Position numbers and translations under genes: made by a program. A stretch of DNA of 64,000 nt from Owenia fusiformis. Its lineage: Eukaryota. The number at the start of each line of letters is the position of its first letter. The first letter of the stretch is position 1. Shown piece by piece: positions 1 to 64,000 of the stretch. The notes below the pieces were generated by a model that searched no databases, had not been told where the DNA came from, and saw only the letters and a program-made list of their open reading frames with translations. The stretch lies in assembly GCA_903813345.2 (NCBI GenBank), contig CAIIXF020000001.1, positions 26,846,001 to 26,910,000 of the forward strand. Reading direction: 5' to 3'.

Positions 1-230
1 AACTAGGGTCGGTCGGGGTTCCGGAAACGGACATATATTTTTGTTTGGCCTAAATATTGAAAGATCTGTCTGAATTTTAGAGTTTTAATAAGTAATACGA
101 TGAACAGTGGTCATTCTCAGTTGTATGTTATATATTATTTACCTCGGAAGTAAGAAATCGGAAAATGGAAATTCCACTTCTATTAAGTAAGTGTAGAAGT
201 TACTCCGTCTCTTATGTCGACATTACCCAT

Positions 231-672
231 AGATACTAGTATTCCATAATTCCGCGGTGTGGACGGAATTTGACAAAACTTCAATTTTTTGCAGAATCCC
301 TGATTTTCATGAAAATCCCGCGGAATTACCAGAATTTCGAGAAATTACATATTTTACGATCTCCTACCTTTGCGGGGTATTTGAAGAGTGTCTGTTTATG
401 TCCAACAATCAATCATTATTGAGTACAAGTACGATTTCACCGTGAAATTCAACATTCTATCACGTTTAAATTCGCTAAAGCGAGTTCGCTAATGACGCAC
501 AGTTCTTACCTAGAAAGTAGCTGACTTTCGTTTCCGTTTTAAAAGATTGCAGAATTTGGACTTTTTTTGAAAATTTGTGCAGAATTTCGATTTTCTCCTT
601 GCAGAATTTTCTTTTTTTCTTGCAGAATTTTTTGCAGAATTTTGATTTTTTTCATGCAGAAAACTAGTATCT
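231..672. mobile_element. MITE-like element with internal GCAGAATT repeats
   Basis: AGATACTAGT / ACTAGTATCT inverted ends. Confidence 0.45.
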
Positions 673-1559
673 GTGATTACCCCACACGTCCACGTTACAC
701 CCCTTGGCCCTAGAATAAGTGTTTTATCTTTAGGTATGAGGTTCAATATCCATCCGCCAAAAGGTATGACCCCTATATAGTCCATTTAAAAACTTGTGGT
801 TTTGTTCTAAATAATGCCATAGTTGGCTTCTAGGGTACCTAGTATGCCACTCTTTGGTATCAAAATAAAGAGGAGTTCAACTTTCATTTGAATTACGAAA
901 ATAGCGATGTAGGTCAAAAATAGTTCCAACGTGAGCATGTTTACTACGCGTTTGCCCGTCATCTCAGGATTGAGGAAATGGTAGCAAACGCGAGTTACAA
1001 TAAATGGACACTGATATCTCAAAAAGTAACCTGACTCCTTATAATTTGATGTAGATCAATCGAACCCCTATATGAACAGGTACATTTTGATATATAACAC
1101 TATGGGGGTAAGCATTTTATAGTTGATCAGGAACGCCATATGTGCAAAGTATTGTTCTGAATTTTCGAATTTGGTGTTGGATTACGGTACTCATACCTTT
1201 ATGCCTCAAAATTTGGAAAGAGCAACATGTCATTCTTAGAAAAACAAACGTGCAAATTGAGAAAATGTTACACTAAGAGTATTTAAAATGTAAAAGAATT
1301 GAAAATTATCTTACAGATATCGTAATCATTTGAAATGAAAATTGTTGGTGAATTTTTCAGTTTTTTTTATAGCGTTTTCAAATAACTTAGATTTTCGTGA
1401 GTTCTGAGCATTGTTTATAAAAGATAAGATTCCAGACTAATTGCCTACATAAGTGAGACTTTATAAGATATCAAAGAAGCACTATATACTTACGATTAGT
1501 AGTGTATTTCACCAAAACAGAGAGCAAATCTTGCACGAGTTTGTAAAAATGACCGCCAT

Positions 1560-1625
1560 TCTCCAATAGCGTAAATCTCGCGAGATTTGTTCTGGACGAA
1601 ACATTATCAGTTTTGATTGGCCAAA
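1560..1625 (+). promoter_or_regulatory. Putative promoter of the AFAP1-like gene
   Basis: Locally CpG-richer. Palindrome AAATCTCGCGAGATTT (1573-1588) contains the TCTCGCGAGA promoter motif, flanked by CCAAT (1563) and ATTGG (1616). Lies about 150 bp upstream of the inferred start codon. Confidence 0.5.
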
Positions 1626-1756
1626 AGTTTGAGCAAGACCAAAGTTCAACAGAAACGAATATCGGATAAAAAAGTTGTTCTATATCATTCATGATGCTAA
1701 AATAAAGATATGCGAAAAGGATACTTGCTGCTTGATGTCGGACCGATACATTAAAT

Positions 1757-1787
1757 ATGTCAAAGTGCCCATTTGATGGTTTAAAGG
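1757..1787 (+). CDS. AFAP1: AFAP1-like adaptor, coding exon 1 (MSKCPFDGLK)
   Basis: ATG at 1757 and strong G|GTAAGT donor. Phase 1 joins exon 2 in frame (G+AT = Asp). Confidence 0.65.
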
Positions 1788-3207
1788 GTAAGTAATTTTG
1801 TTATCCAGTCACAGTGTTCTTTAATATTTTGAGATGGTCTTTTGAAAGTTCTTCAACATGTTTGATTATTCCCGGGTTTTATAAATAATAAGTAGATTTA
1901 ATTGAGATAAGTGAATATCTGATAAGATAATTGTTCAGAAAATTGTTAAGTTACTTATATTTGCCATTGTTATTTTATGTAATAAAATGCTGCTGTGCAT
2001 GATTTAATGTTTTTATTCTGACACTCACAATTCTCAAATGCGGATGACATTTGGGTAGGTGAAGGGCTGCGCCTGCACCCCCATACATATTTGGTACCAT
2101 ATGAAAAGTTTTGTCTTGCAAGCAGATGGAATAAAAGAAAAAGTTTGTAAATTAAATCACAAAAAATCATCTTTATTAATCATAGGACAAAATTTTCATA
2201 TTGCATGGCCTATGCATGCATATTGTTATCACAATAAGAAACTGAAATGCAAATTCAGCAGTCTAGAAAAGAGAAAAAAACAAAGAACGGCGGTTATGTA
2301 ATTCCTTGCATAATAAATATCCTTATGTAAGAACCTGATCCACAACACATATTCTTATTTTTCACACCGTTAATTTTAATTTGGTACCAATCAAACTGGC
2401 ATTAAAATGTGTACAGAGGGGGATGCAGCACTTTCCTTTATTTAGCACTTTTTGAGAAATTATCACCCACCTGTGTAATAATCCAGTGCCAGGACTATAG
2501 TATAGACGATAGTCCTGCTCCTGGATAAATGTGTACATATTATATCAGGCCAATGTCTCTGAATATTTAGAGCCTCGTCTTTCACAGATACATTTCGGAT
2601 TTTCAGTCCTCATACTTTTTTCCAAATTTTCCTTGGCACGCCTAAACTAATTTAGTGTGAAAACCCCAGAACAAAGTTCAGACATGGGCTTCTCTTTAAA
2701 GCCCCATGGTTCCATCCAATCTGCATTCATCAGATTTAGTCCAATTTTACAGACTGACCCCTTGTAGGCAAAGTAAGCATTTCTAATTGGAATATAGTTT
2801 GGACAATACACATTTTTAGTGTGGACTGAGACCAGAATTGAAAAACTCATTCATCTCATCAGCATTCAGAGCAGACTGGAAATGTGCAAACATATCCAGG
2901 TCATGATTCTACAGTCTTCCAGCTAAACTCCCATTGAGCTCTATTATAGGTTCTGACACACATAATTTGTCACTCAATGAAGTTGGCTCTCATGACTTTT
3001 ACATAATATCTACATGGAGCAATGTTTTGATTCCCATGTTTTGCTGCCATTTTTTCACTTCAGAATTTCTATAATGAGTTTTGATCTTTAATAAAATATA
3101 TTTCAAAACAACTGTAATGACTTCAGGGCACCCAAGGGAAATGACAAATTAATGAGCATAGTGTATCAAGCCAGATAAAAAATTGAAAGAAAGTGTGCTA
3201 AATTTGA

Positions 3208-3280
3208 TGCCCCATGTGGGAATCGAACCTACGACCCTTGGATCCAAAGACTGATGCTCTACCAACTGAGCTCTAAAGGC
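3208..3280 (-). pseudogene. tRNA-derived relic (Lys-like) or SINE head
   Basis: A box AGCTCAGTTGGTAGAGC and B box GGTTCGATTCC are present, but acceptor and anticodon stems are mismatched. Confidence 0.6.
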
Positions 3281-6200
3281 TTAAGCCACTACAGCTGGGC
3301 CGTAGTAGCAACTTGCTATCAAGGGTCGTTACACAACCAAGTGATCAGAGCATCAGTTCAAATCTGATTGATTTTATGAATTTATAGATAGTAAGACAGT
3401 AAGAATTCCTTTCAATAAGGAACAAGGAACAGTGTTTTAGGGCAAGTATTATAAATTAGACCCGCAAAGAAAATGAAAAATTGGTTAAACTGTACATCCT
3501 ATTATTGTATGATCTGTAAAATGAAGCCCTTTGATTGGTCAGTTCTTGTGCTGTGCCAATCTGTATTGCAACTGGCAGTGGCGTAGCTATATTTACACCA
3601 AGTATGCACAGGTTTACTCTCCATAAAAATGTTATAGAATGATTTGAAGTGCAATACAGATATTCTGCTCTTGATACTTTGTATTGGCACTCAACTTCGT
3701 CTCGTGCCAATACAGAATTTCTCGAGTATAATATATGCTGTATTGCACAAGATGTGATTGATCAAGGTTGACTGAAACATGAAAGTTATATACAGGCATA
3801 TGAACTCTGTCTCCTTAAAGGTATCAATAGTCATAGAATGACACATCAAGCTCAACAAAACACAAACTTTTCATGTTGTAGAATATCCCATGTCCATGAA
3901 AGATAAAAGGATTTTATCTATGGCTCCCTGGATCCAGACTAACCAGACCTTTTCCCTGTATGGTCTTCTTTAAAATAAACAACATAGAACATAAAAATTC
4001 AAAATTAAACGATGGGCTTTTAACATGTTTAATTTTTTTTCTCATTGATTTTGAAGGATGACATAATTATACAAATCAGTGCCTATATTTGTAACATTTC
4101 TGTTAGTTTTGTCTGTTTTGTTTGTTTTGTCAGTTGAATTTTGACCAGTTTATAGTACTGTGGAAATGCTAACAGGAACAAGAAAGTCCCGTCTACAAAG
4201 TTTAAATGAATAATGTAAAATGTTTAGCCAATCATCATTACATATTGTTGTTAGTAATAGATAACAAATTACAGGAATATCATAATAATTAACTCGCAGT
4301 AAAGTTCTTATTTATAGGCCCTTCAGGGAATTTATCTGTGTATTTGATTTGCTATCTGTTAGTTATTGTGGTCCATCAGCACTTCACTGTTACTAAAGCG
4401 AACCAGGTTTTCTGCCATAAAGTAAATGACTCAAATTGATGGAATTAGATTGATGTGAGCCCCGGAACCTCAATGTTGTTGTTATCAGATAATTGTGAAG
4501 ATTATTTGTATGAAGTGTTGTCATGTAAGAGAAATGTTAATGAGATTACAAGAGGATATAGGATAAAACAAAATGAAAGAGGATTTTGTCTGGTTTTGTA
4601 AAAATCACCATATTGAATAAGGAAAGGGATTTTAAATATTAAAGATGTAGTTACTATATGAAAACAAAGTCTGAAGGAATGTTTGAACGTGAAGAAGGAA
4701 GTGGAAAGGAAAACTTATAAATCAAAAAATAAATAAAATTCAAAATGAGCAAATATTCAAAATATTGAATATATCAAATGAGCTATTAAAGTTTGAACCT
4801 TATCAAGTTTTCTCATGTAACCAGATTTTGTTAAGTTGTTCACAGGTGTAAATTCTAAAAGGATTAACTTTGAGCGCAATCTACATAGTACAGTGACATT
4901 TTTCCTGTTTACCTATCAGATAAGGGACATTTTATAAGGAAACGACATAATGCAGCAGGAAAGTAAATATCGCTATACGAGGAATTATATAGATACTCAA
5001 AATGTCATTAACTATTTGAAGATAGTTATTGCTAAAATCCGTAAAACAACAACTAATATGCAAGGTATTAGAATTGTTTGTTATTTACGCACATTTTTTA
5101 TTGTTATAATTGTGTTGTTTATTACATTTATATATTAACCTTGACCCATAAATGTGACCTTGAATTTTATTGACCCAAATGATTTAATGTAACCTTGTAG
5201 TTATATATTTGATTAATGAAAGAACTGTGATTCTTAGTATGTTATTCGTTAATACATGCTCTTTTTGAGTTTGGAAAATGCCCAAAATCATCATTTTCAG
5301 GATCCTTAAAATTCAAAATTCATGTTGAGGTAATCATCCTTACAAATGCTTATATATAAGTTTCTCAGAATGGGAGACTACAAATCAGTATTTTTTGTCA
5401 ATAGACCTGCAACCTTCAACCCTAATACATGTTCAAAATATATGTTGTCCATATGACAAAAACAATTTAGCTTCCCAATACTAGCCTAATTACACTTTTA
5501 ATTAGGTGCTATAAATTATAAATACCCATCATTGATCAATGAGAAAATGATTAACAATAACTTTTCAACAATACCTAGATATTAAATTGATAGGCATATT
5601 TTCAAATCCTGAATTTGAAAAGTAATTTTTATTATGGTGCAAGTCACATTTAGAAAATTTGAGTCAACATGATTATCAAAATTGAGCCACTAGTTGACAA
5701 AAAGATGCATCTTTTGGTGTCATGTTTTCAAAAAAATGAATGAAGAAGATTGTGTATTTAAAATGTTTAAAAGTCAATGCAAAACATTTTCCTTTTTGTA
5801 AAAACATTTCATATATTTTTTTGTGCATGATAAAATCAAATGAATTTTGTATTTTGGTGTCTTGTTTTTAGGCCCTTACGAGTATATTTTTTGAAGCTAT
5901 AATGAATTTTAAGTGGAAGGTGAATGTGAAGGTGACCTGATTTTAAAATATTCTACAAAGATATCTGTCAAAATGATAAATTTCAAGTCAAGAAAAATGT
6001 GTTACTCAGGAGTTCTTTGATAACTGGCAGGAATCACATTTATATGTATTTAGTAAACAAATGCCATTTGAAAGTGTAAACAAGTACATTTACAATATCT
6101 ATAATTAGACAGTTAGATGTTGGGGTACATGTAATTAAAATATATGACTTGAAATTAAAGATACAGATGTGCTTGCAACATTTGGTTAATATTGATGTCA

Positions 6201-6926
6201 TAAACAATCCATTATAATAACTTACAAATATACTACAACTTCAGCTATAAGGGATAGTTGATTGTTTTGCAAATCAGAGAATTTATTAAAACAAATGAAT
6301 CTAATACTTATTAAAAATACTATTTCTTTGTATCAATAGTATGAACAATTTTTAATTTTTTGAAAACTTTCTTTGCATACCAGTTTTCGGTTCTCAACAA
6401 TTTAATTTTAATTAAATTAACTTAATTGAATCACTTAAAATTGATAGATATGGTATTTAAAAGTTATTTCATGTTACTCAGGGTCCTGGATTTGAACAAA
6501 TATAGGATATGTGTGGAATTGTATTTTGAAAGAGTTTTTTTTTGTTAACACAGTGCCCCTTTCAATATAATCTGTACTTTTATTTTTTATATACCTCAAG
6601 TAGGTTATTTTATGTTTTCAAGTTAATTGAAATGTGTCAAAATGAAAAAGATTGCCTTGACCTTTAGCTGTTGAAGTGGAGTCTCCATAATTACAATCTT
6701 GTCATAGAATCCTTATTTGTCTGATTTTAATAAAAAGTAAAAAGTACAAGAAATTGATATCACAACAATTTTAAATTAAATGTTCTTAGATTTAACCCCA
6801 CATAATCACTGACAACAGATTGTTGTCAAGACAACAAAAATAGGTAGATTAAGCATTGTAGCAATTCAGTTGTCAAGGACCGATGGTGTCAGTTATTTAC
6901 TCAATAGGAACAGATCACTTAGACAG

Positions 6927-7237
6927 CAAGGAGTTTTGGCTCCCAGAATTAAAGTTAATATTTTCCTACAATGAAAACGCTGAAATGTCATTATTTTCTG
7001 AAATTTTGACCGATTATAAATAATATTCATTAAATAAACAATTTAAAAGATTCAAACCAATATCTCGATAATTTCTTCTGAGTTTTGGAATTTTTCGTTA
7101 GGAAATAAGACCAAAATTCACGTTTCAAATGTGGAAGTGAACAAAATGGCGGCTGTTAGAATTCAAATTTTGAAGCGTGACATTGCCATATATGGGAGAG
7201 AATATCAATGTTGCACTCTGGGAGCCAATCCTCCTTG
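6927..7237. mobile_element. MITE-like element
   Basis: AGCAAGGAGTTTTGGCTCCCAGA vs TCTGGGAGCCAATCCTCCTTGCT inverted pair; ends approximate. Confidence 0.55.
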
Positions 7238-7893
7238 CTTAGACCCCATTAAATATGTCACATGGTATGCTTATAATGACATCACACTGCATTCATATGG
7301 CTGATATATACAGATACCTCAAAAAAGCTAGAAACAGACCGTGTTCTGAATTCTGGTAAGGTGGTTTACCTCAACACATTCATTATTAAATGATTTGATT
7401 CTTTTCGGTAAAATTACCATTTCACATGGCCTTTAATAAAAAACAAGTGTTTTGTAATGATATCATCTTTAACCTGTTGATCTACATCCCCTATATTCCA
7501 ACATATGGACCAATTCAATTATACATAGTTAGAATATTCAAATAACTTAATGCCATACTATACACATTTTTTAAATACTCTTTTCAGTGTGTGAATGTCG
7601 AATAGGAGGTCTTATACATCAAAAACTAATATGTTATTTCTAAAAGAAAACTGAAATATAATTTCAAAGAATAGCGTCTTTTTGCCTATAATTATGTGAG
7701 TCACAGCAAACTTTAAGAAACATCTACTCAAAGCACAAAATTAATCAATTTTTAACATGGATTTATATAACTATAACTGCTCAGAAAACCACAGATTTGA
7801 AATAAATAGAATATTGGTGGCTTTACATGCTGTATTGTCAGGTAAGAATGTCACACAATTATAATATTCAGTGTTGATTTTTTTTTAACATAT

Positions 7894-10206
7894 TGTCGCG
7901 CCTGGGCCGTCTCACCGAGCACCCTGTATACTGGGGAAAGGCCTGGGACGACGAAAAGGGATCTTTGGAGGTGTTTCAAGGGTGTCGACCTGGTTTGGTG
8001 GTACGACAGTTACCAATAGAAGATGGCTCCACAAAACAATTATGTACAGGGTTTTTATAATCTATTCTAACATAAGTTTTTACAATATAATAACAAAATG
8101 TCCATATAATATACAAGTTTCTCTTCAAGAGTCGTCTCTGCTCTGGAGCTTGTTTAGCACTAAGAGTCACTGCGTCTCTCTATGTTCTCCTCTTGTAGTT
8201 TGTTCAGCTCTAGGAGTCACTACGTCTCTTAATCTTCTGTATGGAGTTTGTTCAGCTTAAGGAGCAACCTCAGCTCCGGGAGTCACTTCGTCTCTGGGGA
8301 AACCACGCAAACTCTCTCTCTTGGAAGAGTACCAGCCTCTAGAGCACTCTCTGTTTGGGAGTCGCCACTTCTCGATAAAAACCTCTGCTCTTGAACGATT
8401 CACACGCTCGGAGTATCTCAGCTCGGAGTCGTCTCGTCTCAAGAGAAATCAACGCAAACTCTGTGTCTCTTGGAGCACCTCAGTTCCGGTAGTGTAACTA
8501 TGGCTCCAATCACAACTCTGTCTCTTGGAAGGGGTCCAGGCTCTGGAGCAACCTCTGCTCGGGAGTCGCCACTTCTCGGGAAAACCTCTGCTCTTGAACG
8601 AGATTCACACGCTCGGAGTATCTTCAACTCGGAGTCCTCTCGTCTTAAGCGAAACCAAATAAACTCTGTCTCTGGAAGGGGTCCAGGCTCTGGAGCACTC
8701 TGCTCGGGAGTCGCCACTTCACAGGAGAAACCTCGTCACCCTCTACAGAGAAATAACACCTCTGGAATGTCAATCAGATGGTGAGATTAGACCAGAGCTG
8801 CTACTTCTCGATCTCGGAGTACCTTAGTTCCGGTGGAGTAACCTCGGCTCCAATGGAATAAACCTTGCAACATAGAAATACCTTGGTTCCAGTAGTGTAA
8901 CCTCAGTATCTAACTTCTGGAGGAGTCAAATCACCTCGGAGGGTACATCAAGTTCAGCAACTTGTATCAATTTCGGATCATCAATAACTCGGAGGAGGAG
9001 AAGAAGCAACTCACGAATATCGATCATTAAACTGAGATTAGACGGAGTTGTATTCTCAACCCTCGGAGCAGATTCCACTCTAGAATAGATGGAGGAGTAA
9101 GCACTCGGAGCAGTGAGTCCTCAGAGTAGGTATGGCTCTCAACTAGATGGAGGAGTAATCACTCGGAGCTGGCAATCCTCGGAGTAGGTATGGCTCTCAA
9201 CTAGATGGAGGAGTAATCACTCGGAGCTGGCAATCCTCGGAGTAGATACAACTCTCGAATATCAATCACAACGGAGATTAGACAGAGCTGTAACTACTCG
9301 GACCAAATATAGCTCAGAGGAGATATAACACTTAAATAATTGGAGGAGTAATGACTCGGAGCAGTGAGTCCTCGGAGCAGATATGACTCTTGAATATCAA
9401 TCAAACTGAGATTAGACAAGAGCCATAATTACTCGGAGCTGGCGATCCTCGGAGCAAATGGAGGAGTAATGACTCGGAGCAGTGACCTCTCGGAGCAGAC
9501 GCGACTCTCGAATATCAATCAAACTGAGATTAGACAAGAGTTGTAACTACTCAGAGAAGGAATCACTCCTTAAAATGGCGTCACTTCCGTAAAAAATAAA
9601 GATGGCCGACCGCAGGGAACTCTGGGAAGAAGAAATCAAAATGGCGGACGGCAATATGGCGTCAAACTCAATAATCAAATTGTCACTCACCAAAGAACTA
9701 TCTATTGTCTTGTCTTTTCCTCAATTGTCGCAACGCACGCAATTTACATCAAGCAATAGCAGCAAATAGTCAAATAATATCCAAATATAATCCACAGTTG
9801 TAATCAGCCACGCTCGCACATAAAATGCCCCAAACTGACGAGGTCCTGCTTGTACAAAATCTTGGTAAGCTCTGATTTACAGGTCACTTTCTCACACTAA
9901 AATCCAGACACCTCAAGTTGCATCATGGGAAAATACAACATAAGTTGGCGGTAAATTCAAATGAAGCCATCTGATTGGTTGAGCTCTGTTGCTGAGTGCC
10001 TAATTATGCAAATTTATTCCAAGGCCGTCGGCTGATTCAGTAAACATCCAAGTGCCTAGATGAGATTCTGTACGTAGACACTTTACAATACAATTCTTTA
10101 ATTACAGTGGACAGAACATGAAATAAAGATGAAATAACATAAAACCCAGTAAAATAAACGTTTCACAAACCCTAGTACTACTCAGGGGGAATTAAAAATT
10201 CCCACA
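7894..10206 (-). repeat. 3' LTR (2313 bp)
   Basis: Direct repeat of 13657-15967. By eye I found only a 2-bp indel near 8441 and a substitution near 9801. Confidence 0.95.
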
Positions 10207-10217
10207 CTCCCCCCTAC
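10207..10217 (-). other. Polypurine tract
   Basis: Minus strand GTAGGGGGGAG lies immediately before the TGTGGG start of the 3' LTR. Confidence 0.85.
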
Positions 10218-10448
10218 TAAGATTGATCGCCCACGATCACACAATATAAACTCAACTTCTACAAAAATACATAGAGAGCTCGAGCACCTCTTACAAAATA
10301 ATTACAAGTAAAGAGCTCACTTAGCTCCTTTCAAAAAGTTACACAATTATAATCAATACTCGCTCAATCAACAGTCTATCTACACTCGTCTACTATCTAA
10401 ACTACTATCTATCTACACTTTGTATTGTATTATTTATTCAAAGAGTCA

Positions 10449-12647
10449 CTAGGCCTCTGTCGTCGCCCCTCTGCCATGCACTTGGGAGAGCCTCATTGGC
10501 TCCTCAGATGAGTCAACTCTTCTCCAGTTCATCTTGTCTCTATCAGCACAACAAACTGGCAAGTATGTCGGCTGTCTTCTTTGACAAATGGGTCTCGCTC
10601 GGTAATGTAGTCTTTCTTCTCGCTGCTCACTTGATACCCCTCTTGGTTTGTAGGCTCGCCTCTCTCTTGTCAACTCGCTATCACTCGACCGTCTTGCCCC
10701 CCTACTTGACATTCCCTTCTCAAGGAGTGTAGGTCTTTCTCGGCTGTCTACTAGGACTCTAGGTTCCTCAGCTCCCACCTTAGGTCTATTGGAGGCATCT
10801 CGGCTCTTTACATCAAGAGAGTCATCTTCGCTCTTCTTCCTATTCTGGAGCCTAGTGATATCTCCAGCCTCAAGATTTGTTGGATCATCCTTCTTCTGCT
10901 TTCTTCTTCGTCTCTTCCTTCTATTCTGGAAGGGAATAACAAAGGTTCTTGGCTCCTTGGACCTCTCTTCTCGGGAGCTACTACAGCTCTGGATTCCTTC
11001 TCTGTTTGAGTCATGAAAGCTCATCTGTAAGGAGCCGTAATGGATCTCAGCCTTGCTAGCCAATAGATAGTCAGTACCCAAGATCCCATCTTGGCTAATT
11101 TCGGCCACCACTATCTCCAAAGAGGTCTTCCTCCCATCTAACTTCACTTCCATGAAGCACGAGCCATAAACTGCTATGGGAGAACCATCTGCTTGGACCA
11201 ATACATCTTTGGCTGGTTTCAGTTGTGGTCTCTTCTGGTAGTTGATTCGATTGAAGCTGTGTAGACTCATCAAAGACACCGCTGACCCTGTGTCTACTAG
11301 GCACTTAACAGGAGCTCCACACAGCTCAACGACAGCCACTATCTTCTGAGCAGATTCAGCTCTCTTAGGATCTTCCACCGCTCGACCCCTGGCATCAAGG
11401 AAACATACTGGGTGGATCCCTGGAGCATCTCCACTCTTCTTTGGTTTAGGACAATCAATGGAGAGGTGCCCTGGCTCTGAGCAATTATAGCAGGTGACTA
11501 GAGGACATCTTCTCACAATGTGCCCTTCCTCTCCACATCTTCTACAAGTAATAGTTCGAGGAGCTCGGGGTTCTCTTTGCTCTTTGAAGAGCTGTAACGC
11601 ATCATCTATCTCCTTCATCATCTCCGCCTTCATATCCTCCATCATCTTGAAAAGCTTTTCCTCCACAGGGTCGCTAGTCACAACTGAGATGTGATGGTTC
11701 AATTGTTTTGGCTTGAGTCCCCTTCGGATACGTTCCGACTCTTGGTAAGCTTCCTCCTTCTGGGCTTCTTCAATTGCCTGGTCGAGAGATTTTGGATCCC
11801 TACGATGGACTGCGGCTCTCACTTCATCATCGGTGATAGCATTTTCGAAGCTCCGTCTTGCCAATCTATCCTGAGAGGAACGGGGCATCTCCGGAAAGGC
11901 CAAGGCAGCTAACCTCCTAATACTTTGCCCCAAACTCTGTAAGGACTCCTTTGGCTTCCGGACTCTAGTGTTAAGCTCGGCTTCGTACATAGAGGCTTTG
12001 TCCCCTGGTCCAAATCTTTTGGTTAAGGCCTCTAAAAGATCACCATAAGTGTGTCCTTCTTCTAACTCTTGGACCAGCTGCTGAGCATCACCCCTCAATT
12101 GGTTGGTGAGATTCTGCCTCTTTTCCTCGTCATTCCATCTATTGCTTTCAATACAATTCTGGAAGTGGGCTTTGTAGTCAAGCCAGGGAGTTTTGCCATC
12201 AAATAGTTGGGTTGGCTTGATTTTAGTCTTCCTTCCCTGCTGCGCTGACTCCAAGGCCTTCCCACACATATCCATAGCTTTCTCAGCTAGTTTCACCATT
12301 GCCTGCTCATGGTTACTATTGGAGCTCTCTGCTCTCCTTTCCTCTGCTATTGGATGAGCCCTAAGGCTCTCTGGAGGAACTTCCACTCTACGAGATGTGG
12401 ATGGTTCTTGTTGAAGCCCTGTAGTAGTATCCCTTCTATTAGTATTTGACACATTGAGCTTCTCTGGCTCTGCTTCGACATAAGGCTCTGGAGGTAATCT
12501 GGCTCCAGATTGATTCCATCGACCAGTAAGTGGTTCCTCTCCAGACATGCGAGTGAGCTGGTTTGGATCCAACCTTGTGAGCTGAGGAGCCTCATGTCCT
12601 CTAGTCTTTGGAGACAGAGCGCTTCTATCTCGCTGCAAATCAACATC
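10449..12647 (-). CDS. gag: Gag (capsid, two CCHC knuckles) plus aspartic protease and basic tail
   Basis: FDGKTPWLDYKAHF capsid-like motif, CRRCGEEGHIVRRC and CYNCSEPGHLSIDC knuckles, LVDTGSAVS and ILGTDYL protease motifs. No YxDD or integrase motifs. Confidence 0.9.
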   Translation of the reverse strand, partial: DVDLQRDRSALSPKTRGHEAPQLTRLDPNQLTRMSGEEPLTGRWNQSGARLPPEPYVEAEPEKLNVSNTNRRDTTTGLQQEPSTSRRVEVPPESLRAHPIAEERRAESSNSNHEQAMVKLAEKAMDMCGKALESAQQGRKTKIKPTQLFDGKTPWLDYKAHFQNCIESNRWNDEEKRQNLTNQLRGDAQQLVQELEEGHTYGDLLEALTKRFGPGDKASMYEAELNTRVRKPKESLQSLGQSIRRLAALAFPEMPRSSQDRLARRSFENAITDDEVRAAVHRRDPKSLDQAIEEAQKEEAYQESERIRRGLKPKQLNHHISVVTSDPVEEKLFKMMEDMKAEMMKEIDDALQLFKEQREPRAPRTITCRRCGEEGHIVRRCPLVTCYNCSEPGHLSIDCPKPKKSGDAPGIHPVCFLDARGRAVEDPKRAESAQKIVAVVELCGAPVKCLVDTGSAVSLMSLHSFNRINYQKRPQLKPAKDVLVQADGSPIAVYGSCFMEVKLDGRKTSLEIVVAEISQDGILGTDYLLASKAEIHYGSLQMSFHDSNREGIQSCSSSREERSKEPRTFVIPFQNRRKRRRRKQKKDDPTNLEAGDITRLQNRKKSEDDSLDVKSRDASNRPKVGAEEPRVLVDSRERPTLLEKGMSSRGARRSSDSELTRERRAYKPRGVSSEQREERLHYRARPICQRRQPTYLPVCCADRDKMNWRRVDSSEEPMRLSQVHGRGATTEA

Positions 12648-13622
12648 TCAACTCCATCTATGCTGCTGCATATGGAGATCTGGTTCCAGATGGAATCTTG
12701 GGGAATAAGGAGGCATCCCTGCTCGGTAAAACATCTCTCTTGGACTTCTTTCAGGTTGAGTCAGATGAGCTGATCTTGGATCGCCTACCATCTCAACCCT
12801 AGAGGGATTCACTATCCGGGATACAGGTGGAGGAGGTTGGCTCATCTGTCCTAAGGTAGCATTCATCTCCTTCAAGAAACTCTTCATCCCCTCTCTGGTC
12901 TTCTTAGCCTCCTCTTGACCTTGATTCACCACATTCGCCAGTTTACCCAGTTCGACATGGAGGCTGCCCATCTCTTCCCATAGGTTCCTCTGCATATTAG
13001 AAAGATGTGCTATCTCCTCATGAAGGTGGTTCATCTCTTCATGAATCGTCACTTGCCCTTCACATTGTCTGTCTAGGAAGCAATCTCGCATCTTTAGCAC
13101 ATCTACTCTCAAAGTTCCCAAACTCCCTTCTAAAGACATCAGCCTGGACTTGGTGGAGTCGAATTCTCTCTTCCTCCGAGCCCAATGGTCTCCTCTCACA
13201 GCGGGAGCTGGAACGTCTCGTCTAAGCCTGGATTCAGCATGGTATCCAGTATCTTCCTTCTCTACATCAGGAAGTATCTGCATCGTCATATCTGGGGAAA
13301 TAACTCTGGGCTCTCCTCGGACTAGAGTCGCTCTGGCTCTTCCATCTAAGTCGTCTGGTAGAGTGTCATCTACTCTCACAAGTGGAACACCGAGACTCTC
13401 CTCCTCGCTTGGGAGCAATTTCCCCTCATCTCTTGGGAGCGATCTTCCCTCCGAACCAGACTGCTCTTCTGGACTTCTATCCCTTGGAGGAGTCTCCCAC
13501 TGCTTCAAACCAATCTTTGGAACCAATCGCACGATTCCGCCAGTTCTCACATCATCTCGTCTGGAGTACTCTTGCTCCATCTTCTCTGACGAACGCTCGC
13601 ACTTCTGTGACATCTCAGACAT
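12648..13622 (-). CDS. LTR element ORF, N-terminal part (324 aa, coiled coil)
   Basis: ATG about 15 nt after the PBS; heptad-rich central region; same frame as the downstream gag-protease ORF. Confidence 0.75.
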   Translation of the reverse strand: MSEMSQKCERSSEKMEQEYSRRDDVRTGGIVRLVPKIGLKQWETPPRDRSPEEQSGSEGRSLPRDEGKLLPSEEESLGVPLVRVDDTLPDDLDGRARATLVRGEPRVISPDMTMQILPDVEKEDTGYHAESRLRRDVPAPAVRGDHWARRKREFDSTKSRLMSLEGSLGTLRVDVLKMRDCFLDRQCEGQVTIHEEMNHLHEEIAHLSNMQRNLWEEMGSLHVELGKLANVVNQGQEEAKKTREGMKSFLKEMNATLGQMSQPPPPVSRIVNPSRVEMVGDPRSAHLTQPERSPREMFYRAGMPPYSPRFHLEPDLHMQQHRWS

Positions 13623-13637
13623 CTTCTAAGGCAACAG

Positions 13638-13655
13638 ATCCCACCGCTGCCACCA
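13638..13655 (-). other. Primer binding site, complementary to the tRNA-Leu 3' end
   Basis: Minus strand reads TGGTGGCAGCGGTGGGAT, 1 nt after the LTR. This is the complement of ...AUCCCACCGCUGCCACCA, the tRNA-Leu AAG/TAG-type 3' end. Confidence 0.85.
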
Positions 13656-13656
13656 A

Positions 13657-15967
13657 TGTCGCGCCTGGGCCGTCTCACCGAGCACCCTGTATACTGGGGA
13701 AAGGCCTGGGACGACGAAAAGGGATCTTTGGAGGTGTTTCAAGGGTGTCGACCTGGTTTGGTGGTACGACAGTTACCAATAGAAGATGGCTCCACAAAAC
13801 AATTATGTACAGGGTTTTTATAATCTATTCTAACATAAGTTTTTACAATATAATAACAAAATGTCCATATAATATACAAGTTTCTCTTCAAGAGTCGTCT
13901 CTGCTCTGGAGCTTGTTTAGCACTAAGAGTCACTGCGTCTCTCTATGTTCTCCTCTTGTAGTTTGTTCAGCTCTAGGAGTCACTACGTCTCTTAATCTTC
14001 TGTATGGAGTTTGTTCAGCTTAAGGAGCAACCTCAGCTCCGGGAGTCACTTCGTCTCTGGGGAAACCACGCAAACTCTCTCTCTTGGAAGAGTACCAGCC
14101 TCTAGAGCACTCTCTGTTTGGGAGTCGCCACTTCTCGATAAAAACCTCTGCTCTTGAACGATTCACACGCTCGGAGTATCTCAGCTCGGAGTCGTCTCGT
14201 CTCGAGAAATCAACGCAAACTCTGTGTCTCTTGGAGCACCTCAGTTCCGGTAGTGTAACTATGGCTCCAATCACAACTCTGTCTCTTGGAAGGGGTCCAG
14301 GCTCTGGAGCAACCTCTGCTCGGGAGTCGCCACTTCTCGGGAAAACCTCTGCTCTTGAACGAGATTCACACGCTCGGAGTATCTTCAACTCGGAGTCCTC
14401 TCGTCTTAAGCGAAACCAAATAAACTCTGTCTCTGGAAGGGGTCCAGGCTCTGGAGCACTCTGCTCGGGAGTCGCCACTTCACAGGAGAAACCTCGTCAC
14501 CCTCTACAGAGAAATAACACCTCTGGAATGTCAATCAGATGGTGAGATTAGACCAGAGCTGCTACTTCTCGATCTCGGAGTACCTTAGTTCCGGTGGAGT
14601 AACCTCGGCTCCAATGGAATAAACCTTGCAACATAGAAATACCTTGGTTCCAGTAGTGTAACCTCAGTATCTAACTTCTGGAGGAGTCAAATCACCTCGG
14701 AGGGTACATCAAGTTCAGCAACTTGTATCAATTTCGGATCATCAATAACTCGGAGGAGGAGAAGAAGCAACTCACGAATATCGATCATTAAACTGAGATT
14801 AGACGGAGTTGTATTCTCAACCCTCGGAGCAGATTCCACTCTAGAATAGATGGAGGAGTAAGCACTCGGAGCAGTGAGTCCTCAGAGTAGGTATGGCTCT
14901 CAACTAGATGGAGGAGTAATCACTCGGAGCTGGCAATCCTCGGAGTAGGTATGGCTCTCAACTAGATGGAGGAGTAATCACTCGGAGCTGGCAATCCTCG
15001 GAGTAGATACAACTCTCGAATATCAATCACAACGGAGATTAGACAGAGCTGTAACTACTCGGACCAAATATAGCTCAGAGGAGATATAACACTTAAATAA
15101 TTGGAGGAGTAATGACTCGGAGCAGTGAGTCCTCGGAGCAGATATGACTCTTGAATATCAATCAAACTGAGATTAGACAAGAGCCATAATTACTCGGAGC
15201 TGGCGATCCTCGGAGCAAATGGAGGAGTAATGACTCGGAGCAGTGACCTCTCGGAGCAGACGCGACTCTCGAATATCAATCAAACTGAGATTAGACAAGA
15301 GTTGTAACTACTCAGAGAAGGAATCACTCCTTAAAATGGCGTCACTTCCGTAAAAAATAAAGATGGCCGACCGCAGGGAACTCTGGGAAGAAGAAATCAA
15401 AATGGCGGACGGCAATATGGCGTCAAACTCAATAATCAAATTGTCACTCACCAAAGAACTATCTATTGTCTTGTCTTTTCCTCAATTGTCGCAACGCACG
15501 CAATTTACATCAAGCAATAGCAGCAAATAGTCAAATAATATCCAAATATAATCCACAGTTGAAATCAGCCACGCTCGCACATAAAATGCCCCAAACTGAC
15601 GAGGTCCTGCTTGTACAAAATCTTGGTAAGCTCTGATTTACAGGTCACTTTCTCACACTAAAATCCAGACACCTCAAGTTGCATCATGGGAAAATACAAC
15701 ATAAGTTGGCGGTAAATTCAAATGAAGCCATCTGATTGGTTGAGCTCTGTTGCTGAGTGCCTAATTATGCAAATTTATTCCAAGGCCGTCGGCTGATTCA
15801 GTAAACATCCAAGTGCCTAGATGAGATTCTGTACGTAGACACTTTACAATACAATTCTTTAATTACAGTGGACAGAACATGAAATAAAGATGAAATAACA
15901 TAAAACCCAGTAAAATAAACGTTTCACAAACCCTAGTACTACTCAGGGGGAATTAAAAATTCCCACA
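13657..15967 (-). repeat. 5' LTR (2311 bp)
   Basis: Direct repeat of 7894-10206, followed on the minus strand by the PBS. Confidence 0.95.
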
Positions 15968-16258
15968 ATATTTAAGGCTAGGGCAAATAATATTAACATG
16001 TTAAGCATATATTTAACACCATAATAAATAAGGTACATTTTTGAGGTCTTATATTTTTAGTATTGCTTCAAGCCTATGTGCCGCCCCCCCCCCCATTCTC
16101 CATCTTATGCGGCTTGGTTTGGTTAAAAGGTTGATTAGATGGTGAAATGGTATAAGCAGTGTTCTTGAGAACAAGAGGTCGTGGGTTCAATTCCAGTTTC
16201 CAGCACTTCGAGTTGTTGATTGTACTAATGCACGAAATGTATTTGTATTTACCAATTA

Positions 16259-16436
16259 CAGTAAAACCTGTAAAGTGGAACACCTCTATAAGTGGAACAC
16301 CTCTATAAGTGGAACACCTGTGTCAGAGCCCTATGACCAATTGACTTTAACCAAATGAACCTCTGTAAGTGGAACGCCCCAAATTGGAACACTTCCTTGA
16401 GGTACCAAAAGTCTTCCACTTTCACAGGTTTTACTA
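16259..16436. mobile_element. Tc1/pogo-type MITE
   Basis: TA|CAGTAAAACCTG ... CAGGTTTTACT, with internal 18-bp repeats. Confidence 0.7.
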
Positions 16437-17555
16437 TTCTATCTCTATAGAGTGCTGCCAGCTTGATAAAAGGAACTGTCGGGAACTGTCGGGAACTGTC
16501 GGGAACTGTCTACCGTCTTAAGACACCCGGTTTAGATACCAGTTATTCAACTAGAAAATTGGGAGAACTGTTTTACAATTCCCTTTCATCATTTCATGTC
16601 ATGTCTCTTTTGCTAAAGGTTTTTAAAGTTTCCTTCAAACAAGTTTAAAGTGGGATGTCACCTGAGCTCGACTTCCAAAGAGATGCATACGCTATATTTC
16701 TTTATATCATATTTATCAATTGACATAAGTAACAAAATCTTCAACAGGAGTTATTGAATCTATATGTATGTAAAGTGTACGTAGGAGATAAGTAAAGAAT
16801 TTTATTTTATTTCACTGATCACCAGGGACATACCTGTACTTTATTCTATCTTTCATTTCAAGAAATGTTTACAAAGAACTTAGGACATCAGTCAGTATCC
16901 ATATGTCAATACTGATAAATCGTTGTAAGTGTGACAGAAGGTCTAATAAACTATATACACCTACATATAGTGTTAATAGACATTGATGTGGTCTATAGAC
17001 AATGGTCAACATTTCAAATACATAAAATATGAATTTTTAAATATTTTCATAACCTCCTAATGTGGACACTTTGTCCCAGCAGTGGTCTGTGATCATAGGG
17101 AGATTATAAGCTACATGTTTTAGAGAACTTGAGCATGAATGTGTACTATTATGACCCCAGGAGATTATTGTCCTTCTCTCAATTAGTTTATATTATTTCA
17201 ACAATTTTCCTTATTCCTACACACTCAATCTATGAAGTGAAGGAGAACTAGAGGACCATAATTTTACACATTCAAATACAGGTTCTCTTTTATATAGCCT
17301 AACTTTCCCAATATCAAACTGGTTTATTGTTTAAATATATATAGACTTCCTGGTCTATGTGACAAAACTCTAGACCATCCCTGCTAGATCTGTTATACCT
17401 GTAAATGTTTACTATGCTGTTATAATATGAAGTGGCCTTAAAGTATTTGATAAATGGTTTAAGTTTAAAATCTTACACGGTCCCAAGAATTGGCAATCTA
17501 TACAAATGAAACTGAAACTTTTTAAGATGATATGAAAATCTATACTCTTTTCCAG

Positions 17556-17711
17556 ATCTTCTCCCTGGTATTGAGGACTTCATATGCAAGCAGTTGGCCA
17601 GTGAGAATCTCTCAGCATTTGCTGAGAAGAAAAGACAGTACTTTGTAGAACGATTGGACATCTTGAAACTTCCCCCTACACTCCCACCCAGGCCACCAGG
17701 TGATATACAAG
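17556..17711 (+). CDS. AFAP1: AFAP1-like exon 2 (N-terminal helical region plus PPTLPPRPP)
   Basis: ttttccag acceptor, G|GTAAAG donor. Reads DLLPGIEDFICKQLASENLSAFAEKKRQYFVERL, resembling AFAP1/SKAP N-termini, then an SH3-ligand-like Pro motif. Confidence 0.8.
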
Positions 17712-20090
17712 GTAAAGTAGAGAATATACTGAGATAGGGACCCTTGTTTTTGTTAATTTTGCCCCCGTGGCTTTGCTGAGCAAATTTATTAGAAAATATA
17801 TGCTGGGCATTTAATTTGTGGCAACCCTGTAATATGAAGTCCCTAAAGTCAAGACTTTTATTACAGAAACATCTCTGTAAAGTAAAGCTCCCAAAGTCAA
17901 ACATCCTTGATATGAAAGGTTCCCAACCCTTGAACATTAATGGTAGAATAAAACAAAACAAAAGTGCAGATATAACCTTTTTTATTACTTCATATTATTG
18001 TTACATTCATACATTGTTTCCCTTTCTTCTGAATATTTGCACCAGTTTTCTCGATTTATTAGTTAGAGTGTTTCAAAATGGATAACCAATTACAATATGT
18101 TTCTATTGAATGTCACATTTCAACATTCTTCCAATTTTATTCCACAAGGGTGTCACCTTATGGCATTCAAATATCATGTGCTTCATATCGTGCAACTATA
18201 TTAAACAGTTTTTTGAGACTTTGTTATTCCATTTTGATACAAGAGATCCGCATGCCAATAAGTTGTTTTAGAGTTTAAAATTTAACTCTAAAATATTTGT
18301 ATAACTCATATTTATTAATTTTTGATCATATGTATTTTTCCACAGATGTTGTTCTATAAAATTAAAACAAGCATGTTTTTTCAAATTTGAGATTTCGTAG
18401 AAAAATTTAGCTGTTTTACCATCAAGTTCAACAAAATGGGTTTCTATTAAAAATTGTGTTCCTTATATGGATGAAGGGTAAAATATTTTTATCAATATTT
18501 GAACAAAGACTCATAGGTTCTTTTGACTATCAACTATCATCTAGTTCTTTTTTCTTCCGATGCTTGAATCTAAAAGGTTTTAAAAGAGCCATTTGGATTA
18601 AAGAAATATCCCAAGTAAACAAAACAAGACTGAATCAAGTGTTTTGTTACATAAGTTTTACATGTGTTAAACAAGCAAAATATTTCCATGTAAAAAGGTG
18701 TAAATATGTTCAGATCATTTATTGATTGTTTATCAAAGATGCATTTTATAAATGTTTTTTAAACAGCTATTTTCTTTTTTGTTTATTAGGTGTGATGGAA
18801 ATAGTCTCCAGGATGTTTTGCTTGTTAATAATCTTTTATTAATCCCTCCAGACTGCAAACTTTGTACTATAAGTTTAACATCTACAACATTTAAATGCCC
18901 ATCTTCTTATCTTCTATTGCTCCAATAACTGACTTTCTTTTTACTTTTCCTTGCCATTCCATATAAAATCAAAAAACTTGTTTGATAATTGACTCAACAA
19001 AGATTTTTTAGCATCAAGTCTAAAGGAGTGGTATCGATATGGTGAACTTTTTGAACACGTGTTTCTCTTAAACCAGTCATCAAAACATTCTGAAAATTTT
19101 ATACATCGTCAATTTAATGGTCATATTTTGGATGGTAACATTATAATTTGAAATATATATATATACTTTTCTCTATATTGTTTTAGAAAACACATCAGAC
19201 ACTTGTTTTGTTCTTGGTATCATATGTTCGGAATGAAATGAAACATCTATCCGAACCTCAGTGGAACAAAACACAATGTGTTTAGGTCTCTCAATATTGT
19301 ATTGTACGAAGGAAAGTTTGGTTGATTTTAAAAAAGTATCTTGTTAATGAAATATAATGTTTATCTTAATTTTTATCTATTTTTGGGGTTTTGTTTTAAG
19401 TTTTTGCATACTTTTTGTTAAATCGAACAAAATTTCCTTTGTATAACGGTAATATTGAGAAGTCTAAGGAAATTGTTGTATGCTATTTTGTTCCAACAAG
19501 GTTCAGAAAGACATTTTATTGCATTCTCAAGAATTGGTAGAAAGGAACAAAAAACAATTGCACTAAATAACAAAAACAAAAACAGTTATATAAAATATAT
19601 ATAAATAATTTTTGCATTAATTTGTTGCCAATCAGTCAACATTACATAAAGGACCGTGTTTTTTACAGAATGTTTTCAATAATTGGTTTAAGAGAAAAAC
19701 ATCCTTTCCATACAAAGAGACATTCCTGATAATTTTAAATCAATCTCAAATTGTTCATCTGGAAATGCGAAGACAAATTTGATAAGGGTGCCCAGGCCCA
19801 CCTATGCACCCCTCCAGCCAGCAAACTGATCACAATATACCACCCAATTGTGCAATACAATATTACCATATATAGTATTTTGCCTCATGCTGGTTATGCC
19901 CTGTTCATAAATTGACATATTGTAATAGTTTTGTGGACAGTGTTTGGTGTTCTGCATCTGTAATAAATGGCAGGTGGTGACATTTTGCATGTTAATGCCT
20001 TGTTAATGTTTAGAATAAAAAAGGTTACAGAAAATTGCCAAATAGATGGCTGTGAGGGCCAATACAAGTTTGGCAGCCATTTAATGTTAA

Positions 20091-20370
20091 CCTCTTGACT
20101 ACCTGGAGTGCGTCACCTCAAAAATGACCCTGAAACCCAGAGTGACGAGAAAATCTGTCTCAAAATTTTTCACTAAAATTGCTCTTATTTTAACAATTTT
20201 TATCCAATTTACACAAAAATTGTTTTAAAATGTGTAGAAAGGATCTCTGCCGTCTAATTTTACTAAATTGAGCATCTGAAGTTGTATAGGTATGTAGTTT
20301 AATGTCAAAAGGTGTCAAAAATGAAAAAATCTCTGGTTTCAACCGATTTTAGAGCCTGGGATTCAAGAGG
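20091..20370. mobile_element. piggyBac-type MITE
   Basis: TTAA|CCTCTTGA ... TCAAGAGG|TTAA. Confidence 0.75.
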
Positions 20371-20582
20371 TTAAATATTAAATTTTGCACATCGTTGCCG
20401 TGAAACCTTACATTTACATGAAGATATGCCATTTTGACTCTGAAATTTTCTGGAATTTATCTTTCAATCTTGTGTGGCCACCCTGATTGTTCTGAAGATT
20501 TTGAATTATGGGTCAATATAGTAATTTTTACTGTTATTAGTCTGAAGTACAGTATGTCTATACCAAAATTCATATTTTTCAG

Positions 20583-20698
20583 ATGAGAGAAACAGAAGTC
20601 TTGACAGCGCTCGTAATGTAAATGGGGATTTCCTTGCCAAACAGAGAGAGTTTTCACGTAGTCAGAGTTCCCACACATTGCCAGTTGCAAAATCACCA
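20583..20698 (+). CDS. AFAP1: AFAP1-like exon 3
   Basis: tttttcag acceptor, CCA|GTAAGT donor, open frame. Converts phase 1 to the phase 0 required by exon 4. Confidence 0.7.
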
Positions 20699-20869
20699 GT
20701 AAGTTCTTGTCTTCTTTGAATATGAAAACCATTGTGAATTGTTCATCAAAAATAGCATAATTCCTGCCCCAGATTAATAACTTCAATACCTTTCCAAGGT
20801 CATTTCATTCATTCCATATTTACGAGGAAGCAGTCTACACAAATTTCTTGTGCCTTAAAACATATGCAG

Positions 20870-21649
20870 TTTTTGGCTCACACAATGAGCCTATGGGATC
20901 GACCAGGCGTCCATCCGTTGGTCCGTCCATCCGTCAACATTGGCCGTACAAATTAAAACTGTTATTCAGATTGAGTCATATCCACATTCATTTTATGCAT
21001 ATCCATAATGCCTATTTGACCTATCATCGCCATTTCCCAAGTTCGCCCGGTTTCCGAGAAATTGCTGATTTTGACATCAAAAAGTCTAATTTTCTGTAAA
21101 TACGAGACACTTTTGTTTTGTGATTGACAAGTTTCTCAAAGTTTGTCCCTACACTTGTTCATTACTTGCAATGAATTACATCATTACTAGATTTAAGCAT
21201 TCCCTACATATTGCTCATATGTCAGCATCAAATTTTTATTGTTTTTGAGATATTTGACATCAAAAACCAGTAAAAATAAGTTATTTTTCAACTTGCGTCA
21301 ATTTGACCAAATTTTTAGGGAAAATCGTCTACAAGTTGCCAGGAGTTCAAATCTGACCTTAGTTTTGAGATTTGACCTTCAGTGACATTCGAAAGGTCGA
21401 AAAAGTTGATCTTTCAAATTGATTATTTGGATGTAAATTTTGGTCACCTTAATCACAAAAGACCTACTGAGCTCTGAATAAGTAAAATGTTCAAGGTCAA
21501 AGGTCCTCAAACTAGGTCACAAACTGTGCTATCTAAGTTTCTCAAAGTTCGAGACTACAAATCAAAATCAATAATTTTTTTGAAAATCAGGATATACATT
21601 CCTCTGAAGGTTCTACACTGTGTGAGCACAGGACCATGGGTCCTTTATT
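20870..21649 (+). mobile_element. Helentron-associated non-autonomous element (HINE/DINE-like)
   Basis: T-run start, subterminal GCTCACAC / GTGTGAGC inverted repeat, GTCC-type microsatellite, 3' hairpin AGGACCATGGGTCCT. Confidence 0.7.
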
Positions 21650-21854
21650 AAGTTAAGTTCAAGAAAATGAATCAGACACAAATCCTGCTTCGTTTTTTCC
21701 AACTTGCAGTTAAATTAAGCATTTCTGTATATCTAAGGGTCTGACTATCTTGTCTCTATTATAGATTAACACTTTCAGAAATATTCTACATTGTGTATAT
21801 CAAAAATATCAATCAATGGCCATCTTATTAATAATATGATCTTCTTTGTTTCAG

Positions 21855-21922
21855 TCTCCATTGGAATCTGAGGATTTTTACGATGACGTTGAGCCAGAGG
21901 CAGATGTCTTAGCACAGAATGG
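21855..21922 (+). CDS. AFAP1: AFAP1-like exon 4 (EDFYDDV)
   Basis: tttcag acceptor, acidic Tyr motif, phase 0 to 2. Confidence 0.75.
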
Positions 21923-22007
21923 GTAGAACATTTTCACATTTACTAAAATGTCAATGAGAACAGATATGAAGCAGTTTGTTATTGGTCACTATAAACACGA
22001 CATGAGA

Positions 22008-22048
22008 TGTGTAGTGTAGTGTAGTGTAGTGTAGTGTAGTTTAGTGTA
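22008..22048 (+). repeat. (GTGTA)n microsatellite
   Basis: About eight tandem 5-mers. Confidence 0.9.
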
Positions 22049-22331
22049 TTTTTTTCTACCACTGTTCAATTCACTAGCATTTTTTTGAGAGCAGTTGAAT
22101 TTCTCTAAAATAACTTTCCTGAATTACAAGTATTTGATAATATTTTTAATTGTAACCAATATATTTGTAAATAATATGTATTTGTCAGCTACATGCTATC
22201 TTACTAAACAGAGACATTTGGTATCAGTTGTACTGTACTCTGCGAAGAGTATACTCACAAACAAAACTTTAGTATTAAGCATTTAAATTTCTCATTCATC
22301 TTGCTTTTCATATTATATCCTGTTATCTTAG

Positions 22332-22432
22332 CATACCTGTGTCTGAAGCAGTTGTTGACAATGAGGAAGATTTGTATGAGGTCCCGTTGTCATTGGATAA
22401 TCAAGATGGCTACAGTTGCGATGACATGTCAG
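22332..22432 (+). CDS. AFAP1: AFAP1-like exon 5 (EEDLYEVP)
   Basis: Phase 2 to 1 with AG/GT borders; YxxP SH2-ligand-like motif. Confidence 0.8.
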
Positions 22433-22879
22433 GTCGGTCTATAGTTGCCAAAATAGCCCCTCCCCTCTTTCTATCTCTTCTAGGTTCTTCCTTTGTTCAG
22501 ATGCTTTTTTTCTCAAGCAATATTTTCAAATGTATTTAGAAACACCATCATAATCAATGTAAATAAAATGTTATAAAGTAGTAGAATGATATTTGATATG
22601 AAAGGTTGTTTACATTCATTGCATGTACATGTATTACCCCAGTAAGTGTACAATATCTAAAAAAATATCTATGCAATTACATGTCACATATATTGTTATG
22701 ATCACCAACCTTTTTGTGGATGGTGTTTGGCAGTTGGTGATTGGTGTTTGGCAGCTGATGGTTGGTGTTTGGCAGTTAGTGTTCAGTGGTTGGTGTCTGT
22801 AACAAATGGGAGGTGGTGACATTGTGCATGTTAAAGCCTTGTTAGAATTTGTAATTGTTTCATTTTATGTCATTTTTAG

Positions 22880-22985
22880 ATGACAGTTTCACATCGTATG
22901 AATCATATGATGACATGGATCCTGAGGAAGGAGGTGTTGAAGTCCCAGGAGCTGCTATACCACATCCAGAGATACAACTACCTAG
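22880..22985 (+). CDS. AFAP1: AFAP1-like exon 6 (DDSFTSYESYDD)
   Basis: SYESYD is characteristic of the AFAP1 family just before PH1; AG|GTGAGA donor. Confidence 0.85.
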
Positions 22986-23202
22986 GTGAGAGCCTCCTGT
23001 GCCAAATATGTCTTTTTGTTATAATCCTCCACTTCTGTTTCTCTTTTAAGGAAGTCCCTAAAATCTGAGCCACAATTTTGCATTTTCATACATTACCATA
23101 TATGGCCTTCAAGACTCCATTGTATTTCTACTCACTTTTTGCTTTGGAGAATTGAACATGTTCAGTATCATTTAAATAAATACAAATGCTTTACAATTCA
23201 AG

Positions 23203-23542
23203 GGTCAGAACTAAGAAGAAGAAAAAGAGAAGTGCTGGCAAAGACACTTCCCATCATATTCCAATATCCACTTTACCCAATGTAACATACTGCAGTGACC
23301 TCTATCAAAAGGGAATGATAACATGGACAAAAAGGCAATGTGCTATCAGTGACAATAAGCTCTATGTGTATAAGATAGAGAAAGACTATAAACCATCTAT
23401 GGTATTATCCCTCGTGGGCTATGATATATTGTACTTTGAGAAAGATGGAAAAAGGAATCATGCACTAAGGGTGTCCCATCCGGGTTGTGAGACACACTGG
23501 TTCGCTACCGATACAAAATCTAATGCTGACATATGGCTTGAA
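23203..23542 (+). CDS. AFAP1: AFAP1-like exon 7 (PH domain 1)
   Basis: WTKRQCAISDNKLYVYK...LSLVGY...FATDTKSNADIWLE fits a PH fold; GAA|GTGAGT donor. Confidence 0.9.
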
Positions 23543-23876
23543 GTGAGTGAGAATTTATTCTTTTGTAAATATCATTTTTACCCATGCATTCTTGGTTATT
23601 AGTGAAGTATCAATATGGATACAGGGGCACAGTTTCCACCTCGACCTGGATAGGTCAATAATTGTATATTAAAGCATAGTGTGATTTTTAGCTCATTATT
23701 TTTTGTATTTCTAGTCCTTGGGAGTAAAAGTATCAATTAATGAATTCAACATTTGATGAATGAAAAAAAAGAAAAAAAATTGTCATGCAGTATTTCATGT
23801 TAAACAGTATAACACATGGTGTATTGATGTAAATGATGAAGCCTTTGCAAAACAGAAACATAACTGACTTTTCCAG

Positions 23877-24123
23877 CATATGACAAATGCAGCACATGTC
23901 CTTGACAATAACAGTCTAGCAGTTACACAGCCCCTCTCTGGGCCATCACTGTCATCAGAGAATATCTCAAGCCCCACAGAGCAGTCTCAGCCATCACTAG
24001 GGGGCTCCACCAGCCCTAGCCGATCCCTGACTAACATCTCTATGAGCTCCAGCCCTAGTGAAGGTGGTAGTGGGGATGGCATTGTCAAATATATGAGAAA
24101 TCAACAGGGAACAGATATTAAAG
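23877..24123 (+). CDS. AFAP1: AFAP1-like exon 8 (Ser/Pro-rich linker)
   Basis: ttttccag acceptor, G|GTAGGG donor, phase 0 to 1. Confidence 0.85.
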
Positions 24124-24565
24124 GTAGGGTAACATTTGTGGATAAAATGGTTCTAAGCATTGTCTTTTATTGAGTTGATTTTTCATCACACTTTTTCAAA
24201 GTGCTACATTATATTGTCATTAGTTTGTACTGATGGGTATCTGGTCTCTGGTTGTTTGGATCTCTTGGTTGGAAGGTATAACTCTTGTCATCAAAATGCT
24301 AGGAAAACTTCTTATCCATTCAACTTGAATCTTTTACAGATGCAAGAGCAGACTAGTGTGACGATCTGATTAAGTTTTGGGCATGCTGGGTGTATTACAT
24401 GGTGGCCATTTTGAATTTTTCAATAGAAAAGTGCTATATTTATCACTGTCTTTTGTAATTTATCCTCATCTGACATAAAACTTACATATAACAATACTCT
24501 ATGTATGTAACAATACTTTATGTATAACAATACTGTATTATGTGTATAATAATACTTCTCCGCAG

Positions 24566-24781
24566 ATTATGATACTAAGAGAGACTTGAAATCACCAAAA
24601 ATAAAATCAGATGATAAAAGCATGACCTTGGGCCAGTCTTTAGAGACATCTATGAAGAGCATGAAGAACTTCCTGGGCACACTTGGACGGAAGAAGGGAC
24701 GCAAAGCTTCAACCACTATCCAGGATGTCTTTGAAACTGTGGAGATTGACATGGAAAAGGATCCTACTGTCAAAATACAAG
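24566..24781 (+). CDS. AFAP1: AFAP1-like exon 9
   Basis: ccgcag acceptor, G|GTATCA donor. Basic GRKKGRK motif before PH2. Confidence 0.85.
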
Positions 24782-25130
24782 GTATCAGAATACTCTATTA
24801 ACTTCATTCAAATTTGCAAGGATAATGAAGACTTTTTTGGTATAATATTTTTCATGCACAAAACAAAACATCATTATTAGACAGATTATATTAAAGTGTA
24901 CCTCTTCATATTTTGCACTTGGAGATGTAAAATAAAGTAATGTAATTGGGTGGACAGTAAAATATTATTTTAGAAACTACTTACTACATGTACATGTATT
25001 GTGTAGGTTATCATTATCATCTATTTCAAGGTGTTTCTTTTCATATGTATGGAAAAAGTCACTTCAATGAAGAAAAATACTGCTTTGATAAACATTTTTC
25101 ACAAAATGATTTGTGTGTAATTTATTCTAG

Positions 25131-25363
25131 GTTATTTGAATGTATCAAGTCCCCTTAGTTTTGACAAAGGTTGGTTAAGAAAATGGTGCGTGGTTTCTGA
25201 TGAAAACTTTGACGTATATCGATCGCATGAAGAAAAATCAGCCAATGAGAATCCGGAGTTTAGTTTTCCTTTAGTTGGATGTGAGATCAACACTGCAATG
25301 GAGACAAAGAGAGAGCTTGCGTTTAAGCTAGAACAGGATGGATGCCTCAAGGCTGTGTTAGAG
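25131..25363 (+). CDS. AFAP1: AFAP1-like exon 10 (PH domain 2, first part)
   Basis: GYLNV...WLRKWCVV...FPLVGCEI...LAFKL...AVLE matches the AFAP1 PH2 pattern; GAG|GTACGT donor. Confidence 0.9.
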
Positions 25364-25427
25364 GTACGTATTTCTAATTTTACAAAATATAAACCAAAGT
25401 AGACGCATCAGAAGCTCTGCTGTGTTC

Positions 25428-25647
25428 AATAGACCTTTCCAATAAATCCTTACCTCTATTTGTGAACCAAGGAAACTAGGGTATATTGGCTAGATTTATG
25501 ATGTCATACTTCACAGGCAGTAATGCTTGCAAACAAAATTGAAAGAAGTTTTTGAAAATTAACAAAATTTTAATTCTATTTTTGCACTGAAATTGTAAGA
25601 ATGACATCATAACCAATAGATGGCATGAATTACTGGATTGGTCTATT
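25428..25647. mobile_element. MITE with AATAGACC/GGTCTATT ends
   Basis: Short TIRs; a related fragment lies near 44770-44835. Confidence 0.5.
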
Positions 25648-25652
25648 AAATA

Positions 25653-25828
25653 CAGAAAAGCCTGTCTAATCTGAACACCACTGGGACGTTTTGGATTAGC
25701 AGGAGTTCACATTTCAAAGTTTTTTAATATGTGAATCAGCAATAGTAATAAGTAAAGTGGGACTGAGAAAGTGTTCACATTGAGAGGTGTTTGGATTAGA
25801 GAGGTGTTCGGATATACAGGTTTTACTG
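25653..25828. mobile_element. Tc1/pogo-type MITE
   Basis: CAGAAAAGCCTGT ... ACAGGTTTTACTG; related to 40688-41027. Confidence 0.65.
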
Positions 25829-28800
25829 CACCAATATGCAATCAGTACTGTGCTATTTTCAGCTCACATGACCAGTTGACAGTTATGCACCCTTAACTCA
25901 AACCATGTGGATTGTATGGTACTTTGTTCAATATAACCTTGCTTATTGAATCACATATTGGGATTTCTTACAATGTATAACATACTGCGTTTTCTTATTT
26001 TTGATAAAGAGGTCCACCATAGAGGAACATTTAGGAAAATAGAATGTGGAAATCAGAGATTATAAAAATCTTTATTGTGGATCAATTTTATTATCCATCT
26101 CTTAGGGAATAATAGAGGGCAGCACTGGGGATGTATGCTTCCTCACCATATTCATGTTGAGTGAGAAAGACCAGAGGGTTAAGTTAAAATATCACTACAA
26201 TTTTTCACAACTACTGGCGTCATCATTTTCAGCTGCCCCGTCCTTAAGTTTGTCAAAGATCCCTTTAATTTCATCAATTTTGACTTTACGTAAAAATAGC
26301 TGTGGTTAAGATTTACAGTTACATGTATATTACCTAATTGATATTAAAAATTGTTTTTTGATTTTGGTATATTTTTTTCTATACAAAAACTAAAATCTGA
26401 CCTAAAATGGGTGCTCTCTTTGACAATTTTTCCATGTTTGTTTTGCCCTTGCTGCACATACCTACCGAAAGAATTTAGAGTGAACCCCCTGGGCTCTTTT
26501 GAGTTTTGAATTTTAACTGTAGATTATCACACATGCTGTCATCTATTTATCCATCTATATAGCAAATGGTTAATTGAGTATTGAGGTTTTAGGAAATGTT
26601 GTAAAAGAACCAACTGGGATAGTTTTATATTAAGAGATCAACACCTTGAATCTCCATGTGCCTTTTTAATAGTAAAGGCTGTGTGTTTATGATAAAAATA
26701 CCATCTCGTGTTTTATTAATTGAGTGGGGATGTTCATTAATTTTGATGGTCCCAACTTATTGTGTTCTATGATTCTATTCTACTCAATAGATCAGTCTTA
26801 TAATAGATATTCTCATTAGTTTCTGTATTCTATGAATAAATGAATAATTGAATATTCAAGCAAGGTAGAAAATACTGACTATAACACAAGAACTTTGCAA
26901 TAATATTTTTATGGTTCTCTGAGACCTTTTATTAGATCACATTAGATTTCATTGCGAATTGAAATATACTGCGTTTTTGATATATTCTTTTATTCTTTTA
27001 TGGTAATGTCGAAAATATTATTGTAATTTAAATTATAAATATATACACCCTGACAAGTCAATATAGAAACTACCCTCTTTGTTTTACAAATATCAAGGAA
27101 TCAATAATATGACTAACCAAGACTGAGAAATTGTTTGAAAAAGATTGATCTTTAAAATCAGTTGCATAACAGAGTACTAGTATGTTGATTTGTATTTATC
27201 CAAATCAAAGTGCGTTCCAGTGAATATGTCAGTGTTATTGCCATTGTTACAAAACGATGATAAACACATGAAATGGTCTTTTAAAAACACTACCCTGTTG
27301 ATAGATAGCTCCCATATCAAAGTTTGTACATTGTAATATGATGATTGTATGAAGCAGTTCCACCAAAATCAACATGACAGAGATATGATTTGATTGTGAC
27401 TCGTCACAGGGACACACAAAATTTTGACCATTGAGACAACTTTTATTTCAGATTTGTTAGATTTATTGAAAATCTAACTACAATATTGCAATGCGTAGAA
27501 CTCTGAAGTGAGAGGCATCTGTCTAACATTTTCAAAGTCCTTTAAACTTAAATATCCCATTGTGATAAGTCTAATTTAAATAAAAGGCTTGGAATCTAAG
27601 TGACAAAACTCAGTCATACTTAAAATGCATTTTATGCACACAAGCAACATAACATATACATGTACATTAAAGGCAGAATCAGATCTATGTGGTTGACAAA
27701 AGTACAAGCAACATGTACAATTGACCTACCAATCTGTTCCTTACAATCTCAAATACAATATCTCCCAAAAGATTCATGATATAGTATTAATTGGTGAAGT
27801 TATGATGGATTCAAAGTGCAAAAATGGATGAAAAATGTATAAATTCTCCCAAATAATAAGAATGGTAACCATTCTAATAGAAAAATAATACATTATTGTA
27901 AAAATCTTTAGTTTTCCTGAAATGACGTGTGCACTTAGGGAGATTTTTGGAAAATAGACATGAAAAGGAATGACAGTAGCCAGAAATATTCTAAAATTGG
28001 AACAATTTTTTGTTAGGCTGCTCCCTAGATCTGATTCTCTCTTTAACTTATAATAGGTGCAGTTATACATATCTTATTGTATTGAAGACTCAGTATGGAT
28101 TTATTTTCAATGAGTCATATTCAATGTAACTATTTTGACCAAGCATGAAAAAATGACATGATGGAAATGGGAATGATATATTCTTTTATTTATTTTATTC
28201 CATCCCATAGATTTGACACACCACTTCTCTTTGCATTCTTAGTCCAAGGGTATTTCAATTCTTTCCATAGCTGCTATTGCAGTGAAGCCTGAACTTAAAG
28301 GATGTTTTTGTAATCATGCAGCTAATTTCAGTTATCTATTGGCCATCCATCTCCTGTAATCATCGCATAATGTTTGACTCGAGAATTTGTGTTCTTGAAT
28401 TTGTTTGGCCGGGATTAGTAAATGTCAGTATCCATATCAGTATCAGGCCCAGGAACATGTATAAATAATTGAGTCTGAGTCCCCTAAGAAAAGATCTGCT
28501 TTGACTCAGAGACTATAAGTTTGCATTAATTAGTATTATACATGTTCCTGGTCCTATTTCAGTATCAGCGGTCTCAATTAACCTGATATTATAACCATAC
28601 TATAACCATGAACTCTTATGACATATCATTTATCTTAATACTAATACAGCCATTAGAGCAGCCATAATCTGTCAAAATCACTACCTCTAAGATGTACATT
28701 CATAATGCCCCGGGGGCTGCTAGAAAGTGGAATTGTGTGTATTTGTAACATCATAGCCCTTTTATTTATCACTTTTCCAATATCAATCTGGCAATTAAGT

Positions 28801-29258
28801 AGCTTTTTCCCACACTCATTTGAGGGAAATGACCAATCCCATTCTGGTATGCCAGAGCCCCTCTTATCTGCCGTTTGCGGAAGGAAAAAGACAAAGGGGG
28901 CGCGGCTATCAGGATGGACCAATCCATTTCTGTAAAAGGCGTACGAGCCTGAGTGAACATTCTTTTTTTGGCAAAAATGCCCAATATACACAGGTTTTAC
29001 TGTTTATCCTTTGCCACTTCGAATTCCTGATTTTAACAATTTCCTGATAATGTTAATCCAATATAGGGTTGATAAAACATCAAGATTTGAAAAATACTAT
29101 TTCCTCGATATCTTATGAGTCTAAGTGACCAGCGATTTTGTGTAAGTCTCAAATTGTTCATGATATCTGAATACACTGATTTTGTTTTATTAATTCATTA
29201 TATAATGCAAGTTCTACTCCAGGTAGATATTATGTACAAGATCGCCTCCAAAAAGTGT

Positions 29259-30050
29259 TTAATCTTCACTGTCTGATGTATCACAATAAGAGTCGCACAC
29301 TACTACCCTGGCCTTCTTCTCTACTTTTGTGCTCCTGCTACGGTGATGTCCGCGATTGAATTTTGCAAGCTGGACCTCATTTTCAGTGTCTATTGAATCC
29401 GTGTCAGCCATTCTGCTTCTACGGTTTTCAGTTGCCCTTAGTTTGCCCTTACTGCGTTCCCCAGTGTATTTAGCACTCCCGTTACGTTGTTTGATTTTTG
29501 AAGATTTTGTATCTTGGTCTGATTTTGTGAGATCATCTGGCTCTGATGTTGAGATGTAACCACTGGCATTACCCGGGATGGTGTTATCACTGTGTAGTCT
29601 CACACGCTGTATATCCGCCTCACCCAACTTTGGGGACTCACTGATAATATGCAGGCTACTTGTCATAGAATTTCTGGGTTGAATATTTTCCCGATCAGGA
29701 GCTATTTCATCATCAATCAAAACCTCGTCATCACTGGCACTTCCGAACATTCCTTCAATTTTGGGGGAGCTGGAAAAAAGCAACTGTGCCGCTGTGTTGC
29801 CATTCAGACGGGACTTAATGAGATCACGTGCACTTTTTGTATGCTCTTTACTTCCTGAGCGAACACGTTTTATTTTGATGTGTTTCGTTGAGTAGTCTGA
29901 TACATCGTCACTTTGATCCGCATCATTCCCAGTATCAAGGTCAGATGGCGATTCAAGGTCAAGCTCGGAGTCGATGCGTTTATCCAATGATTTCATAGTC
30001 TGAGGTGTCGACCAATCATCAAAGGATTTCTTATCCACCAGTGATGCCAT
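29259..30050 (-). CDS. Nested antisense gene, uncharacterised Ser/Asp/Lys-rich protein (about 263 aa from the first ATG)
   Basis: Uninterrupted ORF in AT-rich intron DNA. Candidate 5'-UTR intron 30627-30496 (GCG|GTAAGT...TTTCAG) and AATAAA signals near 27442-27467. Confidence 0.7.
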   Translation of the reverse strand: MASLVDKKSFDDWSTPQTMKSLDKRIDSELDLESPSDLDTGNDADQSDDVSDYSTKHIKIKRVRSGSKEHTKSARDLIKSRLNGNTAAQLLFSSSPKIEGMFGSASDDEVLIDDEIAPDRENIQPRNSMTSSLHIISESPKLGEADIQRVRLHSDNTIPGNASGYISTSEPDDLTKSDQDTKSSKIKQRNGSAKYTGERSKGKLRATENRRSRMADTDSIDTENEVQLAKFNRGHHRSRSTKVEKKARVVVCDSYCDTSDSED

Positions 30051-33000
30051 AATTGTGCTACTCACTTAAACCAATCTATAACAAGCACTGTATTTATATA
30101 ATGTTCTGATCACTTAATAGGAACTAAAAATCCAATATGCATTTAAGAGCTCTCAATGTTTTATATTCACTGATTTCCCTCGTTGAAGTTTGTTTCAGTA
30201 TATTAAAAATATTGATAACTTTTCATCAGATGCTGTGTATGTATTATCGTTGTTATCCTTAGCTTTATTCCTTTCAGCTGCAGTCAACGTCTCTCTTTCT
30301 TTTACATGTAGATTCTAATCATTCCCACAAAATGTTATATATTCATCCGTCAATTAAACATTGTGTCACAGATGTTGCAGGCCTGGATTAACACATACCA
30401 AATAACTATGTGTATTCCTGTAATAATTTGTAACACTGTCCTGATTAAGTGTGAATTCAAGGTTGCTCAGTCCTGAATCTCTTGGTACAAATAGCCTGAA
30501 ATTACAGAGAAAAAATGGTAAAGATTACACTATTCGTTTTTTTAAATATATCCCACATACAAAATTAACTGCTCCCGTTGGTTGATAATAAGCACAGGCA
30601 TATGTTAGACTAGTATTATTAACTTACCGCCAGGTGATAATTACAAACCGCTAAATAGATTGTTTATGCTCAAAGCATTTATACTCCAGTTAGAACCTCT
30701 CTTATCATGCAATATTTATGAAATTATCTCAACCTCTCAATATTTCAATTCATAATCACTGATGTACAGTTACAATAATTTTTAGAGCTTGCTATTAGTC
30801 CTAAATTTCCAAAATAGAAATGAATATTCTGATGTGAAGACTAAAACATGGTTAATAATATAAAGGACATAATTATATTCTGAGTTCAATTGGCTTAGAT
30901 TAAAGGGTTGGGCCCTTAATACAATCCTTAAACCTTGAAACCCAGGCCTTGAAAGCAAAACATCTGAAGTTCTTTCGTGTGTTTTCATCATTTTGATACA
31001 CGATGCTTATGGAGACAACTTAATATTGTAAATCTCCACTTAATCTCTCTAATCCTAATGTTGAAATATACGCAAAATAAATAGCACAGTAATAAGAAAA
31101 TCAATACAAGAGAGATGAACTGTTTGTTCTCTAGAAGGTTTTCAACTTGAGTCGTATCTGTGACACTGTCCTTTAATATAACCATCAACTTGGAACAATT
31201 CTCATCTGATTGGCTTCAATATTGACATATGACATACATGTACTGCATTTGTATCTGGAATCAATTTTACTGTATGCCTTATTTTGACACTTAAGACAAA
31301 CTTAGTGATTTTGAGTGTAACAGTCCTGACGAATTAAATCAAGTAAAGTTTGCTTCAAATACTGTCTGGATTAAGTACCACTTCTACAATGTATAGTTAT
31401 TTATATTACAAGTTTGATGTTAAACCATTTTTATTATGTCACCATCAGAATTGGTGAAATATTGTTATTTTTTGTGGACAGTGTTTGGTGGGATATGTTC
31501 TGTGGTCGAAGTTCGGGTTCGGCATCTGTAACAAATTCTTACAAACATTTCTTGTGAAAGGCATGTGATTAAATCTATCCAATCAGGTTTGGCAAGAAAA
31601 TAAATTGTTTTTAGGCTAGCAATATACATACTGTCAATAACACGTCCATTTAATGTGACGGGATTTAGAGGTACAGCTTTGTTTTTCATTGGTTGAGAGG
31701 GACACACCTTAATTAATGCAACATTTGGAGATATCCCAAATGGTCGAAAGAATGATCAATTTACTTTTAAATTCCCCGTAGCCATGATATTTGTGTAGGA
31801 TGACAAATGTAATAGAATTGTCATCCGGAAGTTGGCCGTTAGTTATGGATAATTCTATCATGTTTGATTTATGAGGAATTTGTTGTTAACGTTTCCTAAG
31901 AAAGGGAATGTCCAGCTTCATATGAACAATAGAATGTTAAGTATATGACACCTGGTTAATGACTATGTTATAGCAAAGAACCAGCCTTTTAGATTAGCAA
32001 AATCAATGATAGTGTAATGTATATTTGTAAAATTGGGAGCTTATTGAAGACAAAATTAATGCCATCCTCTGTATTTCTATAATCCCTTACTAGACTACCA
32101 TTTCTATAAATTGCTCATTTGGGTACACATTACTAATACAGTGTAATCTAAAGTCCAAAGAAAATAATTCAACTTTAGTGTAATAAAACAGTATACTCTG
32201 CAACAATAACTTCCCTCTTGGTTATTCAAAGCTAGTTTTGATTCAAATAATTTAATATTATGTTTATGAGTGTAGTATTTCACACCAACATGTGCCTCTA
32301 TGACCACATAACAAATACCTAAATCATGGCATTTTAATGGTTAGAGAGTTTAAATTTGAAATAAATGACAGCTGACAATGATACATGTAGAAAATTGAGC
32401 CTCAAATTGTTACCTTTTCAAAAAAGAATGGATGCCACAAATTAACCAAGTTGGTTAATTTTTTTACATGATAGAGAGGCATGGGTTAGTTAATTAAAGG
32501 TTGAAAAAAATAAATTATAATATTAGTTCTACAACTTTCATTTGAAGATATCAATTTATGTGTACAATTATTAATATCTAAATGAAAGTGGGTCAAGCAA
32601 TTTATATTTTGAATATTATGAGTTGATATTATAAAAGCAGCCTACAATAAGACAGACTGTCCAAAAGTAGATCTTAGATACAAGGTAGGTCAAATGAACT
32701 TTTGATTGTAAAATGGCAAAATCCACAAAGTACTACATTCCTCAGACATAAGTTTATTGGTCCATGGTATTCATCCAGATTTGAATAATCAGATGTTTTT
32801 TATTTTAGATTTAGAAAGGCATCTGATTTCATAAACTAAATATCACATCACCTGGCATGTTATATAACATTCTACAAGTCCTCAGCAATTCTACAATTTA
32901 TTCCACTAGGAAAAAGCAGTGTGCAATCAAGGGTAATGAGATGATTTGATTTAGAAACAATGTAAAATCATCTTACTCAAGGGGCGAGGAGGAAAATTCT

Positions 33001-34219
33001 CAATAAATGGTGTATAGTTGGTTTGGCAGTATTTTCAGTTAGGGGAGAGTCTTGGATGAAATTTCCACCTAGGTGATAGCTTCGCAGAGTGGTAGGAAGT
33101 TCTTTTTTTTGAGGAGTTAGCCCCCCACCCCCAAAAAACACCCCACCCTGGGGAAAAAATTGTTCACACTAAATAACCTTAGATATTTTGATGTTTGTAA
33201 GTGACATACATAGATATTATATATATGAATAATTTGCAGTATTATTGATACTGATGACTCCTAAGGAATTTGAATATCAGTACAAAGTGTGTACCCCAGG
33301 GGGCAAATTCGTGACTCATTTTCTTACTGTTTTGATTCTAACTTTTCAATTAGACACTGTAAGAGGTTGAAAAAATTCATGTGAAGTGCCCAATAGCAGG
33401 GTTAGTAACCCTGAAAGATGCAAAGCCATGGAAGAAGTAGGAGCTGAGAAAAGAATTGTTGATTTTTCGAAAAATTTGACATTTTTGACAACTGGATTTT
33501 GTGTATGACTATAGCTGACCCCTATAGTTTCTAGATCCATCCCTCTATGATGATATTTATGGTTTTATAGTGTGGAACTAAGATGTAAAACATAATTTAG
33601 ATGTGTTTTAAGGAAGTTAAAGGTTTTAAACAAGTCCAAAATTTGAAAAATTGTAAATATAAGGTTTCAAATTTATGAATTCCAGGTATAGCCATGGCTG
33701 ACCCCTATAGTTTCTAGATCCATCCATCTTTGATGATATTTATGCTTTCATAGTGTGAAACTAAGATGTAAAACATAAATTAGATGGGTTTTAAGAAAGT
33801 TATAGGTTTTAAACAAGTCCAAAATTCGAAAAATTGTAAATGTAAGGTTTCAAATTTACGAATTCCAGCTATAGCCATGGCTGACCCCTATAGTTTCTAG
33901 ATCCATCCCTCTTTGATGATATTTATGGTTTTGTAGTATGGAACTAAAGATGTAAAACATAATTTAGATGGGTTTTAAGGAAATTAATGATTTAAAACAA
34001 GTCCAAAATTTGAAAAATTGTAAATATAAGGTTTCAAATTTACGAATTTTAGGTATAGCCATGGATGACCCTTATGGCTTTTTCATCAATACTTCTATGA
34101 TGAAACATATACTTTTAGAGTGTGAAACTAAGATGTAAAACATACCGAAGATGAATTTTAAGGAAGTTTAAGAATTTTAACAAGTGCAATATTTGAAAAA
34201 TTGAGAAATATCAGGTCTC

Positions 34220-34910
34220 AAAGGAGCACGGAAAGTATCGCAACAGATTTCAGACAGTCATATGTTGGATTTTGTCTGTTTTCTGAGGATTTAAGCAGGT
34301 GCATATGATAGACCATTGCATTACCTACAGGAAAAGAACTCTTAGAGATGATAAAATAGTTTAGAATTTGAGACAGCGAAGGTGAAAACATTCAACCCAC
34401 ATGTTTTTGGGGAAATGTCGTCCTGATTTTCAACCCCGTTCACCCCTGGTTTTTCAATTTTTGTTGCATCAATATGTTGCCTTTTGAGACATAGTTAACC
34501 ATTAAAAGGATAAATTTCTTTTAGATAAAGCGGAAAACAATATTTTCCTGTTATTTTCCCATAGGGAAAACTCATGTGATCCATTGCTTTCAGCTTAATT
34601 TTGGTCACCCATATTTGATATCTTTAAAATCCCTGATGGAATGTATTTTTCATTTAAAGGGGTTAACTGTATGTAAAAACACATATATTTATACATATAC
34701 ACATATATATTTATGCATGTGGATGGGTTGTTTGCACCTTCCCTGTCTCAAAATAGAAATTATTTTATCATCTCTATGGGTGCTTTTCCTGGAGGAAATG
34801 CATTGGCCTAACATGCAACATGAAATATGCACCTCCTCAAACCCTCAGAAATTAGCCAAAATCCAACATATGATTGCTGAAATCTGTTGCGATACTTTCA
34901 GTCCTCCTTT
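34220..34910. mobile_element. MITE with about 180-bp TIRs inserted in the left arm of the long-TIR element
   Basis: AAAGGAGCACGGAAAGTATCGCAACAGATTTCAG vs CTGAAATCTGTTGCGATACTTTCAGTCCTCCTTT; the interrupted repeat unit resumes at about 34908. Confidence 0.75.
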
Positions 34911-36428
34911 ACGATTTCAGGTATAGCCCTGGATCTCTTTTTGAATGTATGACTTAGCTTAGAAATTAGATGTTGAAAATATTGTGGTCAGGTTTGATCC
35001 ATGTTACATGTATTGTTAAAAGAAAAAATCATTAGAGTTGAGGAATTAAACTTTGAATTCCTAAGGGGGTGAGAGGTTAATAAATCCCCCAGTAAGTGTA
35101 ACTGCTCCTAGGGATATCGTATACAGTGTAGTTATTGATTGATTAAATGCATGGATTATAACTAATTAATTATTATTTGATGATATTTATTATGTGATAT
35201 AGCATTTTTACTTTTTCACATCAACATGTCCGATGTAATGTTCTGCATTATCAAAATACATAAAGACATGGTTAATTAAAAGAAACATGTTTTCTCTATA
35301 TTTTGTTATGCCCCTTCTGTAATTAAGCAATGATCATCTCCTAATACAAAATGTTGTTATGAATTATCAAATTATAATCACTACACTCCCAATAAAACAA
35401 TTTGTCATCAGGCAACGGTAATTATTTGGGAAAATAAGGATTATAAGGATCATACCCCCCCCCCCCCCCCCCCCGGGCCTAGAAACTTCCGTTAGTGCAA
35501 TGATATAAGGAACTCTAGGGTAAAAGGATCTAGCATAGTTAAAGATTTTTTTTCATTTATTGAAATGATAGTCATAAAATTATAATATCAGTGTCATTTG
35601 ATGCAAATTACTGCAGTCCCACATGTTCTGCTGAATGTAAAACAGAGTGAATAATTTTAAAATCAGCCTCTTCAGGAGTGTAATTTAACAGGAGATTTCA
35701 GTTATCATTTTCACAGATATTTGAGTTCTCTCCAATAGTTCCACTTAAAACAATCTTGACTTTTGGCACATTTTTAGAATGCTGCTTTATTGAATTTCTT
35801 TGTAATCTTTGAAAAGTTGTCTTATATTACTTGGACAAAGGTATTCATATTTTTAGGTAATGGTGTAATTTCTTCTATGGATTAAAGTTCAATAGGGGAA
35901 GCATCCATTCTTCGCATTCTTTCAGAATCCTTTACTGATGGAGACAACTAGCTAGGAGTCTAATATGAAATCTATTCTTTGGGCTCCTTTACTAGATTTG
36001 ATGGAGTAGTCAAATATAGCTTTCCAAAACTCATTGTCAAACGAACTGTTTGCATCCATATAAGATCATAGTTTACTCACTCATTTCTAGGCAAGGTGTG
36101 TCCAATTCCAGCCAATTCAATATTCCATATAACTGCATTCCAATTTACTACTCTCATAAACCCAAGGTCAATTTTAGATTCCAGAGAAACTAATGAAACT
36201 AATGATCATAGGGAATAGCATGCCAAGTGCTTGTATTTGAATTTATGTGGATTACTCATTTGGTAGACACCTTTATCAAATGTTAAAGTGTTGTTGATTT
36301 TAAAGTTGTACAAGCACAGTGTCATGGGTGCTTTCTTTTCCTGACATAGTATAACATTGTGGTAAAAATTATCAAAGGCACCTAGTACAGTAGTTCTAGT
36401 TCATCATCTTGTATAAATGATATATCAG

Positions 36429-36949
36429 CAGTGAAACCTGTATATCCCAACATCTGACTATTGTGAACACCTACCAATCATACCAACACCTGACTTATCT
36501 GAAAACCAACCAATCTGAACACTTTTCCCCAGTTCAATTTTTCCTTCCTCCCATTGACTCCTATGTTTAAAAATTGAAATTTGAACACCTCTTAATTCGA
36601 ACAGTGAACACTCATATTTGAAAAATCAACCTATTTAACTTGAACTTTTATTTTACCAAATATCACATATTTCTTACAAAATTGCTCAAATATTGTCAGT
36701 TTAACACTGAATTGTTATGATATCAAAACTTTTGAATTGGATTTTGGAATGCTATTAAGCTTTTCGGGTGGTCAGTATAAATATTATTAATATTTATTAA
36801 TATTTTTCATTGAGAATGCATTCATATTTCTTCAAAATCCAGAATATTGCAGATGTAAAAACCTCAAAATTCAAACACTTCTAATTTGGACGCTTTTAGC
36901 TGGTCCAAATACTATATCTAGTAGCATTCAGATTAGAAAGATTTTACTG
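36429..36949. mobile_element. Tc1/pogo-type MITE
   Basis: CAGTGAAACCTGTATATCC ... GATTTTACTG|TA; inverted relative of 40688-41027. Confidence 0.6.
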
Positions 36950-38914
36950 TAGTTCATGACTTTTCACTCCATCTATATGCAGCAGACTAACTGCTGCAAC
37001 AGGTATATATTCTACACCTGGTCTCTAAGCTATGATGTCACGGTTGTTAGTATTATGCTCATAACCTTCGATTATCAGGGCTCATTCAAGGCTGTACCTG
37101 AATAACGTGAATTTGAGACCAATTTTCGAGATCAATTTTTCAAATTTTGCACTTGTTTAAAACCTTGAACTTCCTTCAAACTCATCTTATGCATCTTTTA
37201 CATTTTAGTTAAATACTCTAAAAATATATATCTCATCACTGAGGTATAGATGTAAAAAAACCATAAGGGTCATCTTTGGCTATACCTGAAATTCATAAAT
37301 TTGAAAACTTACATTTACAATTCTTCAAATTTTTGACTTGTTTAAAACCTTAAACTTTCTTAAAATTCATTTTGGGTATGTTAAATCTTAGTCCCACACT
37401 CTAAAACTGTATATTTAATCATAGAGGTATGGATGCAAAAACCATAACGGTCAGCCGTGGCTATACCTGAAATTCGTAAATTTGAAACCTTATATTTACA
37501 ATTTTTCAAATTTTGAACTTGTTTAAAACCTTAAACTTCCTTAAAACCCATCTAAATTGTGTTTTACATATTAGTTCCATACAGCAATACCATAAGTATC
37601 AACATAGAGGGATGGATCTAGAAACTTTAGGGGTCTGCCATGGCTCTACCTGGAATTCGTAAATTTGAAACCTTATATTTACAATTTTTCAAATTTTGGA
37701 CTTGTTTAAAACCTCAAACTTCCTTAAAACCAATCTTAATTATGTTTTACATCTTAGTTCCACACTATAAAACCATATATATCATCATAGAGGGATGGAT
37801 CCAGGATCTATAGGGGTCAGCTATAGTCATACACAAAATCCAGTTGTCAAAAATGTCAAATTTTTCGAAAAATCAACAATTCTTTTCTCAGCTCCTACTT
37901 CTTCCATGGCTTTGAATTTTTCAGGGTTACTAACCCTGCTATTGGGCACTTCACATGAATTTTTTCAACCTCTTACAGTGTCTAGTTGAAAAGTTAGGAT
38001 CAAAATAGTAAGGAAATGGGTCACGAATTTGCCCCCTGGGGTACACACTTTGTACTAATATTCAATTTTTTTAGGAGTAATCAGCATCAATTATACTGCA
38101 AATGATTCATATATATAATATCTATGTATGTCACTTACAAACATCAAAATATCTAAGGTTATTTAGTGTGAACAATTTTTTTCCCCGGGGTGGGGTGTTT
38201 TTGTGGGGTAGGGGGCTAACTCTTCAAAAAAAAGAACTTCCTACCACTCTGTGAAGCTATCACCTAGGTGGAAATTTCATCCAAGACCCTCCCCTAACTG
38301 AAAATGCTGCCAAACCAACTATACTCCATTTATTGAGAATTTTCCTCCTCGCCCCTAGAGTATCTATGATTTCACACTTCCAAGATCTTTATTTGCATAC
38401 AATTGTTCTTCGTAATCCTGTGTGCGTCATTGGAGATCATTGCTTAACTCACGCTGTTTTTGTGCTGATTGTTTTTCTCGGTTTATTGGCTTTAGCATGT
38501 ATAATATATTTATTGTCTGTTCTTCAAATGTTACCCTTGAGCTTTGTGATCCTAAGATTGATTGAAACACATATAATGAGATAGCAGTTTCCCTAAATAT
38601 CGATGGGATTAAATGGACATGTATAATACCCAATGCTGCAATAAGTTATTCTTATAGTTTTTTTTATGTATTGTTTCTATGGTATCTATATTACAAATTT
38701 GGTAAAAATTATCATTGTTCTAAATAAAGCATTTAAAGGTCAGCATGTGATTTGGCCTTTATTCCAAAACATCATTGCCACAATTATTTTAAAATCACCG
38801 TTGCCACAATTATTCTAAAAACATCATTACAACAATTATCCCAGTTGTCAATCAAATTTCCTGACTCACTGGTGATCCACTCGTTTACGCTGGTTACCGA
38901 AACGGTTCGTTACT

Positions 38915-39295
38915 GAAACGGTTCGTCTCGGTAACAAAATGTTGGAACGTCGAAGGTACGATTTTTTTTTTTTCCTTATTTCACGCATTGTAGGAAGAAT
39001 CCCAACGACATTTATTCTCACAAACGCGTATCGGTATCATATGTTTTAGAAAATGCACATATTTGAGAAAAAATAGCTCAGATTTAAAAGTGCAGATCTT
39101 AACTGTTTTTCGAAAAACCGTTTATGTAACTTAAGTGAGGAATTAAATTTTCTTAATTTTCTTAAACATATGATACTAATATACGTTTGTGATGATAAAA
39201 ATGTCATGGGAATTCTGCTTACAACGTGTGAAATAAGGAAAAAAGAAAAATTGCACCTTCGCTGTTCCAACATTTTGTTACCAAAACGAACCAGT
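38915..39295. mobile_element. MITE with about 100-bp TIRs
   Basis: GGTAACAAAATGTTGGAAC...CCTTATTTCAC is mirrored by GTGAAATAAGG...GTTCCAACATTTTGTTACC. Confidence 0.65.
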
Positions 39296-40687
39296 TTTTC
39301 CAAATCTATTACAAGAGGAGGACATAACCCAGAATTCATAGATGACATTATCCCATATACAGATGAACCTCTCCAAATATAGGTCGGTTCATCTTTGAAT
39401 TCAGCATTGCTCATTGCCAATAGTCATTAGATATGATGTAATGTGAGGTTTGAACATCATTCCTATGTCTTCTGTCCTGTCCTCATCTTCGCACGCTCGG
39501 TCTTCACTGCGTTCATTCACGGGAGCCGAGTGAATGAAGATATCCTGTCCTTGATATTGGAATGATCCATCCAACTGAGATACTCCTAGCTCTCTGCTTT
39601 CAGGACCTGCTTCAAGATAATAGATGGGTTGCTTTCAGAATAACAATGAAGATGATCCATTACAAGTTAGGAAAAAAGGACATGCAATGCATCAACGTTA
39701 TTCTGTCGAATATGTTGGATTGTAATTGCTCTTGGTGATTTTGCCAGACTTACATCAATGTCCTTAATGTTGCCATATTAGTAACAAATTACAGTTAGGG
39801 AATGTTCAACTTCCCTATTAATTAATCTGTCTAAGCCAGTTTATATTCCCAGCTTGATTTTTGAATGGACTGTTAGAAGTACAGAATCTTGAATAGAATG
39901 GCATTTGGAAATGACATCTACTTTATTGTTGCCTTTAAAAGAGACATATAGCCTTATAACTATCCTTCGATGTGTACTTGCATCTATATTTGTGTTTGAA
40001 CTCTTGTGGCTTGATTTATTGACCATAACAATAGATTGACTGCCAAGTCATGAGGCATCTATGATTTATAATATGTCCTGATACAATCAAATTTTCTACC
40101 AGATCTGCATACTGATGCGTCTTAATCTATCTGCCAATATTCCTGCTTTCAAGATTAAACTTGAACAGTTTATTAAGAAAAGGAAGTGACTTGTCATAGC
40201 GACCAACTTTAAGATTCTAGCTCTTATTAGGTAAAAGAAACCAGAGCCTGAAAAATAAGGGGATAGGAAAAAGTTTAGGGTTTAGGTTTGAAAATAAATT
40301 TGTTATTCAGACCTCATAGGATAAATAGATAAGTTTCACTCCTGTTATTTTAAGGAAAATCTTAGTTATATTTAAAAATTAACCTCCCCATTTCTAGCTA
40401 GTTTTGTATATAGTGTTAACTCACTGACACTCCAACTCTGGTGTCTAATAGAATACTCAACCTTTAACACTCTAGTGTTTATTGCATTAAAAACTTATTC
40501 CCTGTTCAGTAAAAAGAATGCTTCAATTACTCAAAGGGACTCGCTTAACTTGAGTAGCTCTCCAATGAGTGTCTGCCTCTCAAGTGGCCATGGAGTGAAT
40601 TTGGAATTCTACCCCTAATAAATTCCACATAACTAAGTGGAAAACGCTTGGTTCCACTAAAAAGTTTTCCACTTAATAAGCTTTGTA

Positions 40688-41027
40688 CAGTAAAACCTGT
40701 CACATCCAGATCCCATCGGAACCAGCTTAAAGCGTTCGGATTAGGAGGTGTTCAAATTTCGAAATTTTTGCATTCGCAAGATTTTGAATTTTGAGCAAAT
40801 TTGAATACATTCTCTATGAATAGCTTCATGGCATTCCAACAATTTGAAAATCTAATTCAAATGAATTTATTAGGTTTTTCAAATACGACTATTCACTTTT
40901 CAAATTAGGAGATGTTCATATTTCAAGGTTTCATGGTAGTCAATGATGAAAAAAATGTGACCGAAAAAAGTGTTCAGATTGGGAGGTGTTTGGATTGACC
41001 AGCTGTTCGGATATACAGGTTTTACTG
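40688..41027. mobile_element. Tc1/pogo-type MITE
   Basis: TA|CAGTAAAACCTGT ... ACAGGTTTTACTG|TA. Confidence 0.8.
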
Positions 41028-44000
41028 TACTTATCCATTAGATTGTAATTTTAAGATGTTTTGTTTTGTTTTTGTTGTTGTCCAAATATGTCATTGTAGA
41101 TTGTTTGATCACTTAACTCTAAAAGCTATCCTGCTCCTATAATTAAAACTAACACTAAAAGCTATCCTCTTTCAATAATTAAAACAAACACTAAAAGGTA
41201 TCCTGTTCCAATAATTAAACTAAGCATTTGTTCCTGTAGATAGGTTCTGCTGGAATTAGAATAAATGTGAATTATTTATAACTAAATGCATTTCCTTTTT
41301 GTCATTCAATAGTACCACTTACTCAGTATTAGAATACTTATTAAAAGGAATGAAAACAAGACTTAATTGCTTATTCAACTGGAAGTGATTCATTATTTGC
41401 AAGCTACCATGTTTTTCTGAATTTACTGATTTCTTTTATTACCAGACTATTATAGTTAAAACACATGAAGAGCAACATTTTGCGCAAACAAAAAATTCAG
41501 GACAAAACTTCCAATCCAAGAAGAAATTTAATTTTGTTGTTTTGGGAACAAGAAGTTTTCTTTATAATTGTTTGATATTTGGAACTTTATAATGTGGTAA
41601 ATAAAGCCTATATGCTTACATAGAGAATGAGATATATCTCACATTGATATTTGATATGAAAGCCACAAAAGCAGTTCTTCATTTTCCATTGAGACAGCTA
41701 AGCTTATAAGCACATCTATATTTGGAATCATGTGGAATTTAGATTGCATTATGCTCAGAGAACAATTTATTATTGAAGCAGCATATGATTTGCCAGTTTG
41801 CAGTTTTCATTTCTGTATTTTCTATCATTCTCAATCGCGCAGTTGAGTATTGGATGTCGAATTAGCCTGTACTTTAACATATTATGTTTCATCGTGATTA
41901 ACTCGATGGCTGGGTTATGGTCCAAGTGAAAGAACACAATTAAGATGTTCTCATGGCAAACATGAATTTCTTCAGTTTAATCTTGTACTTACTCTGGTAT
42001 TCAAATTTGAATTTGTGCACTCACGCTCAGTTTTTATTCAAGTACTTCATTACATTTGTATCTTTGCACAAAAATATGGTATCCAGTTAATATTAATCCA
42101 GTTATATATTCATGCTTTCAAATTATGCACATTCATGCTGAAGTTCTATGTTGTATTTATTTCTTTATATCTGAATAGCCCCCCCCCCTTCCAGAAAGAT
42201 ATAGATGTAGAGTACCACTCTTCCACACTGAAATGAGAAAATTAATTTCTTCTGATTTATTACCAGTATATCCTATGTATTATGGTATTAACAATATAAT
42301 ATTATTCCAAGTTTGATGTAGCCATTAAGAGAATTCAATAAAGGACTTAAGTGTTAAATATAGAATGTTCTAAATGAGATATGAGATGATTCTGAAAGAA
42401 GGGTTTGTCAGTTATGGGAAAGGTGCATGGCAGTATATGGACCTAGCTAGAGGTAGACAGTCAGAATTGTAAACCTGTTCTATAAACTTTGGTTAAGAAG
42501 TCTATTTGGCCTAGACATTTATCATTCAGCCAGGAGACATCATCACTTGACCAAACGTGCCACTTCCTATTAGAAAAGCTTCACTGAAACATTATTTCTC
42601 TTGACACAGTTCTAAATGCTAAGTCTTCTGGGATTTATAGACCTCTTTTATAGCTTGAATATTCTGGTCATAGATTTCAGTAACCATTCAGGGAAATTGA
42701 ACAAATTGTGATTGATGCAACATCGTCAAATTAATCAGATTGGCTCGCTGCTTTTAAGCCATGTTGTTGATTCAGTTTAGACTGTGTCATGAAATGTTAC
42801 TCAGGCGGCCATTCATCTTTAGTAATCTTTACAAAAATCTTGACTTCTTTGTCAACCATGTAGACCAGAAAGAAATCTGAAATATATCCAAAGAGAAAAC
42901 TTACTTTGTAAAGAATTCTAAGATGAAGAACAGAATTTCAAAAATACAACCAAGTATTTTAAAGATTCTTATGCATTCACATTTGTTTAAAATGCATACT
43001 TTAATCTCCAGCACAAACTATTAAGTATATTTATCTGAAAATATTTAAAATGTACCTATCATTAAAAACAATTGAAAAATGAATTGCAATGTATTACCCT
43101 GGAAAATAAATCACAATTGTATAACCCTTGAAAATGGATGCTTTTTGCACTGCTTGAAAAAAGGATCACTGTTGTATTACCCTTAAAATTAAATTCCTAT
43201 ATTGAATTATTAAACCATTGAAAAATTTATCCTTATTGTGTAACCCCCGAGAATGAATTTCTAATATATAAACCATGGAAAATGAATGGTTTTGTATACC
43301 CCCCTACCCATTTAGAATAAATCATAAATGATAATCCTTAAAAATGGATTCCTGTTATGTACCCTTTGAAAATGTATTGCTTTTGTATAATTATAAGGCT
43401 TGGAAAAGAAATTGCCATTTTGTTATAACCCTTAAAAATGAATCACTTTTATGTAACCAACAGTAAGATTGATGGAATGTGGCAGCAGTTTGTCATTGAA
43501 ATATTGAAGCAATCAAAAAGCATCTCAAATCTGTTTTTTATTTTTTGTAAATCCTGTTTGAAATTTATTAGATTATGGAAATATATATTTTTTTAATTTG
43601 ATCTAATGTATTATCTATCCAGCGATTATTTATCAAATACATGTTAATATTAGAGATATCATATACCATGATTGTGTATGTATTTTATGTAATGGGTGTT
43701 TTGTGAGTTATCAAAATTTCCCCCATAATAACCTCAAAATTGCCTCTTATATTAGGCAGTACATTGCTTACCTCTGTCTCTGAATTACTCACTTCAATTA
43801 TCATCCATCTGTTAACAGTGATAAAACCTCATCAGTATGTAAGGTGTAACTTCCCAGTCTCTTTAATACATTCACTTCAATCCACATAACATTCAATTCA
43901 AAGATACAATATGACACAACGGCCTGTTCTTGATTCATTCAAGTGCAAGATCACAAATCGACTTTTAATGTAACCGCCTATTGCATATATTCCGCGACAG

Positions 44001-47000
44001 TACTGTAAATAACGGAAAAAACAAAGTAATAAATGCATATCCCAATTCCCTTAACTGGTTCCTAATAAGCCATTTGCGTGGGAGTTATGCCGCATCTATG
44101 ATCTCGTATAAAATTCCTCTTACACCCACCCATTAATGACATTACGTCTATTGATTTTTCCCATACCATAATCCACTACATATGACACTAAACCTTTTTG
44201 ATATTTGATAATCAAAATCATTCGCAATGAATCGCAGAATTCTAATTCGCAAACAGACCATGGTTCATTGCCTATAGTCTGATGTCAGTCAGACAAGGAT
44301 GTGAACTGACAATTTAATTTAACTCTACTTGTTATTTTGACACTTTATGTTATATTGACATCCTTCATCATTGATTCTGGTTTATGAGCACTATATGCAT
44401 GCTATATTGGATTGTGGATTGTCGGCAGTTCTGTGGTCTGTAACAAGTAGTTACACTTTTGTAACCATTTGTATGCAATCTGGTTGTAACATTTTATGGT
44501 GTGAACTTTTCAAATGTTGCCCTTTGTGTTATATACCACGCATACTTTGTCCATAATTTGATGGATGGATCTCATTAAATTGTTAGAAGTGTTTCTCAAG
44601 CAAACAGTCAAAAGTGACTTCAATAGAACGTTCCGATAAATCCTGCCACCTTTTGATAGATTTGAAACCTATAATTTACATGTATTGACAAAATTGTAGA
44701 TGTCTTTAGAACTAGGTAGAAATCTGACCATGCAAAAAATTAACTTATGATGGTTTATTTTAGAAATTACAGCCTATGTCATTGAGCTAGCCAATATACC
44801 AAAGTTTCTCTGGAAGGAAAGATTTATCAGAAAGATCAATTTAAAACGGCAGTGGGCAAAGGATATTTTATCAAACATTGTACCAAATGCCATTATCCTT
44901 ATATTACCTTCTACTTTGATAATTGAACAGAAGGGGTGATGTTGAGTGTTATGAAGACAAATTACTTATTAAAACATTATTTCTGGTATTTATAGACGCA
45001 ATATGAGTTCATTTCGTGTGCCTCTGTGAGTTAATGTAATCATCGATCAGTATCATTTTTAAATGTTAATAAGCACCATTGTACCAGTAACGATGGAGTT
45101 TCTTAGCAGGACTTGAAAGTTTAACATGACCGTTTAAACCACCTCTAGTGTACCCTGAACATTCATTCTTTTTTATTTGATTGACAATAGCAACTTTCAT
45201 ATAATTCTTAGTTATAACATGATAGTGATTTAGAATCGATTTGCTTGAATGATTTCTACATGAGCAACTGTTGGATTTTATTTCCAGAATATATTTGTAT
45301 TTCAGAGTCATAATAATTTAAAAACGATTTGCCTGAGATTCATAACTTTAGAAAAGAGATTTACATGATTCTCTAAAACTAGAAAGCAGTTGACTGAATC
45401 CTTGAATCCTGCCTCTTCCCTTCATATGTTCAGGTTATGCCTAATTCTTTATCAATTGACCTGAGGAATTCTCTGTTACGAGTAGGTGTTATAGGATTAG
45501 TATCTTAATCTATCACTCACCTTACCATATGGTCAATATTATCTACTTGTACCAAGTACATGTGTGTTTCCGAAAATAACTTAACATCTGATTTTGTTCT
45601 TTCCTCTCTAGTAGTTTTTCAAGGTACATTAGGAGCAAATTACAACAAATGTGAGAATTGATTTGATGCTTCCAAGCAGGTTTTGTATTGAAAGGTGGAA
45701 TATGCCATAAAGGGAGTAAAGAAATTGATGGAAACACCAAATGTATTTCTATCATTCAAATATCATATAAAAATTTAGTGTTTGGCCTGAAAAAATGAAC
45801 ATCTATTGATTTCCCAATATGGGTTTTAATTAATTGTTTTGTTAAGTTAATGAAACAAGATGACAAAAATGATATAATGCGCAGTAAAATCCCAGCTGTG
45901 CATTTGCAAAATAGAATATAATATTAAATCTTTTTGAAATAAAATGTATAATGGAAACTGTTAAAATTCCACAAAGCTAAAGTAAAAAAATATGATGCAC
46001 AAATAACATCATTTAAACAGCACAGAATGATGGAGTGAACCTCTCCTAATCAAATACACTAATATCATGTATCACTATATTTTTTTTTTTATCTTACCAT
46101 ACTTACCAGCTTTCATTCACCAGTTCATGTCTTTATAACATATTGTCCTTTATATTTGTAGATTCTAGCAAAGTTCCATCATTGTTTCTGAATGAGATCT
46201 AGGCACACTTATATTTAGAAGACAATCAGGCAAACATGACACATTCTAGTGCAATAGACACTTCAGTTGAAATCCTAGACTGTTCAATTGTTCTGTATGT
46301 AATTTGTTTTTGTGTGAACATAAATCTGCAGGATTCTTGTGAGCTCTTTGCTAAGAAAACAACTTCCAAACAGAGTAGTTCAATTGCTGTATTGGTGCCC
46401 TGCCTCTGGTAACTACTTAGATATTGATGGCTTATAGTCTAATCTTTGTGTTGAAAATGAAGCTCAACTGCCACAACTGATGGTTTAACTCAATCATGTT
46501 TTTCTAGGTAGAACAGATTGATGTAGTTTTTTCTATTGATGGTGAATCTATTTGATAATTGGTTTTTCAGAATTTTCCTGTTTTAATGTCTTAGATTTTC
46601 ATCATAGCATGTGTTTTGATCTTGGTTGCATTATTTATTTTTATACCCGTGGTGTATGATGTTAGTTAGTGAAGATGCTATCTAAAATAGGTTGTTTCAA
46701 CTGCTTAATCCGCAGTTGTATCTATTCAGAATGTGTTTTCAATGAGATTTCCAAGCTATGTAACAAAGGCTCTTTTGAAATCTTCCTGTCCAATTAGATG
46801 ATTTAATGTCAAATGATTTTTATTGGTATTATCACTATGTCCACTTTTAGTTCTCAGATTCATGAAGTCTTAATGTTTACTTGTTAGTGTTTAGTAGTTA
46901 TGCCATATTTTGGTATGATCAATATGGTCTACTTATTTATGACTTACAGTTATAATTTCTTTTAATGTTTACAATCTTGCTTTTTTCAAAAGCTTGATAT

Positions 47001-47369
47001 CACGAACTTATTATGTCCTCAAGCTGAACATTCATCAAATATAGAAAGAGCCATATTCTGTCAAATAATTTCTAGACGGCACTTGTCAGGTCATTTCAAA
47101 AACAATTTCACGAATAACAAAAGAAGCGCTGAGTATCGAGGCAGATACTTGATGCAATTTCCATGTCAAAATGTTTGCTTTTCATTTAGCTGAATACACC
47201 TTATCAAATCACATTTATTGACTGCAGTTCATCGGCAGTTTTATTGCTATAATTTCTTTACTGTTACAGTAATAATCAAATCCACTTGTGAAGTTCTGAT
47301 TTTCATCATTTACATAGGAGGTACTTAACGGGGTGTCTACAAAACAAAGACCTAAGACCTAAGACCTAC

Positions 47370-48295
47370 AAAACTAAGACCCCCCACGTTATAAAACTAA
47401 GACCCTGTTATAAAACTAAGACCCCCCATGTAATAAAACTAAGACCCTGTTATAAAACTAAGACCCCCCACGTTATAAAACTAAGACCCTGTTATAAAAC
47501 TAAGACCCCCCCACATTATAAAACTAAGACCCTGTTATAAAACTAAGACCCCCCACGTTATAAAACTAAGACCCTGTTATAAAACTAAGACCCCCCACGT
47601 AATAGAACTAAGACCCTGTTATAAAACTAAGACCCCCCACGTTATAAAACTAAGACCCTGTTATAAAACTAAGTCCCCCATGTTATAAAACTAAGACCCT
47701 GTTATAAAACTAAGACCCCCCACGTTATAGAACTAAGACCCTGTTATAAAACTAAGACCCCCACGTTATAAAACTAAGACCCTGTTATAAAACCAAGACC
47801 CCCCACGTTAAAAAACTAAGACCCTGTTATAAAACTAAGACCCCCCACGTTATAAAACTAAGACCCTGTTATAAAACTAAGACCCCCCACGTTGTAAAAC
47901 TAAGACCCTGTTATAAAACTAAGACCCTCCACGTTATAAAACTAAGACCCTGTTATAAAACTAAGACCTCCCACGTTATAAAACTAAGACCCTGTTATAA
48001 AACTAAGACCACCCACGTTATAAAACTAAGACCCTGTTATAAAACTAAGACCCCCGCGTTATAAAACTAAGACCCTGTTATAAAACTAAGACCCCCCACG
48101 TTATAAAACTAAGACCCTGTTATAAAACTAAGACCCCCCACGTTATAAAACTAAGACCCCCCACGTTATAAAACTAAGACCCCCCACGTTATAAAACTAA
48201 GACCCTGTTATAAAACTAAGACCCCCCACGTTATAAAACTAAGACCCTGTTATAAAACTAAGACCCCCCATGTTATAAAACTAAGACCCTGTTAT
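47370..48295 (+). repeat. 42-bp tandem array (23+19 bp subunits), left arm
   Basis: TTATAAAACTAAGACCCCCCACG alternating with TTATAAAACTAAGACCCTG. Confidence 0.95.
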
Positions 48296-48695
48296 AAGAA
48301 TCAGTCATCGTGCCTTGCTCTGCTCGCCACAAGGTAGTCTTGCCTCTGGGCCTTGTGTTCCCTAGTAACATACAGATTCTACAAAAGATAGTCGTGCTTC
48401 TGGTCCTTGTGTTCCCTTCTAATGTACAGATTCTCCCCACTAACATAAAGATTCTACAAAAGGTAGTCTTGCTTCTGGTCCTTGTGTTCCCTTCTAATAT
48501 ACAGATTCTCCCCACTAACATAAAGATTCTACAAAAGGTAGTCTTGCTTCTGGTCCTTGTGTTCCCTTCTAATATACAGATTCTCCCCACTAACATAAAG
48601 ATTCTACACATGGTAGTCTTGCCTCTGGCCCTTGTTTACCCTAGTAACATACACATATGGTAGTCTTGCCACTGGCCCTTGTTTTCCCCAGTAAC

Positions 48696-49289
48696 ATGGT
48701 GGTTCAAGATTTCAGACCCATCTTTCTCACATATATTGCTGAACTTATTTTAGTTAAGAATTCCTAATAGAATTAAGAATTAATAGCTGAAACTGTTCTG
48801 TTTGTCCTAGCAAACAATATCCCAATATGCATTTGAAATTCATTTTTGTCTATATGTGTTGACAGTCTGTGATGTCATCATCAATCATCACAATGGGAAT
48901 TAGGTGAATTCTATCTGTGACAGTGAGATTATCTATGATGTCACATAGTAGTTTGATTTCTAAGAAATGTGGCAGAGTTCTATCTATGACAGAGATGCTT
49001 TGTGATGTCATCATGAATTATCTCGTTTCCATTGTGATGATTGATGATGTCATCAGAGTACTTTGTGATGTCATCGTGAATTACCTCATTTCTATTGTGA
49101 TGATTGATGATGACATCACAGACTGTCAACAAATAGACAGAAGAAGTTGAACTACAAGTTGGAAAATTGTTTGCTAGGGCAAAACAACTCCGTTTCAGCT
49201 AATAATTCTTAATTCTATTAGGAATTCTTAACTAACAATGGTTCAGCAATCTGTGCCAGAATGATGGGTCTTAAATCTTGAACTACCAT
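48696..49289. mobile_element. Near-fully palindromic MITE nested in the foldback element
   Basis: ATGGTGGTTCAAGATTTCAGACCCATC vs GATGGGTCTTAAATCTTGAACTACCAT; inverted similarity continues inward for more than 200 bp. Confidence 0.75.
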
Positions 49290-49604
49290 TAAACATCACT
49301 TCCAAAACAATACCAGCATAAAATGGAGTATCTCTTTTTATGCTCAGCATAAAATGGGACATCACTTTTTATGCCAGCATAAAATGGGATATCACTTTTT
49401 ATGCCAGCATAAAATGGGACATCACTTTTTATGCCGGGCATAAAAAGTGATATCAAAAAATTACTTTTTTTAAAAATCAACAAATCCGGGTATTTGTTAC
49501 AGTCCATTTTTATATAATCCGCTGTTGTATGTTACTGGGGAACACAAGGCCCAGAGGCAAGACTACCTTGTGGCGAGCAGAGCAAGGCACGGTGACTGAT
49601 TCTT

Positions 49605-51690
49605 ATAGCAGGGTCTTAGTTTTATAACGTGGGAGGTCTTAGTTTTATAACAGGGTCTTAGTTTTATAACGTGGGGGGTCTTAGTTTTATAACAGGGTCT
49701 TAGTTTTATAACGTGGAGGGTCTTAGTTTTATAACAGGGTCTTAGTTTTATTACGTGGGGGGTCTTAGTTTTATAACAGGGTCTTAGTTTTATAACGTGG
49801 GGGGTCTTAGTTTTATAACAGGGTCTTAGTTTTATAACGTGGGGGGTCTTAGTTTTATAACAGGGTCTTAGTTTTATAACGTGGGTGGTCTTAGTTTTAT
49901 AACAGGGTCTTAGTTTTATAACGTGGGGGGTCTTAGTTTTATAACAGGGTCTTAGTTTTATAACGTGGGGGGTCTTAGTTTTATAACAGGGTCTTAGTTT
50001 TATTACGTGGGGGGTCTTAGTTTTATAACAGGGTCTTAGTTTTATAACGTGGGAGGTCTTAGTTTTATAACAGGGTCTTAGTTTTATAACGTGGGGGGTC
50101 TTAGTTTTATAACAGGGTCTTAGTTTTATAACGTGGGGGGTCTTAGTTTTATAACAGGGTCTTAGTTTTATAACGTGGGGGGTCTTAGTTTTATAACGTG
50201 GGGGGTCTTAGTTTTATTACGTTGGGGGTCTTAGTTTTATAACAGGGTCTTAGTTTTATAACGTGGGGGTCTTAGTTTTATAACAGGGTCTTAGTTTTAT
50301 AACGTGGGGGTCTTAGTTTTATAACAGGGTCTTAGTTTTACAACGTGGGTGGTCTTAGTTTTATAACAGGGTCTTAGTTTTATAATGTGGGGGGTCTTAG
50401 TTTTATAACAGGGTCTTAGTTTTATAACGTGGGGGGTCTTAGTTTTATAACAGGGTCTTAGTTTTATTACGTGGGGGGTCTTAGTTTTATAACGCGGGAG
50501 GTCTTAGTTTTATAACAGGGTCTTAGTTTTATAACGTGGGGGGTCTTAGTTTTATAACAGGGTCTTAGTTTTATAACGTGGGGGTCTTAGTTTTATAACA
50601 GGGTCTTAGTTTTATAATGTGGGGGGTCTTAGTTTTATAACAGGGTCTTAGTTTTATTACATGGGGGGTCTTAGTTTTATAACAGGGTCTTAGTTTTATA
50701 ACGTGGGGGGTCTTAGTTTTATAACAGGGTCTTAGTTTTATAACGTGGGTGGTCTTAGTTTTATAACAGGGTCTTAGTTTTATAACGTGGGTGGTCTTAG
50801 TTTTATAACAGGGTCTTAGTTTTATAACGTGGGGGGTCTTAGTTTTATAACAGGGTCTTAGTTTTATTACGTGGGGGGGTCTTAGTTTTATAACAGGGTC
50901 TTAGTTGTATAACGTGGGAGGTCTTAGTTTTATAACAGGGTCTTAGTTTTATAACGTGGGGGGTCTTAGTTTTATAACAGGGTCTTAGTTTTATAATGTG
51001 GGGGGTCTTAGTTTTATAACAGGGTCTTAGTTTTATTACGTGGGGGGTCTTAGTTTTATAACAGGGTCTTAGTTTTATAACGTGGGGGGTCTTAGTTTTA
51101 TAACATGGTCTTAGTTTTATAACGTGGGGGGTCTTAGTTTTATAACAGGCTCTTAGTTTTATAACGTAGGGGGTCTTAGTTTTATAACAGGGTCTTAGTT
51201 TTATCACATGGGGGTCTTAGTTTTATAACAGGGTCTTAGTTTTATAACGTGGGGGGTCTTAGTTTTATAACAGGGTCTTAGTTTTATTACGTGGGGGGTC
51301 TTAGTTTTATAACAGGGTCTTAGTTTTATAACGTGGGAGGTCTTAGTTTTATAACAGGGTCTTAGTTTTATAACGTGGGGGGTCTTAGTTTTATAACAGG
51401 GTCTTAGTTGTATAATGTGGGGGGTCTTAGTTTTATAACAGGGTCTTAGTTTTATTACGTTGGGGGTCTTAGTTTTATAACAGGGTCTTAGTTTTATAAC
51501 GTGGGGGGTCTTAGTTTTATAACAGGGTCTTAGTTTTATAACGTGGGGGGTCTTAGTTTTATAACAGGGTCTTAGTTTTATAACGTAGGGGGTCTTAGTT
51601 TTATAACAGGGTCTTAGTTTTATTACATGGGGGGTCTTAGTTTTATAACAGGGTCTTAGTTTTATAACGTGGGGGGTCTTAGTTTTGTAG
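49605..51690 (-). repeat. 42-bp tandem array, right arm (inverted)
   Basis: Reverse complement of the left array and roughly twice as long. Confidence 0.95.
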
Positions 51691-52004
51691 GTCTTAGGTC
51701 TTAGGTCTTTGTTTTGTAGACACCCGTACTTAACGTCTATTAATTGCATTAATGAAGAAAGCATGCATTAATGAAAAACGAAGGTTATTGTGTACCAAGT
51801 CATGAATCATCATGTTGTCAATGAATAATGCACACTGTATTGCACTTGATAACATGTATTGCACTTGATAACATTATTATCACATTGAATAAAAATTCGA
51901 TATTAAGCCAATGTGACCCAGCATGCAACCAAAAAATGTTCTTGATTTTTACTCATTGAGTTAACCATAAAAAAAATTGCGGGCAAAGTCTGTACTCTCC
52001 CTTT

Positions 52005-52186
52005 GAATATTCGCTTTTCTTATTTTTTTCTAAAGTAGGAGACTCTTAATGCAGTCATAATTTAGGAAATCATGTTGCCAAAAATCAGTGCACAGTATTC
52101 ATGGTGTTGTTGTAAAATTGCGTATATGTCGTTAATGACTGCATTATGAGTCTCCTACTTTAGAAAAAAATAAGAAAAGTGAATAT
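52005..52186. repeat. Inverted repeat of about 55 bp (MITE-like)
   Basis: CTTTTCTTATTTTTTTCTAAAGTAGGAGACTCTTAATGCAGTCAT is mirrored at 52135-52180. Confidence 0.7.
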
Positions 52187-53288
52187 CGTAAAGTGTGATA
52201 CAAGATAATCACTAGTGTTTAATATAAAAACAAGAATTGTCAAAAAAATAGAGTTCTAAGATCTTAGTTTTATATAAAACAAAATTTACAAAGGGGAGAA
52301 TGAGAAGGTGCATTCTTAAGTAATAATATATTCCTTCCATTCTTCCATTCTTCTTATCTGCCGTTTGCCATTCACTTTGGAAGGATTAAGACAAAGGGGG
52401 CGCAGCTATTGCGATGAAAGACAAAGGGGGCGTGGCTATCGCGATGTTTTCCTTCACATGTACTGATTTGCTTGGAGAATGCGCTGACTGGGAACATGTT
52501 TTCTCTTATACTCTCACAAGCTTCAGATAAAGAGAGACTCTGATAAATCAGAAAGATGTAATGATAAATCAATGGACTACCATAATCGCTTATATGCCTT
52601 ATTAAGTTTCTCCCGCAAATGATAGTCAAATGATAATTTGAGGTATAGAAAATCCTAAGATAGATGTTTACAAGTTTCAAGGTCATTTGTGACACTATTT
52701 ATCAATTAATTGCTCTGGCTCTTTCAGCTTACCATCATTGTTATTTGTTATTTTACCTATTTATTATTTGGATGCAGTAGAAATTTCTGATCGATTCACA
52801 TTCCACTAGGCTCTTAATTGCAATCCATTGTGTTACCATAACAGTTACGTATAATGGATCTAATCCCGCATGGCCTGAAAAGTGATGGAATTTGGAACGG
52901 AATGTGAATCTTTTACAGCGAGAAATATATTTCAAAGAATGATTTATTGAAATGAAATCCAAATGCTTCAATATTTCTGGTTCAATTGCCTAGATAAGAT
53001 TACATTTACTTTTCACATAAACTAATGGATCAAATAAATGAAATTACTTCTACAAAAATAGAAATCTCATTCTATTTAACAAATTGAGATTGTATTTCGC
53101 AAATTGAAATTTCTATTTTGGTAAAGATCTGTGTCTATCTTAAAAATAGTTCCTTGTAAACGAGGTTAATGTGTTCACAAGGCAAATAAATGTCTGTTAA
53201 GTAATGGGTTCATTGGTATTGGCTATTTATCAAAGTGTGTCCACTTTTAACCCCTTGTTGGAAATTCTAACCCTTCTTTGTCATTTAG

Positions 53289-53415
53289 GCCTCTGACGCT
53301 ATGGATCAAGGGAGATGGGTTGGTCTACTTATCAAGGAAACCAAATGTGCTGACAGAGACTATAGCTATGCAGATTCCAGTTTCTCTAAAACACATAATA
53401 CCACACCAGGAGATG
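53289..53415 (+). CDS. AFAP1: AFAP1-like exon 11 (end of PH2)
   Basis: ASDAMDQGRWVGLLIKET completes the PH2 C-terminal helix in phase 0 after a 27.9-kb intron. Confidence 0.85.
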
Positions 53416-54067
53416 GTATGTATTTAAATATATTGAGTGATATGCAGTGGTCAATACTTCTCATAACACTTTTTATTCATCATAAAGATAAAAACATCCC
53501 GACTATAAAATTCAAATCCTTTTGAACTCCGACAACAAAGCTAATATAATGAACTGTTTACTGTGTTTGTTGTAATTACATACTATTATTTGGGAGCATC
53601 GGGAACCTTGATTTCTCTTAAATAATGCACTTGTATTGATGCATCAACTCTAAGTGATGATCATTACAGAGGACATTGTAATTCATCATTGTTTCGTTGT
53701 CTTGTGTTGCCAGTTCGATCCAGCCAGGAAATTATAGCATGTAATATGTCATCAAGTAAAGGTTGCATTGGCTATATTTTGAGATGATGAGACTTGGATA
53801 AAATATTTTCCTTTGCAATTCTAATCAATACCATTATCACATCAGATAGTACCATGTCACTTTGTCAGACCAATACCATATAATATTCCCTCAATACTAA
53901 TACCATACCAGGTCAATGCTATTCAAATACCCTGTTATACCAATATTCCATCAATGCTAAACAAATACCCTGTCATACCAATACCATATCATATCAATGC
54001 TATAACAATGCATTAACATGACAAAACTTCACCACCTGGTGCTCACAATATTATGAGTTCAATCCTA

Positions 54068-54302
54068 AGTCAGATTTGAATTTCTGAGAACTTGTAGATG
54101 ATTTTGAAAAATAAATTGTTCAATTTGAAGCAAGTTGAAAAAATATTTTTTGGACTCTGCGAAGGTCATTGAAGGTGAAATCACAAATCTATAGTCAGAT
54201 TAAAACTTCTGAGAACTTGTAGATTATTTTGAAAAAAACATTGGTCAATTTGAAGCAAGTTGAAAAAGAACCTTTTTGACCTTGAGAAGGTCATTGAAGG
54301 TC
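54068..54302 (+). repeat. Tandem duplication of about 125 bp
   Basis: AGTCAGATT...TTCTGAGAACTTGTAGAT...GAAGGTCATTGAAGGT occurs twice. Confidence 0.75.
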
Positions 54303-54369
54303 AAAAATACCAAATACCATATATTATATTCATAATATACCTTGTTATTTTCTTCCATTACAACTCTAG

Positions 54370-54881
54370 ATGAGCAACTCTATGAGAATGTTGCCCCTCC
54401 AGTACCAACATCAAGCCCACCAGTAATGACACCTATTAGTGATGATAGTAGTAAAAAGCATGAGAGCTACCCTTCAGATGATTTATATGATGACACTGAT
54501 AGGTACTCGCCTGATAACACAGGAGAGCTCAGCATTGAAATCACAGAAGGGAGCACTGGAAGCAGGGAGCGTGAAAACCATGAGATAACTGCCTCTTTGG
54601 GACCAGACACAGCTAGCTCCACGAATAGTCCAAACTTTGCCCAAAGTGTGTTCAAATCAATCATGAAAATAGACATGCAAGGTGCCAATAAGGAGTATGA
54701 TGATAACTCAAGTAACACTACATGTAAGAATGGCCATGGAGATAATGGTGTATTCACTGAGAATGATGATATTGAATATACTGAGTTTGACGGTGAACCA
54801 AATGATAATAATGAAGAAGTAACAAATGGTTCCTCCTCCGGCAGAGAGAACGGAGTCACTTCTCGCTACGCACATTCCCTT
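54370..54881 (+). CDS. AFAP1: AFAP1-like exon 12 (acidic, YENV/YDDT motifs)
   Basis: Long open frame, CTT|GTAAGT donor, phase 1 to 0. Confidence 0.8.
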
Positions 54882-55120
54882 GTAAGTATCCTATACCTTT
54901 GAGGCTTCAAGTTTCTGTAAGGAATTAATCTTCTTATACAAATATTAATTCTTGTGTTATTATTGCTATCTTCTTTTGAGATTGGGGTTTGTTTGGAATA
55001 ACAAGATTTCTAGATTTTCAATGAATTCAATTACATCCTTTTGATTGGATTTCCTGAACTGAATTTACCAAATGCAGATTTAATGTGATCAATATTACAT
55101 CATATATTTTATCAATTTAG

Positions 55121-55190
55121 TCTGTTGACGGAGGAATAAATCCAGAGGATAGTGCAAATACAACATCCCCAGTTGCAGTGTCAAAACTTG
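55121..55190 (+). CDS. AFAP1: AFAP1-like exon 13
   Basis: atttag acceptor, G|GTAGGT donor; phase 0 to 1 bridges exons 12 and 14. Confidence 0.7.
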
Positions 55191-55961
55191 GTAGGTTTTT
55201 ATTATGTCTTTGTGAACACTTGGGGTCTACATACATACTCGCTTTAGTCAGTGGTTGAAATTAGACAAAGTGTCGTAAGTTTTCACCTTTTCTATCCACC
55301 AATAGTATTGAGTTATTTTAGAATCAATTAAGTTGCTAAGAGTGTCTTTCACTCACTCTTTAGTCATAAAATATTAAAAAGATTGTTCTCAGTAAAGGTT
55401 ATTGCAAAGATGTAATGTTGGAGGAATCTTATAATGTGATATAAATTGTGTTGATATTTTCCTAGATAATTATTGTTTATGAGTATCATTATATAATATC
55501 TGTCTTTAGAAATACAGTACAAGTGGTATTTTATCTGAGTGGTTACGTAATTTGTCGAATGGTCAAATTTTATCATTTTCCTTATTTTAGTTTTCCTAAT
55601 GACAAGAAACTTCCCATTGGATAACTTTATGAAGATAACATTTCCGACATTTAATTTTCTGAACCTGGCAAAAATTAGTCAATAGGCAAATTAAATGATT
55701 AGTCAGATAGGCCTATATATTATTATTACATTAGTCAGTGATATCTACAAAATTTGTTTATCATACAGATATTAGGGTGATAAATAATACATATGGGTCT
55801 GATTAACAATTTCCTGAAAAATATCACACGGATCTCCTTCATATCAGAAATATCACTGGCTGTTATTGTAGAGATAACTCAATCATTGTGAGATAAAATA
55901 AAATGCGATATTAGGCTATACTTGTATTTAGAAATTCAGAATTAGGATCTTTATATTTCAG

Positions 55962-56202
55962 ATCCCAATAAAGTTGAGAAGTTTTCTAAATTTGTTTCCG
56001 CATTAGATAAATCCAATAACTCTCCAACTACTAATTCTCCTGCTCCACTCTCCTCACGGAGATCACTCTATGCAGTGGAAAAATTTGGTGGATCAAACCC
56101 TGGGAAGGAGGGTGAAGACATTGACGACCTTCAAGATGAGCCCAGAATAAAAGCCAGGATTAACAGCCTCAAAATGAAGATTGGTCAAATTAAACGAAAA
56201 AG
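55962..56202 (+). CDS. AFAP1: AFAP1-like exon 14 (start of coiled coil)
   Basis: tttcag acceptor, AG|GTACAT donor; reads IKARINSLKMKIGQIKRKR. Confidence 0.8.
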
Positions 56203-56583
56203 GTACATTTTATGTACACCCAGTACTTCCCTAAAAAATAAGGCATTGGCGGTAGTTCTAAAACAAAAGGATAATTATTTCGTACATGAACGTTTTGCTA
56301 CCATATAACTGTGTTCATGATTTTTAGATATTTTTGCTCATGTTAATACCCAGGTGTTAATTTGATATGATGATATGAGGAATATGATGACTTTTTGGTT
56401 AACAATTTGTGGCTTGTTTTCTCTTTACCTGGAAGGACCTTACTTTATTATGAAGTTGTAGTCTCCAACTTTTTTATGGATTGTGTTTGGCATTTGATGT
56501 TCAGTGGTAGGTGTTTGGCATCTGTAACAAATGGCAGGCTGTGATATTTTGCATGTTAATGCCTTTTCTTATCTTTGACTCAG

Positions 56584-56746
56584 AGCTGGAGTGCGGGACA
56601 AGAAAATGGCATCACGTAAGCCCTCTGAGAAACAACTGCTGGATAAGGAGTTTAAGCAACTTGACATGGAGTTCATGGAAACTGACAAGCAACTAATAAT
56701 ATTGGAAAACAGACTCGAGAAAATCCCAAAAAATCCAAAATCAAAG
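56584..56746 (+). CDS. AFAP1: AFAP1-like exon 15 (coiled coil)
   Basis: Heptad-like LLDKEFKQLDMEFMETDKQLIILENRLEK; AAG|GTAAAT donor. Confidence 0.8.
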
Positions 56747-57113
56747 GTAAATGATAACATTGAGCAGTATGCTATTATAGAATATAAATTGTACAAAAAT
56801 TATTGTACAAATTGTTATGTATTGTACTTTAAGACACTTTTATGCACATTTACAATAATAAATAACATAAAATCCCCTTATGAAACTATTGTGGCAATTA
56901 TGGTCAAGTCAAGTATCGCCAGACCTTAACAGGGTCATACTGACCTTGATTTGGGAGAGTAGACATGAACATGCATATAAATAGCCTAGATTGTACCCAA
57001 ATATTTATTAAATATAGAACTCAATTATATCATTAGAACCATTCAATCAAAAGTTATAAAACTAAGTGGATTACACCTTACGTTATACATGTTGTATATT
57101 ATAAATCAATCTA

Positions 57114-57192
57114 CAGAGTGGGCCAAAAAGTGTTATCCATTCGAATTGTACACAAATAAAAAAGAGGGTAAAATTTATTTTGGCCCACCTTG
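57114..57192. mobile_element. 79-bp Tc1/mariner-type mini-MITE
   Basis: TA|CAGAGTGGGCCAAAA ... TTTTGGCCCACCTTG|TA. Confidence 0.6.
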
Positions 57193-57698
57193 TAAAATGT
57201 TTTGACATAAATCTTATCCACATTCATTACTATACCAGATTCTGATTCCTTATGTGAAAAGTGTCAGGAAAACATTTGTAAGTTACAACTACATCTACAT
57301 GTCTGGATCTATGGGAGATTGCGTTCCTTTCCTGCATACATAGCTTCATATCTGTATGGGCATTCTCAGATTTGTTTGTTTTGTAAACCTCTTACCCTTT
57401 GTTTGTTGTTGGTTTTCCCTCTTGTTAGCATAAGCATTGTCATTGATGACTAGACTTTCTCAACTCATATATAGTATTATTACACATCCCACCTCTCAAT
57501 TAATTGCCTTAGATTCCTTTGCAATCTAACATATGGTATCCTAACACCCCTCTGGTTTTTACTGATGACATTAACTTGGACGCGTCCAACTAAGTATAAA
57601 ACTAGTAAGTACACGTGCTGAGGTCCTCAATTTCCCCATACAAGTGCAATCTACGTACTACTGTATAGAAATTTTGTCAACCTACAGAAGTTAGGAAT

Positions 57699-58352
57699 AT
57701 GGACAGCAACAACAACAACCCCATCCTAAAGGATGTTAACCTCAACAACACAGCATTGTATTATGGTGAACTGGAAGAGGGTCAAATTATAGACTCTGCT
57801 TCATTAGGCTTTCTTCAGAACTCCACGACTGACTTTGGAAATTCTGCATATAACATGCCATCACACACCAACACCAGCGGTTCACTCGACAAACATGCTA
57901 AAGAAGTCTTGCTTCAGTCAGACTTCAATCCAGATCTTCATGATCCCAGGCTCGCTAAAGCCAGTGATTCTAGGCTCTTTCCTCGAGGGAATGAGGTGCA
58001 GGACACTTTTAGCAACAAACATCAGAACCCCATGTCTCACATGAGACCAGGTGGAGACTGTTTACAGTCCGATAAATTGAACTCTATAGGATTCAATTCT
58101 ACAAACATTCAGGCTTCTAAAAAGCTACTGAAAAAACAACGCGATTTACAACGCTCCAAAGAACCCCTAAATGAACCCCAAGTTTATCAACAAACGGGGT
58201 CTGGATTAGTGCAAGACATCATCAAGGGGTTAACTCCAACATTGGAAATGATCGCCTCTAATAAACAACTGGATATTGAGCTCTTAGGTCAACCTGAAAA
58301 CAGGAACAGATCTTCTCAAAGACGCTCACAACAAAGGAGGAAAACGTCATAA
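57699..58352 (+). CDS. DIRS ORF1, N-terminal part
   Basis: First ATG after the left ITR; overlaps the next frame at 58288-58352. Confidence 0.6.
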   Translation: MDSNNNNPILKDVNLNNTALYYGELEEGQIIDSASLGFLQNSTTDFGNSAYNMPSHTNTSGSLDKHAKEVLLQSDFNPDLHDPRLAKASDSRLFPRGNEVQDTFSNKHQNPMSHMRPGGDCLQSDKLNSIGFNSTNIQASKKLLKKQRDLQRSKEPLNEPQVYQQTGSGLVQDIIKGLTPTLEMIASNKQLDIELLGQPENRNRSSQRRSQQRRKTS

Positions 58353-58440
58353 TTCCCCGGTTTCTTCACAAGACGATAGCTCGCCCGCACGGACACTTAG
58401 CATTAAACGGCATCGTTCTGATCACCCCTCCACTAGTGAA

Positions 58441-59508
58441 ATGGAATCTCCCGACAGAGACACAACGCGCATGCGCAGTGTTAATAACCCGGAAATGGAT
58501 TCCGATTCTTCAGCATCAGAAAATGATTATGACTCGAATTCGTGGAAAAACTGCATTAAATTGATAAAAAATGCATTCCCGGAACACTTTACAACGAGCC
58601 CCGATACCAACACGAACAAACAAACAGCAAATATTCCATTAGGATTACAATCTTTGGGCAGGAAGGCATCGTCTTCTGAGAATTCGAATGGATTACCGAT
58701 CGGACCTTCTGTTCAACAAAATTTCACAGCGATGAACCAAGAAATATACAACAAGAGGAACACCAACGACGGTAATTTCCTTCTCAGGCCTAAGCGGTCT
58801 TTCACTTCTTTGAAAGATGATGAACATTTTTATAAAAAATGCATCTTAAACAACACAATCAAAGAATTGGTTCCACCTACAATGAAACTCTCTGAATTGA
58901 GTAATTCAACAAATTATAAGCTGCCAGCAAAACATCACAAGCTGTTAGAGGAATCAGCTAAAGCCCCCCTCAGATATTTATCACACACAGAATGGCTGCT
59001 AGGGGCAACAGGTAAAATTGTAGCAGAAAAATTCCCTGACAATGAGGATTTGATTAATTTGTTGTCTACAGCTTCTACAATGGTCAACAAAGCAACCAGA
59101 GATACTGTTTCAAACATTACCAATGTGATTCTAACACAGAGGGATCGTATCAGTTCCAAATTCAGAAGATCTGATGCGGAATCACTAAGGAATCTCCCAA
59201 TTGATACGACCTACTTATACCCAGAGCCTCAATTAAAAACAATTTGTGAAGGCTCTGATAGATCCAAAACTTCTAAAGCTCTACAGGATCTGGCTTCAAA
59301 CTGGAAAAAGCCCAAAAACGACAACAACAACTATTCAGCTAAAAACAGCTATAACAGAAATAATAACAGAGGCAATTATCACAACAACAACAACAGAGGA
59401 AATTACAACAATAACAGAGGAAACCACAACAATAGAGGCAATTACAACAATGACAGAGCCTCTACATCAACTAAAGACAATAACAACAAACAAAAGAAGC
59501 GAAAATGA
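58441..59508 (+). CDS. DIRS ORF1 (gag-like), C-terminal part with Asn/Arg/Gly-rich tail
   Basis: Position upstream of RT; helical ILTQRD...LRNLPI..TYLY region as in DIRS ORF1 proteins; frame open from 58288. Confidence 0.75.
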   Translation: MESPDRDTTRMRSVNNPEMDSDSSASENDYDSNSWKNCIKLIKNAFPEHFTTSPDTNTNKQTANIPLGLQSLGRKASSSENSNGLPIGPSVQQNFTAMNQEIYNKRNTNDGNFLLRPKRSFTSLKDDEHFYKKCILNNTIKELVPPTMKLSELSNSTNYKLPAKHHKLLEESAKAPLRYLSHTEWLLGATGKIVAEKFPDNEDLINLLSTASTMVNKATRDTVSNITNVILTQRDRISSKFRRSDAESLRNLPIDTTYLYPEPQLKTICEGSDRSKTSKALQDLASNWKKPKNDNNNYSAKNSYNRNNNRGNYHNNNNRGNYNNNRGNHNNRGNYNNDRASTSTKDNNNKQKKRK

Positions 59509-61606
59509 CACTCACAGTTTAACTGTAACCCAGCCCTGCCTCCCCCTATTCTCACCTACAGCCCAGCTGGGACCAGTGGGAGGCAGAATTCAACAACACA
59601 AACACAACTGGGAACTCATTACCAAGGATCAATGGATCCTAAACATAGTAAAACATGGATATGCTCCAGAATTAACAGCAACACCACCAATGACAAACCT
59701 ATTCAACAGGTTCGAATCGGCGTCAAAAAGAAAATCCCAACTTTTTCAAGAAATAGTAGAAAAATTACTTCAAAAACAAGCAGTGGAACTAGTAAAAAAC
59801 AACACTATAGGACACTACAGCATAATCTTCTTAAGACAGAAACCAAACGGAGACTACAGACCTATAATAGACCTGTCTCTCCTCAACAAGTATCTAACTT
59901 GTCCAAAATTCAAGATGGAAACAACTGCAAAAATTTCCAGTGCTCTTCAAATAGGCGAGTGGGCTACCTCCATAGACTGTCGGGACGCCTATTTCCATGT
60001 ACCAATAGCCAAAAACTTCAGGAAATACCTCAGATTTGTGATAAACAATCAAGTGTATCAGTTCAAAACACTCCCATTCGGGATGTCAACCAGCCCTTAC
60101 GTCTTTACAAGGATAACGTTGGCAATTGGGGCATTCCTACATTTCCAAGGAATAACAATACACATGTACCTCGACGATTGGCTCATACGAGCCTCATCTG
60201 CCCAACAGTGCCTCATATGGACTCAAACAGTAATAACTGTGATGGAAAAATTGGGACTGATAATCAACTTCGAAAAATCAGAACTTACCCCAACTCAAAA
60301 CTTCAAATACATAGGCTCACAATACAACCTAGCCTTGGGACTTGTATATCCACCTCAAGACAGGATCCAAAAGATCCTAGAAATCTCTCATCTATTCATC
60401 AACTCTCTACACCAACCAGCGAGACATTGGATGAAACTACTAGGCCTGCTGGCCTCTGCGGAGAAAAACATACCCTGGGGAAGGCTACACATGAGACCGA
60501 TACAACAATGTCTAGCCAATCAAATGTCCCATTTACAATCCCTAGAGACTCCTATTTACATAAATCAGGAGGTAATACACACCTTGAAATGGTGGATGGA
60601 CAAAAACAATCTTTCACAGGGCCAACCATTAGGGATGTTTACCCCAGATCACACAATTTTCACAGATGCATCAGAGACAATGTGGGGTGCACACATGGAC
60701 ACAGTGGAGATAAATGGATTCTGGTCCCCTACAGAGAGGAACAATCACATAAATTGGCTGGAACTAGCAACAGTACTGAAAGCTCTACACAAACTAAATC
60801 ACCTTCTAGTACCCCAAGCAAAAATTCTCTTTTGCCTGGACAACACCACAGCATTGAGTTACATAAACAAACAAGGCGGGACAAAATCGAAACAGCTTCT
60901 GACCCTGAGCCAAGAAATCCTAAATTGGTGCAAGGATCATCAAATCAACATAAAAGCAAAACACATAGCAGGATCCCTAAACCGACGAGCAGATGCTCTA
61001 TCTCGGAACAGAATAGTCAACACAGAATGGTCTCTACTCCCACGAATTGTGCAATCACTGTGGCAGATATGGGAAACTCCCCACATAGATATGATGGCAA
61101 CATGTCACAACAACAAATTACCACTGTACGTATCCCCAGTCCCAGACCAAAACAGCTGGGGAACAGATGCAATGTCAATGTCATGGAACAATCTGAATTT
61201 CTACATATTTCCACCAACAAGCATGATGGACAAAGTCTTGACAAAAATGAAAACACACACCTGCGAAGCCATAATGATAGTTCCAAAATGGCCAAATCAA
61301 CCTTGGTTCGCTCAGTTACTGGATCTACTAGTAGACCATCCAAGAACTCTACCAACATCTCCAAAGCTTCTAAAGATGCCAAAAACAAGCATGTTTCATC
61401 AAACTCCAGAAATATTTGCTCTTCACGCCTGCAAATTGTCAACGACTCCCTCAAAAAACAAGGATTTTCTTCAGAAGTGTCTTCTAGAATATCAGAATCA
61501 TCTAGAAGGAAATCAACAAATAAACTCTATGATTCCAGGTGGAACACCTTCACTCTTTGGTGTGAAGAACGGGATACAAATCCATGCCAAACAGATATAC
61601 CTCTAG
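59246..61606 (+). CDS. pol: DIRS reverse transcriptase - RNase H - adenine methyltransferase-like
   Basis: YRPIIDL, LPFGMSTSP and YLDD (RT); FTDAS, HINWLEL, DNTTA and NRRADALSR (RNase H); IDMMAT...YIFPP (MT-like). True start unknown. Confidence 0.95.
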   Translation: MKALIDPKLLKLYRIWLQTGKSPKTTTTTIQLKTAITEIITEAIITTTTTEEITTITEETTTIEAITTMTEPLHQLKTITTNKRSENDTHSLTVTQPCLPLFSPTAQLGPVGGRIQQHKHNWELITKDQWILNIVKHGYAPELTATPPMTNLFNRFESASKRKSQLFQEIVEKLLQKQAVELVKNNTIGHYSIIFLRQKPNGDYRPIIDLSLLNKYLTCPKFKMETTAKISSALQIGEWATSIDCRDAYFHVPIAKNFRKYLRFVINNQVYQFKTLPFGMSTSPYVFTRITLAIGAFLHFQGITIHMYLDDWLIRASSAQQCLIWTQTVITVMEKLGLIINFEKSELTPTQNFKYIGSQYNLALGLVYPPQDRIQKILEISHLFINSLHQPARHWMKLLGLLASAEKNIPWGRLHMRPIQQCLANQMSHLQSLETPIYINQEVIHTLKWWMDKNNLSQGQPLGMFTPDHTIFTDASETMWGAHMDTVEINGFWSPTERNNHINWLELATVLKALHKLNHLLVPQAKILFCLDNTTALSYINKQGGTKSKQLLTLSQEILNWCKDHQINIKAKHIAGSLNRRADALSRNRIVNTEWSLLPRIVQSLWQIWETPHIDMMATCHNNKLPLYVSPVPDQNSWGTDAMSMSWNNLNFYIFPPTSMMDKVLTKMKTHTCEAIMIVPKWPNQPWFAQLLDLLVDHPRTLPTSPKLLKMPKTSMFHQTPEIFALHACKLSTTPSKNKDFLQKCLLEYQNHLEGNQQINSMIPGGTPSLFGVKNGIQIHAKQIYL

Positions 61607-62505
61607 TGGCAGAATTCCTTCTCTACCTACACAAGACAAAGAAATTCTCTATTCCAACTATAGAAGGCTATAGGACAGCTATCAACACAGTACTAAAGAA
61701 GTCTTCAGATATAGACCTCACTGACAATTCACTAATAGGAGATCTTATTAGATCCTTCAAACTAGAAAATGTAATACCTAAAAACATTATTCCCAAATGG
61801 AATTTAGTGTTCGTTCTAAATGCACTAACAAGAGCACCATTTGAACCTATGGCCACAGCTGAATTAAAGTTCACAACATGGAAAACTCTATTCCTGCTAC
61901 TCATGGCTTCAGGCAAGAGAAGAAGTGATATTCATGCACTGGACTTCAGACGCCTAAAATGGTCAGAAAACAGGGATCAAGTGACTATGTATCCCTTTAT
62001 AGGTTTTTTGCCTAAATCACTATCAGCTGCGGAAGGAGAATCTCGTTTTCAACCAATCTCCATAAAAGCTCTTTCCTCTTTCGTGGATAAAGATTCACCT
62101 GACAGGAAACTTTGTCCTCTGAGAGCCTTACGCTTTTACCTACAAGCCACAGTCGCTAGAAGAGGAAACAGGAATAGACTTTTTATTCCATTTAAGCCTG
62201 GATACGATGGAGATATACACATTAACACTATCTCATCTTGGGTGAAAAATCTGATCTTGTATACATACAAAAATTCACAAGAATCAGATTACAGGATCGA
62301 CTCCATTAAACCCCACGAAACCAGGGCCCTTTCTGCAAGTCTAGCTGTTCAAGCAAACTTATCAGTGGCCGCAGTTCTCAAAGCATGCTCATGGGCAAAT
62401 CACAACACATTTACCAGCTTCTACCTCAGAGATACATCAGTGATTGAGGGAGAACTGCGGAAACTGGGTCCTATGATGATTGCAGGCACCCTGTACGACA
62501 TATAA
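59632..62505 (+). CDS. DIRS tyrosine recombinase
   Basis: C-terminal integrase-like domain with R (GKRRSDI), HxxR (HETR), W (CSW) and Y (TSFY) catalytic pattern. The N-terminal part overlaps pol. Confidence 0.93.
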   Translation: MDPKHSKTWICSRINSNTTNDKPIQQVRIGVKKKIPTFSRNSRKITSKTSSGTSKKQHYRTLQHNLLKTETKRRLQTYNRPVSPQQVSNLSKIQDGNNCKNFQCSSNRRVGYLHRLSGRLFPCTNSQKLQEIPQICDKQSSVSVQNTPIRDVNQPLRLYKDNVGNWGIPTFPRNNNTHVPRRLAHTSLICPTVPHMDSNSNNCDGKIGTDNQLRKIRTYPNSKLQIHRLTIQPSLGTCISTSRQDPKDPRNLSSIHQLSTPTSETLDETTRPAGLCGEKHTLGKATHETDTTMSSQSNVPFTIPRDSYLHKSGGNTHLEMVDGQKQSFTGPTIRDVYPRSHNFHRCIRDNVGCTHGHSGDKWILVPYREEQSHKLAGTSNSTESSTQTKSPSSTPSKNSLLPGQHHSIELHKQTRRDKIETASDPEPRNPKLVQGSSNQHKSKTHSRIPKPTSRCSISEQNSQHRMVSTPTNCAITVADMGNSPHRYDGNMSQQQITTVRIPSPRPKQLGNRCNVNVMEQSEFLHISTNKHDGQSLDKNENTHLRSHNDSSKMAKSTLVRSVTGSTSRPSKNSTNISKASKDAKNKHVSSNSRNICSSRLQIVNDSLKKQGFSSEVSSRISESSRRKSTNKLYDSRWNTFTLWCEERDTNPCQTDIPLVAEFLLYLHKTKKFSIPTIEGYRTAINTVLKKSSDIDLTDNSLIGDLIRSFKLENVIPKNIIPKWNLVFVLNALTRAPFEPMATAELKFTTWKTLFLLLMASGKRRSDIHALDFRRLKWSENRDQVTMYPFIGFLPKSLSAAEGESRFQPISIKALSSFVDKDSPDRKLCPLRALRFYLQATVARRGNRNRLFIPFKPGYDGDIHINTISSWVKNLILYTYKNSQESDYRIDSIKPHETRALSASLAVQANLSVAAVLKACSWANHNTFTSFYLRDTSVIEGELRKLGPMMIAGTLYDI

Positions 62506-62655
62506 CTTCAACATTACAGTAGGGTGAGTTCAAAACCTGTTTTCATCAAACATTCTTATTTATTTATTAGAATTAAATTCAGAATGTTTCTACTCATGGT
62601 TTGTGGGGCCCTCTGGTTATTACTGAATTCACCCACCACCTTTTTGGCTACATTC

Positions 62656-62749
62656 AGGCAATTAATTGAGAGGTGGGATGTGTAATAATACTGGGAAAAT
62701 CCTTTTTAAATTGATTTTCCTGTTTATAAACATACCCACCTCTCAATTA
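62656..62749. other. DIRS internal complementary region (ICR)
   Basis: First half is the reverse complement of the left terminus (57473-57509); second half is the reverse complement of the right terminus (to 62983). Confidence 0.93.
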
Positions 62750-63539
62750 CCAAAGTCCCACCCAACCTCCCCGCTATTCACTAGGGGGAATAGGGAAATT
62801 GAGGACCTCAGCACGTGTACTTACTAGTTTTATACTTAGTTGGACGCGTCCAAGTTAATGTCATCAGTAAAAACCAGAGGGGTGTTAGGATACCATATGT
62901 TAGATTGCAAAGGAATCTAAGGCAATTAATTGAGAGGTGGGTATGTTTATAAACAGGAAAATCAATTTAAAAAGGATTTTCCCATTCTATATTGGTTGAG
63001 GGTTCTAGTGTTTTTGTTGTAGGTTAAGTGCAGTTTGTGTGTATGTATTGCTCAATAGTCTTCTCCAAATGTTGTCCCTTGTGTTTTATAATCTGTCTAT
63101 TGGCGTTTTATTCAATAAATCAACTAGCAGTTTGGAGTTTTAATTTCAATCATTATCATTTTGGTGTTTAATTTTTTTTACGATTCCTTTGAATAGCTGC
63201 TTTTCACCCAGATCAAAATGGAAAAAATGCTAGTCTAATAACTCGATGGAAAAATAGTTATTCTACTTTTCTTTAAGTATGGAGTATTTACCATTTAGAA
63301 TGCATGAAAATGTTCAGTATAGTAATGAAACATTCTGAAGTTTAAATCATAGATATAATGAAATATTAGGTGCATGCACCCTGAAAAAATCCAAAAATTA
63401 CATGCTAACCTGTTGAAACTCTGTTTGCAAAAATGCATTTGTTGAGAAATTCTCGGGAGATCCCTGTTTAACATGAAATGTCTTTTAGCAAAAAACAAAA
63501 TCATGATTTCTCTTTTTTGTTTATTTTTTTTATTTTTAG

Positions 63540-64000
63540 GAATTGTCAAGCAGTATAACTGGAGCTTCACCTAATAATAATATTGCAGTAGTGAAGCAAA
63601 AGTCAACAGAAACGAGTAATATAGAAGCAGCACTAAGTAAATCCAAGGAAAAACAAAATAAAATGGGGGACACAGAAAATAGGTTGGGTGGAACACAAAT
63701 AAAGACAATAGTAACACAAAATAAAACAGGGGAAACAGAGAGAAAATTTGGGGGAACGCAACGAAAAACATCCCAAATTAAATCAGAGGAAACACATAAT
63801 AAAACAGGGGAAACTGAGAGAAAATTTGGGGGAACACAACGAAAAACATCAGTTGAAATACAAAATAAAGCAGGGGAAACTGAGAGAAAATTTGGGGGAA
63901 CACAACGAAAAACATCAGTTGAAATACAAAATAAAGCTGGGGAAACAGAAAGAAAACTTGGGGGAACACAACGAAAAACATCATTAAGTAAAGCAGGAGA
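63540..64000 (+). CDS. AFAP1: AFAP1-like exon 16 (partial; 22-aa tandem repeats)
   Basis: Long polypyrimidine tract plus AG at 63538-63539. The phase-0 frame ELSSSITGASP... stays open to the window end. Confidence 0.65.

Follow-up and report, generated by a model that had tools for sequence, protein, structure and literature searches.

The LTR element in the 64,000-nucleotide stretch of Owenia fusiformis DNA analysed here (the window) probably belongs to a long-lived, semi-autonomous lineage of Ty3/Gypsy elements, designated A1, which supplies its own capsid and borrows reverse transcriptase (RT) and integrase. A1 is multicopy, recently inserted and pol-less, with a single Gag-protease frame under purifying selection, and it exchanges sequence with a pol-bearing element that has LTRs of the same type but is rare. 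The initial annotation had proposed a mobile family borrowing Pol from a Gypsy partner, and while the multiple copies, the selection on the frame and the existence of a pol-bearing relative support this proposal, the window copy itself carries a stop codon.

The hallmarks of a Ty3/Gypsy-type LTR element, namely TG...CA LTRs, a tRNA primer-binding site (PBS), a polypurine tract (PPT) and a target-site duplication (TSD), are all present in the window element, and every cis signal initially described as intact was located (Table 1). Between the two LTRs, described as almost identical, there is a single substitution and a single 2-bp indel, in agreement with the recent insertion claimed for this copy, and the measured interior of 3,450 bp and LTR share of 57.3% match the annotated values. 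Over all 18 nt the PBS is exactly complementary to the 3' end of a genomic tRNA-Leu followed by CCA, and ARAGORN called tRNA-Leu(AAG/TAG) in three of the four loci tested. A looser primer-tRNA pattern returned 246 matches, and all 24 loci sampled were PBSs of other elements. The PPT/3' LTR junction is common to 18 genomic places, the pol-bearing relative included. Sub-repeats make up 1,115 of the 2,311 bases of the 5' LTR, with a 7-nt core occurring 19 times; Rfam gave no structured RNA match at E<=0.5 across 7000-17000, and a search of the LTR for an inverted repeat found none. The LTRs had been singled out as giant, and they are indeed long, but those of pol-bearing relatives measure ~1.7-2.8 kb; LTR length is a family trait without link to the loss of pol.

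Table 1. Features of the window element, in window coordinates
Feature	Position	Strand	Remarks
Whole element	7894-15967	-	8,074 bp
TSD, left	7890..7893	.	ATAT
TSD, right	15968..15971	.	ATAT
3' LTR	7894..10206	-	2,313 bp, TG...CA
PPT	10207..10219	-	adjoins 3' LTR
Basic low-complexity tail after protease	10452..11012	-	~187 aa; common to 14 A1 copies
Retropepsin-type aspartic protease	11067..11330	-	PF13650, E=4e-5 (Pfam); GILGTD motif intact
Two CCHC zinc knuckles (nucleocapsid)	11451..11546	-	PF00098, E=9e-14 (Pfam)
Capsid region	11586..12215	-	boundaries set by us; weak PNMA match 11934-12170
Premature in-frame stop	12648..12650	-	window copy
N-terminal Gag	12651..13622	-	324 aa from first ATG; predicted coiled-coil-like stretch, weak coiled-coil hits
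PBS	13638..13655	-	one base past 5' LTR; 18-nt complement of tRNA-Leu(AAG/TAG) 3' end
5' LTR	13657..15967	-	2,311 bp, TG...CA
Candidate TATA box	13816-13822	-	TATAAAA, in 5' LTR
Nested sub-repeats in 5' LTR	14024..15317	-	mirrored at ~8261-9556 in 3' LTR

The domains of the proposed gag-CCHC-CCHC-protease frame were recovered, and neither RT, RNase H nor integrase was matched by Pfam in the window element or, for RT and integrase motifs, by a six-frame scan of its coding strand. However, the frame, from 13622 to 10449, is interrupted and split by the premature stop into 324 aa and 732 aa, so that this copy is probably unable to produce a complete Gag-protease of its own. The capsid match (PF14893, E=1e-4) lies under the curated Pfam cut-off, the protease D-T-G is at 11286-11294, and in a search of solved structures likeness was limited to nucleocapsid and retropepsin. 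The N-terminal Gag block is swapped between copies as a unit. The tail ends close to an RRxxPxYL-like motif, also seen, with weak similarity, in the integrase tails of relatives. The tail was considered as an integrase remnant and this was rejected (best E ~1e-5 without composition correction, 22-23% identity, low complexity, a short common motif), leaving kinship with integrase as a hint.

Among elements with the LTR type of the window copy (type A) and both junctions, 16 of 17 are pol-less, which answers the question of copy number raised initially; a survey that classifies LTR elements by their RT would therefore overlook most of the young ones with such LTRs. All 14 A1 copies lack pol. In each of the 14 fully recovered siblings the LTR pair is 99.7-100% identical, and in seven it is 100%. 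The same pattern is shown again by the sister group, and at least four pol-less Gag-protease lineages (A1, A2, C and D) were distinguished, each of them marked by a particular variant of the protease (D-T-G, D-S-G or D-P-G).

The sole pol-bearing A-type copy (L043/L044/L079) has the PPT, LTR ends and ATAT TSD of the pol-less copies and shares with them 250-nt blocks of 99-100% identity in LTR and gag. The search for an autonomous partner suggested at the outset was thus rewarded with a close relative, but one that is broken in this assembly: it carries two frameshifts and one stop, its integrase tail is enlarged by ~6 kb of additional sequence, its PBS has two mismatches, and with an LTR identity of ~99.2% it looks older than most pol-less copies. 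The next-best match to its pol reached 77% (40 of 57 candidates scored), and the assembly contains no uninterrupted A-type pol-bearing copy. Two unplaced contigs were examined as a hidden partner and rejected, C115 containing an A2 tail and C721 only 47 matching interior bases. A-type pol occurs in two other samples, on a 4,946-nt contig (run X2) and in DNA reads (run X23); since run X2 is RNA by guess only and its flank depth equals its pol depth, it is counted as presence only. In two raw RNA runs, of which 6% and 12% were read, 44 and 40 reads fell within the partner stretch, the majority of them in the LTR. Homology to the pol-bearing relative stops at the protease end in all 14 A1 copies. 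An origin of the pol-less form from a spliced gag-protease RNA found no support, as no donor site lies where partner homology ends and the sequence separating the protease from the 3' block does not come from the partner.

While these blocks point to the A-type element as the source of Pol, the donor may possibly, though in our view improbably, have been the sister B group instead. Nine pol-bearing B copies were found, four with no interruption seen; in the pol-bearing relatives L082 and L084 the Pfam order of Pol is PR-RT-RH-IN, and in L082 a single unbroken frame of 2,307 aa spans gag and pol. The Ty3/Gypsy order is read from these relatives, which share capsid (CA) and protease (PR) in trees, the window element itself being without pol. 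The B group matches A in its PBS and LTR-terminal bases, resembles it in the PPT and occupies mostly ATAT-like sites, its LTRs are ~74% similar to those of A, most of its LTR pairs are young (99.7-99.95%), and for wheat it has been suggested that Wilma mobilises both Sabrina and WHAM at near-zero homology (PMC9744471). On the other hand, the two B copies compared do not exceed 79% identity to the window copy in any 250-nt segment, whereas the A-type partner reaches 100%; the capsid tree, computed without L049 (a fragment) and L065, sets A apart from B with support of 100/100; and A-type pol does exist in other samples.

Eleven of 13 A1 siblings keep an uninterrupted frame, 935-1,106 aa long, and in the three A1 copies whose frame is broken, among them that of the window, the break differs from copy to copy. 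In a codon model of 12 A1 copies, run without the broken L041 and L045 and without L046 (A2), and subject to the caveat that recombination violates its single tree, omega was 0.10 for the capsid (2dlnL 299 against omega=1), 0.29 for the nucleocapsid (2dlnL 18), 0.32 for the protease (2dlnL 34) and 0.78 for the tail (2dlnL 2.6, not significant, near-neutral). Across runs the A1 protease value was 0.32-0.39, so that the dN/dS of gag-pro proposed as a check falls below 1 and points to purifying selection on A1 capsid and protease. The tail has accumulated no stop, with ~10 expected from at least 181 substitutions, and its mean divergence of 13.6% among pol-less A1 copies is far above the LTR-pair differences, indicating a long history of copying in the pol-less state.

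A reading in which A1 is a pure parasite, its Gag-protease a slowly decaying remnant, all its proteins provided in trans and its low omega inherited or imported by recombination, is unlikely. Capsid blocks are common to A1 and its pol-bearing relative, and since the capsid is swapped with that relative, part of its constraint may have been built up in autonomous lineages (for the capsid omega of the A1/B comparison, a further A1 copy and a further B copy were left out). The A1 protease is also relaxed, its omega exceeding the value for pol-bearing B copies (0.08) by a factor of four to five and lying near that of group C (0.41), in which D-P-G replaces D-T/S-G; because of this closeness, an omega below 1 is no proof of catalysis. 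The window copy, moreover, is young yet stop-bearing, and there is only a weak correlation between the distances of the protease and those of the tail (Mantel rho 0.31, p 0.016). Against such decay stand the open frames of deeply diverged siblings, the stop-free tail, the protease motifs intact in 14 of 14 A1 copies, and the complete protease tree, where these 14 copies form one clade (100/100) without a pol-bearing member.

The insertion sites bear on whether the family has moved at all. An ATAT flank alone could be chance in AT-rich DNA, but a perfect 4-bp TSD was found in 15 of 15 copies checked (ATAT in 12), suggesting that the flanks of the window copy are a real duplication; the A-type family thus prefers ATAT targets, and comparing TSDs between copies, as initially suggested, discriminates poorly even though each copy has one. 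That A1 arose through deletions, whether single or independently repeated, in autonomous copies already inserted, or that one defective copy was multiplied by segmental duplication or in the assembly, is extremely improbable and is refuted by the TSDs, flanks, common junction and common tail: although the strongly deleted B-type copy L095 proves that such deletions occur, and the basis is one haploid assembly, flanks gave no cross-hits among 15 copies, sibling interiors are only 76-96% identical to the window copy (40 of 62 candidates scored, 40 being scored from each of three lists of 62, 57 and 137), and the assembly contained no near-identical pol-bearing sibling (40 of 57 scored). The existence of such siblings, with the window copy as the only one without pol, was the outcome which the initial annotation had named as fatal to its proposal.

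Under the preferred semi-autonomous reading, an intact A1 copy would be transcribed from LTR to LTR, translated into Gag-protease and would package its own RNA, and the particle would also take in Gag-Pol from the pol-bearing partner. Partner RT would then be primed by tRNA-Leu and switch templates between co-packaged RNAs, giving mosaics, and partner integrase would insert the DNA at ATAT-like sites. Such mobilisation in trans is suggested by the young LTRs, the TSDs and the mosaics, although the latter could also arise by gene conversion at the DNA level. The A1 protein may mature its own capsid, and since broken frames are rare and have not spread, the RNA of a copy probably requires Gag made from that same copy (cis preference). 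With its premature stop, the window copy is probably a dead end, or dependent on siblings for Gag too.

Particles need an excess of Gag, which is usually reached by frameshifting (PMC5580714). The pol-bearing partners hold gag-pol in a single frame and thus would not have this route, and pol-less lineages are the majority of each capsid/LTR community. It is tempting, if rather doubtful, to regard the four or more pol-less lineages as heritable 'subgenomic' Gag suppliers on which the partner depends; if true, an animal lineage of Gypsy elements would have a mutualistic, two-component split genome. The family offers a test of whether such elements live as parasites or donate Gag, because it can be counted in full and combines selection on capsid and protease, block exchange with a partner and several parallel pol-less lineages.

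Among animal LTR elements, vertebrate MaLR and zebrafish BHIKHARI are said to keep a gag-like frame without pol, but they are retrovirus-derived and, unlike A1, are not known to have a protease. We found no semi-autonomous Gag-protease case of animal Gypsy in the literature searched, which lay outside subscription journals and Repbase Reports. The design itself is already known from cereals and beet, and A1 is probably an animal example of it. The initial annotation drew a parallel with TR-GAG of Coffea and other plants, which holds in that both combine LTRs, a PBS and a PPT with a gag frame and lack RT, RNase H and integrase; however, TR-GAGs were selected as <4 kb, show no protease similarity, have a 5-bp TSD and a Copia-type Gag (PMC4350172), whereas the window element is twice that limit, has an aspartic protease, a 4-bp TSD like all A-type copies checked and relatives of Gypsy order. 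Similarly, a sugar beet survey lists 28 families with GAG/PROT domains only, which like A1 have LTRs, PBS, PPT and gag without RT, RNase H or integrase (bioRxiv 10.64898/2026.03.01.708851). RLG_Quinta, described with RLG_Cereba in einkorn wheat, is likewise derived from an autonomous Gypsy element, keeps Gag, recombines around gag and is proposed to contribute Gag to its partner, but as far as described it is centromeric and has GAG plus an unknown domain without a protease (PMC11302176).

The closest precedent is RLG_Sabrina_SA of wheat and barley, termed 'semi-autonomous', a Gypsy population lacking RT and integrase throughout and retaining intact GAG-Pro (PMC9744471). Judged by the same features, A1 lacks RT and integrase in 14 of 14 copies and, apart from interrupted copies such as that in the window, keeps an open frame. 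Both are Gypsy-type, multicopy and of similar size (8.1-8.3 kb against 8.07 kb here), and in both a candidate partner was deduced from PBS and LTR ends (PMC9744471). The likeness is one of design, with no kinship in sequence claimed. RLG_Sabrina_SA is a plant element with thousands of copies and, in the same text, has near-zero homology to its proposed partner Wilma (PMC9744471), while A1 is an animal element of ~16 copies with a clearly homologous partner with which it still exchanges blocks of 99-100% identity; in A1, unlike RLG_Sabrina_SA as there described, this partner is outnumbered 16 to 1 and the target site is 4 bp and ATAT-type.

The element in the window is a young member of a multicopy Ty3/Gypsy family that encodes Gag and protease but lacks pol, not a one-off accident. 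One substitution and a 2-bp indel are all that separates its LTRs (2,313 and 2,311 bp), ATAT stands at both ends, and all 18 nt of its primer binding site (PBS) are complementary to the end of a genomic tRNA-Leu, confirming the near-identical LTRs, duplication and primer of the initial annotation. A nested sub-repeat makes up about half of each LTR (1,115 of 2,311 bases). In the window copy, whose interior is 3,450 bp, Pfam recognized two zinc knuckles and a protease, and weakly a PNMA-type capsid; RT, RNase H and integrase were absent from its matches. The annotated gag-CCHC-CCHC-protease frame stands in its domains, but an in-frame stop that the annotation lacked breaks it, and the copy is probably a dead end, barring a translation start at the Met at position 12548.

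Features of the window and their readings
Feature	Position	Strand	Observations
Window copy	7894-15967	minus	LTR pair and flanking ATAT
In-frame stop of the window copy	12648-12650		leaves frame parts of 324 and 732 aa
tRNA-like stretch, perhaps a SINE head	~16120-16210		just beyond the right duplication, by eye; no call by ARAGORN or Rfam
Apparent foldback or MITE-type DNA element	33103-38232		inverted arms of 845 nt (90%) with 183-bp tandem units inside
Possibly a foldback element	47338-51719		42-bp satellite in two inverted arrays flanking a core of other repeats
Apparently intact DIRS-type retrotransposon, as layout and end suggest	58288-62505	+	three long frames that overlap (406, 789 and 998 aa); RT domain in the middle one (Pfam E=7e-25); end that we take to resemble a tyrosine recombinase by motif, with no Pfam match there

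Copies with the LTR type of the window copy (A-type) were sought with exact junction patterns, which diverged copies escape, so that all counts are lower bounds. At least 18 PPT-LTR and at least 18 LTR-PBS junctions gave 17 paired elements and two fragments at contig ends. The predicted pol-less structure recurs at unrelated sites: pol is absent from 16 of the 17, namely group A1 (14 copies: the window copy, L031-L042 and L045) and group A2 (L046 and L048), and comparison of the flanks of 15 A-type copies with one another gave no matches. LTR pairs are 99.7-100% identical in the 14 siblings with both LTRs whole (100% in seven). A 4-bp duplication borders all 15 copies with both flanks; ATAT itself is common to 12 (GTAT in 2, ATAC in 1), so that different duplications, suggested as a check, are a poor test in a family that prefers ATAT. 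ATAT duplications also border two solo LTRs (L071, L072). The pol-less family would have to be mobilised in trans.

Gag-protease has been maintained in this family. In 11 of 13 A1 siblings the frame runs without a break for 935-1,106 aa, and break positions differ among the window copy and the two broken ones. The dN/dS (omega) called for at the outset, computed with codon models (kappa on a grid) for 12 A1 copies, was 0.10 for capsid (2dlnL versus neutrality, 299), 0.29 for nucleocapsid (18), 0.32 for protease (34) and 0.78 for the tail (2.6), with the same rank order by pairwise counts. The capsid value equals that of pol-bearing copies (0.10), but A1 capsid has been exchanged with the pol-bearing partner. 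The A1 proteases form one clade (support 100/100) with catalytic motifs intact in all 14 copies. Protease omega across all 14 (0.39) is far above that of pol-bearing copies of the sister LTR type B (0.08) and near that of group C (0.41), whose catalytic motif is altered, thus the constraint is real but relaxed and is no proof of activity, leaving catalysis putative. The match to the partner ends at the protease end in 14/14 A1 copies; the tail common to them has diverged by 13.6% on average, indicating that pol was lost long before any of the present insertions occurred, and holds no stops against ~10 expected.

RT, RNase H and integrase are carried by a single A-type element, the probable partner (L043/L044/L079 on contig C7 of the searched assembly, G000). 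Its PPT is that of the pol-less copies, its interior agrees with theirs at 97% over the last 35 bases, ATAT is duplicated at its ends, and its LTR pair is ~99.2% identical. It is a candidate for the anticipated autonomous element, but is broken as assembled (two frameshifts, a stop, ~6 kb of extra sequence) and has two PBS mismatches. No sibling of its pol above 77% occurred among the 40 of 57 candidates scored in the assembly. In X2, a sequencing run of another sample, one 4,946-nt contig spans the partner from nucleocapsid to integrase, differing in 21 letters and by 2 gaps. At the positions listed, X2 also shows small indels around the partner's frameshifts, and in DNA run X23 partner pol is covered at roughly single-copy depth by our own arithmetic. 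A-type pol is thus present in other samples, where it may be uninterrupted, and some breaks in the assembled partner could be assembly errors.

Sequence has been exchanged between the two forms. Compared in 250-nt windows, 5' gag of the partner matches that of several pol-less copies at 99-100%, and part of its capsid and LTR matches the window copy at 96-100%; in nucleocapsid-protease the identity is at most 77%. The window copy, too, is mosaic, with 5' gag 100% like L031 and capsid to tail 99-100% like L032-L034. Template switching between co-packaged RNAs would be the simplest cause of the mosaics; gene conversion is a possible one.

A B-type rather than A-type donor of Pol seems somewhat unlikely. 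The B PBS is identical to that of A-type, and the 22 B-type junctions (exact patterns, a lower bound) include 9 pol-bearing copies, four without visible interruption; the window copy is at most 79% identical to the two B copies compared (250-nt windows), and capsids of A stand apart from B (100/100). The other junctions belong to pol-less groups C (five, D-P-G protease) and D (five, D-S-G, three assigned from motif and frame alone), one deleted copy and two of a third type. The protease tree groups A2 with C (98/93), and 3' blocks of several C and D copies are 89-98% identical to a B copy. Pol-bearing relatives have the Gypsy domain order within a single frame. LTRs are also long in B (~1.7-2.2 kb) and in the partner (2.8 kb), so giant LTRs are a family trait and not special to the pol-less form; the annotated 57% LTR share is correct and reflects the loss of ~3.6 kb of pol.

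Several further observations concern these relatives. Group C (L062/L090, L063, L070, L086, L087) has D-P-G in 5/5, yet young LTRs and long open frames, and may as a lineage be losing its protease activity. In two pol-bearing relatives the integrase tail is long and gives a weak, below-cut-off C2H2 zinc-finger match (L044:6812-7552, E 2e-4; L085:1-1752, E 2e-3), which might be related to target choice. The third type (L084, L096) combines the LTR 3' end of B with a different PBS, suggesting from sequence a primer switch. In one B-type element (L065/L066, G000:C9, ~8.88 Mb) the LTR pair aligns in two blocks set apart from each other, and the 3' LTR has ~1.4 kb of additional sequence. G000 contains the 15-nt PBS core 246 times, and 24/24 sampled were the PBS of several other LTR-element families, thus the tRNA-Leu primer is widely shared.

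The proposal of a pol-less family that may build its own capsid and borrow Pol from a Gypsy partner is supported, and the semi-autonomous mechanism as a whole (own Gag-protease, borrowed RT and integrase) is likely. Intact copies would produce Gag-protease and use it to package their own RNA, RT and integrase would come from partner Gag-Pol, tRNA-Leu would prime, and new copies would enter ATAT-like sites. An excess of Gag is described as needed in passages of PMC5580714; that pol-less lineages supply an excess missing in single-frame partners, as a two-component system, is quite doubtful.

Semi-autonomous RLG_Sabrina_SA of wheat, as described in part of PMC9744471, has the same design: it is a Gypsy element, measures 8.1-8.3 kb, has its GAG-Pro frame intact and lacks RT and integrase. 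Passages of other sources describe RLG_Quinta, keeping Gag only (PMC11302176), and 28 GAG/PROT-only families in sugar beet (bioRxiv 10.64898/2026.03.01.708851). The window element differs from TR-GAG, as delimited in passages of PMC4350172, in three tested criteria. Two surveys of annelid LTR elements describe no such pol-less elements in the passages matched by keyword (PMC8556966, PMC8220671). In the titles and abstract openings of the literature searched, no animal Gypsy case of the Gag-protease-only design was found. Among vertebrates, MaLR and BHIKHARI are gag-only elements. The design is already known, from wheat; new, as far as the searched literature shows, are the animal host and a countable partner system.
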